Assembly (NCBI GenBank): GCA_963804505.1
Contig: CAWDQP010000007.1
Location: forward strand, 18,788-82,787
Reading direction: 5' to 3'
Length of the DNA: 64,000 nt
Origin: an uncultured Thermoplasmata archaeon
GTDB taxonomy: Archaea > Thermoplasmatota > Thermoplasmata > Lutacidiplasmatales > UBA184
In this document: positions 1 through 64,000 of the stretch, in pieces
How positions within the stretch are numbered: position 1 is the first letter of the stretch
Layout of the letters: each line of letters opens with the position of its first letter
Notes under the pieces: generated by a model
Told to the model about the DNA's origin: nothing
The model's database searches: none
What the model saw: the letters and a program-made list of their open reading frames with translations, nothing else
Made by a program: the position numbers and the translations under genes

Positions 1-992
1 CTTCCGGAGGTCCTCGGCCGCTTCCCCGATCCGATCGAGCGGGAGGCGGGCTGTCACCACCGCGTTCAGGTCTACCGTCCCACGGCGCGCCATCTCGATG
101 ACGCGCGGGTAATCCACTGGCCGGCAACCCAGTGAGCCGACGATCTCGTATTCGAAGAACATGAGGCGGTTCAGCGGGATGGGAACGACGGAATCGCTGT
201 ACCCGACGACACAGAGCCGCCCTCCGCGCCGGAGGGTGGAGAGGGCCATGCTCACGGTCTCGGGCTTCCCTACGACCTCGAGCGCCACGTCCGCGCCCCC
301 TCCGGATATCCTCCGTGCCTCGCGACCGAGGTCGGCGTGTTCGTCGGGATTCAGCGCCTCGCACGCCCCCAGGCGTAGCGCCATTTCGCGCTTCTCGGGG
401 CGGAGGTCGACGGCGATCACGTTCGCTCCCGCCGCCGCGGCGAACTGGACGGCATTGATCCCGACGCCCCCGCATCCGACGACCACGACCCAATCTCCGC
501 ACCGCGCTCGGGCGCGGTGGACTACGGCGTGGTACGGAGTCGTCATGGCGTCGGCGATCACCGCGCTGAGGGCGAGGTCGAGGTCGGCGGGCATCGGCAC
601 GAGGTCGCGTGCCGGAACTCTGGATGTACTCCGCGAATCCGCCGTCGATATGGTTGCCGGGCATCCGAAGGTGGGGACAGATGTTCTCGCGCCCCGACCG
701 GGCAGTATTCGCAGTTCCCGCAGGGAAGGACGGAGGGGACCAGGACCCGATCCCCCACCGACCGTTCGAGGCTCCCGGGCCCGAGCTCCTCCACGACGCC
801 CGAGATCTCGTGCCCCAGGACCAGGGGAGGGGCCTTCGCCGTCGGGACGCCATGGTCGAGGTAATGGAGGTCCGTATGACAGAACCCGCAGGCCGCTACC
901 TTCACGAGAGCGTCACCGGGTCCGGGGACGGGCCGGGGCACTTCGCCGACGGCGAGCGGGCGACCCGAACCCTGAAAGATGGCCGCCCGCAT
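1..992 (-). CDS. had: Zn-dependent alcohol dehydrogenase, probable 6-hydroxycyclohex-1-ene-1-carbonyl-CoA dehydrogenase (runs off the window start; frameshifted ~600-700)
   Basis: GFCHTDLHY and GHEISG catalytic Zn motifs and a CGNCEYC structural Zn motif. Last visible gene of the bcr/dch/oah cluster. Confidence 0.75.
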
Positions 993-1004
993 CGGACCGA
1001 AGGC

Positions 1005-1775
1005 TCAACCGTCCTTCCAGACGGGGGTTCGCTTCTCTAGGAACGCTCGCAGCCCTTCCTCCGCTTCCGGCGGCACCATGAGCTCCTCAAGATAGGCGCT
1101 TTCGGCTCGGGCCAACGGGGTCCACGGGTCCCTCTCCGAGGTTCGGAGAACCCGCTTGAGCAGCCGCAGCGTTTCCCCGCGGTGGCTGCAGAGGGTCTGG
1201 GCGGTCAGGGCCACCGTAGCGTCGAGCTCGTCCTCGCGAACCACGCGGTTGACGATGCCCACGGACGCCGCCTTCTGGGCGTCGAACGGTGTCCCCAGGA
1301 ACAGGAGCTCGGCGGCCGGGCGCGGACCGAGGAGTTGCGAGTAGGTCGCGGCTCCGAACGGCGCAAAGACCCCTAGACGGATCTCGGGCTGGCCGAACGT
1401 CGCCCCCTCGGACGCGATGGCAAGGTCGCAGGCCATCAGCAGCTCCAAGCCCCCGCCAAGGCACCGTCCGTGGACCTGAGCGATCGTCGGGACCGGCAGG
1501 TTCCACAACGTGGAGAGGGCACTTCGGAACGCGTCCAGCATGGCAGAGACGCGGGGCTTGAGGTGATCCTCCACACTGAGGCCGCCGCTCCAAGACTTCC
1601 CTCCCCCACGCAACACGACGGCGTGGGCGCTCGTGACCTCCTCGCGCTCCAGAACCCGGGTGAGCTCCTCCAGCAGTCCGATGTCGAATACGTTCGCCGG
1701 TCCGCGCTCCCAGGTGACCGTCGCGCGCCCGTCTACGCGGGCGACGGTGACGGTGCCGGCCGGCTTCGCGCTCAT
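1005..1775 (-). CDS. dch: Enoyl-CoA hydratase family, probable cyclohexa-1,5-diene-1-carbonyl-CoA hydratase
   Basis: Crotonase motifs (CLGGGLEL, GQPEIRLGVFAP, SVEDH, EGLRAFLEKR). Lies between bcrC and had. Confidence 0.75.
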   Translation of the reverse strand: MSAKPAGTVTVARVDGRATVTWERGPANVFDIGLLEELTRVLEREEVTSAHAVVLRGGGKSWSGGLSVEDHLKPRVSAMLDAFRSALSTLWNLPVPTIAQVHGRCLGGGLELLMACDLAIASEGATFGQPEIRLGVFAPFGAATYSQLLGPRPAAELLFLGTPFDAQKAASVGIVNRVVREDELDATVALTAQTLCSHRGETLRLLKRVLRTSERDPWTPLARAESAYLEELMVPPEAEEGLRAFLEKRTPVWKDG

Positions 1776-1787
1776 CGTCCTCCTCGG

Positions 1788-3036
1788 TCAATCGAAAAGG
1801 ATCGATTCGACGAACGTCTCGAGCTGCAGACGCGCCTGCTCGTACGTGGTCGACTTCTCCTCGAACTCCATGTGCAGATAGGGGAGGCCCCGCCCCTCGA
1901 GGGCCCGCCGGTAGAGCACCACGTCCTCGAGCGCCGGCTCGCAGAACTTGGCGGTGAGGAACACCACGCCCTGCGCGTGGGAGGCATCCACCCGCTCGAG
2001 GACGGCCGCGGCCTTCGTGGTCGGAGTGCTTCGGACGCCGATGTCGACGGGCGTTCGAACGTACGACGCCGCGAGGCTCTCGAGCGGATTCGCCCCCGGC
2101 TCGATGCGGGGGCACCAGCGGTGCAGCATCTGGAACTCTTCCCCGACGACGTAGCAACCGACGTCCTCCAGGAGCTGCACGAGTTCGAGGGTCGGCTGTT
2201 CGCAGAACGGGCCGATAACGATCACGCGGATCGCGTCCTTGCTCTTCCGCTCCCGGCCTTCGAGCTCGGCGAGCGCGCGCCGGAGCAGCGGGACATGGAC
2301 CTCTCGAGGGAGGAGCCCGCCCAGCCGGAGCAGGAGGTAGGTACTCGACCAGAGTGACCTTCCAGGGCGTCTCCCGCTTTAGCGTGGCGAGCCGAGCGAC
2401 CAGGTCTCGTTGCTCGTTGAACACCTCGATCGAGGCGCGCAGGTCCTCCGGAGAGAAAGGTCGTCCGGCGACACGCTCGAGCTTCTCGATCAGACTGCGG
2501 TACTCCGCGACCAGGAACGGGATCGTGGCCGGGGACGCGAAGTTCTGCGGGAGGTGGAGCATGTGCGAAGGCTTTTGGGGGAGGACCCGGGCGAAGATCC
2601 CGTCGAGATTGCGGCTCACATCGCAGATGTACGGAAAGACGAACGCGTCGAACGGGTCGAGGAGACCCGTGAGGGCCATTTCGAGGGTCGATTTCGAGAT
2701 CGAGCAAAGGAACGAGCCGAGGGCCGCGTCCGCGCGGCTGATCTCGAGATTCTCCCCTCCTCCCTGCATGGCGACCGGTAGCATGCCGAAGGAGTGGACG
2801 AGCTCCTGCGGGGTGTAGACCGGAAAGCACCCGACGGCCTTGCCGCCCCCTTTTCTCCAGGCCCGGGCGGTGGGGAAGGTCGGGTCGGCGAGGATCGTCT
2901 GAGCGAGGCGGACCAGATCCTCGACGGATCCCGCCTGAGTGAATTCCCGGAAATCCGCCGAGATTTCTACCGAGGGGAACGGCTCTTCGTCCGGCAGGGT
3001 TTCGGCCTGCGGCCGGATCTGCAGCAGCTCGGGCAC
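1788..3036 (-). CDS. bcrC: Benzoyl-CoA reductase subunit C / 2-hydroxyacyl-CoA dehydratase family (frameshift ~2340)
   Basis: GCFPVYTPQELVH, SFLCSI, PYICDVSRNL, GPFCEQP, KFCEPAL and C-terminal ETFVESILF, joined across two frames. Confidence 0.8.
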
Positions 3037-3038
3037 GC

Positions 3039-3849
3039 CTAGCCTCCGGTCCCTTGCGGCGCCTGGGCGAGCCTCAGTGCTCGGGAGTGCCCGAGTATCG
3101 CCGCGCCGAGGGCGGCCGCATAGTACGCGTCGGGCGCGACGTTGACGTCCATGCCGACCGTGTCGTGGAGGGCCTTCACCATGCCGACGTTGCGAACGAG
3201 ACCTCCCACGAGCGTGACCTCCGGCTGGATCCCTACGGTACCGCATGAGAGAGAACGCGCGCTGGGCGAGGGAGAGGAAGACGCCCATCAGGATGTCCGG
3301 GAAAAGGACTCCCTCCGCGACGTTGTTGATGATCTCGGTCTCGGCCAGGACCGCGCAGACGCTGGAGATGAGCTTCGGGTGCTCGGACGCGAGCGCCTTG
3401 GGCCCCATCTCCTCCAGGGGGACCTGGAGGTACTTCGAACATCGCTCGACGAAGCGACCGGCTCCCGCGGCGCACTTCTCGTTCATCTTGAACTTGAGCA
3501 CCTTTCCCGTCGCGGAAACGGACATCGTCCGGGAGGCCTGCGTGCCCACGTCGACGACCAGTCGGGTCTTGGGGAAGAGGAAGACCGCGCCGCGCGCCGA
3601 GGACGTGAAATCGCTGACCTGCAGGTTCCGTTCGGGGATCGTGTACCGACCGAAGCCGGTCGTGCAGAGGTACTCGACGTCGTCCGGGGCGATGTTCGCC
3701 GCCTCCTCCAGCTCGTCCATCACGTGCCGAGCGGCGTGCACCGGTATGCCCCGCGACGGGGCGGAGGTGGTCGCGAGGATACGCCGACCGTCTTCGAGCA
3801 ACACGCCCTTGACGACCCCGGCACCGAGGTCGAGCCCGCCGGTGATCAC
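3039..3849 (-). CDS. bcrD: ASKHA ATPase activator subunit (BcrD/BzdP-like; frameshift ~3240)
   Basis: GLDLGAG, TGFGR, DVGTQ, MNEKCAAGAGRF, SSVCAVLAETE. Start overlaps the upstream stop as GTGA. Confidence 0.75.
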
Positions 3850-4641
3850 GATGCGCCCCCCGCCGCTACGCGTTCGCGCCCGTGGAGCGCCGCCCCCAGC
3901 GCCCCAAGGTATTGGGAGAGAGGGCTCACGTTGACGGGCGCCCCCAGCCGACGACGGAGCGCCCGGACCATTCCCTCGTTCTGGGAGACCCCTCCCGTGA
4001 ACGTGACCTCGGGCTCCACTCCGACCCGCTGCATCAGGGAAAGGGTCCGGTTCGCGATGCTGGCGTGCAGCCCCGCGAGGATCTCCTTCGGATCCTTGCC
4101 CCGCGACACGTAGGACGTGACCTCGGACTCGGCGAAGACCGTGCACGTGCTCGTGACCTTGACCGCCCGTCGAGCCTGAAGCGAAAGCGCCCCAATCTCG
4201 CCGACGTCTGTACCCCAGAGCGTTGGCACATACGTCGAGGAACCGCCCCGTCCCGGCGGCGCACTTGTCGTTCATGGCGAAGTCCACGACCTCGCCCTTC
4301 TCGTTGATGCGGATCGCTTTCGTGTCCTGCCCACCGATGTCGACCACGACGCGCGTGCCGGGGAACAGGAAGCTCGCCCCCCGCGCATGGCAGGAGATCT
4401 CGGTGACGACCAGCTGGCCGAAGTAGATCTTGTACCGCCCGTAGCCCGTGCCCGTGATGAACGACACCTCCGAGCGGGAGAGGTGCGCGTCCGCGATCGC
4501 GGCCTCGAGGGCGCGTTCGGCGTCCTTTACGATGTCGACGCCGACCACGCTCAACGACTTTCCGAGGACCCGGGAATCGTCACCGAGCACCACGCACTTC
4601 GCCGTGGTCGACCCGATGTCCACGCCTGCGACGACGCTCAT
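3846..4641 (-). CDS. bcrA: ASKHA ATPase activator subunit (BcrA/BzdQ-like; frameshift ~4210)
   Basis: GVDIGSTTAK, TGYGR, EISCHARGA, DIGGQDTKAI, MNDKCAAGTGRFL, STCTVFAESE. Start overlaps the bcrB stop as ATGA. Confidence 0.8.
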
Positions 4642-5942
4642 GCCGTGGCGCCCTCCGCGACGGCCGCGACGGCCCGGCGCTGCTCGAGAGATTCGAAGAA
4701 GGCATCCATGCGGTTCTTGATCTGGGCAGCCGCGAAGTACCGGGGATCCTGGTGGTCGGACTCGATGTAGAGCGTCGGTAACCCCTGCTCGTGGATCAAC
4801 CAGTCCCGCAGGTCGCCCTGCCCGGCCGTGAAGGAGCGGCACGACTTGATGCCGTGGATGATCGCGGCGTCCGCCTGGTACTCCTTCACGTAGTCGGCGA
4901 TGATCTTTCGCCGCAACGGCCAGGACTGGTTCACGTAGGCACCGAGGCTGTACTCCGCGATGCTCTCGAACGGCCGGGACGGGTCGTGCCGGAAGCCGCG
5001 GTCGAAGAGCCCGCCGACCTTCGGATAGGTCGCGACCACGGAAACCGCGCCCCACTTCCGGAAGAAGTCCCAGAACGTCCGATAGTTGGTGTACGGTGGG
5101 ACGCCTTCAACGAGCACGCGAACCTTCTCCTCCGGCAGAGGATAGTTCCCGTCCCGGACGCGCGCCCGGATCTCCTCGTTCACCACGCCGTAGAAATCGG
5201 CGGCCTCCGCGGTCCCCCGAAGCACGTTGATGGGGAACATGTAGAAGATCGACTCAAAGTAGGCCTCGATCGGGGACGGACGCAGCCGACCGGCGCGGAG
5301 GAACTCCACCCACCCCTCCTCGGCGCGACGGGACTCCGCCAGCACCCGCTTGAGCGCGTCCATGTCGAACGCACGGCCGGTGCGTTTCTCGAGCAGGTGA
5401 ACGAGTTCCCAGAGCTGGCTCACCAGGTAGTCGATGTCCTCCTTGCGGGGCGATTCCTCCCGCATGTACGGCACATCGTACATGAACAACGGGGCGCCGT
5501 ACAACTCCGCGAGCGCCTCCCACCACTTCACGTAAACATAGCAGCCGGAGAAGCTGCACACGAGAAGGTCGGGGCGCGGGATCTGACCGAACGAGGTCTT
5601 CCCGCCCAGGTCCTGGAGTCCGAGGTCGTTCTTGACGTAGCCGCAGACATCCAGTCCGTAGCCCATCGACTCGGCGCGGAGGATGTTGTCGAGCGACTGG
5701 TGCTTGATCGCGCAGTTGAGCGCCACGATCTCCGGAAAGACGACATCGTAACCGAACGAACGGACGATCTCGGTGAGGTTCCCTCCCACCAGCATGTGGG
5801 CCACCGGTCGCCGCGGCGTTTCGGTCGAGCCGAGGTCGCGGTAGTAGTCCTCCACGAGCTTGCGCTGGAGGCCACGGGCGTCACGAAGGAAGGAGGGAGA
5901 AGCGCCGCCGGGGACCGCGGGGGACGCGATTCCGTCCGACAC
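4638..5942 (-). CDS. bcrB: Benzoyl-CoA reductase subunit B (BcrB/BzdO-like)
   Basis: DVCGYVKND, PRPDLL..SFSGC..YVKWWE, HGIKSCRSF, ESDHQDPRYF..AQIKNR. Confidence 0.85.
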   Translation of the reverse strand: MSDGIASPAVPGGASPSFLRDARGLQRKLVEDYYRDLGSTETPRRPVAHMLVGGNLTEIVRSFGYDVVFPEIVALNCAIKHQSLDNILRAESMGYGLDVCGYVKNDLGLQDLGGKTSFGQIPRPDLLVCSFSGCYVYVKWWEALAELYGAPLFMYDVPYMREESPRKEDIDYLVSQLWELVHLLEKRTGRAFDMDALKRVLAESRRAEEGWVEFLRAGRLRPSPIEAYFESIFYMFPINVLRGTAEAADFYGVVNEEIRARVRDGNYPLPEEKVRVLVEGVPPYTNYRTFWDFFRKWGAVSVVATYPKVGGLFDRGFRHDPSRPFESIAEYSLGAYVNQSWPLRRKIIADYVKEYQADAAIIHGIKSCRSFTAGQGDLRDWLIHEQGLPTLYIESDHQDPRYFAAAQIKNRMDAFFESLEQRRAVAAVAEGATA

Positions 5943-5946
5943 CGGC

Positions 5947-7056
5947 TCATTCCTCCGGAGAGTTCGGCGCGAGGACGGGGGTCCCGCACCGACCGCAGAA
6001 GGCGAAATCCTCCGGGAGCCCCTTGGCCCCGCAGCTCGGGCAGTGTCGCACCGGGCGGCCGAAGGGGTACTCGCCCCCCTTTCCTTCCGCGAGGCGGCGG
6101 CGGAGACCCGCGACGTCGGGGGCGCGCTTCTCGACGAACGCGTTCATTCCCTCGTGGGGTTCTCGGTCGGTGAAGTGGAGCGAAAGCCATTCACGGCCGT
6201 GTCCGACCGTGCTGTGCCACGCGAGTTCCTTCCAGAAGTTCACCTGCTGCTTGGTGTAGCGGAGACATTCCGGGAACATTCCGAGGAGACGCTGGCAAAG
6301 CGTGTCGACCGCTGCGTCCAGCGGCGTCAGGTCGATCTCGTAGCCTTCCAACCCCTTGTGCGCGAGCGCGACCTGCTCCGAGGTGGGTTCGTCGACGAAC
6401 GCCTTCCCCTGTCGAACCGACGGGACCATCTCGCTGACGAGGCCCCAGTCCAGGGCCTTGCGGGCCGGGATCCGTTCGTTGAGGAGCAGCATGGTACGTG
6501 CCCGGCGATCTCCGACCGCGAGGGGGAGCCACTGCGTGGCGCCACCGCACGCCACCGAACCAACCCCCACGCCCACCTGACCGAGATACGCGTGGGACGC
6601 CACGACCGAAAGGTCGCACGCAAGGTGGAGCTCGTTCCCGCCGCCCACCGTGATGCCGTTGAGCCGTGCGATGGTCGGCTTCCCGGACCGCAAGAGGGCC
6701 TCTACGGCTCGCTCGAAGAGCCCCATGTACTTCCAGTAGTCCCGGGGGCGCTGGGTGTACCGCTCGGCATACTCGCGGACATCGCCGCCGGTGCAGAAGG
6801 CGGTGGATCCCGCGCCCGTGAGAACGATCACTCCGATCGCGTCGTCGACGGATGCGTCTTCGACCGCGCGGGCGAGTTCGAGCAGGGTGCCCGTGGCGTA
6901 CACGTTGTAGACCTGGGGGCGATTGAGCACGATACGCGCGACGCCGTCGCGCTTCTCGTAAAGGATATCCCGGAAGCCCATTCCCTCCGGTGGCATCGGC
7001 GCGAGAACGTCGGGTCCCTCCGCGGAGGCGGCCGGCCGCGGGCGCGTTTTCGGCAT
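5947..7056 (-). CDS. oah: 6-oxocyclohex-1-ene-1-carbonyl-CoA hydrolase (ring cleavage) with a C-terminal Zn ribbon
   Basis: AFCTGGDVREYAERY..RP.DY..YM.LF, GGGNELHLACD, FPECLRYTKQQVNFWK. Tail CPSC..CGRC. Start codon uncertain. Confidence 0.8.
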   Translation of the reverse strand: MPKTRPRPAASAEGPDVLAPMPPEGMGFRDILYEKRDGVARIVLNRPQVYNVYATGTLLELARAVEDASVDDAIGVIVLTGAGSTAFCTGGDVREYAERYTQRPRDYWKYMGLFERAVEALLRSGKPTIARLNGITVGGGNELHLACDLSVVASHAYLGQVGVGVGSVACGGATQWLPLAVGDRRARTMLLLNERIPARKALDWGLVSEMVPSVRQGKAFVDEPTSEQVALAHKGLEGYEIDLTPLDAAVDTLCQRLLGMFPECLRYTKQQVNFWKELAWHSTVGHGREWLSLHFTDREPHEGMNAFVEKRAPDVAGLRRRLAEGKGGEYPFGRPVRHCPSCGAKGLPEDFAFCGRCGTPVLAPNSPEE

Positions 7057-7241
7057 CCGACTCTCTCCGGGGTACGGAGACGGGCCGTGGATGAAGCGCG
7101 TTGTCCCGTACCGGTTAGGGGTCAACGGTCGAGAACGGAGATTCGCGACCGCAGCGGGGTCGCAGGGAGGGCGCCTTCCGGCGGTTCGACGCGTGGCTCG
7201 CCCGGCGTTAAGTCCAAGAAGCAGCGCGAAGTGCTGAACCG

Positions 7242-8033
7242 ATGCCCGTCCATTTCAGGATCGAGGGGCATGTCGCCTGGATCACACTCGATCGTCCGGA
7301 GGCGCTGAACGCCATCGACCCCGAGTCCCACGCTGAGCTGATAGCCGCCTGGGAGCGCGTTCGCGACGAGGACGACCTCCGAGTGGCGCTGCTCACGGGG
7401 GCGGGGACGAAGGCGTTCTGCTCCGGGGTCGACCTCAAGCGAATCGGCGAGTTCTATCAGAGCGTCCCGGCCGCCCGGCGGGTAGAGGTTTGGAACCGGG
7501 AGCCGGGAATCGGTGGCATCACTCGGAATCTCGAGGTGGGAAAACCGCTGATCGCCGCCGTGAACGGGGTCTGTCTCGGCGGCGGGCTCGAGCTGGCGCT
7601 CGCCTGCGACATCCGCCTCGCGAGCGCGAACGCCACCTTCGGCCTGCCCGAAGTCCGGTGGGCGATCATCCCGGGTCAGGGCGGGACCCAACGACTCCCG
7701 CGAGCCGTTCCGCCTGCGGTCGCGCTCGAGATGATACTCACCGGCCGGCCGATCGACGCCGCCCGGGCCGCCGCCATCGGCCTCGTGAACCAGGTGTACC
7801 CCGTTGCCCGGCTCCAGGACGAGGCCAGGGCAATGGCGGAGACCATCGCCGCCCATCCGCCTCGTGCCGTACGGGCGGCTCTGATGGCGGTCCGCCAGGG
7901 CCTTGCCCTGCCGCTCGCCGAAGGTCTGCGCCTCGAACAGGTGCTGGCCGATCCCCTGCGGGATAGTCCCGACAACCGCGAAGCCCGCGCGGCCTTCCTC
8001 GAAAAGCGCCCGCCCCGATGGGCCGGGACCTGA
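7242..8033 (+). CDS. Enoyl-CoA hydratase/isomerase
   Basis: AFCSGVDL, GGGLELALACD, GLPEV..IIPGQGGTQRL. Divergent from the bcr cluster. Confidence 0.9.
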   Translation: MPVHFRIEGHVAWITLDRPEALNAIDPESHAELIAAWERVRDEDDLRVALLTGAGTKAFCSGVDLKRIGEFYQSVPAARRVEVWNREPGIGGITRNLEVGKPLIAAVNGVCLGGGLELALACDIRLASANATFGLPEVRWAIIPGQGGTQRLPRAVPPAVALEMILTGRPIDAARAAAIGLVNQVYPVARLQDEARAMAETIAAHPPRAVRAALMAVRQGLALPLAEGLRLEQVLADPLRDSPDNREARAAFLEKRPPRWAGT

Positions 8034-8411
8034 CCCCCCCCCCGAGACCCGACCGAGGGAATCGGACGGCCCACTCGCCGCCTGCCGTCACTGGAGCACC
8101 CTCGCTGGGCCGAAGCGAGATTCCCGCATGCGCTCGGCCCCGAGGAAGCAACGCAGGCTCGAGGACCGAGAACAACGTCCTTCAACGGGTACGTGCCGAG
8201 CGAGGCGTATTCGAATAGGTGGCCGATCGAACGCTAGCACGGACACCTCTCCATGCTAGGGGGAGGACCTTGAGTGTGGACGCAGAAGGGGTCGGCACGG
8301 TTTCTGCGCCCGACTTCGCGAGCTTGAGTACCCTACGGGCGACACCGGCGCCGCGGCGCACCAGCTGGATCGAAGAGTTCTGATCCACCCAATCCGGTCG
8401 AGCGCCCTCAC

Positions 8412-11400
8412 CTAGAATCGCGATGGTCGGGACGGGTCAAGGACGCACCCGAGCGGAAGGAGTCCGAGCGGGACATCGCCAAGCAGCCCGTAGGGGGGCC
8501 CCTCGCTTCCGCCCTTCGTCCTGAACGTTACCGTCACGGAGGCTGTCGTGCCGGAGACCTTCGCCCGGGGGGAGATCCCGAGAACGCGTAGCCGGTCACC
8601 GGTCCGACCTTGTAGCTGTACGTCCCGTTCGGCAGGTAGAACACGATCGGCTCGCTCGTGTCATTCGACAGCGTCTTGCCCTTGATCGTGATCGACCACG
8701 TCCCGTTGGGGTGCCCTGCCTGCGTGAACGTCACCGCGTACGGGTAGACGAACGTGAACTTCAGAGTCTCCGCCTTCGCCACCGTGAGGTTCCCCGCCGT
8801 CGGTACAGCCATCGTTCCGACTTTCGCTACGACGGTCTCGCCGCTCAGGGGGGACCGCAGCGCGTAGCCGTACGTCCCCGGCGTGAGGTTCGCGTACGCA
8901 AGGGTCGCCTTCGTCGCGCACTGCTCGGCGCCGTCGACTTCCACGCACCAGGATTGGCCCTTCGGCAACCCCGACTCCCCGAACGTCAGGGCGACCGTCT
9001 TTTCTTTCGTGAACGCGACCGGGATCGACGTCGGCCCGGAGACGTTCCACGTCCCGGGTTCTTCGGTCGCATACCCGGACGGGCCCGTGATCAGGAGCGA
9101 GTCCGTTCCGTTCGGTGCTGCGAAGGTGATCTCCGGGTTCGTGGAGTGCCTCCGGGTCCCGTCCAGGTTGACCGCCCAACCGTGCGTCGAGAGCATCTTC
9201 GCCGGGATTCCACTCTCGGTGAACGTAACGTTCACCCCGGTCGGCCCGGCGATAGGGAGGATCGTCACGTTGCTGCCGTTGCTGTTGGCGACGAAGAGCT
9301 GGCTCGTTCCGGTATCGAAGACAACGGCAGCCGGTGCGCTCCCCGCGGGCAGGGTGGCCACGACCTTGTCGGTCCCGTCATAGATGGCGCTTACGTTGTT
9401 CGAGTTCCCGTTGGCGGTGTAGAGCTCGTCGTTCGCCGGGTCGTAGGCGATGCCGTCCGGGAACTCCCCCACGTCCACGGTGGCCACGACCTTGTCGGTG
9501 GAGTCGGAAATGACGCCGACGTGGTTGTCCGTGCCGTTGCTCTTCGAACCGGCGAAGAAGACCTGATTCGTGGCCGGATCGTAGGCGGCGGCGATGTTGA
9601 ACCCGGGGGCCGGGATCGTGGCCACGACCTTGTCCGTAGCGTCGGAGATGACGCTTACCGTGTTCGCGGACTCGCCCTTCGGCATGTCGTTGAAGACGAA
9701 CACGCGGTGCGTTCCCGGGTCGTAGACGGCCGCCTGCGGGGTGCTCCCGACGGGGATGGTCGCGACGACCTTGTCGGTCGCGTCCGAGATCACACTCACG
9801 TTGTTGCCGTTCGTGTCGGTGACGAAAAGCTGGTTCGTCCCCGAGTCGTAGACGATGCTCGAGGGCCAGGCACCGACGGGGATGTTCGCGACGACCTTGT
9901 TCGTAACGGCTGAGATGACGGTCACGTTGTTCGTGTTGAAGTTGGCCACGAACACCTCGGCCTTGGCAGAGTCGTATGCCATGTTCCAGGGGGAGCCCGC
10001 GCCGCAGTAGACGCCGCCGGCGTTCACCCAAGCGACGACCTGGTCGGTGGTGTCGTTGATCACACTGATGTTCCCCACCGTCCCCCCGCACTCGTCCGCG
10101 ACGAAGATCTCGCCCTGGGACGACGCGTACGCAAGTCCCCACGGGGCCGCTCCGACCGACACGGAGCGGTTAGAGACCTGTTGACGCATGGTGATCGCTA
10201 CGTTCACGTTCGCCCCCGAGACGTCCACGGTCCCGGCCGAAGGGAAGGGAGCGTAACCCTCGACCGAGAGATTCGCTCCTCCCACGGTGAACGAGTACGT
10301 TCCGTTGGCCTCCAAGAAGACGATCGAGGAACTTCGGCTCACCTCGGTGGAGGTGAAGTTGGAGGAGTTGGTGGAATTGTTCGAGTGCGAGACCAGCTTG
10401 ACCCCCCAACTGACCGCGGCGTACAGGCCCGTTTCGTTGAACGTGACGCGGTAGAAGCCGGTCGCAGCCATGAAGTTGACCGCTTGGGTTACCGGCGACC
10501 CGGCGACCGTCAGCGTCCCGGAGGTCGGCGTCGGCGTGTAGCTTGCCGCGTTGACCGTGAACGAATACGTCCCGTTCGGCACGTCGCCGAAGTTTACGCG
10601 GGCGGTCCCGTTGCTGGCCCCCTGAAGATTGAGGCCCCCTCCCCCGGAGAGCGCGGCCGACCAATTGGTCCCGTTCGTCAAGCCCGTCTCGACGAACGTC
10701 ACGGGGTAGCCGCCCTCAGAGGAGAAGGCGAAGCTGATCGACACGTTCACCGGCGTCCCGGTGAGGGTGAGCGTCCCGGATGAGGGGGTCGCGATGTAGT
10801 CGGGGGGCCGGGTCCCGAACGAGTAGGTGTAGCTCCCGTTCGGAATGTCGATGAACTCCTGAGCACTGCCGCTGCTACCGCTGCTGTACGCACCGGAAGG
10901 GGTTCCGTTCCCCGTCGGAGGCAGGGTGAGGTTCGCCCACCAGAAAGTCCCGACCGGCAGTCCGCTCTCGTTGAAGGTGACCGTGTTGACCAAGTGGAAC
11001 GACACGTTCACAGTGACCGGTCCCCCTTGGACCGAGAACGTTCCCTGCCGCGCCCCCCAATCCTGGTCGTACGGCTCGGGGGTGTAGTTGTAGGTCCCGT
11101 TCGGTTCGTCAAAGGCAATCGTATCGTTCGTGCTGCTGTACGACCCGGCCTGCCGGATGTACAGGACCCAGTAAGTCCCCGTCGGGAGTCCGGTCTCCCG
11201 GAACGTCACCCGTTGAGTGTTCGTGGGCGCACCGAAGACGATCGCCACTTCCGTGTCCGCTCCGGTCACGTTCACAACCCCGCGCGACGGCGTCGTCGAA
11301 CAAGCGGTCGCGCTCGCGTTGAACTCGAAGCTCCCGTTCGCCTGGTCGTAGAAGATCAGCGAGGACCCGTAGGAGGTTTCGCTGCTCCCGTTCATGGTCA

Positions 11401-12478
11401 CCGACCACTCGGCCGCCAAGCACGCCGATCCGGCGAGACCGGTCTCGGTGAAGGTCACCCGGTAGCTCGGGCGGATCGAGATGCTCACGTTCACGCCCGC
11501 ACCGGTGACGTTCAGGACTCCGGAGGACGGCGAAGGGTTGAGATTGTAGATGCTCTCGGAGTAGACGGAGACGGCGTACCGGTAGAAAATCCCGTCCGGG
11601 GCCCGGAACGAGATAGTGGAACTCGTGCTCACTTCAGTGGCGGAGAAGTTGGAGTTGGACAGCTCGACCGTCCAAGTGGCTCCCGCGGGGCGAAGGCCGG
11701 TTTCCCCGAACTGGACGACGAACGTGCCGAGGGCGGCCGCGAAGAGGACCGACTGGGTCACCTCCGCGCCGGAGACCGTCAGGGTCCCGGACGCCGGCGT
11801 GGCCGTGTAACCGAGCGCGCTCAGCGTGAACGTGTAAGTCCCGTTCCGTATGTCGGTGAAGTTCAGCGAAGTACCTTGAGAGGTGCTCGAAATGGTGAGG
11901 TTTTGGGGTCCGAGCAGTGACGCGGACCACTCGGTCCCGGAGGCGAGCTCAGTTTCGTTGAAGGTTACGGGGAATCCTCCGACGAAGGTGACCGAGAGCG
12001 TGACGTTCGGTCCCGCAAGGGTCACGACGCCGGTCTGGGGAACGGGAACGAAGCTTGGGCCGGACCCGGAGACGTTGTAGACGTAGAAATGGTAGGTCCC
12101 GGGGTACCCGTCGAACGTAATCGTGGAGTTGTCGGAGCTCTCGACAAGTCCGGCCCCGCACCCGCTCGCGTTCTTGCCGAGCCCCACGCTCCAGTTCGTC
12201 CCGGACGGTAGACCGGACGCCTGGAAGGTGAGGGCGTCAGAGCAAGCTGACGTGGCGGGGGCCGTATTCGCTTCGGAACCCGGGGCGCCGACCGAGGACG
12301 CGGAGTTCCGGATCGAGGGCGGTTCGGTGATCGCAGAGAGGGGTAAAGCCATGAGAGCGGCGACCACGATCACTAGCCCGAATTGCCACAGGGGTCGGTG
12401 GGATCGACCCGCCGGCGCGGCCCCAGCCGCCGACCCGAAAGCTCCCTTCGCTCCGCGGACGTCCGCCGAGCTAGACAT
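8412..12478 (-). CDS. Secreted surface glycoprotein: F-x-E-x-GLP..W repeats plus one 7-blade YVTN/YncE beta-propeller (frameshift near the C-terminus)
   Basis: Hydrophobic N-terminal segment, repeated VTFxETGL..GTxWSV modules, 7 propeller repeats (e.g. ANFNTNNVTVIS) and many NxS/T sequons. 3' end approximate. Confidence 0.8.
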
Positions 12479-12948
12479 CGGCTACGCCGCAAAGGCAGAG
12501 CGCACACTTGGACAAGTAGCTTGCCCGCCGTCCCACCGAGCCGCTAGGGCTCGGACTCCGTCACGCGCAGGCCATGATTCGACCGATTCGCGAACCACCG
12601 CGGTCCGCTTGTGCGTCCACCGTATGCGGTGACGCTCTGGGCCGAAGTCATCTCGGCGGCCCTCGAAGGCTACCGAGACCCGCTAGGTACTGCGAGGTAG
12701 CAGGGACCTCACCGTGGCAGTGCGACCTCGTTCATGAACCCGCGCGGTCTCCGGAGAATTCGAGCTCTTGGTGACATCGGCGGTCAAGCCCCGGCGGGAC
12801 CGCGATTCACGGCAGGAAGTGGGGGTTTGTTTGAGCGCCCGTTCCCGTAGGTATCTGGTCGGTAACCTAAAGGAATAAGGCCAAGGTCGGGCTACCCGCC
12901 TTTCGCAGAGTGGAGGAGCCCCGCGGGCCCCTACCTGAAGAGCAAGCA

Positions 12949-15640
12949 ATGTCGATGAGAATAAGCCTCGCAGTAGCGGCGATCGCGATCGTGACGCTTA
13001 TGGCCGTCTCGGGAGGTTTCGGGAACGTGGTCACCTCGCCCGGCCACGCCCAGTCCGTTCCGTCAACGCCCAGCGCGGGTGCGCCCGCCACGACCTTCGC
13101 AGGACCCCACCCCGCAGGCAATCCGGCCTATACGGTCAAGTTTATTGAGAGCAACCTCCCCAGCGGCACCACGTGGTTCGTGAACGTATCGGGCGAACCG
13201 CCGTTCGGCTCTTCCGGCGCTACGATCCAGACCGCGCTCCCTGACGGGTTGTACTACTACAACGTCTCCTCCACCAACAACGAGTACAAGGCCTCCGGTG
13301 GCTCCTTCACGGTGAGCGGCGCCGCGGTGACGATTCCCATCACCTTCACGCTCGTGACCTACACGGTCACGTTCAACGAATCCGGCCTGCCCGCCTCCAC
13401 CGAGTGGTGGGCCAACGTTACCGTCGGACCCTCTCTGGGCACGACCGCCAACGTGACCTCCACTCCGTTGACGAACGGCAGCTACACGTACACAATCGGC
13501 ACGACGAACAAGGAGTACGCCGCGCCAGGCGGGTCGTTCACCGTCGACGGGGCCGCGCTGAACCTGACCGTTGTGTTCTCGCTCGAGACCTACACGGCGA
13601 CCTTCACCGAGAAGCACCTTCCGGCCGGGACCCAATGGTTCGTCAACGTGAGCGGGGTGCCGTCGGCCAGCTCGACGACCACGACGATCACCGAGATGCT
13701 GACGAACGGCAGCTACACCTACACGGTGGCGACCGTCGATAAGGAGTATGCCGCGACGGGCGGCTCGTTCTCAATCCACGGTGCGGGTGTTTCGAAGACC
13801 GTCTCGTACACCCTCGTCACCTACACCGTCGAGATCACGGAGACCGGCCTTCCGAGCGGCTCGCAGTGGTGGATGAACATCACGGACGAGCCTCCGTTCG
13901 GGGCCACCGGACCCACGATCACGACCTCGCTGCCCAACGGGACCTACCCGTACGTCATCGCCTCCGAGAACAAGAGCTGGGAGGCCGCTCCGGGCGAGTT
14001 CATCGTGAACGGCTCCTCGATGTCGGTGCCCATCACCTTCTCCCTCGTGACGTACAACGTGACGTTCAACGAGACCGGTCTTCCGGCAGGGACCCAGTGG
14101 TGGGTCAACATCACCGGGGAGCCCGCCTTGACCTCCACGGGAAGCTCGATCACGACGGTCTCTCCCAACGGCACCTTCTCCTACGTCGTCGACTCCGCCA
14201 ACAAGAGCTACGAAGCGACGCCGCAGCGTTCGGCGTGGACGGCGGGCCGGTCGGCGTGGCCGTTCCGTTCGGGCTCGTGGTCTACGCGGTCTCGTTCACG
14301 GAATCCGGCCTACCCCTCGGAACCGAGTGGTTCGCGAACCTGACGGGAGGCGGGTCGTTCAGTTCGACCAGCGCCTCGATCGTCTTCTACGAGCCGAACG
14401 GTACGTACGACTACACCATCGGATCGGCGAACACCAGCTTCGAGGCTCCCGGCGGCACGTTCATGGTGAACGGGGCCACGGTCTCGGAGAACGTGACGTT
14501 CACGCTCGTGAACTACTCGGTTTCGTTCTCCGAGGCCAACATGCCCGCCGGAGCGACCTGGTGGGTCAACCTCACGAACGGCCAGTCGTTCTCCTCGATG
14601 ACCAGCAGTATCGGGTTCGTCGAGCCGAACGGGACCTACTACTACTCGATCGGGACCACGGCCAAGAAGTTCGACGCGCCGTCGGGATCGTTCCCGATCG
14701 ACGGCGCGGGGGCTACCCGGTCGATCACCTTCGGGCCGGTGACCCAGTCGATAACGTTCAGCGAGACCGGTCTCCCGACGGGCAAGTCGTGGACCGTCGA
14801 GCTCAATGGCACGGTCCGGACGAACGATGTCCGCGGCCACGAGTTTCGGGGTCTCCAACGGGTCGTATCCCTACGTGATCGCGGGGCCGTCCGGTCGCCA
14901 GATCTCCCGGCACGACACCGAGCGGCACGATCGTGATCAGCGGGTCGTCGAAGACGGTCTCGTTCACGTTCGTCAAGGGCCCCACCTACACCATTCACTT
15001 CGGTGAGTCCGGCCTGCCCAAGGGCCACTCGTGGTGCGTGACCCTGGGTGGGTACGGGCTGTGCTCGACCACCTCCGGCATCAAGTACCTCAACCTGACC
15101 CCCGGCTCCTATGCGTACTCGGTCCGCCTGCTCTCCGGGCAGACGATCACCGCAAAGCTGGCCGGTACGGCGATCCCGCTCTCCGGGACCCTCGGCCTCT
15201 CAACGAAGGGCCTCTCGGTGTCGCTGAAGTTCGTGTACTACTACACGCTCACGTTCACGGAGCGGGGACTGCCCGCGAGCACCTCCTGGACCGTGACCGT
15301 CCGGGGCGTCCACCAGTCGTCGACCTCGACCACGATGGTGTTCAACGAGCCGAACGGAACCTACGCTTACACGATCGCGGCGGAGACGGGATACAAGAGC
15401 ACGGGTACGCCTCGCCCCGCGAAGATCATCGGCTCGGGTGCTTCCGTGATTCTGACGTTCACCGCGAAAGGGTCCGCACCCGCTTCGGTAGCGGGCGGCG
15501 GGTCGTCGGGCGTCGCGCTGGCGCGCACCCTCGGTGCCTCGCCGATGATCGGGCTCGCCGGCATCGGCGCGATCGCGATGCTGACGCTAGGCCTCCTCGT
15601 CGGAGCCCTGCGCTCGGGCCGCAAGCCCGGGGACCCGTAG
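12949..15640 (+). CDS. Secreted surface glycoprotein built from tandem ~75-aa F-x-E-x-GLP repeats, with a C-terminal TM anchor (frameshifts ~14225, ~14830, ~14915)
   Basis: Signal peptide MRISLAVAAIAIV. Repeats YTVTFNESGLP..WWANVT continue across three frames. Ends in a hydrophobic helix followed by RSGRK. Confidence 0.8.
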
Positions 15641-15830
15641 AATCGTCATCGACGACGAACCCTCCGGTGAGGCCCGTGGCCGCGCCGGACAGGGCCGGGA
15701 CGGGCCGCTCGGGCCCGCCCGTCGTGACAGCGTATCCGACCCTACTTCGTCTACGGGGACCGGCATGGGCGCCGCCAAGGTTTAAGCGAACGAAGCCCAT
15801 CGGTCGGTGGACCGGCGCGGGACTCCGCGG

Positions 15831-18716
15831 ATGAAGACGAAAAGCAGGCCAGCAGGCGCGGGACATTATGCGAACTGGCCGACGCTCCTGCTCGCGGCGG
15901 GGATCGCCGCGCTGATGATGGTGACCGGCGGCGTCGTGGGAGCGGTCCTCTCCCCCACGGCCACGCCGTTTCACGGTTCGTCGGCCACGGTGCCGACTCC
16001 CCGATCCGAGAGCCCGGTGGCCGGCCTCTCCGCGTCGGAGATACACCCGTTGGTCTCGGTTCCGACCGTGAGCGAGACCCTCGTCCTTCCGAACGATACC
16101 CTCCAACCCGGTAACTTCCTGGCGGGCAACGGGTTCGCGCCGGTGGGCGTGTCGTACGACACTGTCCTCAAGCAGATCTTCGTCGCGGACTCGGGCGCGA
16201 ACAACGTCACGGTGATCTCGGGCACGATCGACACGGTCGTCGCGAACATCTCGGTCTGGAACGGTTCGGTGGCGGTCGCCTACGACAACGGCAAGAAGGA
16301 GACCTTCGTGGCCAACGAGAACGGCACCGCGCTCACGGGAAACGTGAGCGTGATCGCCGACGTGAACGACACCGTACTGAAGAACGTCACGGTCGGCACC
16401 TCCCCGGTCGCTCTGGCGTACGTCCCCACCCGCAGCGAGATCTTCGTCGCCAACTCGGGGTCGAACAACGTGAGCATCCTGAGGGACGGCAACAACAGCA
16501 CCGTCCTTGTGAACCTCACCGTGGGGAGCAAACCGGTCGTGCTCGTATACGACGCCGGCAAACATCTCGTCTGGGTCGCGGACGAGGGTTCGGACAACAT
16601 TCTCGGGATCTCGGTCACGACGGACAAGGTGGTCGCGTCGGTCCCGGTCGGCGTGCAGCCGGTCGCCCTGGCCTACGACTCCAAGAAGAAGGAGGTGTTC
16701 GTGGCGAACTACTTCTCGGGGAACGTGAGCATCGTCTCGGACGCGTCCGATAAGGTGATCGCGTCCGTGCCGGTCGGTACGGGGCCGGACGCCCTCGCGT
16801 ACGACCCCACGAACAAGGAGGTCGTGGTCGCCAACTCGTTCACCGACAACGTCAGCATCATCTCGGACCTGTACAACACGGTCGTGGCGCACGCATCCGT
16901 CGGAGGCGACCCTGCGGGGATCGCGTTCGACACCGCGACCGACCGTCTGTACGTCGCGAACTCCGCCACGGACAACGTCAGCGTGCTGGCGGGTTTGACG
17001 AGCACGGTGGTCGGGACGGTCGCGATCGCGGCGACGCCCGACGCGGTAGCGTTCGACAGCGGAACGGACGAGCAGTTCGTCGCGAACACCCTCTCCAACA
17101 CCGTCGATATCGTCTCCGGCACGAGCAACTCGATCCTGGCGACCGTCCGGGTCGGCACCGACCCCACCAGCCTGGCCTACGACAGCGGACAGGGTCGGAT
17201 GTTTGTCGCCAACCACGGCTCGAACAACGTGAGCATCATCTCCGACTCCACCGACAAGGTGGTCCAAAGCATTCCCGTGGGGTTCGGCCCCGCGGGCCTC
17301 ACCTACGACCCTGTTCGAGACGAGATCCTGGTCGCGAACTCCGAGTCGAACAACGTCAGCGTGATCAACCTCACGTCCGACACGGTCGGCGCCTCGGTCC
17401 CCGTCGGGGTCGATCCGGACGCGATCGTCTTCGACAGCGGGGTCAACGAAACGTTCGTCGCGAACTCCGCATCCAACAACTTGAGCGTGATCCTGGACGT
17501 CGTGGACGTGGTGGTCGCCAACATCCACACGGGCATCTCGCCCGCAGCCCTCGCCTACGACAGCGGGCGGGGCGAGATCTTCGTCGCGAACTCGGGGTCC
17601 AACAACGTGAGCGTGATCTCGGATTTGACGGACAAGGTCCTCACCAGCGTCAACGTGGGCGCCGATCCGGTCGCCCTTACCTATCAGGGCCGGCTCGCGA
17701 GCGACCTCCTGGTCGCCAACTTCGAGGACAACACGACCAGCGTGATCGCGGACGCCACGAACACCGTGGCCGCCACCCTCCCCGTCGGCAACAACCCGGC
17801 GGCCGCGGATTACGACTCGACCCACTCCGTCGCCTACGTCGCCGACATGGCCACCGGCACGGTGTCGATCCTTCGCACCGCCCAGACCCTTTCGGTGACG
17901 TTCAAGCAGACCGGCCTGCCGGGGAACACGACCTGGACCGTCGCCCTGGACGGGTTGCCGGTCGTCTCCAACCTCTCTGCCGTTCCGTTCTTCGTCTCGA
18001 ACGGGTCGTACTCGTACCTGCTCGTGGGTCCGTCGGGCCAGCGCATCTCGGGAACGCCACCGGCGGGGACCGTGAACGTCTCCGGTACCTCGGTGGTCGT
18101 GAGCTTCTCGTTCCTCACCGCGAAGACGTACACCCTGACCATCAAGGAGGCGCAACTTCCGACCGGAGCCACCTGGTGCGTCGCGCTCCAGTCCTGGGAA
18201 CGGTGCACCACCGCGACGAAGATCGCCGTCCTGAACCTGACGCCCGGTGCCTACGCTTACACGATCGGGGCGCACGGATCGCGCCTGATCACGGCGAAGC
18301 TAGGAGGGAAGACGATCCCGCTGTCGGGCTCGCTGGTCCTGGGGACGAAGAGCCTTGCGATGGCTCTGACGTACGCCTGGACCTACGCGGTGATCTTCAC
18401 CGAGACCGGCCTTCCGGGAGGCACGAACTGGAGCGTGACGGTCTCCGGCGTGCTCGAGTACTCCACCTCGACCTCGATCGTTTTCCACCTCGGGAACGGA
18501 AGCTACCCCGTCGTCGTGGGCAAGATCGTGAACTACACCTCGCCCGGGGCGCCCCACCACGTCGCCGTGAAGGGCGCCGCCCTTGTCGAACCGGTGACGT
18601 TCACTGCGAAGACCATGGGCGTCCCGCTCGCGAACGCACTCGGTGCCGCGTCGGTCGCGCGCGCTTGGGCCAGCCCGAGAAGCTCCAGCCCGGCAGCGGG
18701 GCTCGGCACGGCGTAG
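15831..18716 (+). CDS. Secreted YVTN/YncE double beta-propeller surface protein
   Basis: 14 repeats of ~42 aa (P..LAYD....FVAN..SNNVSVI), followed by GLP modules. N-terminal hydrophobic segment. Confidence 0.85.
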   Translation: MKTKSRPAGAGHYANWPTLLLAAGIAALMMVTGGVVGAVLSPTATPFHGSSATVPTPRSESPVAGLSASEIHPLVSVPTVSETLVLPNDTLQPGNFLAGNGFAPVGVSYDTVLKQIFVADSGANNVTVISGTIDTVVANISVWNGSVAVAYDNGKKETFVANENGTALTGNVSVIADVNDTVLKNVTVGTSPVALAYVPTRSEIFVANSGSNNVSILRDGNNSTVLVNLTVGSKPVVLVYDAGKHLVWVADEGSDNILGISVTTDKVVASVPVGVQPVALAYDSKKKEVFVANYFSGNVSIVSDASDKVIASVPVGTGPDALAYDPTNKEVVVANSFTDNVSIISDLYNTVVAHASVGGDPAGIAFDTATDRLYVANSATDNVSVLAGLTSTVVGTVAIAATPDAVAFDSGTDEQFVANTLSNTVDIVSGTSNSILATVRVGTDPTSLAYDSGQGRMFVANHGSNNVSIISDSTDKVVQSIPVGFGPAGLTYDPVRDEILVANSESNNVSVINLTSDTVGASVPVGVDPDAIVFDSGVNETFVANSASNNLSVILDVVDVVVANIHTGISPAALAYDSGRGEIFVANSGSNNVSVISDLTDKVLTSVNVGADPVALTYQGRLASDLLVANFEDNTTSVIADATNTVAATLPVGNNPAAADYDSTHSVAYVADMATGTVSILRTAQTLSVTFKQTGLPGNTTWTVALDGLPVVSNLSAVPFFVSNGSYSYLLVGPSGQRISGTPPAGTVNVSGTSVVVSFSFLTAKTYTLTIKEAQLPTGATWCVALQSWERCTTATKIAVLNLTPGAYAYTIGAHGSRLITAKLGGKTIPLSGSLVLGTKSLAMALTYAWTYAVIFTETGLPGGTNWSVTVSGVLEYSTSTSIVFHLGNGSYPVVVGKIVNYTSPGAPHHVAVKGAALVEPVTFTAKTMGVPLANALGAASVARAWASPRSSSPAAGLGTA

Positions 18717-18783
18717 GCTCCCCGGGCCCGGTTGGAGCGCGTCCCATCGGGAACAACCTCGCCGCTGGGAGCTCCGGAGTCCG

Positions 18784-19581
18784 ATGCCCACGCGCGACGT
18801 CGCCGCCGAGTTCGACCAGATCTCCCTCGTGTACGACGAAACCCGGGACCCGCTCGACCCCGCGACCGTCGACGGGGTCGCCGAGTCCCTGCGACGCGCC
18901 GGCGCCTCCTCGATCCTCGAGGTTGGGGTCGGTACCGGGCGCGTCGCCCGACCGCTGACGGAGCGGCGGATCAACGTCACCGGAGTGGACGCGTCGAAGG
19001 GGATGCTGGCGAAGGCGCGGGCGAAGGGCCTCGGCCGGCTCGTTCGGGCGAGCGGTTATCGGCTCCCGTTCGGAGACGTCGCCTTCGACGCGACCCTCTT
19101 CGTGCACGTACTGCACGTGCTCGACGACCCGGAGCGGGCCATTCGGGAGGCCTCGCGGGTGAGCCGCGTCGGGACGTTCGCCCTGGTCCACCCGCGGGCG
19201 AACGACGGCCGCGAAGAAGACCGGCGCGAGGACGGTCCGCGCCAACTCGTCCGGAAGATCCTTCGCGAGCAGGGGTACCCGATACCGCCGAGGGCCAGCC
19301 CGCGGACGAAGGAGCGCGACCTCCTCGTCCGGTTGCCACCCGACGCGCTCACGGTTCTCAGCGAGCGGGACGTCACGGAATCCGTGCGCGAACGGATCGA
19401 CCATCTGGCGAAGCGCGGCCACCGAAACCTGCTGACCGTTCCCCCCGAGGCCCTGGCGAAGGCCGTGGCCATCGCACGGGAGCAGGTGGGGGACCGAACG
19501 GTCACGTACCACCGGGTCGAGGCGCTGGCCACGTGGAACCCCCGCCGCTGGGTGGACGCCCCGCCCTCGGCCCCGGCCTAG
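18784..19581 (+). CDS. Class I SAM-dependent methyltransferase
   Basis: ILEVGVGTGR, GVDASKGML, LPFGDVAFD, HVLHVLDDP. Confidence 0.9.
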   Translation: MPTRDVAAEFDQISLVYDETRDPLDPATVDGVAESLRRAGASSILEVGVGTGRVARPLTERRINVTGVDASKGMLAKARAKGLGRLVRASGYRLPFGDVAFDATLFVHVLHVLDDPERAIREASRVSRVGTFALVHPRANDGREEDRREDGPRQLVRKILREQGYPIPPRASPRTKERDLLVRLPPDALTVLSERDVTESVRERIDHLAKRGHRNLLTVPPEALAKAVAIAREQVGDRTVTYHRVEALATWNPRRWVDAPPSAPA

Positions 19582-19612
19582 GGTCCGACCCCGATCGTCT
19601 CCGCGCGACGGT

Positions 19613-19750
19613 CAATCGGTACTGTTCGTCCGTCTCCATCCGACTGACGACCGAGCCGCACGAGGGACACTGGGCGAGCCTCCACTCGGCGGGCACGGCG
19701 ACGAGCTTCCCGCACTGCGGGCACCGCACCGAGCTCGGTCCCGACTCCAT
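19613..19750 (-). CDS. Small CPxCG zinc-ribbon protein (3' end uncertain)
   Basis: MESGPSSVRCPQCGKLVAVPAEWRLAQCPSCGSVV has two CPxCG knuckles. The ORF reads on to 19502 unless an indel near 19618 is corrected. Confidence 0.5.
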
Positions 19751-19935
19751 CCCCGAGGTCACCGGTCCCAAGGCCCTGAGAAGCGGGGTCTCTCGAGGAG
19801 GTGCGGTCGGCCCGCCGCGCAACGCACCATCTCTCCCTTCCCCCACCGTACACGGGCCGGACCCCAAAACCGTTGTCCTGTCGACGAGCCGGCACGACCT
19901 TTACCTCCGTGGGTTGGCGACCTTGGGGCCCGGCG

Positions 19936-20610
19936 TTGACGACCGTCAAGACGCTCGCGGCGTACGAGATCGTTCAATCGGTGCATCCCCACCCGGTGAC
20001 CGAACGCGACTAGCTCGGCATGGCCGTGGGGCGGGCGATCGACAGCGTGCTCTCCCGCTACAGCCACGAGTTCAGCGCGTCCCGTCGGCCCACCGCGACC
20101 GCGATGAACCGGCTCGCGGCGGAAACTCTCGACGAGGAGCTGACGGACGCCGACCTGTCCCTGTCCGCCTCGGACCGGGAGAAGCAGCTCGCCCAGGTGG
20201 CGGGCGTCCTGCAGGCGTTCCGGCGCAGCGAGGTGATGGGGATGCTTCGCCCGAAGAGCCGCCTGGTCCTGATCAACGAACGCGCCGGATTCTACGCCCA
20301 GCCCGATTACTGGAACGGCCGCGATCGGTTCTACGAGATGAAGAGCTACCGCGCTCCGCCGATACCGCCCGGCGTGGAGCTTCAGCTCCAGCTGTTCCAG
20401 CTGGCGTTCCCTCGCTTCACCGCGGTCCTGGCGTCGTACGACCGGCACTCCGAGCCGGTCGCCACCGTCCTAACCGAAATCCCTGCGCTGGAGGCGTCCG
20501 ATCAAGAACGCCTTCTTCGGCTCGCCCTCCCGATCGCGGGCGAGCTCGGGAAGGACAAGGTGCTCGAGTACATCGACAGCCCGATCGTTCGCTACGCGAT
20601 CCCCAGCTGA
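19936..20610 (+). CDS. PD-(D/E)XK (RecB/Cas4-like) nuclease-fold protein, interrupted by an in-frame TAG at 20011-20013
   Basis: AQPDYW..FYEMKSY..QLQLF fits the PD..ExK..QLxxY pattern. The upstream TTG ORF is in frame with 20020..20610. Confidence 0.55.
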
Positions 20611-20807
20611 GGGGGACCACGGTCTCTTCGACCCGTCGGGATTCTTCCCCGCGTGTGAGCTCGGGTGAGCGAACCAAGACCCGCGAAGTTGGCCGACCCG
20701 GCCGAAATCGCGCCGCGCCCCAGCCGAGCCCTATTATACTTTGGGGGGGGTCCCCGGGCACGCAGCAGCCCGCGCCACCTCGGCGCGGGTCCGGGGCGTA
20801 GGGGGGG

Positions 20808-21398
20808 CTGCCGACGCAGCGGGAAGAGGCGGGCTACCGCACGAGGGTCGAGGTCCTGAGGGACTTCCTCCGGGCGGTTCGCCAGGAGCCGAAGAAGACC
20901 CGGATCATCGGGTTGGCCAACCTGAACCCTTCCTCCTTCCGCCGATACCTTGACTTCGGCATCGCCTTCGACCTGGTCCGACCCACGCCGAGAGGGTACC
21001 GCCTTACCGTTCGCGCCGAGGCCGTACTGAACACGATCGAGCGGCTGCTCTCCAAGAGCACCGAGTTCGAATCGATCCTCGGCGAGCTGTACCAGGCCCT
21101 CGGGGGCGCGCCCCCAGGGCGCGGCGCGCGGGGCACCTCGTCCGCGCGGACCGTCTCGCGCATCGCCCTCGGCGAGATCGCCCTCCCCAGCATCGGGAAA
21201 TCCGGGGGGATCGCTGCCCCCGGGGAGCGGTTTCCGGATCCGGGTCTTCCGATCGATTCGATTGACCGCTGGTGGTCGCGCGACTCGGAGCCACCCGGGG
21301 TGGCGCCACGTATGAGCCCTGGGGCTCGAGGGGATCTCGCGCTCCTGCCGCCCTCCGTCACCCTGCGGCGATCCGCCCGGCCGCGCTCCCGAAAGTGA
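20808..21398 (+). CDS. Archaeal winged-helix transcriptional regulator (start uncertain)
   Basis: RTRVEVLRDFL...KKTRIIGLANLNPSSFRRYLD...YRLTVRA resembles the archaeal wHTH pattern RSRxEI..KTxIxxxANLN..Y.LT. In-frame stop at 20799-20801 limits the start. Confidence 0.7.
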   Translation: MPTQREEAGYRTRVEVLRDFLRAVRQEPKKTRIIGLANLNPSSFRRYLDFGIAFDLVRPTPRGYRLTVRAEAVLNTIERLLSKSTEFESILGELYQALGGAPPGRGARGTSSARTVSRIALGEIALPSIGKSGGIAAPGERFPDPGLPIDSIDRWWSRDSEPPGVAPRMSPGARGDLALLPPSVTLRRSARPRSRK

Positions 21399-21405
21399 GG
21401 TGATC

Positions 21406-22759
21406 GTGAGCGCCACCGTGCCCCGCACGGCCCCCGCATCGACTCCCGCGGGCGGGCTCTCCGACCGACAGAGCCTCGCGATCGCGTTGGGGATTGCCGC
21501 GGCCGCGATCCTGACGACGCAGGTCTACGGTTACCTCGAGCGGTGGTTCACAGGGTACGGCAGCTACCTCGGTCTGTTCGGGCTCGGCGCCACGCTCGTG
21601 GGCCTCATCCTCCTCGCCTCGAGGCTGGAGCGACGGCCCCTTCGCGACCTCGGCTTCGCGCTTCGCGAACCGCTGTCGGCGAGCCTGACGTTCGCCGCCC
21701 TGCTCGTCCTGCTCTACCTCGCGGTATGGATCGATCCGGGTTTCCTGTTCGGGTTCGGCAAGCTGGTGCCGACCCCCCCGATCCCGTTCGGCCTGCTGCT
21801 GCTCAGCGCTCCCGTCCTGGCCCTCGCCGAGGTCGGGCTGTTCTTCGGGTACGTGTTCCGGACTCTCGCGCGGGTCCTCCCGCTTCGGGTGGCTATGTTG
21901 GCCGCCGCGGCGATGTACGCTGCCAACGCGACCAATGTCCGGGTCCTCCCGCTCCTCGGGGCGACCGCGGCGACGCAGTTCCTGTTCTCCACGACGATCC
22001 TTTCCTTCGTCGCGGGGATTATCCTGGCCCTCTATCTGTACAAGGCGCGCTGGAGCCTCGTGGGCCCGATCACCCTGGCCGACCGGACTTTCGGCGTTGA
22101 CGACGCTGCTGCCGTACGCCGCCCGGTTCCCGGGCTGGGAGACCGAGTTCGCGGCGGCGCTGATCGCGTACTGCGTGGTGCTGGTCGTCGTGGGCCTCGG
22201 GCTGGAGGAGCCCCGACTGCAGAAGCTTCGCTACCTCGGCGAGCGGACCGGCCCGCGCCGCTTCCGGTTCCGGAGCCGAGCCCGCGAGCGGGCCGCCCTC
22301 CGAGGGACGTTCTTCAGCGCGGCCGTGGTCGGGGTTGTCGCGATCTCGTTCGTCTACGGCCTGCCCGTGGTCCTCGGGAACCCTTCGCCCATCCTGGCGA
22401 TCGCGACCGGCAGCATGGTCCCCACGTTCCACCGGGGCGAGCTCGTGGTCGTGGAGCGCGTGGCGCCGGCCGCCATCAAGGTCGGCACGATCATCGCGTT
22501 CGACGTCCATTGCCTACCGTCGCCGACCGTCCATCGCGTGATCCGAATCGTCTCCGGCGGACCGAACTGGACCTACCAGACGAAGGGCGATGCCAACCCC
22601 GTCCAGGACCCGTGCACCGTCGCCTACGCGGACGTGCTGGGCGCGGTCGTCTTCTACGTCCCGTACGTGGGCTACCTGATCCTGGACCGCCTGTTCGCCG
22701 CCTCGGTGGTGTTCCTCGCGGTCCTGGTCCCGGTCGTCTGGCGGGGGGAGCGGAAGTGA
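21406..22759 (+). CDS. CPBP/Abi-like multi-TM domain fused to an ER-type/SipW-like S26 signal peptidase (frameshift ~22081)
   Basis: N-terminal LRDLGF and LAEVGLFFGY, several TM helices, then GSMVPT (Ser), VHRV (His), TKGDAN and VPYVGY with no stop in the second frame. Confidence 0.75.
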
Positions 22760-24293
22760 GGGTCTCGGCGCGGGGTCGAACCGTCGCGACCGCGCTGGCG
22801 GTCGTCTTCGTGCTCACGACTGTCTGGGCGGCCTACTACCTGGACGCGCAGGTCCATCCGGTCAACGCGAACGCGACGGGCACCACGGTCGCGACGTTCT
22901 CGCAGACGGGGGCCAACTCGTTCGCCGCGGCCGTCAACGCGAGCGTCCTCTACAACTACTCCACCGAGGTCTACGGCGGCAACATCACCCTGTTCACGCC
23001 GATCACCAACTGGATCAACGTCAGCATGATCTACGCTCTGGTCGCGGATAGGCCGGCGTCGATCGCGATCAACGAATCGTTCAGCGTCGGCCTCTCCACG
23101 ACCGTCTGGTCGAAGGTGTTGTTCGCGTCCAGCAACCAGACGACGGCGACCGATGCGACCTTCCTCACCCTTCCGAGTCAGTACCGATGTGAACGTCTCC
23201 TCCGTCGTCGACCTAGCCCAGTCGATCGATCATCAGATCGGCTTCGTCGGGACGGAGTTCACCCTCTCGCTCCAGCCGCACCTCACCGGCTCGCTCACCG
23301 TCTCGGGAATCCGCCAGCCGTTCGCGGAGGAACCGTCCCTCAACCTGACGTTCGCAGGGTCCCTCATCACGCCGACCGGGCTCAACTACTCGAGCTCGGG
23401 TGCGATCATCGCCCCGCCCGCGGCGGCCCGGACCGGTCCGATGACCGCCCTGGTTCCCTCCACGGCCCTCGCGCTCTCGCTCGGGGGCCTGGGAGGCAGC
23501 CTCTGGTTCGCGACCCGCCGCCCGGAGGACGAGGTCGTACCGCCTCTCGAACAGATGATCGCGCCCTACGAGGAGGCGATCGCCGAGACCGAGACCGTGG
23601 TCGGCTCGGCGTCCCTGATCCGGGTCGATCGGTTCGCCGACCTCGTGAAGGTCGCCGACACGCTCGGAAAGCCGATCCTCCGCCCGGGCGGCAGCGACGC
23701 CAGTCGGTTCGATTTCGTCGTCCTGGACGGTACGTGGGCGTACACCTTCCGATACCCCGGAGGGTCGGGCGGCGGTCCCGTGGCGACGGCCCGCCCGGGC
23801 GCCCCCCCGGTGAGTCCCCCATCGGCACCGGTCCCCACGGGGGATACCTCCTCGTGGACCACCCCGACCGGACGGCCGACCCGGACGGCTCCGCCCGACT
23901 CCTCGTCCAATGCGGCGCGGAACGCTCCGCCGTCCAGCCGGGCTGCGCGGCCCGGCCCTCCGTGCCCGCGCCGGGCACGTCCGCCCCGGCACGTCGGCCA
24001 CGACGGCGGCGCCACCGGATGCGGCGGCCGGACCCGACGATCCCTCGGGGCTATCGCCGGGGTCGCTCGCCGTCACGCGCCTCCTGAAGCGCGAGGTCGC
24101 CCGGATGGAGACGCTTCAGCTCGACCGCGAGACCTCGTTCGAGGCGCGGGCCCGGATCAGCCGAACGATGGCGCTGGTCCAGGAGAACGATCTCGCGGCC
24201 GCCTACCTCGAAGTGACCGAGCTCTCCCAGCTCTTGACGCGCGGAGCCCGCCGAGGGGGGCCGGCGCCGGGGCCCGTCGCGGAGCCGCACTAG
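22756..24293 (+). CDS. DUF5305-like membrane-anchored protein (frameshifts ~23185 and in the Pro-rich tail)
   Basis: N-terminal TM, sequon-rich outer domain, second TM, then YEEAI..VDRFADLVKVADTLGKPIL..VLDG.WAY. GTGA overlap with the peptidase gene. Confidence 0.65.
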
Positions 24294-24431
24294 CCGGATC
24301 GGCGCGTCGGGCACGATTGATACGTACAATCCGCGCGCATGGTACGGAGAACAATGGAAACATCTTCCCTTGCCGTATAACTCCCCACGTCTTTGTTGCC
24401 TCGGGTACTGGTACCCGGAGTGTTGGGCAAT

Positions 24432-24971
24432 ATGGGAAAGCGGTGGATTTTGGGTCTCGTCGCCGTAGTCGCAGTGATCGCGGTGGGCGGGATCGGGTTT
24501 GCGAGTTTTACGACGAGTGCGTACATCGACGCGCAGGCGCAGGCGGGCACGCTCGGGCCGCTCTACTGGAGCAACACGGCGACGCCCTCCGGCACCGAGA
24601 GCTTCGATGTCTGCACGAACTTCATCACGACGACCTTGAACATGAGCGACACGCTCAACTTTACCGCCGGCAACCTCGCCCCCGGTGACTCCTGCACGTT
24701 CAGCGCGTACCTCAACAACGGCGGTTCGATCCCGGCGGCCATCTCGATTACGTCGACCAAGGACAGCGGGGCCGGTTGCTTCGTGACGTACACGTACGAC
24801 AGCTGGTTCGGCTACGAGTCGTACGGTGAGACGCACGGGACCGTGACCATCCCCGGCCTCTCGTCCCAAGTGTACACCGTCACCGAGGGCCTCATCAGCG
24901 GAATAGGGAACTCCGATCAGGGTGTCTACTGCAACATCGTCCTGACGTTCTCCGCGTCTGCGGGGACCTAA
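24432..24971 (+). CDS. TasA/camelysin-like secreted protein with a SipW-type signal peptide (paralog 1)
   Basis: GFA/SFTTSAYIDAQAQAGTLGPL, NLAPGDS..LNNGGSIP and GNSDQG..IVLTFSA match TasA-family motifs. Confidence 0.75.
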   Translation: MGKRWILGLVAVVAVIAVGGIGFASFTTSAYIDAQAQAGTLGPLYWSNTATPSGTESFDVCTNFITTTLNMSDTLNFTAGNLAPGDSCTFSAYLNNGGSIPAAISITSTKDSGAGCFVTYTYDSWFGYESYGETHGTVTIPGLSSQVYTVTEGLISGIGNSDQGVYCNIVLTFSASAGT

Positions 24972-25028
24972 AGGGATCGGCACCGAGTTGCATCGAACCC
25001 AGCGAGCCCAACGAGCTGTGAGGGTACC

Positions 25029-25586
25029 ATGCGCCTGACGAGGGCAACGACCGGGCTGGTCGTGGTGGCCGTACTGGCCACCGTCGGCACCGGTTTCGCC
25101 GCCTTCACGACCTCGGCGTACATCGATGGTGGCGCCCGGGCCGGTACCTTTGGTCCCCTCGTGTGGGGCTCGCAGCCGGCGTACGGCGGGTTCGAACCAA
25201 ACGACGTGTGCTATGCGTCGCTCGGACCGGCGACCCACTTCCCGGACGACACCCTCTACCTGACCGCGAGCGTCCTTCTTCCGGGCGACATCTGCAGCTA
25301 CGGAGACACCCTGACGAACCTGGGGTCGATCCCCGCGAACGTCTCGGAGCAGATCACGAGCGTGTCCGGGATCCTCTGCGGCATGACGGTGTTCGGGGAC
25401 AATTTTTTCTCCCCCGCGGTCACCATCGGGGAGGGCGGGCAAACGAGCGCCCTCTCGCACGTCGTGCCGGCGACCTCGTCCATCCAGTGGGCCGGGTTCA
25501 TCCATCTCCTGCCGACCGCGACCGATCTCTCCTCGGGCGAAAACTGCACCTTCGTGGTGACACTGTCCGCATCGGCCGGGACGTAG
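25029..25586 (+). CDS. TasA/camelysin-like secreted protein (paralog 2)
   Basis: GFA/AFTTSAYIDGGARAGTFGPL and LLPGD..LTNLGSIP. Shares four Cys and the SASAGT end with paralog 1. Confidence 0.75.
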   Translation: MRLTRATTGLVVVAVLATVGTGFAAFTTSAYIDGGARAGTFGPLVWGSQPAYGGFEPNDVCYASLGPATHFPDDTLYLTASVLLPGDICSYGDTLTNLGSIPANVSEQITSVSGILCGMTVFGDNFFSPAVTIGEGGQTSALSHVVPATSSIQWAGFIHLLPTATDLSSGENCTFVVTLSASAGT

Positions 25587-25707
25587 GCTCGACCGCAGCG
25601 TGAACGAGGGGTCGGGGCAGAGGTTACGGTGCCCCCGACCGGTCAATCGCCCTGTTGTGTAGTAGTCCCCGTACGGATCGTCTCCCGGGTCTGGAGCCGA
25701 TGATCCA

Positions 25708-26247
25708 GTGAAACATCTGATAGTCCTTGTGGTCGCCGTCATCGCCGCCTCCGGCGGCGTGGCATTCGCGTGCGGCGGAGGCGGGGGATCGGGGTGCGAC
25801 CAGAGCCATGACGGCTCGAAGTGCACGACACTACAGATCGAGTGGAAGAACCCATCCGGCACGGTCGCGAGCGCCTCGTACGTGCACTGCCAGCTGAGCC
25901 TCACCACGTCGACGCTCACCGCGGTCGCCGACGTCCTCGCTCCGGGTACGTCGTGCACTATCGCCGCGGTCCTGGCGAACGTGGGAAGCGTGGCCGTCAC
26001 CCTCTCCCAGACGATCAGCATCGGCGAGCCTCATGCGTGTCCCCTGTTCACCTACACCGACAACCTTCCCAATTCTCCCCCCCGCGAGCTTGCTTCCGGC
26101 GGGACGTTCTCGTACCAAGGGGTCATCGGGCTCTCCCCGACCGCCGGGAACGCGTGCCGGGACGCTTCCACGGTGATCGTCGTCACGATCACCGGAACCG
26201 AACAGTCCTCCGGCTGCGGTAATCCGCTTCTGCTCCCCTCCGAGTGA
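25708..26247 (+). CDS. Divergent Cys-rich TasA-like secreted protein (paralog 3)
   Basis: Signal ends GVAFA. Core LAPGTSC..LANVGS and AGNAC. The N-terminal strand is replaced by CGGGGGSGC. Confidence 0.6.
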   Translation: MKHLIVLVVAVIAASGGVAFACGGGGGSGCDQSHDGSKCTTLQIEWKNPSGTVASASYVHCQLSLTTSTLTAVADVLAPGTSCTIAAVLANVGSVAVTLSQTISIGEPHACPLFTYTDNLPNSPPRELASGGTFSYQGVIGLSPTAGNACRDASTVIVVTITGTEQSSGCGNPLLLPSE

Positions 26248-26343
26248 GCCGCGCGGGTTCCGGCGCAGGCCGCCGAGGACGCAGGTCAGCACCGCGCGGC
26301 AAACCATCTATACGCTGCCCCCCTCGAGACGTCGGGCGTCACC

Positions 26344-27072
26344 ATGGCAACGGAATCTCAGGCGATAGCGAACCAGCTTACCCGACAGCTCGAGCTCGAC
26401 ATTCCCCCTGTCCAGGTGTCGTATCTGGAGCATCCCCCGAACGGTGTCGCGCAGCACCCGGGCGGCGTTCCGTCCGTCTGCACCTTCTTCGCCTTCGGCG
26501 CCGAGAAACCGTTCTACGCCCCGCTGACCGAGCACGCCGCGTGCGAGATCGGGGCGTTCGTCCTCGGCATCCCTCCCGAAGGCGACCTGGGGGGCCGGCT
26601 GATGTCGACGATCGGCACGATGCAGAAGGAGGGGTACCTCAACCCCGGCGAGGAGGCCCATGTGCCCCACAATGCCACCCCGCCGAAGTACGTTGCCTAC
26701 GGCCCCCTCGGCTCGCTGAACATGCCTGCGACCGCGGTGCTGCTGTTCGCGAAGCCCAGGTCGGCGATGCTGGCCGTGGAAGCCGCCGGCGCGGGCACGG
26801 ACGCGAAGCCGGTGTCGATGAACGGGCGGCCGATGTGCGCCATCATGCCGATCATGAACCAGGGCACGCCGGTGGCGATCTCGCTCGGTTGCACGGGCTC
26901 GAGGATCTACACGGACCTGGGGATCGACAAGATGGTCGTCGGGATCCGGGGCGACAACCTCGTCCGCTTCGCGGAGAAGTTGACGCGGATCGTGAAGGCG
27001 AACGAGATGGTGGCGACCGATACCAAGGCCCGGAAGGGCCTGGCGGGTCACCCGCACCGCAAGCCTGGGTGA
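26344..27072 (+). CDS. DUF169 family protein
   Basis: PSVCTF, ACEIGAFVLG, VAYGPL, RPMCA, SLGCTGSRIY. Confidence 0.75.
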   Translation: MATESQAIANQLTRQLELDIPPVQVSYLEHPPNGVAQHPGGVPSVCTFFAFGAEKPFYAPLTEHAACEIGAFVLGIPPEGDLGGRLMSTIGTMQKEGYLNPGEEAHVPHNATPPKYVAYGPLGSLNMPATAVLLFAKPRSAMLAVEAAGAGTDAKPVSMNGRPMCAIMPIMNQGTPVAISLGCTGSRIYTDLGIDKMVVGIRGDNLVRFAEKLTRIVKANEMVATDTKARKGLAGHPHRKPG

Positions 27073-27178
27073 TCCCCGTCGCCTAGTGCCGCTTCTACAT
27101 AGGTCGTCGGCTGATTGATTGGGCCGCCAATCTGATTTGCAACCCGCCCCTTCTCGCCGCGAGGAGACCGTGGAAGGA

Positions 27179-27382
27179 ATGCGAGCATGTCCATCGTGTC
27201 AGTCGCCGATGGAGAAGGGGAGCCTGGCGGCGGAGTCCCTCACCGGCGGGGCGAAGTGGCACAAATCGCGGTCAGTTCTAGCTTTGGGGGGAGAGAAGAT
27301 CGGCGACTACACCCTCGGCGGGATGGTCTGGTTTGACGGATTCCGCTGTGCGAAGTGCCGCATTCTAGTGTTAGGTTTCTGA
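27179..27382 (+). CDS. Small Zn-ribbon hypothetical protein (CPxC..MEKG..CxxC; DUF6487-like), passenger inside IS630
   Basis: MRACPSCQSPMEKG...FRCAKCRILVLGF, with a GGAAGG RBS-like sequence upstream. Confidence 0.65.
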   Translation: MRACPSCQSPMEKGSLAAESLTGGAKWHKSRSVLALGGEKIGDYTLGGMVWFDGFRCAKCRILVLGF

Positions 27383-28486
27383 GAAGGGACCACGCACCGT
27401 TTCCAAATCGGTCGTCGGTGGACTTTCCACTTGCGCATCTGAGTGTCCCCAAACCGCTTCTTGCGTAGTACGCGTTCGCGATTCCGATAGGCGACCGCTC
27501 GCGCTACCTCTCTCCGAACTTCGGTCCACGACCCGAAGTTCGACCCCGCCAGCACCAACTTCTGCAGATCGCCGGCGTGGCTCTCGACGGGGTTCATCCA
27601 GCTCGCCTGGGTGGCGGAAGCCACCAGCGTCACCCGATTGTCCCTCGCCCACCCTCGGTACATCGGGGGTCCAATGGGCGCTCAGGTTGTCCTGAATGAG
27701 GTAGATCCGCTGGTCCGTCGGATACTTCTCTACCTCCCGTTGCACGTAATCGAGCCAAGGTTCCCCGCCCTTGTGCCGATAGGGGCGGCCGCTGAGTCGC
27801 TGGTGGTAGACGTTCAGCGTGAGGTAGAGGTACCGCGTGCCCTTGAGCCGCTTGTAGGTCGAAGGGATCCGCTCGGGGTGCCCCGAGCGAAACCATCCCT
27901 TCCCTCCATGCGGCTGAAGGGAGATCGGACCGATCTCGTCCATGCTGAGCACGATCGGTGGGTTGTGCTTCTGGTGCGTCAGCCGGTCGATCCGCCGTCG
28001 TTTCTCCTCGAACTTCGGGTCGTGGGACTCTTTCCAGGTCTTGATCGACTGGTGGCTCATGTCCGCCTCGTCCAAGACGATGCGGAGCCACTCCAACGAG
28101 ATTGAATCGACGATCCGCTGGTTCCTCGCCTCGTCCCGGAGTCGGGCGAGGGACCACTGAGAGAACGGCAAGCCGAGGTCCCTCGGCCGACTGGTGGCGA
28201 GGGCCACCAGAGAGTCCTTCTGTTCCTGGGTGAACTTCCAGTTCCCTCCCGCCTTCCAGTTCGGCTTGAGCATCTTGAACCCGTGAAGGTTGAACTCTCG
28301 AATCAGGGTCCGGACCCAGTCGGGAGAATAGCCCACCAGGCGAGCGATGTAGGGCGGAGTGAACCCCTGGGCACTGGAGAGGATCACCATCGCGCGGTGG
28401 AGCTCGATGGCGTCAGTCGGATGTCGGCACAATCGGGCGAGTTTCTGACCTTCCTCGTTGGAGATCGGTCGAATACGGCGCACCAT
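27307..28486 (-). CDS. IS630 transposase (frameshift ~27660)
   Basis: N-terminal HTH (RAMVILSSAQG), then the DDE triad SMDE, QDNLSAH, ASWMNPVE. Confidence 0.9.
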
Positions 28487-28598
28487 GCTCGGGGGGCATG
28501 CGCTCCCCGGCGACTAGATTTTTCGGTCGAGAAGTCGAACTACCTAGCTAGAAGCGGCACTAGGTTCCGATCTCGCCGCGGGCGGCGGTCCGTCCTGC

Positions 28599-29165
28599 TC
28601 AGACCTGGGTGACGAGCACGTTGAACGAGTTGACGGACGTGATCGTGCCCTGGCTGAGGTCGACCGCGAAGACCGCGGTCTCGGAGGCGGTGATCGTGGC
28701 CGACGTCTCGATCCACGCGCTCGCGAGGATGCTGTCGGCGGTGGGCGTGGTCGACTCGAAGATGCTCACGTTGAACAGCGTCGAGACGCTGGCGGTGGCG
28801 TTCCAAGAGACCTCGAGGATCCAGATGGTGTCGCCGGTCAAGTAGCCGCCGGCGAACGCGTTGAGGCAGATCCCGAGCGACCCTCCATCGGTCAGATGGT
28901 TGGGCGTGACGTTCGTGCCGAGGTTGGTGGTGGTGCACGCGCCGGTCGCCGGCGTGGAGCTCGGTGTGACGAGTTCCGCCTCCGCGAGGGGGAACTGGAC
29001 CCCGGCCGGCGCGCCGGGAGCGACGCCGGAGGCGCCGGTCTGCTTGGGGATGAATCCGAAACTTCCGAAAGTGAACGAACCGAGGGCGAATCCCGCGACC
29101 ACGGCGAACGTGGCGATCGCCAACACCAGATAGAACGTCCCGCGCGCGGTCGTGTTTCGCTTCAT
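28599..29165 (-). CDS. Secreted or membrane-anchored hypothetical protein
   Basis: MKRNTTARG followed by a long hydrophobic helix. Thr/Ser-rich body with one Cys pair. Confidence 0.65.
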   Translation of the reverse strand: MKRNTTARGTFYLVLAIATFAVVAGFALGSFTFGSFGFIPKQTGASGVAPGAPAGVQFPLAEAELVTPSSTPATGACTTTNLGTNVTPNHLTDGGSLGICLNAFAGGYLTGDTIWILEVSWNATASVSTLFNVSIFESTTPTADSILASAWIETSATITASETAVFAVDLSQGTITSVNSFNVLVTQV

Positions 29166-29326
29166 CCGGTACGCCCCAACGGGGAGCAGTCGAGCGCGGA
29201 GGGGGTATTTAACCCCCACGAGGTCGACCTTCACGGGGGACGACGGCACTCCGCCGAAACGCGGGCGTGGCCCCTCGCGGCGTCGCCGTCCGCGTTACAA
29301 GCGGGCCCCCGAGAGGAGGAGCGACG

Positions 29327-30220
29327 CTAGGCCGCCATCTCCTCGAGGACGACCGGCACGCCCCGTCGGAAAGTGCCGTATCGAGGTTTCCATCCGAGCG
29401 ACCGGAGCTTGCGGTTCGAAACGCGCCGGCTGGCGCGGTTCAGCTTCGCGATGTCCGCGCCCCATTCGCGCTTCGCCCGGGCATACGGGAGGCTGCGAGG
29501 GAGCGGGAGCCGAAGTCGTCGCGCCACGAAATCGGCGAACTCGCGGGTGGTGGCGGGCGCGTTGTCCGCGACCAGGTAGACCTCGCCCGGCGCTCCCGCT
29601 TCGAGCGCGCAGCGGAACGCCGCTCCCGCATCCGCGAGGTGCACGGGGGAGAGATAGTTCGACCCGTCAGCAATGTACTCGTAGCTCCCGTCACGGAGGC
29701 CGTCCACCATCTCCGAGAACCACGACCCCGGCCCGTAGACCATCCCTGGCCGAAGGATCACCGACTCGATCGATCCGAGCGACCGGCGCGTTCGAACCAG
29801 CGCCTCGGTCTCGTAGTTGACCTTCGAGATCGACAGGGGCTCCAGCGGACTGTCCTCGGACACGGTACCGCGGTTGTCCCGGTACACCCAGTAGCCCGAG
29901 CCGATGACGCCACGTCGGACCCCGGCGGCAACCGCCGCGCGCAGCAGGTTGCGACCGCCCTCGACCCGGACCCTTCTCCGGGCCGTCATGGTACCCGACG
30001 TCTGGGCGAGATGGATCACGGCGGCGCATCCCGCGACGTGCTTCTCCAGGGTGCGGGGGGCGAGGAGATCACCTAGGACGGGTTCGCCGCCCGCCCCCCG
30101 CACCGCCGCGAACTGGCCGCTCTGCCGCACCAATCCGCGAACCTCGTGGCCCGCGGCCGCCAGCGCGGTCACGGTGGCGATCCCGAGGAACCCTCCGGCG
30201 CCGGAGACCAGGACCCGCAT
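29327..30220 (-). CDS. NAD-dependent epimerase/dehydratase (extended SDR)
   Basis: VLVSGAGGFLG, VIHLA, LRPGMVYGPG, VHLADA. Confidence 0.9.
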   Translation of the reverse strand: MRVLVSGAGGFLGIATVTALAAAGHEVRGLVRQSGQFAAVRGAGGEPVLGDLLAPRTLEKHVAGCAAVIHLAQTSGTMTARRRVRVEGGRNLLRAAVAAGVRRGVIGSGYWVYRDNRGTVSEDSPLEPLSISKVNYETEALVRTRRSLGSIESVILRPGMVYGPGSWFSEMVDGLRDGSYEYIADGSNYLSPVHLADAGAAFRCALEAGAPGEVYLVADNAPATTREFADFVARRLRLPLPRSLPYARAKREWGADIAKLNRASRRVSNRKLRSLGWKPRYGTFRRGVPVVLEEMAA

Positions 30221-30314
30221 CGAGTGTCGACCGGCCGACGGAACTTAACCTAGTGACCGCCGAGCCCGGCTGTGGAGGCTCGGCGACCCCGCGGGCGATG
30301 GAGCGGGGGAAGCG

Positions 30315-31523
30315 TCAACGCTCTTCGTCCGAGTCGGCGACCAGGCGGTCCCGGTACATCCTCCAGCGGTACCGCGCCGGCCGAGCCAGCGGGACTAGCT
30401 CGCCGGGCTCGTCCCCTCCGGCCTCATCGGAATCCTCCGGCGGAGGGTGCGGCTTGGCGATCGCCGAGGGTACTCGAACCGTAGGTGCCGTCGACGGGCC
30501 AGGGCCCCGCGAAGCGGTGGCGGCGGGTCCGTGCGGAAACATTGCGGGCACCGACACGTGCTCGCCATCGGGGGGTACGAGCGTCGTGGCCGGCGGGGGG
30601 GCCCCCATCTGGGCGGTGGAACGGGAAAAGCTCGCAGCCTCGGGCTCGGGGGTAGGGGCCGGCCGGGTCTCCTCATGGGCATGGGGCGCCGGACGATGCC
30701 AGTCCCGCCAGTGGAAGACCGGGAGGGCAGCCAGCATCGGCGCGGGAGGGGCGGGAGACTCCTCCGGAGTCGGCGCATCGGGGAGGAGAAGCGGGGGTTC
30801 CGGCTCGGGGGTCGAGAGGACGGGCTCCGGTGGCGGAGCCCTGGGAGGGGGTGGTAGCGCGGTAGGTTGGGACTCCCGCACCCCGAGCCGCATCTCCCCC
30901 GCAGCGCGCAGCCCCGCCGAGACCGAGAGTATGCGCGCGAGGAGTCCCGGTAGGTCGTAGAGTCCAGGCGCGGGGGTCGGCGGAGGTCGCGCCGTATAGG
31001 ATGGGGTGATCGGAGGGGAAGGGGGTTCCGCCACGGCGAGCGGTGGAGTCCCGGGCTTCTCCGGCGGCGGACCGTCGGCCGGAAGTTCGTCCGCCATGAC
31101 CGTCAACGGCTCGAGATACTCCGGCGTGGTGTCCGGGATCGCGGCCTCGATGACCGACGGCGAAGCAGGAGACTCCGTCGACCCGGGCGGCGCCGACGGT
31201 GTCTCGGGCGGTCCCGGTAGGATCGGCACGATGGCGGGCTCGGCGCGCGCGGGGGGCGGCGGCGGGGGCGGCGCGAGATCCATCGGAGGGAGTGCGATCG
31301 CGGCAGTGAACTCGAGACGGGGCACCGGGGCGAACGGGTCGGCGTGGTAGAGGGTCCGCGCGGTCGGTTCCACGCGGAGCGTCAGGCGGGTCACCGGCCC
31401 GCTCGACAGGACCACGCGCGGGAGCACGTCGGAGGTCGACTCGGGCGCGGGCCGATGCGGCGGGAAGGAAGGCTCCCACGCGGCGAGGACTCGAAACGTG
31501 GGGGGGCGGGTTCGAGCGACCAT
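30315..31523 (-). CDS. Proline-rich hypothetical protein
   Basis: Long P/E/A-rich ORF co-oriented with its neighbours. No family recognised. Confidence 0.5.
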   Translation of the reverse strand: MVARTRPPTFRVLAAWEPSFPPHRPAPESTSDVLPRVVLSSGPVTRLTLRVEPTARTLYHADPFAPVPRLEFTAAIALPPMDLAPPPPPPPARAEPAIVPILPGPPETPSAPPGSTESPASPSVIEAAIPDTTPEYLEPLTVMADELPADGPPPEKPGTPPLAVAEPPSPPITPSYTARPPPTPAPGLYDLPGLLARILSVSAGLRAAGEMRLGVRESQPTALPPPPRAPPPEPVLSTPEPEPPLLLPDAPTPEESPAPPAPMLAALPVFHWRDWHRPAPHAHEETRPAPTPEPEAASFSRSTAQMGAPPPATTLVPPDGEHVSVPAMFPHGPAATASRGPGPSTAPTVRVPSAIAKPHPPPEDSDEAGGDEPGELVPLARPARYRWRMYRDRLVADSDEER

Positions 31524-31790
31524 CCTCGCCTACGGTGTCGGTGCCGGCACGGTTTCCCACTATAACTTGTAACGGGGGGAGCGGAAGGCGCTCGGAAAGG
31601 GCGGGAGGACCTCGGGCCGGCGTCGTGCCAGGGGCCCGGCCCGCGTCAGGTTCGGCCGGGGCCCGAGGGCGCAGCGCACCGTTCCCCACACCAGAAAACC
31701 GTGACACCTCCGCGGGCTCCGCTGGGAAAAGTGCGACCGCCCCCCGGGTACGCGAGGACACGGAGGGCGAGAAGGGGTTCGGTCGGCGCC

Positions 31791-34700
31791 CTAGTGCGAA
31801 ATGGCCGCCTTCGGCGTATCCTCGCCGGGCCCCGCCTCGGGCTCCTGCCACTGAGCGGCGGGAGTCGGGGGCGGCGCGCGCGGGCGGCGCAGCAGGGCGA
31901 ACAGCGCGACGAGCAGGGCGATGACCGCCAGCGCGAGCGCGATGTCGAAGCCCGTGTTGTAGGTGGACGTCCCGACGTATGAGGGCGAGCTCGAGGGAGT
32001 GAACCCGACCGACGTCCCCGCGGCCGAGCCGGCCACGGTGATCGACCCCGACCCACCCGTCAGCGAGTAACCGCTCACGCTCGCGATCGAGTAGGTCCAG
32101 GTGCCGTTCGGCTCGTAGAACGTGATCGTGGTGCCCGACGAGGTCTGCGTCACGCCGTTCACGGTGGCCGACCAGACGGTGCCGCTCGCGAGCCCGGTCG
32201 CGGAGACCGTGACCGCGTACTTGACCGTGGAGAACGCGACCGAGAGGGCGTAGTTCCCGCCCACGGTGACCGAGCCGCCGGAGGGGGACACCGTGTAACC
32301 GGTGATCCCGACGATCTGGTAGCTGTAGGTTCCGGCGACGACCGTGAAGGCGAGCGAGGTCCCGCTGGTCGACTCCTCGACCCCGTTGAAAATCGCGGAC
32401 CATTCGGTCTCCGCCGTAAGCCCCGACTCCGAGATCGTGACCGTGTACGTCGGCCCCGTGGCCGACGCGAAGGTCACGAGCAGGAGGAAGTTGCCGCTCA
32501 CGCCGACCGTTCCCGCGGACGGCGACGCCGTGTAGCCATCCACCGCTTCGACCTGGTAGGAGTACGTCCCCGATGGCACCGAGAAGGCGAGCGAGGTGCC
32601 GCTGGTCGACTCCTCGACCCCGTTGAAGATCGCGGACCAGGTGGAATCGCCCGGGAGCCCGGTCTCGTTGACCCAGACCGTGTAGCTGGTCGGGGAGGTG
32701 AACGCGATCCAGAGCGTGTAGTTCCCCGTCACGGCCACGGTCCCGTTCGCCGGGGAGACGGTGTAGCCCGCCACGCCCGGGATCTGGAACGAGTAGGTGC
32801 CTGCGGTCTCGGTGAATGCGATCGAGGTTCCCGAGGTCGACTTCTCGACGCCGCCGAAGAACGCGCTCCAGGAGGTTGAGGCGGCGAGCCCCGTCTCCTT
32901 GACCGTCACGTGGTAGGTGGCCGCAAAGGCGATCGTCTGCGCCACGGGCCCGGTCGATACCACGACCGATCCCGAGGCGGGGGTGATCGCGTAGTTGGCG
33001 ATCGCCGCGACCGTGAACCCGTAGGTTCCCGGGTACTCGACGACGGTGATCCAGGACCCGACCGTGCTCTGCGTCGCGTTCCCGACCGTCACCGACCAGG
33101 AGGTCCCGGACGCGAGGCCCGACGCGTAGAAGGTGACGAAGAACGTTCCCTCCATCGCGCCGAGGGGGTGGTAGTCCCACGTCCCGTTCGACAGGTAGTA
33201 CGGGTTCAGCACGCCGTTGGTGTACCGAGTGCCAGTCGGCCCAGTAGTTTCCGACCTCGCCCGAGCTGTTGAACTCGTTCGAGGAGGAGTTGCTGAACGC
33301 CTGGATGTGCGCCGCGCTGTAGATCGAGGTGGCGCCGTTGTTGCCGATGAAGTCGTTGAAGTAGACCCAGTTGTCGACGCCGTGCGTGATGTCGACGCCG
33401 AAACCCGGCGCAGTTGACGAACGAGCTGCCGGTGACGACGTTGCCGGAGGCGTTCGTGAGGATGTACTCCTCGAGCTCGTAGTCGTAGTAGACCGCCCAG
33501 TTCATCTGGAGCCCGACCTGGTCTTGGTACGCCTGGATGCCGGAGAAGGCGCTGCCGGTGGTGCCGTTCAGTATGATCCCGAAGTCGCCCCCGGACGCGT
33601 TGACCGACTGGACCCCGAGCACGCTCGACGAGTTGTCGTAGAGCGCGGCCGGATAACCGGTCGCCACGACGTCGTACACGGTGCTCTGGAACGTCTCGTA
33701 CGTCACGACGGCGGCCGTGGGCACGCCCCAGACGAACTGGTAGACCCAGGGCGACAGGAGGCCGCCCGACCAGGTCGCGGTGACGCCGTTCACGTGGATC
33801 CCGGTGCTGAACTCGATCCCGACCCCGATCGCGAGACCGGAAGCGACGGTCGAGTTGACCCAGCTCGTGTTCGAGCCGACCACGCCGACCCCCAGCGAGT
33901 AGCCGGAGGCGCTCGTGTTGGTGATCCGTGCCCAGCTGTCGTTCTCCTCCAGAACGCCCAGCGAGTCGTACGAGACGTTGGTGTCGTTGATCCAGAGGTC
34001 CGTCGAGTTGTCGGCCATCACGCCGAACGAATCGAGGGTGGAGTGCGTGTCCGTGACGAAGACGTAGTAGGACGGGTCGATCCAGACGCCGAGCGCTTGG
34101 TCGGACGCGGTAACGTTCACGACCGAGACCTCGAACGAACCGGAGACGTTCACGCCGATCGAACGGCCGTAGGCGTCGACGGACGACACGTTGACGAACG
34201 CCGAGTCCTCGACGTAGACACCGACATTGGTGAACTCGGAAAAGCCGGCGGCGCCCACGGTGACGACGTCGATGTACTCCGACTCGTAGGACTCCACGCC
34301 GATCGAACCGTTGGTCGCGTTCACGAACTGGACGAGCGAGGGGGCCTCGTTGTACCCGATCGCGACGCCGACGCTGTCGTTCGCGACCACGCCGTCCACG
34401 ATGACCTGCCCGTACGACTCCTCGGCGACGACGCCGACCGAGTCGTTGACGGCCGTGACGTTCAAGACGGTCGAGACCCCGTCGTCCAGCAGAAGGACCC
34501 CGTAGCCGTAGCTCGAGTTCACGAAGACGTTCTGGATCAACGAGTTGTTGCTGCCCTCGAGGACGACGCCGGGGTAGTACTCGCCCGTCCCGGTCGCGAC
34601 GTCGTACACGGTCGTGTTGTTCACGCCCAGGCCCTCGACGCCGACCGAGTCGAAGCTCGCGTTCACGGCGTAGAAGTAGAGGCCCGCGCCGAAATCCAGC

Positions 34701-37071
34701 TCGGCCCCGTACGAACCCTCGGTCGCGTTCAGCTGGGAGGTCGCGGTGTCGTTCGTCCAGAAGGTGACCAGCCCCGCCGAGTCGTACGTGGCATTGAGCT
34801 GGAAGAACTCGCTGCCGTACCCTCCCTCGTCCAGGACGTCCGCGGCGAATTCAAAAGCGGAAACGTTGTCCGCGAAGGCGAACGGCGACGCCGACAGGGT
34901 GAGGCCGACCGCGCCGAGGGCCGCCACTGAATCGATAAGGCCGGTGAACGGAGAGTCGGAGGCCCACAGCCCGTACGAGTCGTAGAGGCTCGTGAGGTTG
35001 AAGGCGAACGCATCGGTGACGTTCCAGAGCGCGACGGCGCCGCCGCCCGCGGTCCCGGCGGCAGGAAGTAGCCGGGGAGGAGGAGGTTCTCGAAGACAGG
35101 GGACGGGCTGGACCAGACGGCGATCTCGTCCCCGAAATCGGGCAGGTTCTCCCCCGAGCCGTTGTAGTCGGGGGCGTAGTAGGTGTCGCCGTTCGGGGCG
35201 TCACCGCCCTGGGTGATGTTGCTGACGACCAGCGTGGCCGTCAGGTTGTACACCCACAGGAGGTCGAACGTCGGGAAGTCGTAGTCGTTGACGTGGTTGA
35301 ACGTCTGGTTGACGGAGACGTTCAGGTTGTAGAACACGTACGGCAGGGAGGTCTCGTCCATGGTATCGAGGGCGAGCTCGGCCGCCTGCGCATCCCCGTT
35401 CATGTAGAGCGGCGCGTTCCAGGTCCCCGGCGACGATTCGAGCTCGATCATCTCGGCGTTCACCGCGCCCTCGAAGGTCGCGTTGAGCTCCGAGAAGCCG
35501 TCGGCGAAGACGGTCAGGTTGAACACGACGGACGGCGGGAGCCACGTGATGACGGTCCCGTTCACCGCGGAAGGAGCGTAGCTGAGGTTGGTGGTGTTCG
35601 TCCCGTAGAGGCCGATGAAGGCGAACGCGTACAACGGGTCGAGGTGCCCGACGAAGGGCACTTTACCGCTCGGTACGCTGTAGGTGGTGTTCCAGAGACC
35701 GTAGAGGATCGAGGGACCCTGGCTCACGGACTCGGTCGTGCCGGACCAGGTGCCCGCCATGCCGATGGCGGTCTCGCCCGTGTCGGTTCCGTAGTCGTAG
35801 GCCGAGGGGGCGGGGTCCCAGGCGGACCCGTTCAAGAAGGCGAGGGAAAGGTTGCCCGACATCGAAGAGATCTCCGCGTTCGAGCCGCCGCCCGGCCCTC
35901 CGAAGACGAGCTCGGCGTCGTCCAGCAGGAAGTTGTCGGGCGCGAGGTTGAACCCGGTGATGAAGTACTCCGGGGTCAGCAGGGGGTCGAGGACCGTCGG
36001 CTGGGAGTTGAACACCACGGTGTCGTAGACGCCCGTGAACACGGTCGCGCCCTCGACGATACGGTATCCGAAGGTGAGCGCGGACCGCCCGTCGATGATC
36101 GAGGCGTTGTTGTACAGGTCGATCGTTAGGGGGAAGGAGAGCGGAAGGGTCGGGCCGTAGTCGTAGTAGAGCTCGCCCGGGACGAGGACACCACTACCGG
36201 AGTAGATGGTCCCGTATTCCATGGCCGCGCCGGGGGAGGAGAGGTTCCATACGTTGTCGATGAACTGAATCGTGCTTCCGGAGAAATCGAGTACGTTCTG
36301 GGTCCAGAACGCCCCGGTGTCCGATCCCGGATAGGAAACGTTGTTGAGGACCGTGTTGAGCTGCACGCCCGACTGCCACGGCGTGACGACGGCGTTCGGG
36401 CTGAGACCGTCCCAGTAGTACGCGCCGGTCGTCTCGTAGGTGGTGCCCGCGGTCGCGTTGTACCCCGAGAGCTGGAGGCCCCCGGCGACGCCCTGCGTGT
36501 AGACACTGTACGGGCCGTCGGCGCCGAGTCCGAAGTCCGCGATCCCCATCGGTGCGGGAGAGACGGTGACGAGCGGGCTCACGGCCTGGCTCGGGGTCGC
36601 AACGTGCTCGTTCAGGAGCGAGAGGCTGGGTAGATAGGCCGCGGAGGCGGGGATCTGGCCGTCCGCGATCGATTGGCCGACGCTCGAGACCCAGGCAGGG
36701 GTCGAGGGGGATACGTCGGTCGAGGCATCGGAGGCGCCGAGCAGTGGGCTCGCGCCCTCGGAACGGGCGCTGAGCGACGCCGCGGGGGACGCGTAGAGAC
36801 CGCCGTTGAAGCCTGACGCGTCCGAGAGGAGGGACGCTGCGTTCGCCGGGCCCGCGGGCGAGTTCGTGAGCGACGACGGCACGAGGCTCGGGAGGTGCAT
36901 CGAGCCCGCGCCACCGGTCGTCGCCGAAGCGGACAGGGAGGCCGAGAGGGACGCCGACGAAGCGCTCCGCGCCGCGAGGAGTCCACCCGCCGGGGAGAGC
37001 ATCAGGGCGCAGACGACTAAGACGATCGGCAGCAGCCATACGCGATTTCGCACAGACGGCAGACTGGTCAT
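31791..37071 (-). CDS. Large thermopsin-family (A5) protease with a beta-helix region, GLP-type repeats and a C-terminal TM anchor (frameshifts ~35070, ~33400, ~33230)
   Basis: PAPMGIADFG, VQLNTVL, FWTQNV, FIDNVWNLS, DAELVFGGPGGG, SAYDYGTDTGET. C-terminal TM followed by RRPR. Confidence 0.85.
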
Positions 37072-37190
37072 ACGAGCCGGGGACCATGTACCCTCGTATA
37101 AGAAAGTTGCTTGGCTCTTCGAGGTCCCGAGTACCGAACCTTGGGGGAGCGGGCCCCCGGCGGTGGGGTTCGCTTCGGGGATCCGCCGGC

Positions 37191-39953
37191 TCACTTGGCG
37201 AACCGGTGCTCCATGACGTACGGGAGCACGCCACCCGTCCGGTAGTATTCGAGTTCCGTGCTCGAATCGGATCTCGACCACCGCCGCGAACTTCTTCGCC
37301 GTCCCGTTCGCGGGCGTCGCAGCGACCTCTACCGAAGCACGCGGGGCCAGCGCGCCGCCCGAGGCGATCCTGAGGTCGTACGATTCACGACCCGTGAGCC
37401 CGAGAGACCGCCACCCCTCGCCGCGGGGAAACGCCAGCGGCAGGACCCCCATCTCGATGAGGTTGCTCCGGTGGATCCGCTCGTAGCTCTCGGCGATCAC
37501 GGCGCCGACGCCGAGGAGGCGCGGGCCCTTGGCCGCCCAGTCGCGCGAGCTGCCCTGCCCGTAGCTCTTGCCGGCGAACGCGAGAAGGGGAACCCGTTCC
37601 GCTCGGTACCGCTCCGCGGCGGCGAAGATCGTCATCGGCTCGCCTGACGGAAGATGGGTGGTGTAGCCGCCCTCGCGTGGCGCGACGAGGGCGTTGGCGA
37701 GACGGACGTTCGCGAACGTGCCGCGGATCATCACCTCGTGGTGGCCCCGTCGTGACCCGTAGGTATTGAAATCGCGCGGCGCCACGCCGCGCCCGACGAG
37801 GTACTCGCCCGCGGGGGACGCCTCGGGGATCTCCCCCGCCGGCGAGATGTGGTCGGTCGACACCTTGTCGCCGAGGACGACCAGCGCCCGGGCCCCCTTC
37901 ACCAGATCGCCGCCGCGGGGCAGAAGGGGCGGTGGCAAGGCGAGGTACGGGGCTTCCGCGAGGTAGGTCGACTCCGCCGACCACGGATACCGGACCCCCT
38001 CCGGGGCGTGAAGGCCCTCCCAATGGGCGTCGCCCACCTCGATCGACCGGTACTTTTCGCGGAACATGCCGGGGTCCAGGCTGCTGGCGACGAGACGGGC
38101 GACCTCCCCCGGCGTCGGCCAGAGATCGCTCAACAGGACCGGGGCACCGTTCGCACCGTGCCCCAGCGGTTCCTGCGCCAGGTCGACGTCGATGCGCCCC
38201 GCCAGGGCGTAGGCGACCACCAGCATCGGGGAGGCGAGGTAGTTGGCACGGACCTGCTGGTGGATGCGTGCCTCGAAGTTCCGGTTGCCGCTCAGGACCG
38301 CGGCGACGAACAGGTCGTGCTCCCGCACGGAGTCGCCCACGCCGGGGGCCAGCGGTCCGGAGTTCCCGATGCAGGTAGTGCAGCCGTAGCCGACGACGCC
38401 GAACCCGAGGGCTGTCAGCTCCCGGAGCAGCCCGGCCTTCTCGAGGTAATCGGTAACGACCTTCGATCCGGGGGCGAGCGACGTCTTGACGTGCGCCGGC
38501 ACGGTCAGGCCGAGTTCCCGGGCTCGCTTTGCGATCAACCCGGCCCCGATCATCACCGTGGGATTGGAGGTGTTCGTGCAGCTGGTGATCGCCGCGATCA
38601 CAACGGAACCGTCGTCGACGGCCGACGGTCGACCGCCCGGAGGACCCTCGCCGGGCCGGTTGAGTTCCCCGTTGAACGGCCGCAACGGGTCGTCGGAAGG
38701 GTAGGCTCGCGCGGCGGCGCCTTCGGAAGGACGCGGGTGGGCCTCGCGATACTGGGCGAGGGCGCCGCGGAACGAGCTCGAAACCTCGGCGAGCGGTACG
38801 CTCTCCTCGGGGTTCCGCGGGCCGGAGACGGTCGGCACGATCCGTGACAGGTCGACGGTCACGAGGTCGTCGTAGTCGATCGCGCCCGACGCGGGAGCCC
38901 CCCAGAGTCCGAGGGCGCGGGCGTACGCTTCCACCCGCGCCACGACCGCGCGGTCACGGCCACTGGCGCGAAGGTACTCGAGGGTCGCCTCGTCGACGGG
39001 GAACAGCGCGGCCGTCGCCCCGTACTCGGGGCACATGTTCGAGACGGTGGCGCGGTCGGGCACCGAGAGCGACCGGACGCCGGTCCGAAGAACTCCACGA
39101 ACTTGTCGACGACGCCCTTCTCGCGGAGGCGACGGGTGACCGTGAGGACGAGGTCGGTGGCGGTGGTGCCGGTCGGCAGGGAGCCGGTCAGCTCGACCCC
39201 GACGACCTCGGGACGCGCGAGGAAGTACGGCTCCCCGAGCATCACGGCCTCGGCCTCGATCCCGCCGACACCCCATCCGAGCACCGAGAGGCCGTTGACC
39301 ATGGTCGTGTGCGAATCCGTCCCGATGACCGTGTCGGGGTAGGCGACCGGGGCCGACGGGTCGCCCCCGAGCGCGACGACGGAAGCGAGGTACTCGAGAT
39401 TGACCTGGTGGCAGATCCCGTTCCCCGGCGGGACGACCCGCAGGTTGGAGAACGATGCCTTGGTCCACTGGAGGAAGCGGTACCGCTCCGAGTTCCGCTC
39501 GTACTCCCGGTCGAGGTTGAGCACGACGGATCGCGGAGAGTTGTAGCTGTCGACCTGGACGGAATGGTCGACCACGAGGTCGACCGGTACGACCGGGTTG
39601 ATGCGCTCGGGAGGGACGTGTCCGCGGGCCGCGGCGTCTCGGAGCGTGGCCAGGTCGACGATCACCGGGATGCCGGTGAAGTCCTGCAGCAGCACGCGTT
39701 CCGGGTAGAACGGAAGCTCGACCGACCGCGCGGCGGGTTCGCGGTGCGCGAGCGCGACGAGCGAGCCCACGTCGATCGAATCGGAACGATAGTGCCGGAG
39801 GACGTTCTCGAGGATCAACTGCACGGTCCGGGGCGTGCGAGCGAGTCGCGCGGGGTCCACACCCTTCAAGCGGCTCACCCGATAGACGGTCGCGGGGGTC
39901 GACCCCCCGAGGGGCAGCGGCTCCGTCACGCTCAGCGGGTCGTGGAGGCTCAT
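37191..39953 (-). CDS. acnA: Aconitate hydratase A (frameshifts ~39085 and ~37250)
   Basis: RVLLQDFTG, DHSVQVD, GICHQVNLEYL, DSHTTM, ITSCTNTSNP, GCTTCIGNSG, GSSRDWAAKG. Confidence 0.95.
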
Positions 39954-40969
39954 GGGCCGTCCAGCCTCGGGGGCCTCTTGGGCTCTTTGGCCGTGCCGGG
40001 CAGCCTCGTTCCCTCGCGCACGGGCTCGGACCGGTCCCAGGTCAGTCGGCCGACCGCCCCGACCGGCGACTCGGCCGAGAGCGACGCTTCGACCCGCTGA
40101 CCTCCGGGGCCCTCCAGGACGATCAGCGCGCGGCGGCCGGTCGAGCCAGTAGCGACGACGGTGAACAGCGGACCCGGGCCGGGTCCCGGGGCGAGCCGGA
40201 GATCTTCCGGATGGACCGCCACGGTCCCGTCCGGACCGGCCAGGACGTTGTAGCCGAGGAACCGAGCGGCCCGGGCCGTCCCGGGGTGAGCGGTACAGCT
40301 CCGGAGGGGTCCCGGTCGCTTCCAGCTCTCCCCCGAACAGAAGGGCCACGCGGTCACCGAGGAACAGCCCCTCGTCGCGGTCGTGGGTGACGTGGATCGC
40401 GGCCGTGCCGGACGCCCGCAGCGCCGCGCGGAACTCGGTCCGCAGCGTGGCCTTGACCTCGACGTCGACGGACGCGAACGGCTCGTCGAGCAGGACGAGG
40501 CGCGGCCGGGCGGCCAGCGTCCGGGCGAGCGCCGTGCGCTGCCGTTCGCCGCCGGAGAGCTCGGCCGGGCGGCGGTCGAGGAGCGGCTCGAGCGAGAGCA
40601 GCGCGGCCAGTCGGCCGACCTCCGCGCGGACCTCTCGGTCCGGGCGTCGCTGGAGGAGCGGCGCGTACGCGACGTTCTCAAAGACGGTCCGGTTGGGAAA
40701 GAGGGCGGGGTCCTGGAAGAGGAGTCCGATCTTCCGTCGGTGGGGCGGCGTGCCCCGCAGGTCCGCCCCGTCCAGCCGGATCGAACCTTCCGCGGTCCGC
40801 TCGAAGCCGGCGATCGCGCGCAGCAGCGTGGACTTGCCGGCCCCGTTCGGGCCCATGAGCGCGAGCAGCTCCCCCTCCGCCACCGCGAGGTCGACGCCCC
40901 GCACGACGGGTTCGCCGTCGAAGTTCACGCGGAGGCCCCGGACCTCGAGGAGGGGGTCCTAGCGGTCAC
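39950..40969 (-). CDS. ABC transporter ATP-binding subunit (thiamine; frameshifted)
   Basis: GPNGAGKST, LSGGERQR, LLDEPF, VTHD. Confidence 0.85.
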
Positions 40970-42612
40970 GGAGCCTCCCGAAGAGGGCGATCCCGAGGAA
41001 GACGGCCAGGCTCACCACGAGCAGCAGCGCGGCCGCCCCGTCGCTCGCGTCGCTGAACCGCAGCTGCTGGAGCTCGTACGCGGCCACGCTGAGGGTCGTG
41101 TACTGGGTCGTGACCAGGAAGTTGGTCGCCGTGAACTCGCCGAACCCGATCGCGAACGCGAAGAGGCCCGCGACCAGCAGCCCGCCGGCGGCGAACGGCA
41201 TGTCCGCGTCCCAGAACGCCTGCCAGCTCGAAGCGCCCAGGGCGCGGGCGGAGTCGTTCGCCGCGCGGGGAAGACCGAAGAGCGGGATCTCGAGGCTCTG
41301 CATCACGAACGGCAGGGCCAGGGTCGCCTGGCTCACCGCGATCAGGATCCAGACCATCGCCTCCCCCCCGAGGAATGGCCGCCAGAACTGGGCGAGCGCG
41401 AACGCGAGCAGAACGGGCGAGATGAGGAGCGGCAGGAAGAGGTAGGCCGTGAGCGGTCGGCCGAGCTCGGGGCGCGTCCTCAGGGCCACGCCGGCGACCA
41501 GCGCGAGCACGAGAGCGATGGCTGCGGCGAGCACCGCGAACCCGAAGGTGTTGCCGATCACGCCCGCGACGGAGAGGCCGAGGGCATTCGCGGTCCGGCT
41601 TCCCGCGAGGTCGGACCACGGTCCGCCGAACCCTTCCCGGCCGCCGGGAACGAACGACCGGTAGAGCACGGCCCCCAGCACGACGGCCACGCCGGCCCAG
41701 ACGGCCGTGCTCACCGCCGCCAGAGCGTAAGCGACCGGACCCCCTCGCGGGTACGTCGGTCGCGGGCGTCGCGCCGGCCAGCCGAACCCCGAGAGACGTC
41801 GAGCGACCACGATGTAGGCAACCGTGGGAAGAAGGAGGAGGAGGACCATCGCCAGCGCAAGCAGGCTGGCCCCGGTCGCGTCGAGCTGCGTGAAGTCGAG
41901 GATGTACACCTGGGCTTCCAGCGTGTAGCAGCGGGGCGAGCCGCAGAGGATGATCGGCGCGGCGAACGCCAGCGCGGAGAAGATGAACGTCAGCAGCGCT
42001 CCGGCGGTCGCGCCGCGAAGCGACGGTCCCGCCCACACGTCGCGGTACGCCCGGGCGGGGGTCCCGCCCAGGGTCGCGACGCTCTCTTCGAGGGCGCTGG
42101 GCGCGCTCTCGCAACCGAGGGCGGTGAACAGGACCACGAGCGGCACGTTGAACACCAGATTGACCGCGACGATCGCCGGTACCCCGTGGCCGAACCAGCC
42201 GAGGGCCGGCCAGGTGCCGGAGAGGAGACCGCCCGGCCCGAACAGGTCCACGACGGCGAGGACGACCACCAGGCTGGGCAGGAGGAACGGCACGAGGACG
42301 AGGGCCCGGACGAGCGAGCGCCCCGGCCAGCGAATACCGGGCGAGGTAGATCCCGGAGGGATACCCCAGCGCGAACGCAAAGGCGGCGCTGAGACCCCCT
42401 TGGACGGCCGAGTTCCGCAGGGCGTCGAGGTCGGCGCCCCGGTCGACGACCCCGAAGAATCCGGCGACACCACCCCCCTGCTCGAGCCCGGTCGCAAAGA
42501 GGATCGCGACCGGAACGAGCGCGAACAGAAGGACGAACGCCAGGATCGGCCACAGGTAGACGGTCTCCGCCCACCTCCGCGCGCGGGCTACGACTCCCCG
42601 AGGCTCTCCCAT
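40959..42612 (-). CDS. ABC transporter permease, ThiP/FbpB-type with a duplicated domain (frameshift ~42340)
   Basis: Multiple TM helices and two EAA-like loops (LEESVATLG, DSARALGA). Confidence 0.85.
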
Positions 42613-43756
42613 GTCGTTTGCCATTGGGTCAGGTTCGCCGCGACCTCGGCCGGGGTTTCGCCCTCGAGGTATCGGTTGAGCGGGGTGATGGAGGCCGGCG
42701 GGATCAACGGGTCGTAGACCGCCGGGAGCGGCACGGTCGCGTTCGCGGGGTACTCCCATTCGTTGAGCGGGAGCTCGGACTGCACCGAGCCGTTCAGGAA
42801 GTAGTTAATGAACTCCTGGTCGAGGGCGAGGTGGTGCGTTCCGGCGACGATCCCGATCCCGTAGATCGTCTCCCAGCTGTAGAGCGCGTCGTCCCAGAGG
42901 CTCACGGTCGTGTTGAAGAAGTTCCCCTCGCCGTAGTAGACCGCGGACGCCGGGTCGGTGGTGTAGCTGACGACCAGCGGGGTCGTCCCCAGCTCGACGA
43001 AGTCGGTGTTGAACGCATTGCTCCAGGTCCCGGCGTCCGTCGCGGTGGGCAGGACCGCCTTCCAGAAGTCGGTCCAGTTCTCGTGCAGGACGTGCTCGTA
43101 GAACTCGACGGTCCAGGCGAGGAACTCCTCGCCGGTGATGTCGGTGAGCGGGTCCTCGTACGCCAGCCCCCGGGCCCAAGTGGCGTTGGTCGTGAAGTTC
43201 ACGAGGGACGAGTTGCCGATCGCGCCGCCGGTCGAGTTCCCGAAGGTATGGGTGTAGTCGATCCCGAGGTACCCGGTACTCGTAGGGCGTGACGTAGTGG
43301 TCCGGTGACAGGTAGTCGACGACCGAGCTGTTGACGGACGCGAGCTGCGGGGAGACGTAGGGTACGAGCAGTCCGAGCGCCTCGGCCTGCGGAGCCGTCA
43401 GCTCGTCCAGCCCGATCACGAGGTCGGCGGACGGGGAACTCGCCTGGGCCTCGAGCGTCTGGACGAGCGTGCCGCTCGGGCAGTCGACCTGGATCGGGGG
43501 GATGCCGTGCGCGGCGGAGAAGTTGGCGAGGATCCCCTCGAGCGGCTGCCCTCCGCAGCTGACGGAGCCCAGGAGCCCGGGATAGGTGTAAATGACCAGC
43601 GGCGCGGGTCCCGTGTGGGCCCGGTAGGTACTGGTAAGCGCCGATCGCGCCCACGACGACCACCACGGCGATGGCGACCGCGACCACGGCGCGGCCCCAC
43701 CGGCCGGGCCGACGAAGGCGGCGGACGCTCGGAGGATCGACCGGGTCTCCGCTCAT
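42588..43756 (-). CDS. Thiamine ABC transporter substrate-binding protein (several frameshifts)
   Basis: N-terminal TM, LVIGLD, VVSYTTDPA, Q..LPLNEWEYPAN. Lies downstream of the TPP riboswitch. Confidence 0.8.
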
Positions 43757-43794
43757 CCCTCCGCAGGGCCGGCGGAGAGGTTTCTCAGCGCGTG

Positions 43795-43890
43795 CATTGC
43801 GTTCCCTTCGCGGGCATTATCCCGTGCAGGTTCCTGGGGTCGACGAGGCGAACCTCGTCCTCTCAGCCGGTTCCGAGCTCCCCCTGCATC
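43795..43890 (-). ncRNA. TPP (thi-box) riboswitch
   Basis: Minus strand reads GGGG..CTGAGA..ACCC..ACCTG..GGATAATGCCCGCGAAGGGA, the TPP consensus, directly upstream of the binding-protein gene. Confidence 0.93.
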
Positions 43891-43986
43891 CTACGTCAGA
43901 CGGGAGCGTGATAAAACGTCACGCGGACCCGGCGGGGCGTCCGGCTTATACTGACTCCGTGCCTAGCACACCCCGAGGGAACCACC

Positions 43987-44979
43987 GTGCCCGACCCGAT
44001 CGAGAAGCTGCGCTTCGGGACCGAGCTCCTGAAGCGGGGCTTCGCCCGCATGCAACAGGGCGGCGTCATCATGGACGTCACCACCGCCGAGCAGGCCGCG
44101 CTCGCCGAGGAGGCGGGCGCCGTGGCCGTGATGGCGCTCGAGCGGGTCCCTGCCGACATCCGGGCCGCGGGCGGCGTCGCGCGGATGGCCGACCCGAAGA
44201 GGGTCCGCGAGATCCGCGAGCGCGTGAGCATTCCGCGTGATGGCGAAATGCCGCATCGGCCACACGGCCGAGGCGCGGATCCTCGAGTCGCTCGGCGTCG
44301 ACATGATCGACGAGTCGGAGGTCCTGACCCCCGCGGACCCGTTCGGCCACGTCGACAAGAAGCAGTTCAAGGTCCCGTTCGTCTGCGGCGCCCGCAACCT
44401 CGGCGAAGCGCTCCGTCGCATCGACGAGGGCGCGGCGATGATCCGCACGAAGGGCGAGGCGGGCACCGGCAACGTCGTCGAGGCGGTCCGCCACATCCGG
44501 CAGATCGCGAGCGAGGTCGAGGAGGTCAACAAGCTCCCGAAGCGGGAGCTCGGCGCCTGGGCCAAGAAGGAGCGGGTCCCCGAAGCGCTCGTCCAGGAGG
44601 TCCGCACGCTCGGGCGGCTCCCCGTCGTCAATTTCGCCGCGGGCGGCATCGCCACCCCGGCCGACGCCGCCCTTTGCCGACTGCTCGGGCGTGGACGGCG
44701 ATCTTCGTCGGCAGCGGGATCTTCAAGGCGCAGCATCCGATGAAGGTCGCCCGCGCGATCGTCGAGGCGTCGCTCCACTACGACGACCCCGCGGTTCTCG
44801 CGCGCGTCTCCACCGGCCTGGGCGAGCTGATGCACGGACTCGAGATCGCCGCCCTCCCGGCCGAGGCGATGTTCCAGGTCGCGGGAGTCCGCCCCGATCA
44901 CCGGGGGCACGAACCGACCGGACACCGCCCCGGCGTGACCCCGCCGGACCGGTCGTTCCGCCTCCGCCGATGGCCGTAA
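43987..44979 (+). CDS. pdxS: Pyridoxal 5'-phosphate synthase lyase subunit (frameshifts ~44235, ~44685; end uncertain)
   Basis: [52 protein letters not shown]. Confidence 0.95.
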
Positions 44980-45004
44980 TACCGAACCGCCGGTAGCCTC
45001 GGCC

Positions 45005-46138
45005 GTGCGGATCGTCCAGGTCGCGCCGTTCTTCCACCCGCACGCGGGGGGCGTCGAGTCGCACGTCCGCTCCCTGGCCGCCGAGTTCGCCCGCGAGGGG
45101 CACGAGGTCACGGTCGTCACGTCGCGCTACCGCCCCGACCTGGCCGCGGAGACGACCATGGAAGGGTACCGCATCGTCCGGGCGCGGACCCTTGCGGTCG
45201 CGTTCAACACCCCGATCGACATCGGCACGGGTCGCGCGCTCCGCCAGATCCCGGCGGACGTCGTGCACCTCCACTACCCGCCCCCGCTCACCTCGTTCTT
45301 CGCGACGCGAGCGCTCGCGAGCTCGGACGTCCCGATCTGCCTGACCTACCATTGCGACCTCTTCCTGCCGGGGTTGCTGGGGCGGGGTGTCGCCGGGCCT
45401 CTACCAACGGGCGTTCCTCCCCCCACGCTCCGCCGGGTCGGCCGCGTCGTCGTGCATACGCGCAGCTACGGCACGACCTCCGCGGTGCTGCGCGGCCGGC
45501 CGCTCGAGATCATCCCCTCCGTGGTCGACCTCGATCGTTTCCGCCCGGGCCTTGAGGTCGGCGACCTGAAACGGCACCTTCAGGTCGAAGGAAAGCGGGT
45601 CATCGTCTTCACCGGACGGCTCGTGCCCCACAAGGGCGTGGACGTCATCCTCCAGGCGCTCCGCGAGCTGCCGCGCGACGTCGTCCTGGTCGTGATCGGC
45701 TCGGGCCCCGGCTCCAGCCGCTGATCGGGCTCGCGCGCCGGCTCGGCGTGGGCGACCGAGTGGTGTTCTGCCCGAACGTTTCGGACGACGACCTGCCCCG
45801 CTTGCTCGCGCTCGCGGACGTGTTCGTCTTCCCGTCGCAGAACCGGTTCGAGGGGTTCGGCCTTGCGGTGGCCGAGGCGATGGCGGTCGGGCTTCCGGTG
45901 GTGATCGCGGACGTCCCGGGCGTGCGCGAAGTGATCGAGGACGGGAAGGAGGGGCTGCTCGCGGAGCCGCTGATCGCGGCCGACCTCGCGCGCAAGGTGG
46001 GCCGCCTCCTCGACGACCCCGCGCTCGCGCGGCGGATGGGCGCGGCCGGTCGCCGTCGGGCCGAGACGCGCTACGGTCTCGACGATCGTGGCCCACCAGC
46101 TCATCCGGCTGTACGAAGCCCTAGGCGCAGCTGGTTGA
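45005..46138 (+). CDS. Glycosyltransferase family 4 (frameshifted)
   Basis: PHAGGVESH, FTGRLVPHKG, EGFGLAVAEAMAVG. Confidence 0.9.
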
Positions 46139-46948
46139 TCTGGACCTTGAGGCGGGACGGCCTCGGCGCCGGCGGCCCGCTTCCAATCGGGCCCGGCCGA
46201 AGCGTAGAGGATGCTCCGGGAGGCGTTCACGAGGAGGGCGCGGCCGTGCGCGTCGACCCCCTCGCGCACCGTGGTCGCGAGCGAGCCGCCCTGGGCCCCG
46301 ATCCCCGGCACGAGGATCGGCATCCCGTTCCCCAGGGTGGCGCGCGCCGTGCGGAGCCCCTCGGAGAAGGTGGCGCCGATCACGACGCCGACGTTGCCGT
46401 GCGTATGCGCGAGGCGGCGGACCTCGCCGACCACCGCGAGCCAGAGCGGACCGCGCGGGGTCGGGATCTCCTGGAAATCGACGGAGCCCGGGTTCGAGGA
46501 GTGCGCCACGACGAAGACGCCGTGCGCGGTGTCCTCGAGGAACGGAGCGAGCGTCTCCCAGCCGATCCACGGGGTGACGGTGACCGCGTCGAACCCGAAC
46601 CCGCGGAACGCCCCGTCGCGGACCATCCGCATCGTGTTCGGGATGTCGTTCGCCTTGAGGTCGAGGATCCGCAGCCGGGTCGGCCCGATCTTGCGGCTCC
46701 AGCGCTGCGAGCGCATCGAACCCGGCGGGCCCGTACTGCAGGTACGCCCCGAGCTGCATCTTGTACGCCGCCGCGTGCGGGAAGGGTCGCGCCGACCACC
46801 CCCGCAGGAACCGTTCGAGCTGGGTCCGCGCGGAGAGTCGCTTGAGGCCGCGGGGCATCGGCGCCGGGTCCGGGTCGAGCCCGACGCAGAGCAGCGAATC
46901 TCGCTGACGGAGAATTCGGTCGACCTTCTGGTTGAACTTGAGCGGCAA
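46101..46948 (-). CDS. pyrF: Orotidine 5'-phosphate decarboxylase (frameshifted)
   Basis: LCVGLDPDP, LDLKANDIPNT, SNPGS, LVPGIGAQGG, NASRSILYAS. Confidence 0.9.
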
Positions 46949-47094
46949 CGGCCGTGGTGAGCGGACGCGGCTCTAAACGTCTTTCGAACGCCGGCTCGCG
47001 CCACGGCCGACGGGCCCGCGCGACGGCACGTCCCAGCCCCCGTCGCGGAGTCGAGCGTTTTAACGGGCCCGACACTTCGTTCGGACCGAGCGGC

Positions 47095-48263
47095 ATGGCC
47101 GAGGACGATACCCCTCCACGATCCCCGAGGTCCGGCTGCGGGACCTTCGGCCGACGTCCTCGCCCGTCGAGGTGGTGGGTCGTATCGTCTCGATGCAGCG
47201 CCGCGAGATCGTTCGGAAGTCCGACGGCGGCCGACGCCCGCTCCTCGCGGGCCAGCTGAGCGACGGGACGGCCAGCGTCCGCTTCACTTGGTGGGACCCG
47301 CCCCGGGAGGGTCTCGAGCGCGGAACGATCCTTCGCGCGACCGGCGTGGAGGTCGGCGAGTTCCGGGGCCGGCCCGAGCTGACCTTCACGTGGAAGACCC
47401 GGGTCGGGCCGGCGAGCGCCGCGGAGCTCCCGCAGCGTCGATTCGGAGGAGATGCCGCTGCGGACGGTCGACTCGCTCCGCGCGTCCGACGAGGGGTTTC
47501 GGCTCGAGGTCCGCGTCGCGCGGATCGCCGAGAGGACCGTCAGCGTCGGCGAGGAGCGACGGGTCGTCTACGACGGGCTGGTCGGGGACCGGAGCGGCGT
47601 GATCACCCTCTCGGCCTGGAGCGACTTCTCGCTGCGCGCGGGGGAAGCCGTGCGTGTGGCGGGCGGATACGTTCGCGTGTTCCGCGGGCGGCCGCAGCTC
47701 GTGATCGACGAGCGAACGACGATCGCCCGGATCGAGGGCGAGGGCCTGCCCGGAGGCGGCCCAGCTCGTGCGTGCGCCGCCGCGTTCGATCGCGGACCTC
47801 GAGGATGCGGGCGGCGCGGAGGTGGCCGCGATCGAGGGGATCGTGGTCGGGCTGGTCAGCCCGAGCGGGGTGGTCTACCGGTGCCCGACCTGCCGCCGTA
47901 CCGTCTCCGGCGGGATCTGCCGCCTGCACGGACAGGTCGAAGGGTATCCTGACCTGCGCGCGCGGATCGTCCTGGACGACGGCACGGGCGCGGCCACGGT
48001 GTCGGCCGGCAAGGAGGCGACCGAGGCTCTTTGGGGCGTTTCTCTGGACCAAGCCCGAAAACGGCTTCGGGAACAACCCGACCCGACCGTGCTGGAGGAG
48101 GAACTGTTCGAGGCGCTCCTCGGCCGTCGGTTGAGGGTGCGCGGGAGCGCGATCAAGGACGACTTCGGGGTCACCGTCACTGCCGGAATTGATCGAAACC
48201 GCCGAGGTGGACCTCGACGCGGCGGCGGACGAGCTCGGCGCCCGCCTCGAGGGGCGCGACTGA
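47095..48263 (+). CDS. Replication protein A (three OB folds plus Zn finger; frameshifted)
   Basis: LSDGTASVRFTWW, GDRSGVITLSAW, RCPTCRR..C..HG, DLRARIVLDDGTG. Confidence 0.85.
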
Positions 48264-49183
48264 TGGGGCTGCGCGAGACCGCGTGGCGGGTCACCGCCCG
48301 GGAGCTGGAAAGCTCGCTCGAGGAGGAGAAGGGGCGCGGCGACCGCGCGCCCACGTACCTCTGGAGCCCGTTCGGTGCGCGGATGAGCCGCGTGCTGCTC
48401 GCGGGCACGCTCTCTCCCGGCGAACCGATCGGACGCGAAGAGCCGACGTCCTTCTGGAGAGCACGCCTGTCCGACCCGACCGGCGCGGTCGGAGTCACCG
48501 CCGGCAGCTTCCAGCCGCGCGCGATGAACCAGCTGCGCTCCGCGACCGCGTCGCGGTCCGCGATCGTGGTGGGCCGAGCGCATCTGTTCCGGACGCGGGA
48601 CGGCGTGGGGACGGTCTCGGTGCGGGCGGAGGGGATCCGGTCGGTCGCCGAGGGCCAGGAGCGGGAGGTTCTTGCCGAGATCGTTCGGCAGACGCTGGAT
48701 CGACTCGACCTGATGGAACGCCTCGAGAAGGAGCCGGCCGTGTCGATCGAAGCCCTTCGAGGCGAAGGGATCCCCACGGCCTGGGTCACGGCGGGCAGGG
48801 AGTCGCTCCGTCGGTACCCGACCGTCGACCGGCCGGCGTTCCGGCGGGAGCTCCGGGCCGCGGTGGGCCGGGTGGCAGGCGACAGCGGCCCGATCCGCTC
48901 GACGACCCCGCTTCCCGCGTCCGTCACACGGACCGTCACGTCGCCCGCGCGTCCCACGCCACCCGCCCCCACCGCGGCGGAGCGCGCCGAGGAGTCGCTG
49001 TTCCTCGATTTCGTGGACGAGGTTTCGGAGGTCTCCGCGGACGGCTACGCGGACCTCAAGGAGGTCATCCTGCGAAGCGCCGAGCGGGGCCTAGGCTCCG
49101 AGCAGGCCGAGCGGGTGCTGAACCGGCTCGAGGAGGAGGGCGTGCTCGAAGAGCCGATCGTCGGGAAGCTTCGGCGCGCCTGA
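48263..49183 (+). CDS. RPA-associated OB-fold protein with a C-terminal wHTH
   Basis: RETAWRV.A.E, P.GAR..RVL.AG, RARLSDPTG. TGATG overlap with the RPA gene. Confidence 0.8.
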   Translation: MGLRETAWRVTARELESSLEEEKGRGDRAPTYLWSPFGARMSRVLLAGTLSPGEPIGREEPTSFWRARLSDPTGAVGVTAGSFQPRAMNQLRSATASRSAIVVGRAHLFRTRDGVGTVSVRAEGIRSVAEGQEREVLAEIVRQTLDRLDLMERLEKEPAVSIEALRGEGIPTAWVTAGRESLRRYPTVDRPAFRRELRAAVGRVAGDSGPIRSTTPLPASVTRTVTSPARPTPPAPTAAERAEESLFLDFVDEVSEVSADGYADLKEVILRSAERGLGSEQAERVLNRLEEEGVLEEPIVGKLRRA

Positions 49184-49350
49184 TTCGCCCCCGCGAGCGC
49201 CCGGCCGGCGTGGAAAGACGTTGCGCGCGCCCGAGGATATATATACGCGCCCGCCTCGGGGCGCGGGGGAATGAGGAACACCTGTCTCTCCGAATCGATG
49301 ACGAGACCAGCGAAGAGCTGACCCCCACTCCTTCGGACGAATCGTAGGTC

Positions 49351-50268
49351 ATGGTCGAGCGTTCTCCTTCGGTGCTCCTGGTCACCGTTCTCACCGTCGT
49401 GGCGATCGTCGTCGCCGGCGTCGGGGCGGGGGTCCTGTACGAGCTCACCCATCCGCCTCCGGCCTCGGGACCGGCCACGGTGGCGATCGGGGACAACGTC
49501 ACGGTGAACTACATCGGGATCTTCGGCAGCGGCCCCCAGATCGGCCGCGTCTTCGACACGTCGATCAAGGCGATCGCGGTGAACAACGCCTCCTGGCCGA
49601 AGTCGCTCCAGTACACGCCCCGCAGCGCCGGTCGGTACACCCCGCTGCCGGTCTATGTCGGACCCAACGCGCCCAGCGGCGGGTACACGATCGGGAACCT
49701 CACCTACGGCGGGGTCGTCACCGGGTTCTGGCAGGGGCTGGTCGGCCTCCAGGTGAACCAGACGCGTTACGTGACCGTTCCGGCCGATCTGGGCTACGGC
49801 CCGACCAACACCAGTTGCCTCAAGAACAACACGATCCAGTACACTATCCCGACCGTCGTCACGCTGACCCCGGACGAGTTCAACACTACCTACAAGGGGG
49901 CGTCCGCCGAGGCGGGGGTGGAGTTCCCCGACCCGCTCTACAACTGGACGGACGTCGTGGTCAGTTCGAACGCGAGCGCGGTCGTGGTCGAGAACCTGGC
50001 GAGCCTCGGCTGGACCGTCTCCCCGTTCGGATGGGCGATCACGGTGACCAACCTCACCTCCAGCACGATCACCCTGACGAACGAGATGACCGCGCCTCAG
50101 GCCGGCCTTCTCAAGGGGACCTCCGTGGGCCTGACGATCTGCGGGACCTCGGACTTCATCGTCTCGGCGATCGATCTCGAGGGCGGCACGTACACGGCGA
50201 ACTACAACAAGGAGGTCGTGGGCCAGACCCTCGTCTTCATCGTGACGGTCGTCAACATCCAACCGTGA
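49351..50268 (+). CDS. Membrane-anchored FKBP-type peptidyl-prolyl isomerase with a large insertion
   Basis: GDNVTVNYIG, VFDTS, GFWQGLVG, P..GYG, and C-terminal GQTLVFIVTV. Confidence 0.85.
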   Translation: MVERSPSVLLVTVLTVVAIVVAGVGAGVLYELTHPPPASGPATVAIGDNVTVNYIGIFGSGPQIGRVFDTSIKAIAVNNASWPKSLQYTPRSAGRYTPLPVYVGPNAPSGGYTIGNLTYGGVVTGFWQGLVGLQVNQTRYVTVPADLGYGPTNTSCLKNNTIQYTIPTVVTLTPDEFNTTYKGASAEAGVEFPDPLYNWTDVVVSSNASAVVVENLASLGWTVSPFGWAITVTNLTSSTITLTNEMTAPQAGLLKGTSVGLTICGTSDFIVSAIDLEGGTYTANYNKEVVGQTLVFIVTVVNIQP

Positions 50269-50283
50269 GGCGCGACCCCCGGG

Positions 50284-51186
50284 CTATCCGCCCAGGGTGA
50301 CCTTGCCGCGCTTCATCAGCTCCTCGAGGTGCGACTCCGCGATCGACGTCGGGTCGCTCCGCCGGGGCGCCGGTCGGGGACGCTCGTACTCCTTCATGAT
50401 CCGCCGGGCGTCCTCGCGGCGGACCCGGGCGCGCGCCAGAAGCTCGCGACCCTCGCGCTCGATCTCGCCGATCTCGCGCGACAGAACATCGACCTGGGCC
50501 ATGACGTCGGCGCGGGCGCGACCGGCCGTGCGCATCTCCGCGACCATCGCTCCCGCCGCCTCGAGCTTGGCACGGATCTCGACCATCCGCTTGTCCCGCT
50601 CGGTCCGGGCGGTCGCCATCGCCCCGACCAGCTGTTCGACCTCCGCCCGGGAGGCGGTGATGGCCTCCTCGGCCTCGTGCCGTTGGCGTTCGTGCTCGAG
50701 GGCGATCGCCTTCCGCGACTCGATGTGCTCGAGGTCCTTCGCCTTCTGGCGGAGCTCGGCGATCAGCGCGTTCTCTTCCTCGATCTTGAGCGCGCGGGTC
50801 TGCTGGCGAAGCTCCAGCTCGGCCATCGCCTTGCGGATCTGCTCCGGGTTCTGCCGCTCGGTGCGGTCGAACGTGAGAACGAGCTCGCGACGACGGACGA
50901 CAGAGTCCTCGAGTCGCTGGCGCGCCCTTTCGACCTCCTTGCGGAGCTCGGAAAGCAACTTCCCCAGCTGGCCGTACTCGTCGTGGAGCTTCTCGACCTC
51001 CGCCTGGGGTGCCTGGCTCCGGTTGTACAGCTCTTTCTGCTTGGCGGAGAGCGTGCGGACCTGGGTCATCAGCTCGTGTCGGCGGTCGAGGAGCGTGTTG
51101 AGCTGCCCCTCGAGCTGGCGGAGCCGGTCCCTCTCCTCCCGGTCCTCCCGTTGCCAGTGCTCGGAGAGGACAGACCGAGACGCCAC
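50284..51186 (-). CDS. Archaeal coiled-coil protein
   Basis: Heptad E/R/L pattern, QQTRALKIEEE, and a C-terminal KRGKVTL. Confidence 0.7.
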   Translation of the reverse strand: MASRSVLSEHWQREDREERDRLRQLEGQLNTLLDRRHELMTQVRTLSAKQKELYNRSQAPQAEVEKLHDEYGQLGKLLSELRKEVERARQRLEDSVVRRRELVLTFDRTERQNPEQIRKAMAELELRQQTRALKIEEENALIAELRQKAKDLEHIESRKAIALEHERQRHEAEEAITASRAEVEQLVGAMATARTERDKRMVEIRAKLEAAGAMVAEMRTAGRARADVMAQVDVLSREIGEIEREGRELLARARVRREDARRIMKEYERPRPAPRRSDPTSIAESHLEELMKRGKVTLGG

Positions 51187-51262
51187 GAGCCCTCGAGGCG
51201 CGGCAAGTCTCAAAAGGCCTTCGAAAGGGGGCGGGGGGGCCCCGGGCCCCCCCGACAACCGT

Positions 51263-52036
51263 TTATGGGCTTCGGAAAGCGCCCGCCCGACGGGCACGAC
51301 CCCCGGTAGCGCGGGGGCGCGGCCGGGTGAACCGCTGGGCAGTGAACAGCGCCGCGGGGACCGCCGCGTCGATGTTGAAGACGGCGATCGGGGAGCACGA
51401 TTGGAGCATCGCGTTGAGCGCGGCGTGTCCGCCGCCGCCCCGCCCGTAGCCGATCGAGGTCGGAACCCCCACGACGGGGGCGTGGACCAGGCCCGCGACG
51501 ACGGTGGGGAGTGCTCCTTCGCGTCCGGCGAAGACGATGTACGATTCCGGTCGCAGCCGTTCCGTCCGAGCCAGGGCCGCAGTCAACCGGTGCAATCCCG
51601 CCACCCCGACGTCGTACGCCGTGACCACGCGGATCCCCAGCTCCGTGAGAACGGCCCGGGCCTCCTCGGCGAACCCGACGTCGCTCGTTCCGGCGGCGAG
51701 GATGGCGACGGTGCCGTCGGCGTAGCTTCCACCCAGCGGACCGGGCAGACGCAGCACCCGGCCCCCGGCCAGGGAGATCACCCGGATCCCCTCCGTCCGC
51801 GGTGCGAGCAGGTACCGGCGCTGGGCGGCCGACGGCCGGGAGACGAGCGCCCCCACGCCGCGGGCGCGCAGGCCGTTCAGGATCCCGACCAACTGGTCGA
51901 CCGACTTTCCCTCGCCCAGGATCACCTCGGGGATCCCGGTCCGGCGCGACCGATCCCGATCGATGCGCGCGAAGCCGCCCACCGCGATCTCGCGACCGCG
52001 TGCACCGCGATTCCTCCCCTCGACCGGCGGCCCCAC
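51263..52036 (-). CDS. larB: Nickel-pincer cofactor biosynthesis protein LarB (AIR carboxylase-like)
   Basis: RTGIPEVILGEGK, AGTSD..AEEA, DVGVAGLHRL, VPTSIGYG, MLQSCS. Confidence 0.88.
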   Translation of the reverse strand: MGPPVEGRNRGARGREIAVGGFARIDRDRSRRTGIPEVILGEGKSVDQLVGILNGLRARGVGALVSRPSAAQRRYLLAPRTEGIRVISLAGGRVLRLPGPLGGSYADGTVAILAAGTSDVGFAEEARAVLTELGIRVVTAYDVGVAGLHRLTAALARTERLRPESYIVFAGREGALPTVVAGLVHAPVVGVPTSIGYGRGGGGHAALNAMLQSCSPIAVFNIDAAVPAALFTAQRFTRPRPRATGGRARRAGAFRSP

Positions 52037-52239
52037 GCTCGAGACGACCGGCTTTGAAACTTAACCTCGGCGGGAGGCGTTCATGAAACAGAACTGGACC
52101 TGCCTGAAACAAAACCTGATGCCCGGTCCGACCGAGCTTCTCTTAGAGGGACTACCCGAAACGAGAGGCAGCGTTTGGGATCACGCTCGGTTCTCGGGCC
52201 ACTCCAGTCAACGTCACGGCGAGGTGAACCGATTCGAAG

Positions 52240-52320
52240 GGTCCTGTTCCAATTCGCGAGGTCCGTCCCGGGCCTATCGGCGAGGCCGGCCTCCTCACCC
52301 CGCGAATCCGCAACAGAGCC
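52240..52320. repeat. 81-bp palindromic repeat, copy 1
   Basis: Identical to 53079-53159. Ends GGTCCTGTTCCAATTCGCG and CGCGAATCCGCAACAGAGCC form an imperfect inverted repeat. Confidence 0.95.
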
Positions 52321-52451
52321 AGATTCGGGTAAGTTTTTTGATACCGAAAACGAGATTACTCTTGGAATGGACTTCGCATCATTGGGCCTCGACTACGCTA
52401 TATCCGGAAAGATCTGGGACTAAATCGTCCGCGGTCGGCTCAGGTGTCAAG

Positions 52452-53006
52452 ATGGTCAGGTTTGAGCTGCAAGACTTTCAGCGACGGGTGTGGCGTGCGA
52501 CTCGATCGAACGTAACCCACCCCATGGGAATGACATTCGTTGTTCTGCTCGTGGGGTTCGGGGCGTACATCTCGTTTCGGAGCCTCGAAGCTGGCCAGTT
52601 TCCCACCACGCTTGTCAACCTCGGGCTGATTGGAGGCCTTGCCGTAATGGTTTATCTGTTGTTCGTTCTTCGGACGGCCGTTGGTCCCGAGTTTGTCGAT
52701 ATAGATAACCAGGGAGTGCGGTTTACGTTTAACTCGCACTCGGTTCACTCCTTCTGCTGGGACGATCCGGAATTCCGCCTCTGGCTCAGGTTCCTAACTG
52801 ACAACAGACTGCCAGGACCCGATCAGGATGTCTGCTGGATTTGGGGTCGTGGTCTCTGGCCGAAAACTCTGCCGGTTCCAGTTCCTGTGGCTGAACGGAT
52901 GCTAGCGGAAGCCAAAGCAAACCGACTCGAAGTACATTCAAAGTACCCCGGCAGCGGACCATCGGGTGGAATCGGGATGTACCAGCTTCGTGCTCCCAGT
53001 CATTAA
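52452..53006 (+). CDS. Two-TM membrane protein with a PH-like soluble domain (transposon cargo)
   Basis: AGGTG RBS-like sequence before the ATG, two hydrophobic helices, then VDIDNQGVRF..FCWDD. Confidence 0.65.
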   Translation: MVRFELQDFQRRVWRATRSNVTHPMGMTFVVLLVGFGAYISFRSLEAGQFPTTLVNLGLIGGLAVMVYLLFVLRTAVGPEFVDIDNQGVRFTFNSHSVHSFCWDDPEFRLWLRFLTDNRLPGPDQDVCWIWGRGLWPKTLPVPVPVAERMLAEAKANRLEVHSKYPGSGPSGGIGMYQLRAPSH

Positions 53007-53078
53007 AGCTTGTATGATGAGGATTAAGTGACAGCAACCGAAAGTCTTACGATAGAAGTGCGATTCGGACCGAAGAGC

Positions 53079-53159
53079 GGTCCTGTTCCAATTCGCGAGG
53101 TCCGTCCCGGGCCTATCGGCGAGGCCGGCCTCCTCACCCCGCGAATCCGCAACAGAGCC
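53079..53159. repeat. 81-bp palindromic repeat, copy 2 (direct orientation)
   Basis: Identical to 52240-52320. Confidence 0.95.
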
Positions 53160-53208
53160 GTCCGTAGGGAGGATCCTTCTATGAGAAAGCACGACGGCCG
53201 AAGAATCG

Positions 53209-53403
53209 TCAGTCTCGCTTAGACGACTTTGGTTTGGGCCCGACCGATACGGTCACCCGCAACGAGCCAGGCTCGACCTCCCAAACTAAGGTAGAGCCGG
53301 GGACAGCGCCGAGAATCGCAGCGACCGCCTCAGGGACGGTCGCCCGGACAGATGGGGACCCGGGAACAGTCCGGAGGACTTTGGACGTGAACTTGCTGAC
53401 CAT
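53209..53403 (-). CDS. AbrB/MazE/SpoVT-like small DNA-binding protein
   Basis: SVRATVPEAVAAILGAVPGSTLVWEV fits the swapped-hairpin pattern. Divergent from the transposase. Confidence 0.65.
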   Translation of the reverse strand: MVSKFTSKVLRTVPGSPSVRATVPEAVAAILGAVPGSTLVWEVEPGSLRVTVSVGPKPKSSKRD

Positions 53404-53527
53404 GCCGCCGCTCGGTGAGGCACACCCCTACAGGAATAAATGCGTTGGCTATCACATACGCCAATACATTGGCCTTAAGTACTCTCGAACTATAGGGCAA
53501 TACAGTAGCCAATATCGGGGGCAAACA

Positions 53528-54763
53528 ATGGAGCAAGATGCGATGACAGCACCTCGGGACAACCGATCGGTGCAGGCGAAGGAGATCGCCTCGCGTCGAG
53601 ATGAGATTGAGCCCCTGGGTGAGAACGACTGGTCGATTCCTTCACAATCAGGCTTCGGGCGGTACCGAGTCAATCTGCGCGAAGGAGGGTGGGTCTGCGG
53701 CTGCCAAGACTTTGCGAAGCGCGGCCTGCCGTGTAAACACATTCTCGCCGTGCTGGAGCTGAGCCGCCCGACGCCGCCGATCGCCCCCGCCCCCCGGAAG
53801 CAGTACCGCCAGCACCCCACTTACACGAAGGGCCAGACGGCCGAGATGCGGCTCCTCAACGAACTCCTCCGAGATCTCGTAAGGGAAGTTCCTGATTTTC
53901 CTGCGACGCCGGGGGTCGGGGGTCGGCCAGCCCTCCCACTTTCTGAGAGCCTTTACTGCGCGATTCTCAAGGTCTACTCCGGTCTCTCGGGACGGCGCGC
54001 GTGTGGGGTCTACGAAAACGTACACGACCGGGAGTTGCTCAGCCGAGTTCCGAACTACATGGTCGCTTCCCGCGCCCTCAACCGACCCGAAGTAACGTCG
54101 ATCCTCTACCGCCTTCTCTCGCTCTCCGCAGCCCCGCTCGCCGGACTTGAAGACGGGGGAGTTGTCGCGCCTGATTCGACCGGCGTTCAGACGACTTCCT
54201 TCGGAAGCTGGCGAGAAGAGAAGCACGGTGAGAAACGCCAGAAGATGTGGCTCAAGGTTCACGCGCTGGTCGGGACCAAGACCCATGTGATCATACGAGC
54301 ATTCGTGGGCGGGGCAGACTCGAATGATTCGCCGTTCTTCATCCCTCTCCTTCGCGACAGCCTCGGGTCCGGCTTCCGACCCTCGGCTGTCGTGGCAGAC
54401 AAGGGGTATCTCTCGAAGGACAACTACCGAGTCGCTTCAGAGCTGGGACTCGACGCGTACATCCCATTCAAGTCGAACTCGGTGAACCGGTCGGGTACCC
54501 ATGGGAGCCCACCATCTTGGCGGAAGGCGTTCTACATGTTCCAGGCCAACCGGGACGTATTCGAACAGAGTTACCACCGCCGGTCGAACGTCGAATCCGT
54601 CTTCTCGGCGCTCAAGCGAAAATTCGGGGAGAACATCCGCTCCCGAACCCACGTAGCTCAGGTAAACGAAATCCTCTGCAAGCTGATCGCGTACAACCTC
54701 ACGGTGGTCGTCCATGAGATGTTCGAGAACGGGATCGTCCCCGTCTTCTCAGTTGAGAGTTAA
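53528..54763 (+). CDS. Transposase: N-terminal SWIM Zn finger plus an IS4/IS5-superfamily DDE domain
   Basis: CGCQDF..PCKH (SWIM), PDSTG, WLKVH, ADKGY, YHRRSNVESVFSALKRKFG (Y-2-R-3-E-6-K signature). Confidence 0.9.
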   Translation: MEQDAMTAPRDNRSVQAKEIASRRDEIEPLGENDWSIPSQSGFGRYRVNLREGGWVCGCQDFAKRGLPCKHILAVLELSRPTPPIAPAPRKQYRQHPTYTKGQTAEMRLLNELLRDLVREVPDFPATPGVGGRPALPLSESLYCAILKVYSGLSGRRACGVYENVHDRELLSRVPNYMVASRALNRPEVTSILYRLLSLSAAPLAGLEDGGVVAPDSTGVQTTSFGSWREEKHGEKRQKMWLKVHALVGTKTHVIIRAFVGGADSNDSPFFIPLLRDSLGSGFRPSAVVADKGYLSKDNYRVASELGLDAYIPFKSNSVNRSGTHGSPPSWRKAFYMFQANRDVFEQSYHRRSNVESVFSALKRKFGENIRSRTHVAQVNEILCKLIAYNLTVVVHEMFENGIVPVFSVES

Positions 54764-55770
54764 GATGTCGTTCGCGGGCCGGGCGGTGAACCGCTAGGGG
54801 GCACGCCCAATGGGGGCGGCGTCGGGCCCCCCCTTGGGACAGGCGGCGTTGGCTGCGGTTGCCCGGCAGATGGCATCTGCATAAGTTGAACGGCCATGTT
54901 CGCCGAGGTTTCGGAAGTCTCGAACAGCTTCGCGATGGCAGGATTCGACATGAATGCAGGAATCGTCCTGAGGTAGTACTCCCAGACGAGTGACCACCGT
55001 TCATCGTCGTGGGGCCAGAAGTCCACGTTGAGTTTCAACGCTGTCGTTGCATCCTCTCTATTGATTACGCTGCCGTGAAGCCCGTACCGACCGCCCGCGA
55101 CGAGTTGACTAACCGTGTTCGCAACGTCAGCAGGGGGACGGCCGTTCATCGCTCCAACGGGCAACCAACGCCGAGCAAAATCCTCGGAAAACTGAATCAG
55201 GTCGACGCACATTCCAATCATCTGTGGGGATAGCTGCTGTAGGACAGGGAAGTAGATCTGAATCGAAGAAGGATCAGCCCTCACCTTCTCGCGGATGATG
55301 TTGATCGCGTTGAGGTAGGCTCGCGCCGGAATCAACTGAGGCTGTCCAGCGGGGCCGACGGATTGAATCTGAGGGTCGATGGGCCCCAGTTCTGAGGCTT
55401 CCCCCATTACGATTCTGTCCGCTCCAAGTGACAGCATCGTTGCAGCACTCTTCGCGGATTGCGGCACGATGACTGAAAATCCCTCAGGGAACGCAGTCCG
55501 GCAGATTTGGATAATCTTCTCAGCGGTGTGGCCGTCGCCACCAGGGCTTTGGACCATCAGATAGACCTTCTTGCCGCGCTTCCTTGCCACATTGAGCATG
55601 TCTAGGACGAGCGGAACGTCCTGCGGAATCAACGACGACAACGGGTGAAGTGGGCTCGCGATGTATGTGGCGACTGGGGCGCCGAGTTTTTCTTCGAGTT
55701 TTTTCAGGATTGCCTGTCGCTTCTTGGCCCACCCCGGCGGTTTTGTTTCCTCAATAATGCTGTTGAACAT
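54760..55770 (-). CDS. SDH-family ClpP-fold serine protease (transposon cargo)
   Basis: QSPGGD...EKI, IVPQSAKSAATMLSLGADRI.MG..SELGPIDPQ, LHG. Pro-rich tail. Confidence 0.85.
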   Translation of the reverse strand: MFNSIIEETKPPGWAKKRQAILKKLEEKLGAPVATYIASPLHPLSSLIPQDVPLVLDMLNVARKRGKKVYLMVQSPGGDGHTAEKIIQICRTAFPEGFSVIVPQSAKSAATMLSLGADRIVMGEASELGPIDPQIQSVGPAGQPQLIPARAYLNAINIIREKVRADPSSIQIYFPVLQQLSPQMIGMCVDLIQFSEDFARRWLPVGAMNGRPPADVANTVSQLVAGGRYGLHGSVINREDATTALKLNVDFWPHDDERWSLVWEYYLRTIPAFMSNPAIAKLFETSETSANMAVQLMQMPSAGQPQPTPPVPRGGPTPPPLGVPPSGSPPGPRTTS

Positions 55771-55821
55771 ACGGCGACTCCCTGCCGCGATGTAAGAAAG
55801 GTCTCACTTAGATGAGTCGGG

Positions 55822-55977
55822 CTAGTTTGTTTCGTAGGTAATCGAGACACCAATAATGGCAGGGGCCGGCTGGGGTGGAATGATTCTCAGTAACTCAGCC
55901 AAATCAGTATTCTCACTGATTGCACGACGGAGCATCTCATCCACGATGCGGGCGAGCTCCTCGGCGCTTTCCGCCAC
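55822..55977 (-). CDS. Small (51-aa) hypothetical protein upstream of the protease
   Basis: GTG start, then helical AESAEELARIVDEMLRRAISEN and a PPQPAP..TYETN tail. Co-oriented, 52 bp upstream of the protease. Confidence 0.45.
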   Translation of the reverse strand: MAESAEELARIVDEMLRRAISENTDLAELLRIIPPQPAPAIIGVSITYETN

Positions 55978-56294
55978 AGGTGAGCCTTGAGGGCAAGCGC
56001 TAACGAAAAGGCTTGCGCCCTGACTTTCCTTATCCCTTGCTGCCTGCAAGAAGAGGGTAGGGCGAACGCCCCTTACTCGGGTCTGAGATTGAAACCGGAT
56101 TGGCGAGGCTGAAAACAGATGACCGAGTAAAGGTCGATCCCATCTTACCGTCGGTAGAACCGAGACCGGACTTATCTGAAACAGAACTCGACCGCGTGAA
56201 ACTAAACCCGCCCGGCCGAGGATGTTAAGTTTCAAAGCCGAGACGACCCAAGCCGTGATATAGCGGGTGCCCGTGGCACGCCGCCTTCCTCCTA

Positions 56295-57442
56295 ATGCCC
56301 GATTTCTCCCTCTCGCCCGAGCACGAGAGCCTCCGGGACATGGCCCGGAAATTTGCCCGGACGGAGATGGTCCCGCACGCGGCGGAATGCGACCGGACGG
56401 CCCGTTTTCCGGAAGAGATCTATCGCAAGGCCCACGCCCTGGGCCTAATGAACCTCAACGTACCGGCGGAGTGGGGCGGTAGCGGGCTCTCGCTGTTCGA
56501 GCAATGCCTGATCGTCGAGGAACTTGCCTACGCCTGCGGCGGCATGACGACCTCGATCATCGCCAACTGCCTCGCGCTCGAGCCGATCCTGCTCGGGGCC
56601 ACGCCCGAGCAAAAGAAGCGTTTCCTACCTTCGTTCTGCGCGGACTATCACCTGGCGTCGTTCTGCCTGACCGAACCCGGAGGGGGAGCGACGCGGGCGC
56701 GATCCGCACCCGCGCCCGGAAGGACGGGGACGAGTACATCCTGGACGGCGAGAAGTGCTTCATCACCAACGCCCCCCACGCGTCGCTCTACACCGTGTTC
56801 GCGACGCTCGACCCGCAGCAACGCCACCGGGGGATCAGCGCGTTCGTGGTGCCGCGCTCGGCGAAGGGCCTATCCCCGGGCAAGGACGAGGAGAAGATGG
56901 GCCATCGCGCCTCGTCGACCAGCACGGTTCGCTTCGAGGGCGTGCGTGTTCCAGCCGCCGACCGATTGGGCGAGGAGGGGGAGGGGTTCTCGCTCGCGAT
57001 GCGGACCCTCGACATGACCCGCACCCCGATCGGTGCTTTGGCCACGGGCATCGCCCAGGCGGCGCTCGACCACGCGGCGCGCTACGCCCTGAAGCGCGAG
57101 ACCTTCGGCAAGCCGATCGCCGAGCATCAAGCGATCCAGATCAAGCTCGCCAACATGGCCCAGGCGGTACACGCGGCGCGCCTCCTGAGCTGGCACGCCG
57201 CCTGGACCATCGACGGCGGCCAGAAGGGGACGCTCGAATCGTCCATCGCGAAGTGCTTCGCTTCGGACGCGGCGCTCCACGTGGCCGACGAGGCGATCCA
57301 GACCTTCGGCGGGTACGGCTACATGAAGGAGTACCCGGTCGAGAAGCTCCTGCGGGATGCGAAGCTCACCCAGATCTACGAAGGGGCGAACGAGATCCAG
57401 CGCACCGTGATCGCCCGCGAGCTGCTCCGTGGCTACTCCTAG
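56295..57442 (+). CDS. Acyl-CoA dehydrogenase (frameshift ~56685)
   Basis: [40 protein letters not shown]. Confidence 0.95.
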
Positions 57443-57454
57443 AGGCGCACGATC

Positions 57455-58237
57455 GTGGAGATCGTCGTCTGCCTGAAGCCGGTCCCGGACGCCGAGACCC
57501 GGTTGAGGCCGCGCGCCGACGGCTCCCGGCTCGACCCGGAGGGCGTGAAGTTCGTCCTGGCCGGATACGACGAGTCGGCGGTCGAGCAGGCCCTCCTCCT
57601 GAAGGAGGCGAACGCCGGCTCCAAGGTCCACGCGGTCTCGTTCGGTCCGGCGCGATGGACGGAGGAGGTCCTGCGCGCCGCGATCGCGCTCGGATGCGAC
57701 ACCGCGACGGCGGTGGAGAGCGCCGGGGAGGACACCGGGGACCCTCTCGCCGCGGCGGAGGGACTGGGCGCCGCGGTGGCAGGAATGCCGCACGACCTCG
57801 TCCTTCTCGGCAAGCAAGCGGGCGATGACGAGGAGGGCCTCGTGCCGGGCGCGCTGGCCGAGCTGCTGGGGATGCCGCATTTCGGGTACGTGGTCGACCT
57901 TCGCTGGGACGCGGCGGCTCAGCGGCTTCGATTCGGGCGATCGACCGAGGTCGGCCAGGAGACCTGGGAGGCCCCGCTTCCGTGCGTCCTGGGGCTCCAG
58001 CAGGCGTGGAACGATCCCCGGACGGCCAAGTTGCCGGCGATCCTCAAGTCCCGTCGGGCACCCGTCGCCAAGCTGAGCCCGCCGACCGGGCCGGCCGACC
58101 GCGCTACGAACGTCCCGGAACGGTTCGCCCTGCCTCCTCCTCGGACCGGCGCGAAGATGATCGAGTATCGAACCCCCGAGGAGGCCGCGCAGAAGCTCGT
58201 TCGGATCCTCAAGGAAGAGGCGAAGGTGTTCCCGTGA
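57455..58237 (+). CDS. etfB: Electron transfer flavoprotein beta subunit
   Basis: IVVCLKPVPD, YDESAVEQAL, GKQAGDD, PRTAKL. Confidence 0.92.
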   Translation: MEIVVCLKPVPDAETRLRPRADGSRLDPEGVKFVLAGYDESAVEQALLLKEANAGSKVHAVSFGPARWTEEVLRAAIALGCDTATAVESAGEDTGDPLAAAEGLGAAVAGMPHDLVLLGKQAGDDEEGLVPGALAELLGMPHFGYVVDLRWDAAAQRLRFGRSTEVGQETWEAPLPCVLGLQQAWNDPRTAKLPAILKSRRAPVAKLSPPTGPADRATNVPERFALPPPRTGAKMIEYRTPEEAAQKLVRILKEEAKVFP

Positions 58238-59220
58238 CCCCGAACGTCCTCGTCGTGGGAGAGGTCGAGTCGGGCCGGCTGTCCCTCACGACGACCGAAA
58301 CGCTCGGCGCAGCGCGGTCGTTGGCGGGGCACGACGGGAAGGTCGTTGGGTTCGTGGGCGGCGCGGGAGCCGCCTCGGCCGCGTCCGAGTTCGGCAAGTA
58401 CGGCGTCGAGCGGGCGTTCACGATCAACGACCCGCGGCTGGACGCTGCTCCCCCTGCGGCCCAGACCGGATACATCGCCGCGGCGGCCTCGGCCGTCGGA
58501 GCGAGCCTCGTCCTTCTCGGCGGGTCGACCTACGGTCGGGATCTCACCGGCCGGATCGCGGTGGCCTGGAAGGCGGCGGCCGCGAACGGCGTCACGGAGA
58601 TCGCGTGGACCGGGGAGGCGCTGCGCGTCCAGCGCCCCGTGTTCGGCGGGCGGGCGACGGAGGCGCGCCTCCTTCGAGGGGGCCGCGCCGTCGTCTCGCT
58701 TCGACCGCACGCCTTCCCTGTGGCGGCCGTCGCGGGTGCGACGTGCGCGGTCGAGTCGCTGCCGGCGGCGACCGTCCCGCCAGCCCTGCTGGCGCCACGG
58801 CGAACTGGGATCGAGGCCACGCCGAAGGGAGCGGGCCCGGCCCTGTCGGACGCCTCCATCGTCGTATCAGGAGGACGCGGGGTCCGTACCCCGGAGAACT
58901 TCCGGCTGGTCGAGGAACTGGCAGCGTCGCTCGGCGCGGCGGTCGGCGCTTCCCGCGCGGTCACGGACGCCGGATGGCGGCCCTCTTCGTTCCAGGTAGG
59001 ACAGACGGGCCGCTCCGTGTCCCCTCAGCTGTACCTCGCGGTGGGCATCTCGGGCGCGATCCAACATCTGGTCGGCATGATGAGCTCCCGCGTGATCGTG
59101 GCGATCAACAACGACGCCTCGGCGTCGATCTTCCGGGTGGCCGACTACGGGATCGTGGGCGACCTGTTCGCGATCGTCCCGGCGCTCACCGCCGAGATCC
59201 GCCGCGTCCGGGGGATCTAA
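58234..59220 (+). CDS. etfA: Electron transfer flavoprotein alpha subunit
   Basis: [31 protein letters not shown]. Confidence 0.95.
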
Positions 59221-59234
59221 CCCACCCCGGGCCG

Positions 59235-60536
59235 TCAGAGGTCGCGGGCCACCGAGATCGCGTCCTTCACGAGCGCGGGCGTCGAGAGCCCGGCGGCGCG
59301 CTGCGCGGAGCGCAGGAGCTGGCGGAGTCGGCGCTTGGGTGCGCTCGTCTCCGACATCATCGCGTGGAATAGCTCGGTCGCGAACTTGGGGTAGGCCGTG
59401 TAGATCCGCGGGTTCCACTTCACCCGGTCCATCCCCGCGAAATCCCGAAAGTCGCCCAGGATCCCCGTGGACTCCAGCCGCCGGTCGTACTCCGCGAGGC
59501 GGGCGGCCGAGGCGTCCCCTCCGGCCTTCGCCGCGAGCGCGGTCTCCGCGGCTTCGAGGCCGCTGCGGACGGCGTAGTTCATGCCCTGGATCACGATCCC
59601 GTTCGAGAACACGAATCCGGCCGCATCGCCGGCGACCATCCACCCGTGCCCGTGGAACGCCGCGGGACGGCTGGCCCATCCCGAGCAGATCATCTTCGCC
59701 CCGTACTCGACCATCTCCGCGCCGCGGAGCCGCCGTTGGATCGTGGGATGCTGCTTGAACCGCTCGATGAGGTCGTGCGCGTACACGCCCTTTCCGAACA
59801 GCGAACCGATGTTCACGATGAGCCCGAGCGAGAGCGTGTCGCGGTTCGTGTAAAGGAACCCGCCGGCCATGACGCCGGGCGGAAAGATCCCTGTCACCCA
59901 CTCTTCCGCGTGGCCCTCGCCCGGCTCGAGGTTGAACCGATCCTCGATCGCGGCCGGGTCCAAACGGTACACCTCCTTCAGCCCCAGCTCGGTCGCCTCT
60001 CCGGAAAGGCGGGCGGCGGGCCGTATCGGGGTGCCGAGCGTGACCCGCGAGTTCGTGCCGTCCGCCACGATCGTGACCGGGGCGGTCATGTTCTCGCCGC
60101 CCTGGACGACCCCCTTCACGCGGGTGCCCTCCCACAGCAGGGAGTCGACGGGGACGGCCGAGACCACGGTCGCCCCCGCCGCCTCGGCCTGCTTCGCGAG
60201 CCACACGTCGGTGCGGCTCCGCAGGACCGAGTGGGCCACGTACGGCTCACGTCGCCATGCGCTGCCCTCGTAATCGAACGCGACGGAGTCCTCGGCCGTG
60301 AGGAAACCGAACCGCTTGCGCACGACGTGGCGCTCGACGGGCATCTCACGGGCCCAGTTCGGGAGGATCCGGTCGAGGTCGCGCCCCCAGAGAACCCCGC
60401 CCGAGAGGTTCTTCGTGCCGGGTTCGGCTCCGCGCTCGAGCAGGAGGACGCTCGCGCCGCCCTGGGCCAGTCGGATCGCCGCCGAGCATCCGGCCATGCC
60501 GGCCCCGACGACGATCGCGTCGAACTCGTCCGCCAT
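59235..60536 (-). CDS. fixC: FixC-family FAD oxidoreductase (ETF:quinone oxidoreductase-like)
   Basis: IVVGAGMAG, ERG..PGTKNLSGG, GGFLYTN, GDAAGF, QGMNYA. Confidence 0.85.
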   Translation of the reverse strand: MADEFDAIVVGAGMAGCSAAIRLAQGGASVLLLERGAEPGTKNLSGGVLWGRDLDRILPNWAREMPVERHVVRKRFGFLTAEDSVAFDYEGSAWRREPYVAHSVLRSRTDVWLAKQAEAAGATVVSAVPVDSLLWEGTRVKGVVQGGENMTAPVTIVADGTNSRVTLGTPIRPAARLSGEATELGLKEVYRLDPAAIEDRFNLEPGEGHAEEWVTGIFPPGVMAGGFLYTNRDTLSLGLIVNIGSLFGKGVYAHDLIERFKQHPTIQRRLRGAEMVEYGAKMICSGWASRPAAFHGHGWMVAGDAAGFVFSNGIVIQGMNYAVRSGLEAAETALAAKAGGDASAARLAEYDRRLESTGILGDFRDFAGMDRVKWNPRIYTAYPKFATELFHAMMSETSAPKRRLRQLLRSAQRAAGLSTPALVKDAISVARDL

Positions 60537-60626
60537 GGTCGCGCCGGCGGACGGCGGAAGGCCGATTTAACAACGCGTTGCCCGCGGACCCACGTCGCGC
60601 CGGCGGGTCGTTCCCCCGCGCGGTCC

Positions 60627-61241
60627 TCAGCGCGTCGTGCGGCCCGACGAATCGATCACTTCGGTGGCGTTCTCGAGCCGCTTCTGGAACTCGAACGGCC
60701 GGGGGATGCCTTCCCAGTCCTCGTTGCCGACCTTCGAGCCGCCCTCCGAGCTCACCCGTAGGGTCCCGTAGTGCAACAGGCGCTGGCCGAACGACTGGTG
60801 GACGTCCACACCCCGGACCTGCGTGACGGGGATCTCGTCGAAGTTGCGCCCGAGGATCCCCTTCTGGATGATCACGCGGTGGGAAGTGACGGCATACACC
60901 GTGCTGATCCAGCGAAGATACCGCACGAGCAGCCAGAGAAGCCCGACGAGCAGCACGACCGTGAAGACGGCGGCAACCCCGTAGAGGATGGTGTTCCGGG
61001 ATACGTGAACCCAGCCCGCGAGGGTGCCGAACGCGTGCGCGTAGGTGGTTGTGAACGCCCAGCCCATCCGCGCGCCCCACGAGAGGTAGGTGAGCGCGGC
61101 GAAAACGAGGACGAACAGGGCCGGCCCCGGAAAGTAGTACCACTTCGTCCCGCGCGTTTCCTCCAGAAGGGTCTCCTGGTCCCCCAAGTAGGTGGCCTTG
61201 AGGTGCTTCGGCATCGCCTTCGGGGATTGCGGGACGGACAT
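60627..61241 (-). CDS. Membrane protein with a bacterial PH domain
   Basis: Two TM helices, then YAVTSHRVIIQKGILGR..QRLLHYGTL. Confidence 0.8.
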   Translation of the reverse strand: MSVPQSPKAMPKHLKATYLGDQETLLEETRGTKWYYFPGPALFVLVFAALTYLSWGARMGWAFTTTYAHAFGTLAGWVHVSRNTILYGVAAVFTVVLLVGLLWLLVRYLRWISTVYAVTSHRVIIQKGILGRNFDEIPVTQVRGVDVHQSFGQRLLHYGTLRVSSEGGSKVGNEDWEGIPRPFEFQKRLENATEVIDSSGRTTR

Positions 61242-61333
61242 CGGCGGGCGACCGCCTGCCCGAGAGATAAATGCTCGCAGGGACGCGTCCACCGTGTTCG
61301 CCCCTTATATCGCGGTCCGGTTGCCGTGCGGCG

Positions 61334-62186
61334 ATGGGAGTCACGGATTGCCATGTCCACATCAATCCGCTCTGGGAGATGCGTCCCGACGCGCTCGCCC
61401 TCGTGGGGCATCTGGACCCGGAAGCGGCCCGGATGGTCAAGGAGCCGCGACGGTTCCTCGACTACCTCGACCGTTCCGGCGTGGAACGTGCGGTCCTCGT
61501 GAACTACGTGGCGACCGAGGTGATCGGCTACACCGAGGCCGCGAACACGTTCGTCAGCGAGTACGCGAAGGAGGACCCGGACCGGCTGATCGCGGCCGGA
61601 GGCATCCGGCCGGACCATCCCGACCCGGCGACCGAGATCCACCGGCTGGTGCACGAGCTCGGGATCCGGGCGATCAAGCTCCACCCCGCGCACCAGCTGT
61701 TCGCCCCGAACGCGTACGTCGACGGGACGCTGCCGAGGCTCCGGGGGATCTACGGGGCGTGCGAGAAGGAGCGAGTGCCCGTGATCATGCACACCGGCAC
61801 GTCGATCTTTCCACGGGCGCGGAACCGGTTCGCCGACCCTCTTCTGGTCGAGGACGTCGCGGTGGACTTCCCGGACCTCACGATCGTGCTGGCCCACGGG
61901 GGCCGACCCCTCTGGACCTCCACCGCGATGTTCCTGACCCGGCGCTTCGCGAACGTGTGGATGGAGGTCTCGGGCGTGCCGCCCCACCGTCTCCTGGAGT
62001 ACTTCCCGAACCTGGAGCGGATCGCCGGCGAAGGTGCTGTTCGGCACCGATTGGCCGGGCCCCGGTGTGAAGGAGATCGGTGGGAACCTGGAGGCGTTCC
62101 GGGCGCTGCCGATCCCGAAGGACGACCAGCGTCGGATCCTCGAAGAGAACCCGCTCCGGGTGTTCCCTCGCCGGGGGCCCAACTGA
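61334..62186 (+). CDS. Amidohydrolase family protein (frameshift ~62030)
   Basis: DCHVH, IKLHP, MHTG, LAHGG, LFGTDWP in the shifted frame. Confidence 0.88.
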
Positions 62187-62232
62187 AATACTGTCCTCGG
62201 CTCGTACGGCCGTGCCCGAACCGCCCGAGCCC

Positions 62233-62637
62233 ATGGCCGATGCGCCGGCCGCTCCGGTCGCCGAGGAGGGCGCTCCGGTCGTTGAGCTCGTGGAAGGCGG
62301 CGAGGACGTCGGACGGCTCCCGTTGCCGCGGCGACCTCGGGGGGAAGTGTTCGGGATCGCGAACCAACTCCTGGGCGCGGCGCGCATCCGCGTGATGTGC
62401 GAGGACAACGTCTCCCGGATGGGCCGGATCACGGGGAAGATGAAGAAGAAAATGTGGATCCGGGCGGGCGATCTCCTGATCGTTCGGCCGTGGGGATTCC
62501 AGGAAGGCAAGGCGGACATCCTGTTCCGCTACAGCCGCACGCAGGCCCAGTACCTCGCGCGCCGCAACCTGCTTCCGTCCTCGATGAACCTGTTCTCCGT
62601 GATCGACACGCCGTCCGAAGGGACTCCGCCCACGTAG
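62233..62637 (+). CDS. eif1a: Translation initiation factor aIF-1A
   Basis: LLGAARIRVMCEDNVSRMGRITGKMKKKMWIRAGDL.IVRPWGFQEGKADI. An alternative GTG start lies at 62212. Confidence 0.93.
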   Translation: MADAPAAPVAEEGAPVVELVEGGEDVGRLPLPRRPRGEVFGIANQLLGAARIRVMCEDNVSRMGRITGKMKKKMWIRAGDLLIVRPWGFQEGKADILFRYSRTQAQYLARRNLLPSSMNLFSVIDTPSEGTPPT

Positions 62638-62645
62638 CGGCGCCG

Positions 62646-64000
62646 ATGTGGGCCGCCTCCCCCCGACCGCTCTCCTCGGAGGAGATGGCGGTCGTCGAGC
62701 AGAACGCCGTGGCGCTCGGGGTTTCGCTCGACAATCTGATGGAGAACGCAGGCCGGGCCGTGGCCGAAGAGGCCGCGCGACGACTGCCCCCCGCCCCCGG
62801 CCCGGGTCGCGGTCGTGGCCTCCACGGGCAACAACGGCGGCGACGGAACGTGCGCCGCCCACTACCTGCACCAGTGGGGGTTCTCGCCGGAAGTCTGGCT
62901 CATCCGCCCCGCCGCCGAGATCCGCTCGCGCGCGGCGCGGCGGTGCTACGAACGGATCGAGCGGACGGTCACCGTCCACCCCCGCGTACCGAAGCCCGAG
63001 GAGCTGGCGACGATGCCCCTCGTCCTGGACGCCCTGCTCGGGACCGGACAATCGCCGCCGCTGAGGTCGCCGATCCTGGAGGCGGTCGAAGCGATCCGGC
63101 GCAGCGGCGCCCCGGTCCTTTCCATCGACCTGCCGACGGGCGCGCTCGACCCGAAAGGTCTGCGGCCGGCGTCCACGGTCGCCCTCACCGTCGTGAAGCA
63201 GGAGATGAACCTCGAGACCGCAGGCGAGATCGTCGTGCGCGACATCGGGATACCACCCGACGCGTGGCGACGCACGGGACCGGGGGAGTTCGCGTTCTTC
63301 CCGGTCCCGCCCGCGCACGCCGGTCGGGGTCGTTCCGCCCGCTTGGTCGTGATCGGCGGCGGCCCCTACTCCGGCGCCCCCGCGCTCGCCGCCCTGGCCG
63401 CCCTGCGGTCCGGCGTTGAGCGCGCTACCGTCCTCGCCCCCGGCGGGGCCGCCGAGAGGGTCCAGGGATTCTCGCCGAACGCTCGTCGTGCACGCGTTCG
63501 GAGCCGACAAGTTCCGGCCCACGGACGTGCCGGAGATCCTTGATTTCGTCCGCGGGGCAAAACCCGGCGCCGTGGCGGTAGGAATGGGCGCCGGGGCCGA
63601 CCCCGAGACGCTGGAGGCGCTCGGAGAGGTCCAGCGCGCCCTCGTCGGCACCGTCCCGATGCTGGTCGACGCCGACGGCCTCGCGGCGCTTCCGACACCC
63701 GCGGAGATCCAGTCGAAACCCGGCATGCCGGTCGTCGCGACCCCCAACGCGGGCGAATTCGCGCGGCTGTTCGCGGACACCGCCGCTCCGAACCCGGCCA
63801 ACCGCCATTCGACCGTGGACCGGCTGGCGCGGGAACGGCACCTTTTCCTGGTCGCGAAGGGAGACCCGGACGTACTCTCGGACGGCGAGACGACGGTGGA
63901 GAATCGCCATCACCATCCCGCGATGACGGTCGCGGGCGTCGGGGACGTGCTCTCGGGCGTGCTCTCCGGGCTCCTCGCCCAGGGACTCCCGCCGCTCGCG
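62646..64000 (+). CDS. nnr: Bifunctional NAD(P)HX epimerase/dehydratase (frameshifted; runs off the window end)
   Basis: LMENAGRAVA, GNNGGDG, DALLGTG, IGGGPYSGAP, VDADGL, TPNAGEF, GVGDVLSG. Confidence 0.92.

What the first reader, a model, noticed from the sequence alone, without database searches (positions are those of the whole stretch)
20808..26247. Putative archaeal TasA-like filament operon: wHTH, CPBP::SipW, DUF5305-like and three TasA-like subunits
Seen: six co-oriented genes. Two secreted paralogs begin their mature chain GFA/(S,A)FTTSAYID..AGT(L,F)GPL and carry the L.PGD..L.N.GS.P core, and the first also has a GN..QG motif. Established: Bacillus TasA is processed by a dedicated SipW and polymerises by donor-strand exchange, and related bundling pili are described in Pyrobaculum. 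Inference: a dedicated biofilm fibre system in Thermoplasmata with its own peptidase, membrane accessory protein and regulator. Four conserved Cys suggest disulfide-stabilised subunits.
Basis: partly seen in the sequence, partly recalled or inferred. Interest (0 to 1): 0.85.

Follow-up and report, generated by a model that had tools for sequence, protein, structure and literature searches.

The report
Archaeal AbpX/TasA-type fibre operon
A soil Thermoplasmata archaeon carries a gene cluster for a secreted, self-polymerising surface fibre with its own signal peptidase; a 2026 preprint already described clusters built this way, so this is a new member, not a new system.

Summary
The order is wHTH, CPBP-like::S26 signal peptidase, DUF5305, then three secreted jelly-roll subunits (T1, T2, T3).

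- **Closest solved relative.** A 122-sequence family profile hits P. abyssi AbpX at E 8e-11 and TasA only at E 0.78.
- **Polymerisation.** A three-copy model of mature T1 puts residues 25-41 of one copy against strands of the next. The score was 0.75 and the best control 0.00.
- **Linkage.** The fused peptidase and DUF5305 sit beside the subunit genes in 16 of 17 related Thermoplasmata loci.
- **Frame breaks.** In the window the peptidase and DUF5305 genes are split by indels. Short-read contigs correct 22082, 23184 and 23995, and rpoB, EF-2 and rpoA1 are also split. These are assembly errors, not decay.
- **Prior description.** Preprint 10.64898/2026.01.04.697558 already describes abpX loci with a ten-helix peptidase, DUF5305, minor subunits and regulators.
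- **Differences here.** There is no acidic donor-strand residue, Asp+Glu is low, and there are four Cys columns. T3 lacks a donor strand, and the CPBP-like domain lacks its catalytic residues.
- **Negative or inconclusive tests.** TIGR04088 and the camelysin profile do not reach significance, and monomer fold searches are inconclusive.

The parts
20802..21398 (+). Winged-helix regulator (HTH_45 type). The open frame follows TAG 20799-20801 and the start codon is unresolved: CTG 20808 is non-canonical and TTG 20913 is the first canonical start.
   Evidence: PF14947 gives E 0.037 on the part from 20913, matching profile positions 29-73. The orthologue in L011 gives E 1e-8 over positions 1-72. 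tblastn identity to the L011 and L013 orthologues is 39-43%. One short-read contig confirms the G7 run and the stop.
21400..22759 (+). Fused CPBP-like 8-helix membrane domain plus archaeal/ER-type S26 signal peptidase I. The assembly carries one extra base at 22082.
   Evidence: TIGR02228 scores 86.5 bits against a cut-off of 51.85. The gene is one open frame in 16 relatives. Contigs of 2 runs leave out one letter at 22082. GSM, VHR and GDAN are invariant. The model has 10 long helices. Foldseek finds SpdC, Rce1 and SEC11A, each at probability 1.00.
22756..24293 (+). DUF5305 accessory membrane protein. Its GTG start overlaps the peptidase stop (GTGA). The assembly has an extra base at 23184 and missing bases near 23947 and at 23995.
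   Evidence: PF17231 scores 33.1 bits against a cut-off of 29. It is one ORF in L011, L013 and L015. Indels. Start codon.
24432..24971 (+). T1, a major-type fibre subunit of 179 aa. Predicted cleavage is after A24, and the donor strand is residues 25-41.
25029..25586 (+). T2, a second donor-strand-bearing subunit of 185 aa, 42% identical to T1.
   Evidence: Short-read contigs of 3 runs read Leu rather than Phe at codon 71.
25708..26247 (+). T3, a divergent subunit of 179 aa. It has the same GGVAFA cleavage motif, but its mature N-terminus is Cys followed by a Gly-rich linker instead of a donor strand, and it has extra Cys at both ends.
   Evidence: T3-type genes follow the T1/T2 genes in 10 related loci fetched and in L013.

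Best explanation
This is an operon for a chaperone-free, donor-strand-complemented extracellular fibre of the TasA superfamily. It is most like the AbpX systems of Thermoproteota.

Proposed mechanism:
1. T1, T2 and T3 are exported with a Sec-type signal peptide that ends in the conserved G-G-(I/V)-G-(F/Y)-A.
2. The operon's own S26 peptidase cuts after that Ala. It has a Ser/His/Asp active site fused to a catalytically degenerate CPBP-like 8-helix domain, and it works with the two-pass DUF5305 protein.
3. Cleavage frees an amphipathic N-terminal strand (mature residues 1-17, with Phe at position 2).
4. That strand inserts into the open groove of the next subunit's jelly roll, between the first core strands and the C-terminal strand, and so builds a filament.
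5. T3 has a groove but no donor strand, so it can sit at only one end, as a cap or anchor.
6. The wHTH protein regulates the cluster.

Shown here: homology, gene linkage, intact catalytic residues, and an in-silico donor-strand interface.

Inferred: the cleavage site, the actual polymer, disulfides, the role of T3, and a biofilm or matrix function.

The frame breaks in the window are assembly errors.
For: **Subunit family.**
- T1 has 28 homologues, all unnamed or 'hypothetical'. The only organism names given are Thermoplasmata.
- A profile of these hits AbpX chains 9sj2_C and 9rhp_A at E 3e-4 and 5e-4.
- A 122-sequence profile hits the same two chains at E 8.2e-11 and 2.4e-10.
- Peptidase_M73 matches weakly in 25 of 30 members at E<=10, best 1.8e-4, and in 9 of 122 at E<=0.01, best 3.5e-6.

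**Oligomer model.**
- Three copies of mature T1 scored 0.75, against 0.00 for the best of 3 controls.
- That mark was reached by 20 of 30 proteins solved as pairs of one chain and by 1 of 23 solved as single chains.
- The runs agree in at least 96% of contacts and the partner pLDDT is at least 88.
- Residues 25-41 of one copy touch residues 39-46, 73-86 and 162-179 of the next.

**Linkage.**
- The CPBP-like and S26 parts are in one frame, with DUF5305 adjacent to the subunit genes, in L011-L014 and in 13 of 14 further Thermoplasmata loci.
- L012 and L026 are the same contig, so the count is 16 of 17 distinct loci.
- wHTH is hit in L011 and L013 and in L015-L024, 10 loci.

**Peptidase.**
- TIGR02228 gives E 1.7e-24.
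- S338, H378, D397 and D403 are invariant in 16 of 16 sequences.
- The model has ten long helices, as reported for AbpX-linked peptidases (preprint section 9).

**Frame breaks are errors.**
- Short-read contigs correct 22082, 23184 and 23995.
- rpoB is in 6 pieces, aEF-2 in 2 and rpoA1 in 3.
- Completeness is 58% for 1.85 Mb in 11 contigs.
Against: - The monomer fold searches do not single out the family. Foldseek found nothing at E<=1e-3.
- VIA-wide put AbpA 7ueg_A at Z 7.1 (rmsd 7.7, 139 aligned), the Saci_0406 thread at Z 6.5 and the TasA fibre at Z 6.0. These sit among unrelated beta-sandwiches of Z 6-7.7, all under the Z 8 bar. The second look gave the same picture.
- PF12389 on T1 is E 0.31-0.33, 11 bits against a cut-off of 22.5.
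- TIGR04088 matches none of the three window proteins at E<=1 and 1 of 30 family members at E 4.3.
- The complex pass may reflect the model's memory of solved TasA and AbpX filaments.
- No RNA or protein evidence was obtained.
- The regulator has no canonical start codon in this strain.
- The family is patchy. It was found in 38 of 401 sampled genomes of the class at E<=1e-5, and in 7 of 43 of the own genus.
Confidence: 0.85

Rival explanations
1. The cluster is a decaying remnant. The frameshifts in the peptidase, DUF5305 and regulator genes are real mutations and no fibre is made.
For: The window has breaks at 22082, 23184 and 23947-23995. The regulator frame is closed by a TAG that a short-read contig confirms. 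The family is patchily distributed.
Against: Short-read contigs from 1 to 3 runs remove exactly the three breaks they cover. Essential genes rpoB, aEF-2 and rpoA1 are equally split in this assembly. GC3 stays at about 0.9 in the shifted frames. T1, T2 and T3 are intact.
Confidence: 0.04
2. The three secreted jelly-roll proteins do not polymerise. They are monomeric surface or matrix proteins, such as adhesins, binding modules or camelysin-like proteins, that merely share a dedicated signal peptidase.
For: Fold searches return many carbohydrate-binding and adhesin beta-sandwiches at the same Z as the fibre proteins. No experimental data exist for this family.
Against: The profile hits AbpX at E 8.2e-11. 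The amphipathic N-terminal segment is conserved. The donor-strand interface scored 0.75 against 0.00 for the controls. The gene set is the same as in AbpX and Tafi loci.
Confidence: 0.08
3. It is a strict AbpX orthologue whose assembly is triggered by calcium bound at the donor-strand/groove interface, giving AbpX-like hydrogels.
For: AbpX is the closest solved relative. There is an aromatic residue at mature position 2, the pI is 4.05, and the locus architecture is the same.
Against: Mature position 4 is Thr or Ser in 26 of 30 close members and Asp in only 4 of 122 of the wider set, with no Glu among the six commonest residues. The mature proteins have 6-7% Asp+Glu, against the roughly 15% reported for AbpX homologues.
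Confidence: 0.1

Closest known systems
abpX loci (AbpX of Pyrodictium abyssi and its homologues; bioRxiv 10.64898/2026.01.04.697558; section 9 and passages read)
   Same: The subunit is related at profile level, E 8.2e-11. It has an N-terminal donor strand with an aromatic residue at mature position 2. The signal peptidase I has ten membrane helices. A DUF5305 accessory gene, extra AbpX-like minor subunits and a transcription factor lie in one cluster.
   Different: There is no acidic residue at donor-strand position 4, Asp+Glu is about 7% rather than about 15%, and there are four conserved Cys columns rather than two Cys. The word 'Thermoplasmat' does not occur in the preprint's main text.
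tapA-sipW-tasA operon of Bacillus subtilis
   Same: It also has a dedicated type I signal peptidase next to a secreted jelly-roll subunit that polymerises by donor-strand exchange (passages of PMC9245690; PMC9674648 seen only as title and abstract start in the listing). The layout of signal-peptide end and mature N-terminus looks similar, but this is recalled and not aligned here.
   Different: TasA 8aur_A is hit only at E 0.78. NF046066 TasA matches 1 of 30 members at E 0.14. The SipW equivalog scores 50.7 bits against a cut-off of 190. No TapA-like gene was found. The peptidase here has 8 extra helices, and a DUF5305 gene is present.
Tafi (Tat-fimbriae) loci of haloarchaea: TafB regulator, TafD peptidase, TafG DUF5305, TafA/TafE pilins (PMC11821415 and PMC12337348, passages read)
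   Same: The gene set is regulator, dedicated S26 peptidase, DUF5305 and donor-strand pilins. The need for TafD in TafA processing was shown by deletion.
   Different: TafD has four membrane helices and a C-terminal Ig-like domain, not a CPBP-like N-domain. Tafi pilins use Tat signals, whereas the subunits here have no twin-arginine motif that I could see (by eye; no predictor was run).
Archaeal bundling pili, AbpA/AbpB of Pyrobaculum calidifontis (PMC9245690, passages read)
   Same: It is a donor-strand jelly-roll filament with a wHTH gene in the operon. AbpA 7ueg_A is among the better structural matches, at Z 7.1 with 139 residues aligned.
   Different: No dedicated peptidase lies near the ABP operon. 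There is no sequence-level hit to AbpA here. No AbpB/TapA-like gene is present.
SagB-SpdC complex of Staphylococcus aureus (6u0o) and Rce1 (4cad)
   Same: The peptidase's N-domain has the CPBP/Abi fold. 6u0o_A gives E 5.5e-3, probability 1.00 and TM 0.66 on the target. 4cad gives probability 1.00 and TM 0.60. The next unrelated row is at E 0.24. SpdC is a CAAX-protease-like membrane partner that sets where a single-pass hydrolase cuts (discussion of 10.1101/2021.03.06.434200).
   Different: Here the CPBP-like module is fused to the hydrolase, and the hydrolase is a signal peptidase. That chain A of 6u0o is SpdC is my inference from its length and helical match.

Membership tests
TasA superfamily (donor-strand jelly-roll fibre subunits) | Significant sequence or profile relation to a member with a solved fibre structure | tested here: met
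   The A3 profile hits AbpX 9sj2_C at E 8.2e-11 and 9rhp_A at E 2.4e-10. With the 30-sequence profile the values are 3e-4 and 5e-4.
TasA superfamily (donor-strand jelly-roll fibre subunits) | Jelly-roll fold like TasA, AbpA or AbpX | tested here: inconclusive
   The model is all-beta from residue 44, with pLDDT 80. AbpA scores Z 7.1, the thread Z 6.5 and TasA Z 6.0, but they are tied with unrelated sandwiches and lie under Z 8.
TasA superfamily (donor-strand jelly-roll fibre subunits) | N-terminal strand of one subunit completes the sheet of the next | tested here: met
   This is in silico only. The score was 0.75 against a best control of 0.00. The mark was reached by 20 of 30 solved homo-pairs and 1 of 23 single chains. 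Contact agreement is at least 96% and pLDDT at least 88. Residues 25-41 lie against 39-46, 73-86 and 162-179. The pass may be from memory of solved filaments.
Pfam Peptidase_M73 (camelysin/TasA) | Score over the gathering cut-off (22.5 bits) | tested here: not met
   T1 scores 11.2-11.3 bits at E 0.31-0.33, and T2 and T3 have no match at E<=1. There are weak matches in 25 of 30 family members at E<=10 and in 9 of 122 at E<=0.01.
AbpX family | Aromatic residue at mature position 2 | tested here: met
   Phe occurs in 29 of 30 sequences, and F, W or Y in 84 of 122. The cleavage site is assumed to follow A24.
AbpX family | Acidic residue at mature position 4 (calcium site) and about 15% Asp+Glu | tested here: not met
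   Position 4 is T, S, A or G, with Asp in 4 of 122. Asp+Glu is 7.1% in T1, 7.5% in T2 and 6.3% in T3. The pI is 4.05-4.72. The criteria are taken from section 9 of the preprint.
AbpX family | Linked ten-helix signal peptidase I and DUF5305 accessory gene | tested here: met
   The model has 8 + 1 + 1 long helices. PF17231 scores 33.1 bits against a cut-off of 29. The linkage holds in 16 of 17 loci.
SipW-cognate signal peptide (TIGR04088) | HMM match | tested here: not met
   None of the three window subunits matches at E<=1. One of 30 family members matches, at E 4.3.
Archaeal/ER-type signal peptidase I (TIGR02228) | Score over the cut-off and the Ser/His/Asp catalytic residues | tested here: met
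   The score is 86.5 bits against 51.85. GSM Ser, VHR His and GDxN Asp are invariant in 16 of 16 sequences and present in the window. Human SEC11A 7p2p_A matches at 30% identity with probability 1.00. The residue roles are recalled.
CPBP / Rce1-like (PF02517) | Family-level sequence match | tested here: inconclusive
   The window part has no match at E<=1. Relatives score 34.1 and 24.3 bits, over the cut-off of 22.4, and 18.7 and 17.4 bits, under it. The fold matches Rce1 and SpdC at probability 1.00.
CPBP / Rce1-like (PF02517) | Catalytic motifs EExxxR, FxxxH and HxxxN (motifs recalled, not from a call) | tested here: not met
   The first Glu is Ala or Gly in 16 of 16 sequences. The Arg is kept in only 3 of 16. 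No His or Glu is invariant in the N-domain.
HTH_45 winged helix (PF14947) | Score over the gathering cut-off (25.5 bits) | tested here: inconclusive
   The window from TTG 20913 scores 14.5 bits and covers profile positions 29-73 only. The L011 orthologue scores 35.5 bits over positions 1-72. The upstream 35 codons of the window are open and homologous but lack a canonical start.

The most novel reading that the evidence does not exclude
This Thermoplasmata branch may be a calcium-independent, disulfide-stapled variant of the AbpX system, with two features that my searches did not find described.
1. The 8-helix N-domain of the dedicated peptidase is a catalytically dead CPBP/Abi module. Like SpdC with SagB, it would hold the conserved GG(I/V)G(F/Y)A signal-peptide end in the membrane and present it to the S26 site. 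That would give the enzyme its substrate specificity.
2. T3-type subunits are cut to expose an N-terminal Cys followed by a Gly-rich tether in place of a donor strand. This arrangement is lipobox-like. It would make T3 the membrane-tethered or disulfide-linked base onto which T1/T2 strands dock.
Probability: 0.2. Interest if true: 0.6.

Novelty: new member of a known kind. Interest (0 to 1): 0.35.

Why it matters
- It extends the AbpX/TasA donor-strand fibre systems, with their unusual ten-helix peptidase and DUF5305 partner, to uncultured soil Thermoplasmata.
- Strong matches are confined to the window's own family and are patchy within it. Weaker matches occur in six other families of the class, which suggests an accessory trait.
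- The family could serve as a natural comparison for what calcium does in AbpX, because it keeps the donor strand but lacks the calcium-binding glutamate.
- Recognising the peptidase's extra domain as a dead CPBP fold gives a testable idea for how dedicated signal peptidases pick their substrates.
- Practically, the case shows that this assembly is riddled with single-base indels. Any gene-level reading of this genome must allow for frame breaks.

Tried and rejected
- **Foldseek with the T1 model against the PDB.** No match reached E<=1e-3. The hits were generic CBM and cupin sandwiches.
- **VIA-align, wide search and second look.** Nothing exceeded Z 7.7. AbpX entries did not appear in either list, which shows nothing either way.
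- **NCBIfam.** TIGR04088 and the TasA equivalog gave no significant hit.
- **The search for related loci with the 122-row alignment.** It failed for lack of a conserved stretch, so I repeated it with the 30-row alignment.
- **Two Marinicella loci, L029 and L030.** They match only 40-49 residues and have no peptidase or DUF5305 nearby. I set them aside as unrelated.
- **Disulfide geometry.** Only Cys column patterns were used.
- **TATA-box regex over 20.5-26.4 kb.** It found nothing, so promoters were not assigned.
- **Short-read contig cover.** Contigs do not cover about 23847-24037 well, so the missing base near 23947 rests on L015 alone.
- **RNA.** No RNA run was found, and I asked only for kind 'dna'.
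- **Paper supplements** were closed. Table S3, Fig. S16 and DataS1 of the AbpX preprint may already list Thermoplasmata loci.
- **Literature searches behind 'not found in print'.** 'CPBP' + 'signal peptidase' + 'TasA' returned 0 papers. 'CAAX' + 'SipW' returned 1 review. CPBP, CAAX and Rce1 occur 0 times in the AbpX preprint's main text and CPBP and CAAX 0 times in both Tafi papers.

Full report
**What is in the sequence.**
The window is about 68% G+C, so spurious ORFs abound. I therefore used third-position G+C to find the coding frames. Between 20.8 and 26.2 kb on the + strand there are six coding units. Two of them change frame without a stop.
- The membrane-protein/peptidase gene reads in frame 1 from GTG 21400 to about 22077, and in frame 2 from 22082 to the stop at 22759.
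- The next gene starts at GTG 22756, overlapping that stop. It reads in frame 1 to 23184, in frame 2 to about 23947, and ends in frame 0 at 24293.
- Three short genes follow intact: T1 at 24432-24971, T2 at 25029-25586 and T3 at 25708-26247.

**Are the frame breaks real?**
They are very likely not.
- The closest intact relative, L015, is 83% identical in DNA over 5.9 kb. It has single open frames for the regulator (233 aa ORF), the peptidase (452 aa) and DUF5305 (about 507 aa). Inside these genes it differs from the window by single-base indels at 22082, 23184, 23947 and 23995, and in a G-run at 20808.
- Four soil-metagenome runs of one study hold the locus at 99% or more. Their contigs carry Nextera-type adapter ends, so they are short-read data.
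  - They leave out one letter at 22082 (X1, X2) and one at 23184 (X1, X2, X3).
  - They add a G behind 23995 (X1, depth 2).
  - These runs may be the sample the window came from. That makes them a good check for errors, but not independent evidence.
- Genome-wide, rpoB is in six pieces, aEF-2 in two and rpoA1 in three.
- Estimated completeness is 58% for 1.85 Mb in 11 contigs, while genomes of the same genus and similar size reach 90-95%.
- One exception stands. A contig of X2 spans 20753-21183 without gaps, so the G7 run and the in-frame TAG at 20799 are real. The regulator then has no canonical start before TTG 20913, which would remove about 28 of the 77 HTH_45 positions.

**What the genes are.**
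- **S26 part of the peptidase.**
  - It matches archaeal signal peptidase I (TIGR02228) at 86.5 bits against a cut-off of 51.85.
  - It does not reach the Bacillus SipW equivalog.
  - Its Ser, His and Asp motifs are invariant in 16 orthologues and present in the window.
- **Upstream membrane part of the peptidase.**
  - It has no Pfam hit in the window.
  - It reaches Rce1-like/CPBP in four relatives, two over the cut-off and two under it.
- **Model of the L015-type fusion (pLDDT 75.5).**
  - It has eight long helices, a ninth helix before the beta-rich catalytic domain, and a tenth at the C-terminus.
  - Foldseek's only confident matches are SagB-SpdC 6u0o_A, Rce1 4cad and human SEC11A/C, each at probability 1.00. 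The next row is at E 0.24.
  - The CPBP catalytic motifs (recalled) are not kept. No His or Glu is invariant in that domain.
- **Third gene.** It is DUF5305 (PF17231, 33.1 bits against 29). A Pro/Gly/Ser-rich linker and a C-terminal helical tail are shared with relatives.
- **First gene.** It is an HTH_45 winged helix.

**The subunits.**
- T1 has 28 homologues of 172-192 aa. None has a Pfam domain, and the few that carry a name are 'hypothetical protein' from Thermoplasmata MAGs.
- An exhaustive profile search found 776 cluster representatives at E<=1e-3 and 158 at E<=1e-10.
- The 30-sequence profile hits the two AbpX entries of the PDB at about 4e-4. A 122-sequence profile hits them at 8.2e-11 and 2.4e-10 over about 130 residues. 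The TasA fibre 8aur_A is at 0.78.
- The camelysin/TasA Pfam model matches many members, but only weakly.
- The AlphaFold model of T1 has pLDDT 80. It is disordered up to residue 36 and then all-beta.
- Fold searches are inconclusive.
- A three-copy model of mature T1 passed the binding test.
  - The score was 0.75, and the best of three controls scored 0.00.
  - In calibration the mark was reached by 20 of 30 homo-pairs and by 1 of 23 single chains.
  - At least 96% of contacts are shared between runs, and the partner pLDDT is at least 88.
  - The interface is a donor strand. Residues 25-41 of one copy lie against 39-46, 73-86 and the C-terminal strand 162-179 of the next.
  - Because similar filaments are solved, this shows likeness more than proof.

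**Conserved linkage and distribution.**
- I examined 17 distinct related loci: four from the same genus and 14 from the species collection, of which one is a duplicate contig.
- In 16 of them the CPBP-like and S26 parts lie in one frame, next to DUF5305 and the subunit genes. The 17th is a 3.8-kb contig.
- Twelve of the loci also have the wHTH gene upstream.
- Ten loci, plus L013, have a T3-type gene after the T1/T2-type genes.
- Three loci (L012/L026, L014 and L027) place the subunits before the peptidase and lack the wHTH.
- In 401 sampled genomes of the class, 38 have a match at E<=1e-5.
  - Strong matches are confined to the window's own family: 11 of 59 genomes, and 7 of 43 of its genus.
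  - Weaker matches occur in six other families.

**Comparison with what is known.**
- The 2026 AbpX preprint (section 9 read) describes abpX loci in archaea and bacteria. They contain a signal peptidase I with ten membrane helices, a DUF5305 accessory protein, AbpX-like minor subunits, tip proteins and occasional transcription factors. This operon fits that description gene for gene.
- Haloarchaeal Tafi loci have the same logic: TafB regulator, TafD peptidase, TafG DUF5305 and pilins. Deletion of tafD blocks processing there.
- The 2022 ABP paper had already noted TasA homologues in Thermoplasmatota, naming Methanomassiliicoccales.
- What differs here:
  - The donor strand keeps the aromatic residue at position 2 but has Thr or Ser, not an acid, at position 4.
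  - Asp+Glu is 6-7%, not about 15%.
  - Three Cys columns are about 90% conserved. A fourth Cys occupies one of three mutually exclusive columns (64, 18 and 17 of 122), which suggests a relocatable disulfide partner.
- T3-type proteins keep the GG(V/I)A(F/Y)A cleavage motif. It is followed by Cys in 7 of the 9 sequences where the motif was found, then a Gly-rich linker with further Cys, instead of a donor strand. In one relative (L013) three C-terminal repeat domains are added.
- The preprint's main text does not call the extra peptidase domain CPBP-like, and my two literature searches found no such statement. Supplements were closed.

**Verdict.**
- The finding is real and correctly interpreted.
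- It is best filed as a Thermoplasmata member of the AbpX-like branch of the TasA superfamily, with the full known accessory set.
- It is not a new kind of system.
- The modest new points are hypotheses, not results. They are the likely calcium-independent, Cys-rich subunit chemistry, the donor-strand-less Cys/Gly-headed third subunit, and the dead CPBP fold of the peptidase's extra domain.

Noticed in passing
whole genome G000; e.g. C10:520343-522301 (rpoB), C5:121032-123183 (aEF-2), C10:522336-524920 (rpoA1): The assembly has pervasive single-base indels. Essential genes are split into 2-6 frame pieces, and completeness is 58% despite 1.85 Mb in 11 contigs. Any ORF-level reading of this genome needs frame-tolerant methods.
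   Followed up: partly
window 43785-43894 (-): There is a TPP riboswitch (RF00059) at 55.4 bits against a gathering score of 54.3. It is the only Rfam hit in the window.
   Followed up: no
window 52001-56000: G+C falls to 0.58 against about 0.68 elsewhere. This may be an island or foreign DNA.
   Followed up: no
window 15807-18716 (+): A 969-aa secreted protein has YNCE/NHL beta-propeller repeats. By eye, its C-terminal repeats of about 85 aa resemble the repeats fused to the T3-type protein of L013. It could be a surface adhesin, but a link to the fibre was not tested.
   Followed up: partly
window 27371-28486 (-): A transposase with HTH_29 and DDE_3 domains lies 1.1 kb downstream of the operon, after a DUF169 gene at 26344-27072. 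L015 also has the DUF169 gene directly after T3.
   Followed up: partly
window 28599-29249 (-): An ORF for a small secreted or membrane protein has an N-terminal hydrophobic segment and no Pfam match.
   Followed up: no
L013 4826-6175 (-): The T3-type subunit of this relative is fused to three C-terminal beta-rich repeats, giving a 449-aa open frame. This is what a tip or adhesin version would look like.
   Followed up: partly
L016 3399-3936 and 7621-7975: This related MAG locus also shows frame changes inside the wHTH and T2-type genes. It probably has the same kind of assembly error.
   Followed up: no
window 25241: Short-read contigs of 3 runs read G for C, changing T2 codon 71 from Phe to Leu. 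L015 has Leu there. Four other substitutions seen in the contigs are synonymous.
   Followed up: yes
window 20020-20610 (+): A conserved 196-aa gene with no Pfam match lies directly upstream of the operon. L015 has the same gene in the same place.
   Followed up: no

Follow-up and report, generated by a model that had tools for sequence, protein, structure and literature searches.

An IS903-related, cargo-carrying transposon in a soil Thermoplasmata archaeon and the apparent promoter-edge target of its family

The window, meaning the whole 64-kb stretch of DNA analysed here, carries a 4190-bp element at 52050..56239 whose 16-bp inverted ends are perfect and whose 9-bp target duplication is exact. 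We are confident that it is an autonomous DNA transposon and belongs to an IS903-related family. Its host is a soil Thermoplasmata archaeon, in which it separates a LarB-like gene from the probable promoter of an acyl-CoA dehydrogenase (ACAD) gene. The element is mobile, as its ends and duplication, and a site that is empty in most congeners, demonstrate, and an earlier note on this DNA had rightly delimited it as such. The more interesting part is the target rule that its family appears to follow; the window copy itself is a clean specimen.

The left terminal inverted repeat, GGCTTTGAAACTTAAC, occupies 52050..52065 (+ strand), with an imperfect extension to 52074, and its exact reverse complement can be read at 56224..56239 (− strand). 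A repeat search extends the inverted repeat of the ends to 25 nt at 88%. The two copies of the target duplication, GAGACGACC, lie at 52041..52049 and 56240..56248, and the left one has a single homologous copy in the empty sites of congeners. Among congeners with both flanks on one contig (n = 22), the gap was within 8 bp of the element-free expectation in 17 (16 of 21 without the unpublished genome G019). The junction reads ...CGGCACGACC/CAAGCCGTGATATAG in G021 and ...GGGGACGACC/CAAGCCGTG in G017, one target copy in each. A 17-bp inverted repeat with a 7-bp duplication, which the earlier note had listed as also fitting, was rejected: in all 21 delimited elements of the family, a 9-bp direct repeat is immediately followed by GG or GA, and other elements, such as C11 (CCCCCCTTC/GGCTTT...AAAGCC/CCCCCCTTC), have a non-complementary base outside the tip. 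Searched without mismatch, the 16-mer occurs only at the two element ends in the whole 1.85-Mb assembly, giving a copy number of one in an assembly that is 58% complete. G+C is ~57% inside the element (0.55–0.60) and ~0.70 in the flanks, with the drop exactly at the element. Both junctions were also found in contigs of four soil-metagenome runs from one study. The perfect ends, perfect duplication, intact transposase and unameliorated G+C are compatible with the recent arrival that had been proposed.

We delimited 21 elements of the family with 9-bp duplications, from Thermoplasmata and one Methanoregulaceae MAG, ranging from 680 bp to 12.3 kb. The 19 autonomous relatives measure 3041–12270 bp and have 2–14 further ORFs. 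Family elements always hold 1.8–11 kb beyond the transposase gene, which agrees with the earlier view that this is not a simple IS. The tips read GGCTTT in 19 of the 21, around variable cargo; the two most distant elements (G004 and G126) start GARGGTGTCG. A transposase homologue is present in 44 of 121 genus genomes, with 1–5 matches each (43 of 120 without the unpublished G088), and eight delimited distant relatives sit on viral contigs. The family is mobile and variable in cargo. Full-text searches of the literature gave no description of it, in keeping with the suggestion of a poorly described archaeal family, and 120 transposase homologues are named in their sources just "transposase" or "hypothetical protein".

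The 411-aa transposase (53528..54763, + strand) combines a SWIM zinc finger with an IS903-like DDE core, as judged from Pfam and NCBIfam matches and from alignment. The SWIM match (PF04434, E 2.5e-9) scores 36.9 bits against a Pfam cut-off of 19.6, with the CxCx(n)CxH signature present, and the DDE_Tnp_1 match (PF01609) has an E of 7.8e-28. In 41 aligned family sequences, the N-terminal zinc-binding residues C57, C59, C69 and H71 are invariant, as are the catalytic D216, D291 and E356 and the Y349-R352-E356-K363 pattern (Y(2)R(3)E(6)K); by this alignment, the window transposase has all residues that are invariant across its family. The top fold matches of its AF2 model (pLDDT 80) are DDE transposases (ISCth4, E 1.6e-5; Tn5, TMq 0.42).

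IS903 and IS903B are enterobacterial elements of the IS903 group of the IS5 family, and IS903 flanks Tn903. The likeness to IS903 that had been noticed from the ends and duplication extends to the protein. Among 72,556 plasmids, the nearest annotated relative of the window transposase is that of IS903B (27% identity over 271 aa, E 5e-16), whose copy in NZ_AP026383 has ends GGCTTTGTTGAATAAATCG and a 9-bp duplication. NCBIfam NF033579 is the best model for both proteins, with 357.6 bits for IS903B and 129.1 for the window transposase, which falls short of the cut-off of 140, as do four relatives at 117–137 bits. The next IS5 model gives the window transposase 41.5 bits, leaving NF033579 by far the best IS model. 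A Y-x2-R-x3-E-x6-K DDE transposase, GGCTTTG tips and a 9-bp duplication are shared with IS903. Unlike IS903, which is 1057 bp long with one gene, the window element has 4190 bp and four or five further ORFs, ~125 additional N-terminal residues in the transposase (including the SWIM zinc finger), a conserved divergent AbrB-like gene, an archaeal host, apparent promoter-edge insertion, and three motif copies per end laid out asymmetrically.

The divergent gene (53209..53403, − strand) encodes a putative 64-aa AbrB/SpoVT/MazE-like DNA-binding protein (PF04014, E 0.0044), which on its own scores 17.4 bits, under the Pfam cut-off of 24.7. All 10 of the aligned small proteins of the family match PF04014 (E up to 0.01, best 3.7e-8), and their profile finds the AbrB-family regulators 5itj, 2l66 and 5itm in the PDB at E 0.0025. 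By tblastn, 12 of the 19 family elements have a homologue in the corresponding position. Because the AbrB-like gene and the asymmetric end-motif arrays are conserved, we regard them as part of the family core. The gene content given in the earlier note, a SWIM-DDE transposase with a divergent AbrB-like gene and cargo on both sides, stands, except that the AbrB-like gene belongs to this core and is not a passenger. Between the two divergent genes lies a control region (53404..53527) with TATA-like boxes for both and GSCAATAY repeats at 53460, 53496 and 53508. It is conserved in the two closest relatives and is a candidate operator. The AbrB-like protein is a putative regulator of transposase expression, and would most likely act by repressing this shared region.

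The end sequence of the element is GGCTTTGAAAC. An 11-nt motif, TGAAACWRAAC, first occurs at 52055-52065 inside the left inverted repeat. Two further direct copies follow at 52084-52094 and 52105-52115 (within 52084..52115, + strand), and may serve the left end as additional binding sites for the transposase. Two subterminal copies at the right end, 56177-56187 and 56197-56207 (within 56177..56207, + strand), are inverted relative to the copy in the right inverted repeat, an orientation that sets the two ends apart. All eight matches to the motif in the 64-kb window fall within the element (0.75 expected), and relatives keep the same layout with a co-varying motif. The DDE transposase would bind the terminal repeat and the two additional motif copies at each end, and could distinguish the ends by their layout: the three left copies all point the same way, whereas one of the right copies opposes the other two. 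The element would then be excised or copied and joined to a target cut with a 9-bp stagger, as for IS903, and the cargo would travel with it. The multi-site asymmetric ends and the promoter-edge target rule had both been overlooked in the earlier reading.

The cargo of the window element lies on both sides of this core. To the left, an ORF at 52452..53006 (+ strand) encodes 184 aa from its ATG, in a frame open back to 52083, with two predicted membrane helices by eye. It has no match in Pfam, NCBIfam or PADLOC; language-model look-alikes offer the lead that its product may resemble small bacterial-PH-like membrane proteins. The gene is bracketed by two copies of an 81-nt structured repeat, found by repeat search at 52240..52320 and 53079..53159 (both + strand) and 100% identical, of which dispersed copies occur in 3 of 61 genus genomes. 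To the right is a gene for a 336-aa SDH-family ClpP-fold serine proteinase (54760..55770, − strand; PF01972, 1.6e-10), a family that is also cargo of element L025. Upstream of it, an open frame at 55822..56235 (− strand) has no family match and would encode 137 aa if its start codon were a TTG within the right end; its start and its reality are doubtful. None of the five window element proteins matched the PADLOC-DB 2.0 defence models. In relatives, the same cargo slots are occupied by restriction-modification and other defence genes. Cargo is variable, and defence-type domains were found in that of 10 of the 19 autonomous elements, with matches to type II MTase/REase, ThsB-like TIR, PD-T4-6 kinase, PDC-S45 and SspD models (PADLOC-DB 2.0).

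The right duplication abuts what is probably the core promoter of the ACAD gene (ATG 56295). This block, at 56249..56263 (+ strand), consists of a BRE-like CAAGCCG and then a TATA-like TGATATAG, and is conserved in all seven congeners read. Across the family, 12 of 15 distinct sites have a TATA-like octamer that begins at +6 to +8, counted from the duplication. The corresponding rate at random positions in the same host DNA is 5.6%, or 16.7% given a box within 40 nt; the criterion was set after the flanks had been seen, so the resulting probabilities are too small, and the genomes are also kin. At 11 of the 12 fitting sites, an ORF of at least 70 aa begins 8–129 nt further out. The three misfits are the site of G010/G011/L043m, with another common conserved flank (CTCACGGTGTAGCA), G023, with an AT-rich box at +10, and G046, with just 5/8 A/T. 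By eye, the eight delimited relatives on viral contigs have no clear box at that distance. These flanks suggest that target choice is non-random: whichever way the element is oriented, a TATA-like box would follow the end of the duplication at a distance of 6–7 nt (one BRE). An insertion of this kind would leave the core promoter of the gene intact and the same spot re-usable.

Re-use is what the sites display. Four orthologous sites have been struck independently in different species, three of the four in both orientations. Found at the ACAD promoter are the window element, the oppositely oriented L021 with different cargo, a non-autonomous copy of 759 bp in G007 and a decayed one in G015. 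Two other sites are each shared by a pair of oppositely oriented elements, G003 with L024 and G004 with G126. Tandem elements with one shared duplication between them occur at three loci (G126, G041 and G011). Such shared sites could instead go back to a single ancient insertion that was passed on by vertical descent, or spread through homologous recombination of its flanks, and later exchanged its cargo. The decayed G015 element at the ACAD site would fit, as its left end, GGCATCGAATCTTAACCTCGGCGGGA, is homologous to that of the window element and has the same orientation. We consider this history very improbable: the window element and L021, like each of the two pairs just named, lie in opposite orientations at a shared position, the duplications vary in step with the local sequence, and 16–17 congeners have an empty site, among them the ones whose flanks are most alike (80% identity).

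The promoter-edge pattern might also reflect survival, with insertions landing anywhere and being tolerated only between the end of one gene and the next core promoter. These genomes are indeed compact, with the sites lying in short spacers between genes, and in G020 an unrelated IS630-like element adjoins the same ACAD spacer. Survival does not explain the base-pair precision, however, since even among positions with a box within 40 nt the random rate stays far below the 12 of 15 observed. The ACAD upstream spacer is ~50–60 bp long, yet three intact-ended family insertions occupy identical phosphodiester positions in it, and the tandem arrays re-use one 9-bp target exactly. Survival in place of targeting thus seems unlikely.

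If the element does choose its target, the choice could be made in two ways. One possibility is dedicated promoter finding, in which the transposase, via its added SWIM-containing N-terminus or the conserved AbrB-like partner, would dock on TBP/TFB bound to BRE-TATA, the archaeal pre-initiation complex, and integrate ahead of the TATA box by exactly the length of one BRE. Another possibility is that the transposase or its AbrB-like partner reads the DNA directly, and that the BRE/TATA core (cRAA-n-TTTAWATA) merely fits a preferred asymmetric target, with no host transcription factor involved. The target preference of IS903 extends outside its duplication, the flank beside the duplication starts with a purine-rich CRAA at most sites, and the putative binding motif of the transposase is itself A/T-rich (TGAAAC), all of which speak for direct reading. 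Against it, the boxes are diverse (TGATATAG, TTTTAATA, CTATATAG, TCTTATAG and TTTATGCA) and have little in common except being promoter-like, and the signal comes from one side only, when a multimeric transposase should sense both flanks.

Docking at promoters would recall the yeast retrotransposons Ty3 and Ty1, which integrate at a fixed distance from Pol III promoters via contacts with TFIIIB or Pol III. The analogy would be one of outcome, a fixed, gene-sparing distance from the landing site of the transcription machinery and the same places used repeatedly. Unlike the window element, Ty3 and Ty1 are eukaryotic retroelements with integrases and are factor-tethered; tethering is hypothetical for the window family. 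In having one transposition module and one pair of ends around unrelated genes, the element resembles IS with passenger genes ("transporter IS", such as the IS1595 family) and unit transposons (Tn3, Tn7). It differs from them in its transposase family, and has neither a resolvase nor TnsABC-type helpers. The cargo of Tn7-like elements is reported to be rich in restriction-modification and other defence genes (PMC8649781), and the cargo of this family is likewise. According to Krupovic et al. 2019 (PMC6563490), passenger-carrying DNA transposons were still undetected in archaea, and Tn7-family elements are reported from archaea by a 2025 preprint (10.1101/2025.07.27.667033). New here are the apparent promoter-edge target rule, the independent same-site recurrences, the tandem arrays with a shared duplication and the Thermoplasmata clade.

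The window offers an intact archaeal passenger-carrying DNA transposon with its empty site. It comes with a family of at least 21 delimited relatives in a single archaeal class, and this family carries restriction-modification, toxin-antitoxin-type and other genes from one species to another. Reading of the promoter or its bound factors by the element, if it occurs, would explain how a transposon can spread harmlessly in a gene-dense genome, and would open a testable way into promoter recognition for archaea without genetics of their own. If docking on the pre-initiation complex is true, the family would be a prokaryotic DNA-transposon counterpart of Pol III-tethered Ty integration, with a harmless, re-usable landing pad for defence cargo ahead of nearly every archaeal gene. 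It would then also lend itself naturally to inserting DNA in archaea with base precision and without damage to genes.

The element begins at position 52050 of the window with the terminal inverted repeat (TIR) GGCTTTGAAACTTAAC (52050–52065) and ends with its exact reverse complement at 56224–56239. The target duplication GAGACGACC lies outside both TIRs, at 52041–52049 and 56240–56248. A repeat search of the window extended the inverted repeat to 25 nt with an 88% match, and in the whole assembly (1.85 Mb in 11 contigs, 58% complete) the 16-mer TIR was found without mismatch at two places only, the two ends of the element. The window covers C7:18788–82787 of this assembly, and its host is a Thermoplasmata archaeon, to judge from the source organisms of close homologues and from related metagenome-assembled genomes. 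G+C content changes exactly at these ends, from ~0.70 in the flanks to 0.55–0.60 inside. The 16-bp TIRs and exact 9-bp duplication described in an earlier note are borne out by the sequence and by the family evidence, the latter ruling out the other reading, a 17-bp TIR with a 7-bp duplication. No tRNA was identified by a tRNA search in the window or at seven related loci; the element is therefore not a tRNA-targeting integrative element. A scan for bacterial promoters and terminators, which is ill-suited to archaea, gave nothing above shuffles.

The empty site in relatives, a check proposed in the earlier note, was found when a 7.7 kb query spanning the element was compared with 40 relatives. 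Both flanks lay on one contig in 22 congeners, 17 of which had a gap within 8 bp of the element-free expectation (16 of 21 when the unpublished genome G019 is excluded). The junctions read ...CGGCACGACC|CAAGCCGTGATATAGCG in G021 and ...GGGGACGACC|CAAGCCGTG in G017, each a single target copy, diverged as expected at ~80% flank identity. Two of the other congeners carry related copies: in G007 (gap +5190 bp) exactly this position is occupied by a non-autonomous copy of 759 bp that has the same ends, and in G015 (gap +4512 bp) there is a decayed copy with a left end homologous to that of the window element. The remaining gaps were +909 bp in G011, +97 bp in G001, and +55 bp in G014. The spacer upstream of the acyl-CoA dehydrogenase gene (ACAD), to the right of the element, also gathers unrelated mobile elements: in another species, G020 (locus L011 on G020:C50, about 3110–3389), this predicted promoter is directly preceded by the C-terminal end of an IS630-type transposase. 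No RNA run was listed as carrying the sequence. In four soil-metagenome DNA runs from one study, both element junctions were present as contigs and no joint across the empty site was seen; this does not imply fixation, because contigs lose rare variants. One contig from run X2 departs from the window at about 54735, towards the end of the transposase gene, and continues ...GTGAAAACGGATGG, the end motif of another family subgroup, which suggests that this soil sample also contains a related element lacking right-hand cargo.

Across genome and metagenome-assembled loci, 21 elements could be delimited, each with a 9-bp duplication. Of these, 19 are autonomous (3041–12270 bp); the two non-autonomous copies measure 759 and 680 bp, and their duplications match at 8 of 9 positions. 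A second member in the genome of the window, at C11:70073–74253 (4181 bp, duplication CCCCCCTTC), has a transposase 64% identical to that of the window and carries an Eco29kI-type endonuclease with a methyltransferase. Among 121 genomes in the genus, 44 contain transposase homologues (E up to 1e-20), with 1–5 matches each; without the unpublished G088 the count is 43 of 120. More distant relatives, at 33–49% identity, were found at 23 loci on IMG/VR viral contigs, and 8 of the 15 full-length ones could be delimited, with GGCTTTGC ends and 9-bp duplications.

Cargo varies between elements of the family. DNA methyltransferases are present in 7 of the 19 autonomous elements, alone, with endonucleases, or fused to them, and 10 of 19 have some defence-type domain. 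Apart from methyltransferases, the defence cargo includes PIN, a PDC-S45-like protease, and an SspD-like PAPS reductase; the elements with HEPN, TIR-like, and PD-T4-6-kinase domains have a methyltransferase as well. The remaining elements carry surface-type Kelch/PKD proteins, a ThiF-like enzyme, or no recognisable cargo. One 7-kb member (L033 5431–12438, also in G052 and L046) combines ParB-N/ParB-HTH genes and a proteasome-subunit-like gene with the SspD-like PAPS reductase (PADLOC SspD, 2.7e-32), and may represent a phosphorothioation-type defence module riding on a transposon. In another (L016 8466–9741, from G013), the methyltransferase cargo is spread over two ORFs of 211 and 169 aa, one matching the N-terminal half of PF01555 and the other the C-terminal half, probably as the result of a frameshift.

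The transposase of the window element (411 aa, 53528–54763, + strand) matches SWIM PF04434 at 36.9 bits and DDE_Tnp_1 PF01609 at 98 bits. Across 41 aligned members of the family, C57, C59, C69, and H71 are invariant and form a zinc-finger signature, as are D216, D291, E356, Y349, R352, and K363, the DDE/YREK signature. An AF2 model (pLDDT 80.4) retrieved DDE transposases from the PDB (ISCth4, E 1.6e-5; Tn5, TMq 0.42) and no close structure. When 72,556 plasmids were searched with tblastn, IS903B was the best-covering annotated relative, with 27% identity over 271 aa (E 5e-16), residues 126–390 aligning with IS903B residues 55–308. IS903B is 1057 bp long in its plasmid record, with GGCTTTGTTGAATAAATCG ends and a 9-bp duplication on either side. 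On the NCBIfam model NF033579, IS903B scores 357.6 bits and the window transposase 129.1, below the cut-off of 140; other IS5 models give the latter at most 41.5 bits. The likeness to IS903 pointed out in the earlier note thus holds. The window transposase is an outlier with ~125 additional N-terminal residues.

The 11-nt motif TGAAACWRAAC occurs eight times in the 64-kb window (0.75 expected), always inside the element, and six of these copies lie within 66 nt of its tips. Three copies at the left end share a single direction, whereas at the right end the TIR copy faces two subterminal copies. This layout is kept in relatives, and the motif changes together with the TIR, to TGAAAACGGAT in L023/L024 and TGAATCAAAAC in G046/G002, as would be predicted for binding sites of a co-evolving transposase. 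By analogy with IS903 and other DDE elements, the transposase would bind these end motifs, cleave, and carry out strand transfer with a 9-bp stagger.

Insertion follows a site rule. Reading outward from the duplication on one flank, a purine-rich CRAA is followed by an A/T-rich octamer from +7 or +8, as in CAAGCCG-TGATATAG at the window and in GCCGGG-TTTTAATA, ATAAAAC-CTATATAG, CCAAGAA-TCTTATAG, and CAAACG-TTTATGTA elsewhere. When a site was required to have, on one flank or the other, an octamer of at least 6/8 A/T that begins at +6 to +8, 12 of the 15 distinct sites qualified, compared with 5.6% of 200,000 positions drawn at random from the same host DNA and 16.7% of those with such a box within 40 nt. 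The nominal binomial probabilities, 4e-13 and 1e-7, overstate the case because the rule was chosen after the data were seen and the genomes are kin; the effect of a box at +6 to +8 is still large. At 11 of the 12 fitting sites, an ORF of at least 70 aa begins 8–129 nt further out. At the window, the ACAD ATG lies 31 nt past the A/T-rich box, and the seven congeners read all retain the block CAAGCCGTGATATAGCG but not the DNA upstream of it.

Two further lines of evidence are independent of any scoring rule, and they are the strongest so far for the target rule. Firstly, identical positions have been hit independently in different genomes. The predicted ACAD promoter site holds the window element, an L021 element in the opposite orientation with other cargo and an 87% identical transposase, the G007 miniature, which its end types place in the L021 orientation, and the G015 copy, which is decayed. 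Another site is occupied in opposite orientations in G003 and L024, a third likewise in G004 and G126, and a fourth is re-used in G010, G011, and L043m. Secondly, two or three different elements stand in tandem, parted by one shared 9-bp duplication. In G126 (L067, G126:C7 9186–19884), the same CCCTGACGG is found at three element borders; in G041 (L086, G041:C23 554–3690), CGCACCCCG parts elements of 12.3 kb and 3.1 kb and the beginning of another; and in G011 (L019, G011:C18 3510–7630), the second element begins directly past the shared GTGTGTCAT. Such arrays are what one would see if each incoming copy were positioned by its distance from the promoter, into the duplication of the previous copy. 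G126 also has a 97-bp mini-element consisting of the two ends only, which borders the second element on its inner side. A domesticated transposase in a defence island is ruled out by the ends, duplications, empty sites, non-autonomous derivatives, and tandem insertions.

Three of the 15 sites are off the rule: the G010/G011/L043m site, G023, and G046. The first is a second kind of preferred site: the right flank of L029 (G010), L019 (G011), and L043 is the same conserved host CTCACRGTGTAGCA..TGTA, the duplications start with ATG, and a TATATATA box follows ~54 nt further on. By eye, the eight delimited viral-contig relatives had no clear box at that distance from the duplication. How the promoter edge is found may be explained by tethering to TBP/TFB, a tentative reading, and direct reading of BRE/TATA-like DNA is an equally tentative one. 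A complex prediction of the transposase with the TFB core (residues 95–330) and TBP of the same genome scored 0.05 (mark, 0.32) and speaks neither for nor against. That the pattern reflects the mere survival of harmless insertions we consider improbable, next to the repeated use of identical positions.

A divergent gene upstream of the transposase gene encodes an AbrB/MazE-like protein of 64 aa (53209–53403, − strand). By tblastn, a homologue occupies this position in 12 of 19 elements, even in members with only 39% transposase identity. All ten aligned small proteins match PF04014, and a PDB search with their profile retrieves AbrB regulators. The two genes are separated by 124 bp of sequence that the two closest relatives share; three GSCAATAY repeats overlie its TATA-like box on the transposase side, and the stretch is a candidate operator. 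The cargo comprises an SDH-family ClpP-fold serine proteinase (54760–55770, − strand; PF01972, 1.6e-10), of a kind widespread in archaea, a 184-aa membrane protein (52452–53006, + strand) with no family match and only bacterial-PH-like look-alikes in the Atlas, and an open frame of uncertain reality (55822–56235, − strand). PADLOC matched none of these cargo proteins. A two-gene module of a small ORF and the SDH protease, considered for the window and L025, is not supported, as the upstream ORFs share no similarity.

Two 100% identical copies of an 81-nt imperfect palindrome (52240–52320 and 53079–53159, spacing 839 bp) bracket the 184-aa ORF. A third copy, at 81%, lies just before a graspetide-type locus (G000:C7:136785–136865; L003 1501–1581), and further loci are L081, L082, and L084; of 61 genomes searched in the genus, only three yielded the repeat. 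Its stems, TTCGCGGGG/CCCCGCGAA and CTGTT/AACAG, are conserved around a variable interior, with a folding z of ~ −2.5 on either strand and 3 of 27 pairs covarying in five sequences. An Rfam scan of the element gave only two sub-threshold C/D-box matches, within these repeats (23.8 vs 40 bits). Possible identities are a small mobile repeat, a site at which the gene between the copies recombines, and a structured RNA.

Krupovic et al. 2019 (PMC6563490) describe transposons with passenger genes as undetected in archaea, and a 2025 preprint (10.1101/2025.07.27.667033) reports Tn7-family elements in archaea. Our full-text literature search, with subscription journals, ISfinder, and TnCentral outside its scope, turned up neither SWIM-DDE IS903-like cargo transposons nor promoter-edge insertion in archaea. 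The window element is an intact and clean example of a family that, as far as that search reaches, seems not to have been described in the literature, and its type of transposition is the already known one of IS903.

Follow-up and report, generated by a model that had tools for sequence, protein, structure and literature searches.

Units bounded by the insertion sequence IS26 dominate the spread of resistance genes. The inverted repeats of the IS6 family carry a signature of GG tips, a G at position 7 and the motif CTGTT (PMC7986276, PMC6807381), and IS6 elements are often found without duplications after cointegrate or conservative routes (PMC7986276). The family membership of archaeal elements named "IS6" is disputed (PMC6807381). 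ISfinder also lists two MITEs of this family, MITEBth2 and MITEHarch3, which are 227 and 336 bp long and have both IS6-type ends but no ORF (PMC6807381, PMC7986276). One of the two has an archaeal name, and cargo bracketing is described for neither in the passages concerned.

Composites bounded by MITEs are already documented with Tn3-derived MITEs on bacterial plasmids. In these TIME-COMPs, two such MITEs in direct or inverted orientation mobilize the DNA between them with a transposase supplied in trans, and it has been proposed that a circle made of one MITE plus a gene integrates at a resident MITE (PMC13367494). They have Tn3-type inverted repeats, 5-bp duplications, lengths of 209-256 bp and resistance genes as cargo (PMC13367494).

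Here, we describe two direct 81-bp repeats on either side of a 758-bp segment in the 64,000-nucleotide stretch of archaeal DNA that was analysed (the window). We consider it likely, with a probability of roughly 0.7, that the three parts together are a 920-bp IS6-type MITE-bounded pseudo-compound transposon that was moved in trans. The arrangement resembles the IS26/IS6 pseudo-compound transposons and translocatable units in that direct copies with GG...CTGTT ends surround a cargo. It differs in that the flanking copies are 81-bp MITEs without a transposase rather than insertion sequences of roughly 800 bp, and in the archaeal host, the 8-9-bp duplications and the putative helper enzymes with SWIM/zinc-binding N-termini. 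Compared by description only, the 81-mer has roughly one third the length of the two ISfinder MITEs. The TIME-COMPs have the features listed above, whereas IS6-type ends, a 9-bp duplication, a length of 81 bp and a location in an archaeal chromosome or transposon are found here. Membership among the TIME-COMPs was rejected on the IS6-type ends and the 9-bp duplication in a sister unit, as judged by their description.

The repeat pair, its cargo and the enclosing transposon

A repeat search recovered exactly two 81-nt direct repeats in the window, at 52240-52320 and 53079-53159, with 100% identity and a start-to-start distance of 839. They lie inside a larger transposon, and the features of the region are the following.

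52041..52049, no strand: left target-site duplication of the enclosing transposon, 9 bp, GAGACGACC
52050..52065, plus strand: left terminal inverted repeat of the enclosing transposon (52050-56239), 16 bp, GGCTTTGAAACTTAAC
52240..52320, plus strand: copy 1 of the putative MITE, composed of two fused inverted repeats of IS6 type, 5' GGTCCTGTTCC..., 3' ...GCAACAGAGCC, according to the family alignment and the inverted-repeat comparison
52321..53078, plus strand: cargo segment, 758 bp, 53.3% GC, without a DNA homologue in 149 congeneric genomes
52452..53006, plus strand: cargo gene, 184 aa, two hydrophobic (TM-like) segments, without known family
53079..53159, plus strand: copy 2 of the putative MITE, identical to copy 1 and in the same orientation
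53234..54763, plus strand: transposase with SWIM zinc finger and DDE_Tnp_1 domain, homologues in 34 of 149 congeneric genomes
54760..55770, minus strand: passenger gene of the enclosing transposon, ClpP-like SDH-type serine protease
55822..56235, minus strand: passenger ORF, 137 aa, without family match
56224..56239, minus strand: right terminal inverted repeat, perfect reverse complement of the left repeat
56240..56248, no strand: right target-site duplication, 9 bp, GAGACGACC, perfect match to the left copy

The tips of the 81-mers, read inward, are GGTCCTGTTCC on the left and GGCTCTGTTGC on the right, and each 81-mer is predicted to fold into an imperfect hairpin (-33.6 kcal/mol, z -2.55). 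The bases outside the 81-mers differ between the two copies on both sides, and thus the duplicated segment is exactly the 81-mer and stops at the element ends. Such an exact duplication cannot have originated by chance. The GC content is 69.1% in the 81-mer and about 70% in the adjoining chromosome, as compared to 53.3% in the cargo. The sole ORF between the repeats encodes the 184-aa protein, with hydrophobic stretches at about residues 24-45 and 51-82. No family match to this protein was obtained in Pfam, NCBIfam or PADLOC, and a search of 5.8 billion proteins returned only the protein itself as a homologue; weak relatives (24-38% identity) were present in 25 of the 149 congeneric genomes.

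A comparison of the flanks identified no target-site duplication around copy 1, copy 2 or the pair. The left flank of copy 1 and the right flank of copy 2 agree at 5/8 positions in a test for an 8-nt duplication, which is not significant. Two partial similarities, the motif GATTCG near three junctions and a 6/10 match in register around copy 1, were likewise dismissed as non-significant or wrong in length. The preliminary description had reported two identical direct copies 839 bp apart with these inward-reading ends and an imperfect hairpin in each copy, one enclosed lower-GC gene for a membrane protein and no duplication at either copy, and all of this was recovered in our analysis.

The same description had named an assembly artefact as a finding that would speak against a mobile unit. 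The assembly does contain single-base indel errors relative to short-read contigs, which have one base fewer at 52122 and at 52186 and, in three of four runs, an extra G after 56681. However, three of the four repeat junctions (left flank/copy 1, cargo/copy 2 and copy 2/right flank) are confirmed by independent short-read contigs of the four runs, which makes an artefact unlikely. Furthermore, the duplicated segment stops exactly at the tips defined by the family, whereas an arbitrary duplication would not. We therefore regard an assembly error or a trivial tandem duplication as extremely improbable.

The acyl-CoA dehydrogenase gene to the right of the transposon (56295-57442) is split into two overlapping frames, 56295-57017 and 56504-57442. 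The extra G after 56681 would probably restore a single frame, so that an assembly indel is likely here rather than a pseudogene. Elsewhere in the window, a TPP riboswitch was identified at Rfam gathering level at 43785-43894 on the minus strand (55.4 bits).

The 920-bp unit is nested in a discrete transposon of 4,190 bp, a low-GC island with 55-60% GC against 70-74% in the surroundings, and the perfect terminal repeats and duplications show that this transposon itself was inserted with a 9-bp duplication. The best NCBIfam match to its transposase is the IS5 family with 128 bits, which is below the cut-off of 140, and the real start codon may be an ATG near 53534. Only the transposase part is common to relatives among the 149 congeneric genomes, where neither the 81-mers nor the other cargo of this transposon were found alongside related transposases. 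No terminal repeats could be delimited around these relatives. The ends of the transposon bear no resemblance to the ends of the 81-mer. A 13/16 match to the terminal repeat at 55027-55042 is located inside the protease gene and was taken as chance.

The genome also contains a second transposase (L020, G000:C11:68636-72832) that is 65% identical to the SWIM-DDE enzyme in the window. One similar terminal repeat, GGCTTTGAAAATTAAT, lies 48 bp past its stop codon, and a second one was not found within 4.2 kb. This element may also carry cargo, or it may be truncated.

The 81-mer family and its IS6-type ends

The preliminary description had asked whether the 81-mer occurs elsewhere, since a repeat confined to these two copies, with no circle or deletion reads and no cognate enzyme, would have spoken against it. 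A third, solo copy with 81% identity is present outside the window in the same genome (C7:136787-136865). Homologues were searched for in 150 genomes of the Thermoplasmata genus with BLAST and with a covariance model built from five members. At E <= 0.01, matches were obtained in 19 of the 150 genomes before reading, and 5 genomes were kept; the weak covariance-model matches in the 14 further genomes look like coding sequence. As judged by reading the matches, there are 10 convincing copies in the 5 genomes: the three described above, two in G002, one in G030, one in G123, and two in G111 along with one 5'-degenerate copy there (G111:C7), which was counted despite its weak covariance-model match. 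The 81-mer is thus a dispersed family of low copy number, with members in four other genomes besides this one.

Public sequences were scanned with a degenerate pattern for the conserved stem and the 3' end. The scan of genome contigs gave 14 loci, of which 4, from two Thermoplasmata MAGs, are true and 10 are bacterial loci that were negative with the covariance model. In metagenome contigs, 19 loci were found, and the two weak covariance-model matches among them (22.2 and 15.6 bits) were unconvincing. Since the public scans add nothing convincing, the family appears to be rare outside a few MAGs.

The family alignment shows conservation of both termini and of an inner 9-bp stem (TTCGCGGGG / CCCCGCGAA) around a variable middle, and homology among the copies ends at the GG...CC tips. 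The copies are located at intergenic sites that are unrelated to each other and share neither a neighbour nor an orientation, and no target duplication was seen around any of the solo copies examined. The hexamer GGAGGA is found about 8 nt beyond the 3' tip in three copies (window copy 2, G002 C2 and G111a), and GGACCGAAG on the 5' side is common to window copy 2 and G111a. Together with the reverse complement of the G002 duplication described below (GGCCCGAAA), these recurring motifs may point to target sites favoured by the transposase; alternatively, the element could be slightly longer than 81 bp. The solo copy in the genome studied here (L003, G000:C7, about 54 kb beyond the window) is situated just upstream of a 38-codon ORF, which is followed by an ATP-grasp-like gene of 357 aa, and the genes at L003:1630-2895 could constitute a small modified-peptide locus.

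Another explanation would take the 81-mer for a structured RNA or regulatory hairpin, such as a small RNA, a terminator or a leader, that was duplicated with its neighbour. The predicted hairpin is stable, copy 1 in the window, the L003 copy and G002 C2 immediately precede a gene read in the same direction, and some two-sided changes occur in helix 3. However, other copies are located between convergent genes or on the strand opposite to their neighbours, and the conserved parts are termini of the type bound by proteins. Furthermore, no Rfam family matched at gathering level (the best was sR45, with 23.8 bits against a cut-off of 40), and a weak consensus structure was obtained for 9 members (-9.3 kcal/mol), with an unfavourable covariation term. 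The covariation score was reached in 9/500 shuffles, which is within the range reported for unconstrained alignments, and all copies have a mismatch at position 4 of the outer stem. An RNA or regulatory function is accordingly a very unlikely reading of the repeat.

A mobile element is suggested by the ends, and here the claim in the preliminary description that they are IS6-like holds. At both ends, the 81-mer has GG tips, CTGTT and a G at position 7; it lacks the "caaa" motif of the IS6 consensus. In a profile search, the IS6-family transposase domain PF13610 was detected in 44 of the 149 congeneric genomes, and the ends resemble the inverted repeats of the IS6-family elements in such genomes. 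The resemblance spans about 24 nt: at the right end of the G030 and G166 elements, the inverted repeat agrees with the 3' repeat of the MITE at 19/24 positions, tip to tip. As a control, the G030 and G166 repeats were searched against both strands of the whole 1.85-Mb genome. With the G030 repeat as the query, the two MITE tips were the two best matches genome-wide, with 5 mismatches each, and with the G166 repeat they were joint best together with one match in coding sequence that we attribute to chance. An IS6-like end at C10:290051 was set aside as a coincidence within coding sequence. Taken together, the signature, the matching repeats in relatives and the genome-wide control lead us to conclude that the 81-mer is most plausibly an IS6-type MITE made of two inverted repeats fused back to back. 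Each copy would comprise two terminal inverted repeats of about 25-30 nt joined by a short variable linker and would have no gene of its own, and indeed the 81-mer contains no ORF.

Transposases with similar ends, a search for which had been suggested as a further test, were found in relatives: neither a PF13610 transposase nor other IS6-type ends were found in the assembly of the window, which has a completeness score of 58%. The similarity between the inverted repeats of the 81-mer and those of full-length elements is 65-80%, which falls short of identity, and for this reason no single cognate partner can be pinned down.

Two of the full-length elements, of the same architecture, were delimited. 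The ends of the G002 element (L078:572-2653) are GGTACTGTTG..., and it is flanked by a 9-bp duplication, TTTCGGGCC, the reverse complement of which is GGCCCGAAA. Its transposase, a 495-aa ORF with SWIM and IS240 DDE domains, passes the NCBIfam model NF033587 "IS6 family transposase" with 132.9 bits (cut-off 125). The G148 element (approximately L086:565-2659) is bounded by GGTTCTGTTCAATCTCGGGAGAT and GGAATCTGTTCAGTCATCGGGAGAT, and its duplication, CTTGGACC, is 8 bp long.

Some further observations were made on these elements. In front of the G002 element (G002:C2), its right end occurs once more, along with the 9-bp target sequence (L078:541-571 and 2631-2662), giving a 31-bp direct repeat, as if it had been inserted beside a solo end. 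Near-identical IS6-type right ends were observed at L154:1006-4210 (G030:C5) and L155:2129-3765 (G166:C1). The one in G166 appears to adjoin ftsZ, and in G030 the sequence flanking the end on its outer side is similar. A gene for a 325-aa membrane protein is located in G030 between the IS6-type right end and the transposase, and the full-length elements of the G030/G166 group may therefore carry passengers too. With about 400-500 aa, the IS6-family transposases of the genus are long, and their N-terminal parts are of the SWIM and IS1-like zinc-binding types (L078:583-2070; L155:2129-3742). Such N-terminal extensions are described mainly for clostridial clades (PMC7986276).

A sister unit and the probable origin of the window unit

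A second bracketed unit was identified in G111, where two direct copies with 85% similarity, at L055:5411-5491 and 9433-9513, mark the exact limits of a 3.9-kb low-GC island (0.59-0.64 versus 0.70-0.75). The island lacks a transposase, and its two genes are paralogues that encode secreted or membrane-anchored proteins. As in the window, the cargo is low in GC and the MITE has a host-like GC content. The perfect 9-mer GCCTTCGGT is present directly outside the unit on both sides (L055:5402-5410 and 9514-9522), and there is no duplication around either single copy. Since the unit as a whole, and neither copy by itself, is flanked by a 9-bp duplication, the repeats and their cargo must have been inserted in one event, and judging from this pattern such MITE-bounded units do transpose. 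The insertion fits composite transposition or IS6-type cointegrate formation, and the duplication has the same size, 9 bp, as that of the full-length element in G002. For a comparison with an empty site, the sole usable orthologous locus, in G116, is missing the neighbouring gene as well as the unit, and the comparison is hence not clean.

The sister unit also bears on the possibility that two MITEs were inserted independently around a gene that was already in the transposon, so that the pair never moved together and is not a unit. The 81-mer is indeed a dispersed MITE, and no direct trace of joint movement was seen at the window pair. On the other hand, no target duplication flanks either window copy individually, the pair shows 100% identity as compared to 81% for the third copy in the genome, the GC content of the cargo (53%) is lower than that of the rest of the transposon (58%), and the pair in G111 shares one duplication. 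We consider two separate insertions unlikely.

The preliminary description had interpreted the locus either as a MITE-scale translocatable unit or as a repeat-gene-repeat cassette system that loads genes into the larger transposon. The first part, an IS6-like unit of MITE scale, fits our results, and the second found no support. In integron cassettes, imperfect palindromic attC repeats of similar length, with the terminal order AAC...GTT, separate single genes. Likewise, the 81-mers are imperfect palindromes of attC-like length around a single promoter-proximal gene, and they might be recombination sites at which the gene was inserted or excised by a site-specific recombinase. However, the order of the terminal motifs is the opposite, with GTT...AAC in the 81-mer, and no integrase is encoded nearby: the only tyrosine recombinase of the genome (PF00589) is located on another contig, at C10:390700, and there is none in the transposon. 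Arrays with varying intervening genes, for which the preliminary description had proposed to look, were not found; no locus in the 150 genus genomes or the two public scans has more than two copies, and the units in the window and in G111 are the only bracketed ones found anywhere. Finally, the 9-bp duplication in G111 is the mark of DDE transposition, unlike site-specific exchange. A cassette system is thus a highly improbable explanation.

We return to the MITE-bounded unit. The 920-bp segment would be a transposase-less counterpart of an IS26-bounded unit with one foreign gene aboard, and its movement would require an IS6-family transposase supplied in trans; the helper enzyme in the genus would be the long form with the N-terminal SWIM/zinc-binding extension. 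The duplication around the whole unit in G111 and its absence in the window are reminiscent of the copy-in and the targeted conservative routes of IS26 (PMC7986276). The absence of a duplication at the window unit matches the routes by which a circle joins a resident copy, as outlined for IS26 and for the Tn3-derived MITEs (PMC7986276; PMC13367494). As the window unit has no duplication, its most likely origin would be a circle, consisting of one MITE and the gene, that recombined with a MITE copy which the transposon harboured before. The recombination could have been homologous, or targeted and conservative as in IS26, and a new copy-in event would be less likely. Against this reading stands the lack of a duplication at the unit and at its copies, and transposition of the window unit itself is therefore putative. 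No joints diagnostic of a circle or of a single-repeat form were seen in the contigs of the four runs, which come from one study, have a depth of 3-6 and break at the 81-mer, such that rare forms would be invisible.

Probable MITE-bounded cargo in an archaeon

No report of an IS6-type MITE-bounded unit was found in the library of papers that was searched. What is new is the combination of an 81-bp IS6-type MITE, an archaeal host and the bracketing of foreign DNA, once nested in another transposon. The logic of the IS26 units and of the MITE composites is now seen in an uncultured soil Thermoplasmata archaeon, in a family in which foreign low-GC DNA is bracketed by the 81-mer in two genomes, and in one of them inside another transposon.

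One tentative hypothesis, which we consider possible but doubtful, is that the 81-mer forms a minimal archaeal version of the IS26 translocatable units, in which an 839-bp circle of one MITE and the gene, without a transposase, is excised and reinserted at other MITE copies by the SWIM-containing IS6 transposase acting in trans. The scattered MITEs would then serve as docking sites through which foreign low-GC genes are loaded into the chromosome and even other transposons. If so, this would represent a route for gene capture made only of paired, fused inverted repeats. More generally, if mobilization in trans holds, a pair of fused inverted repeats would suffice to mobilize arbitrary genes in archaea, and the disputed archaeal "IS6" elements would act like their bacterial namesakes.
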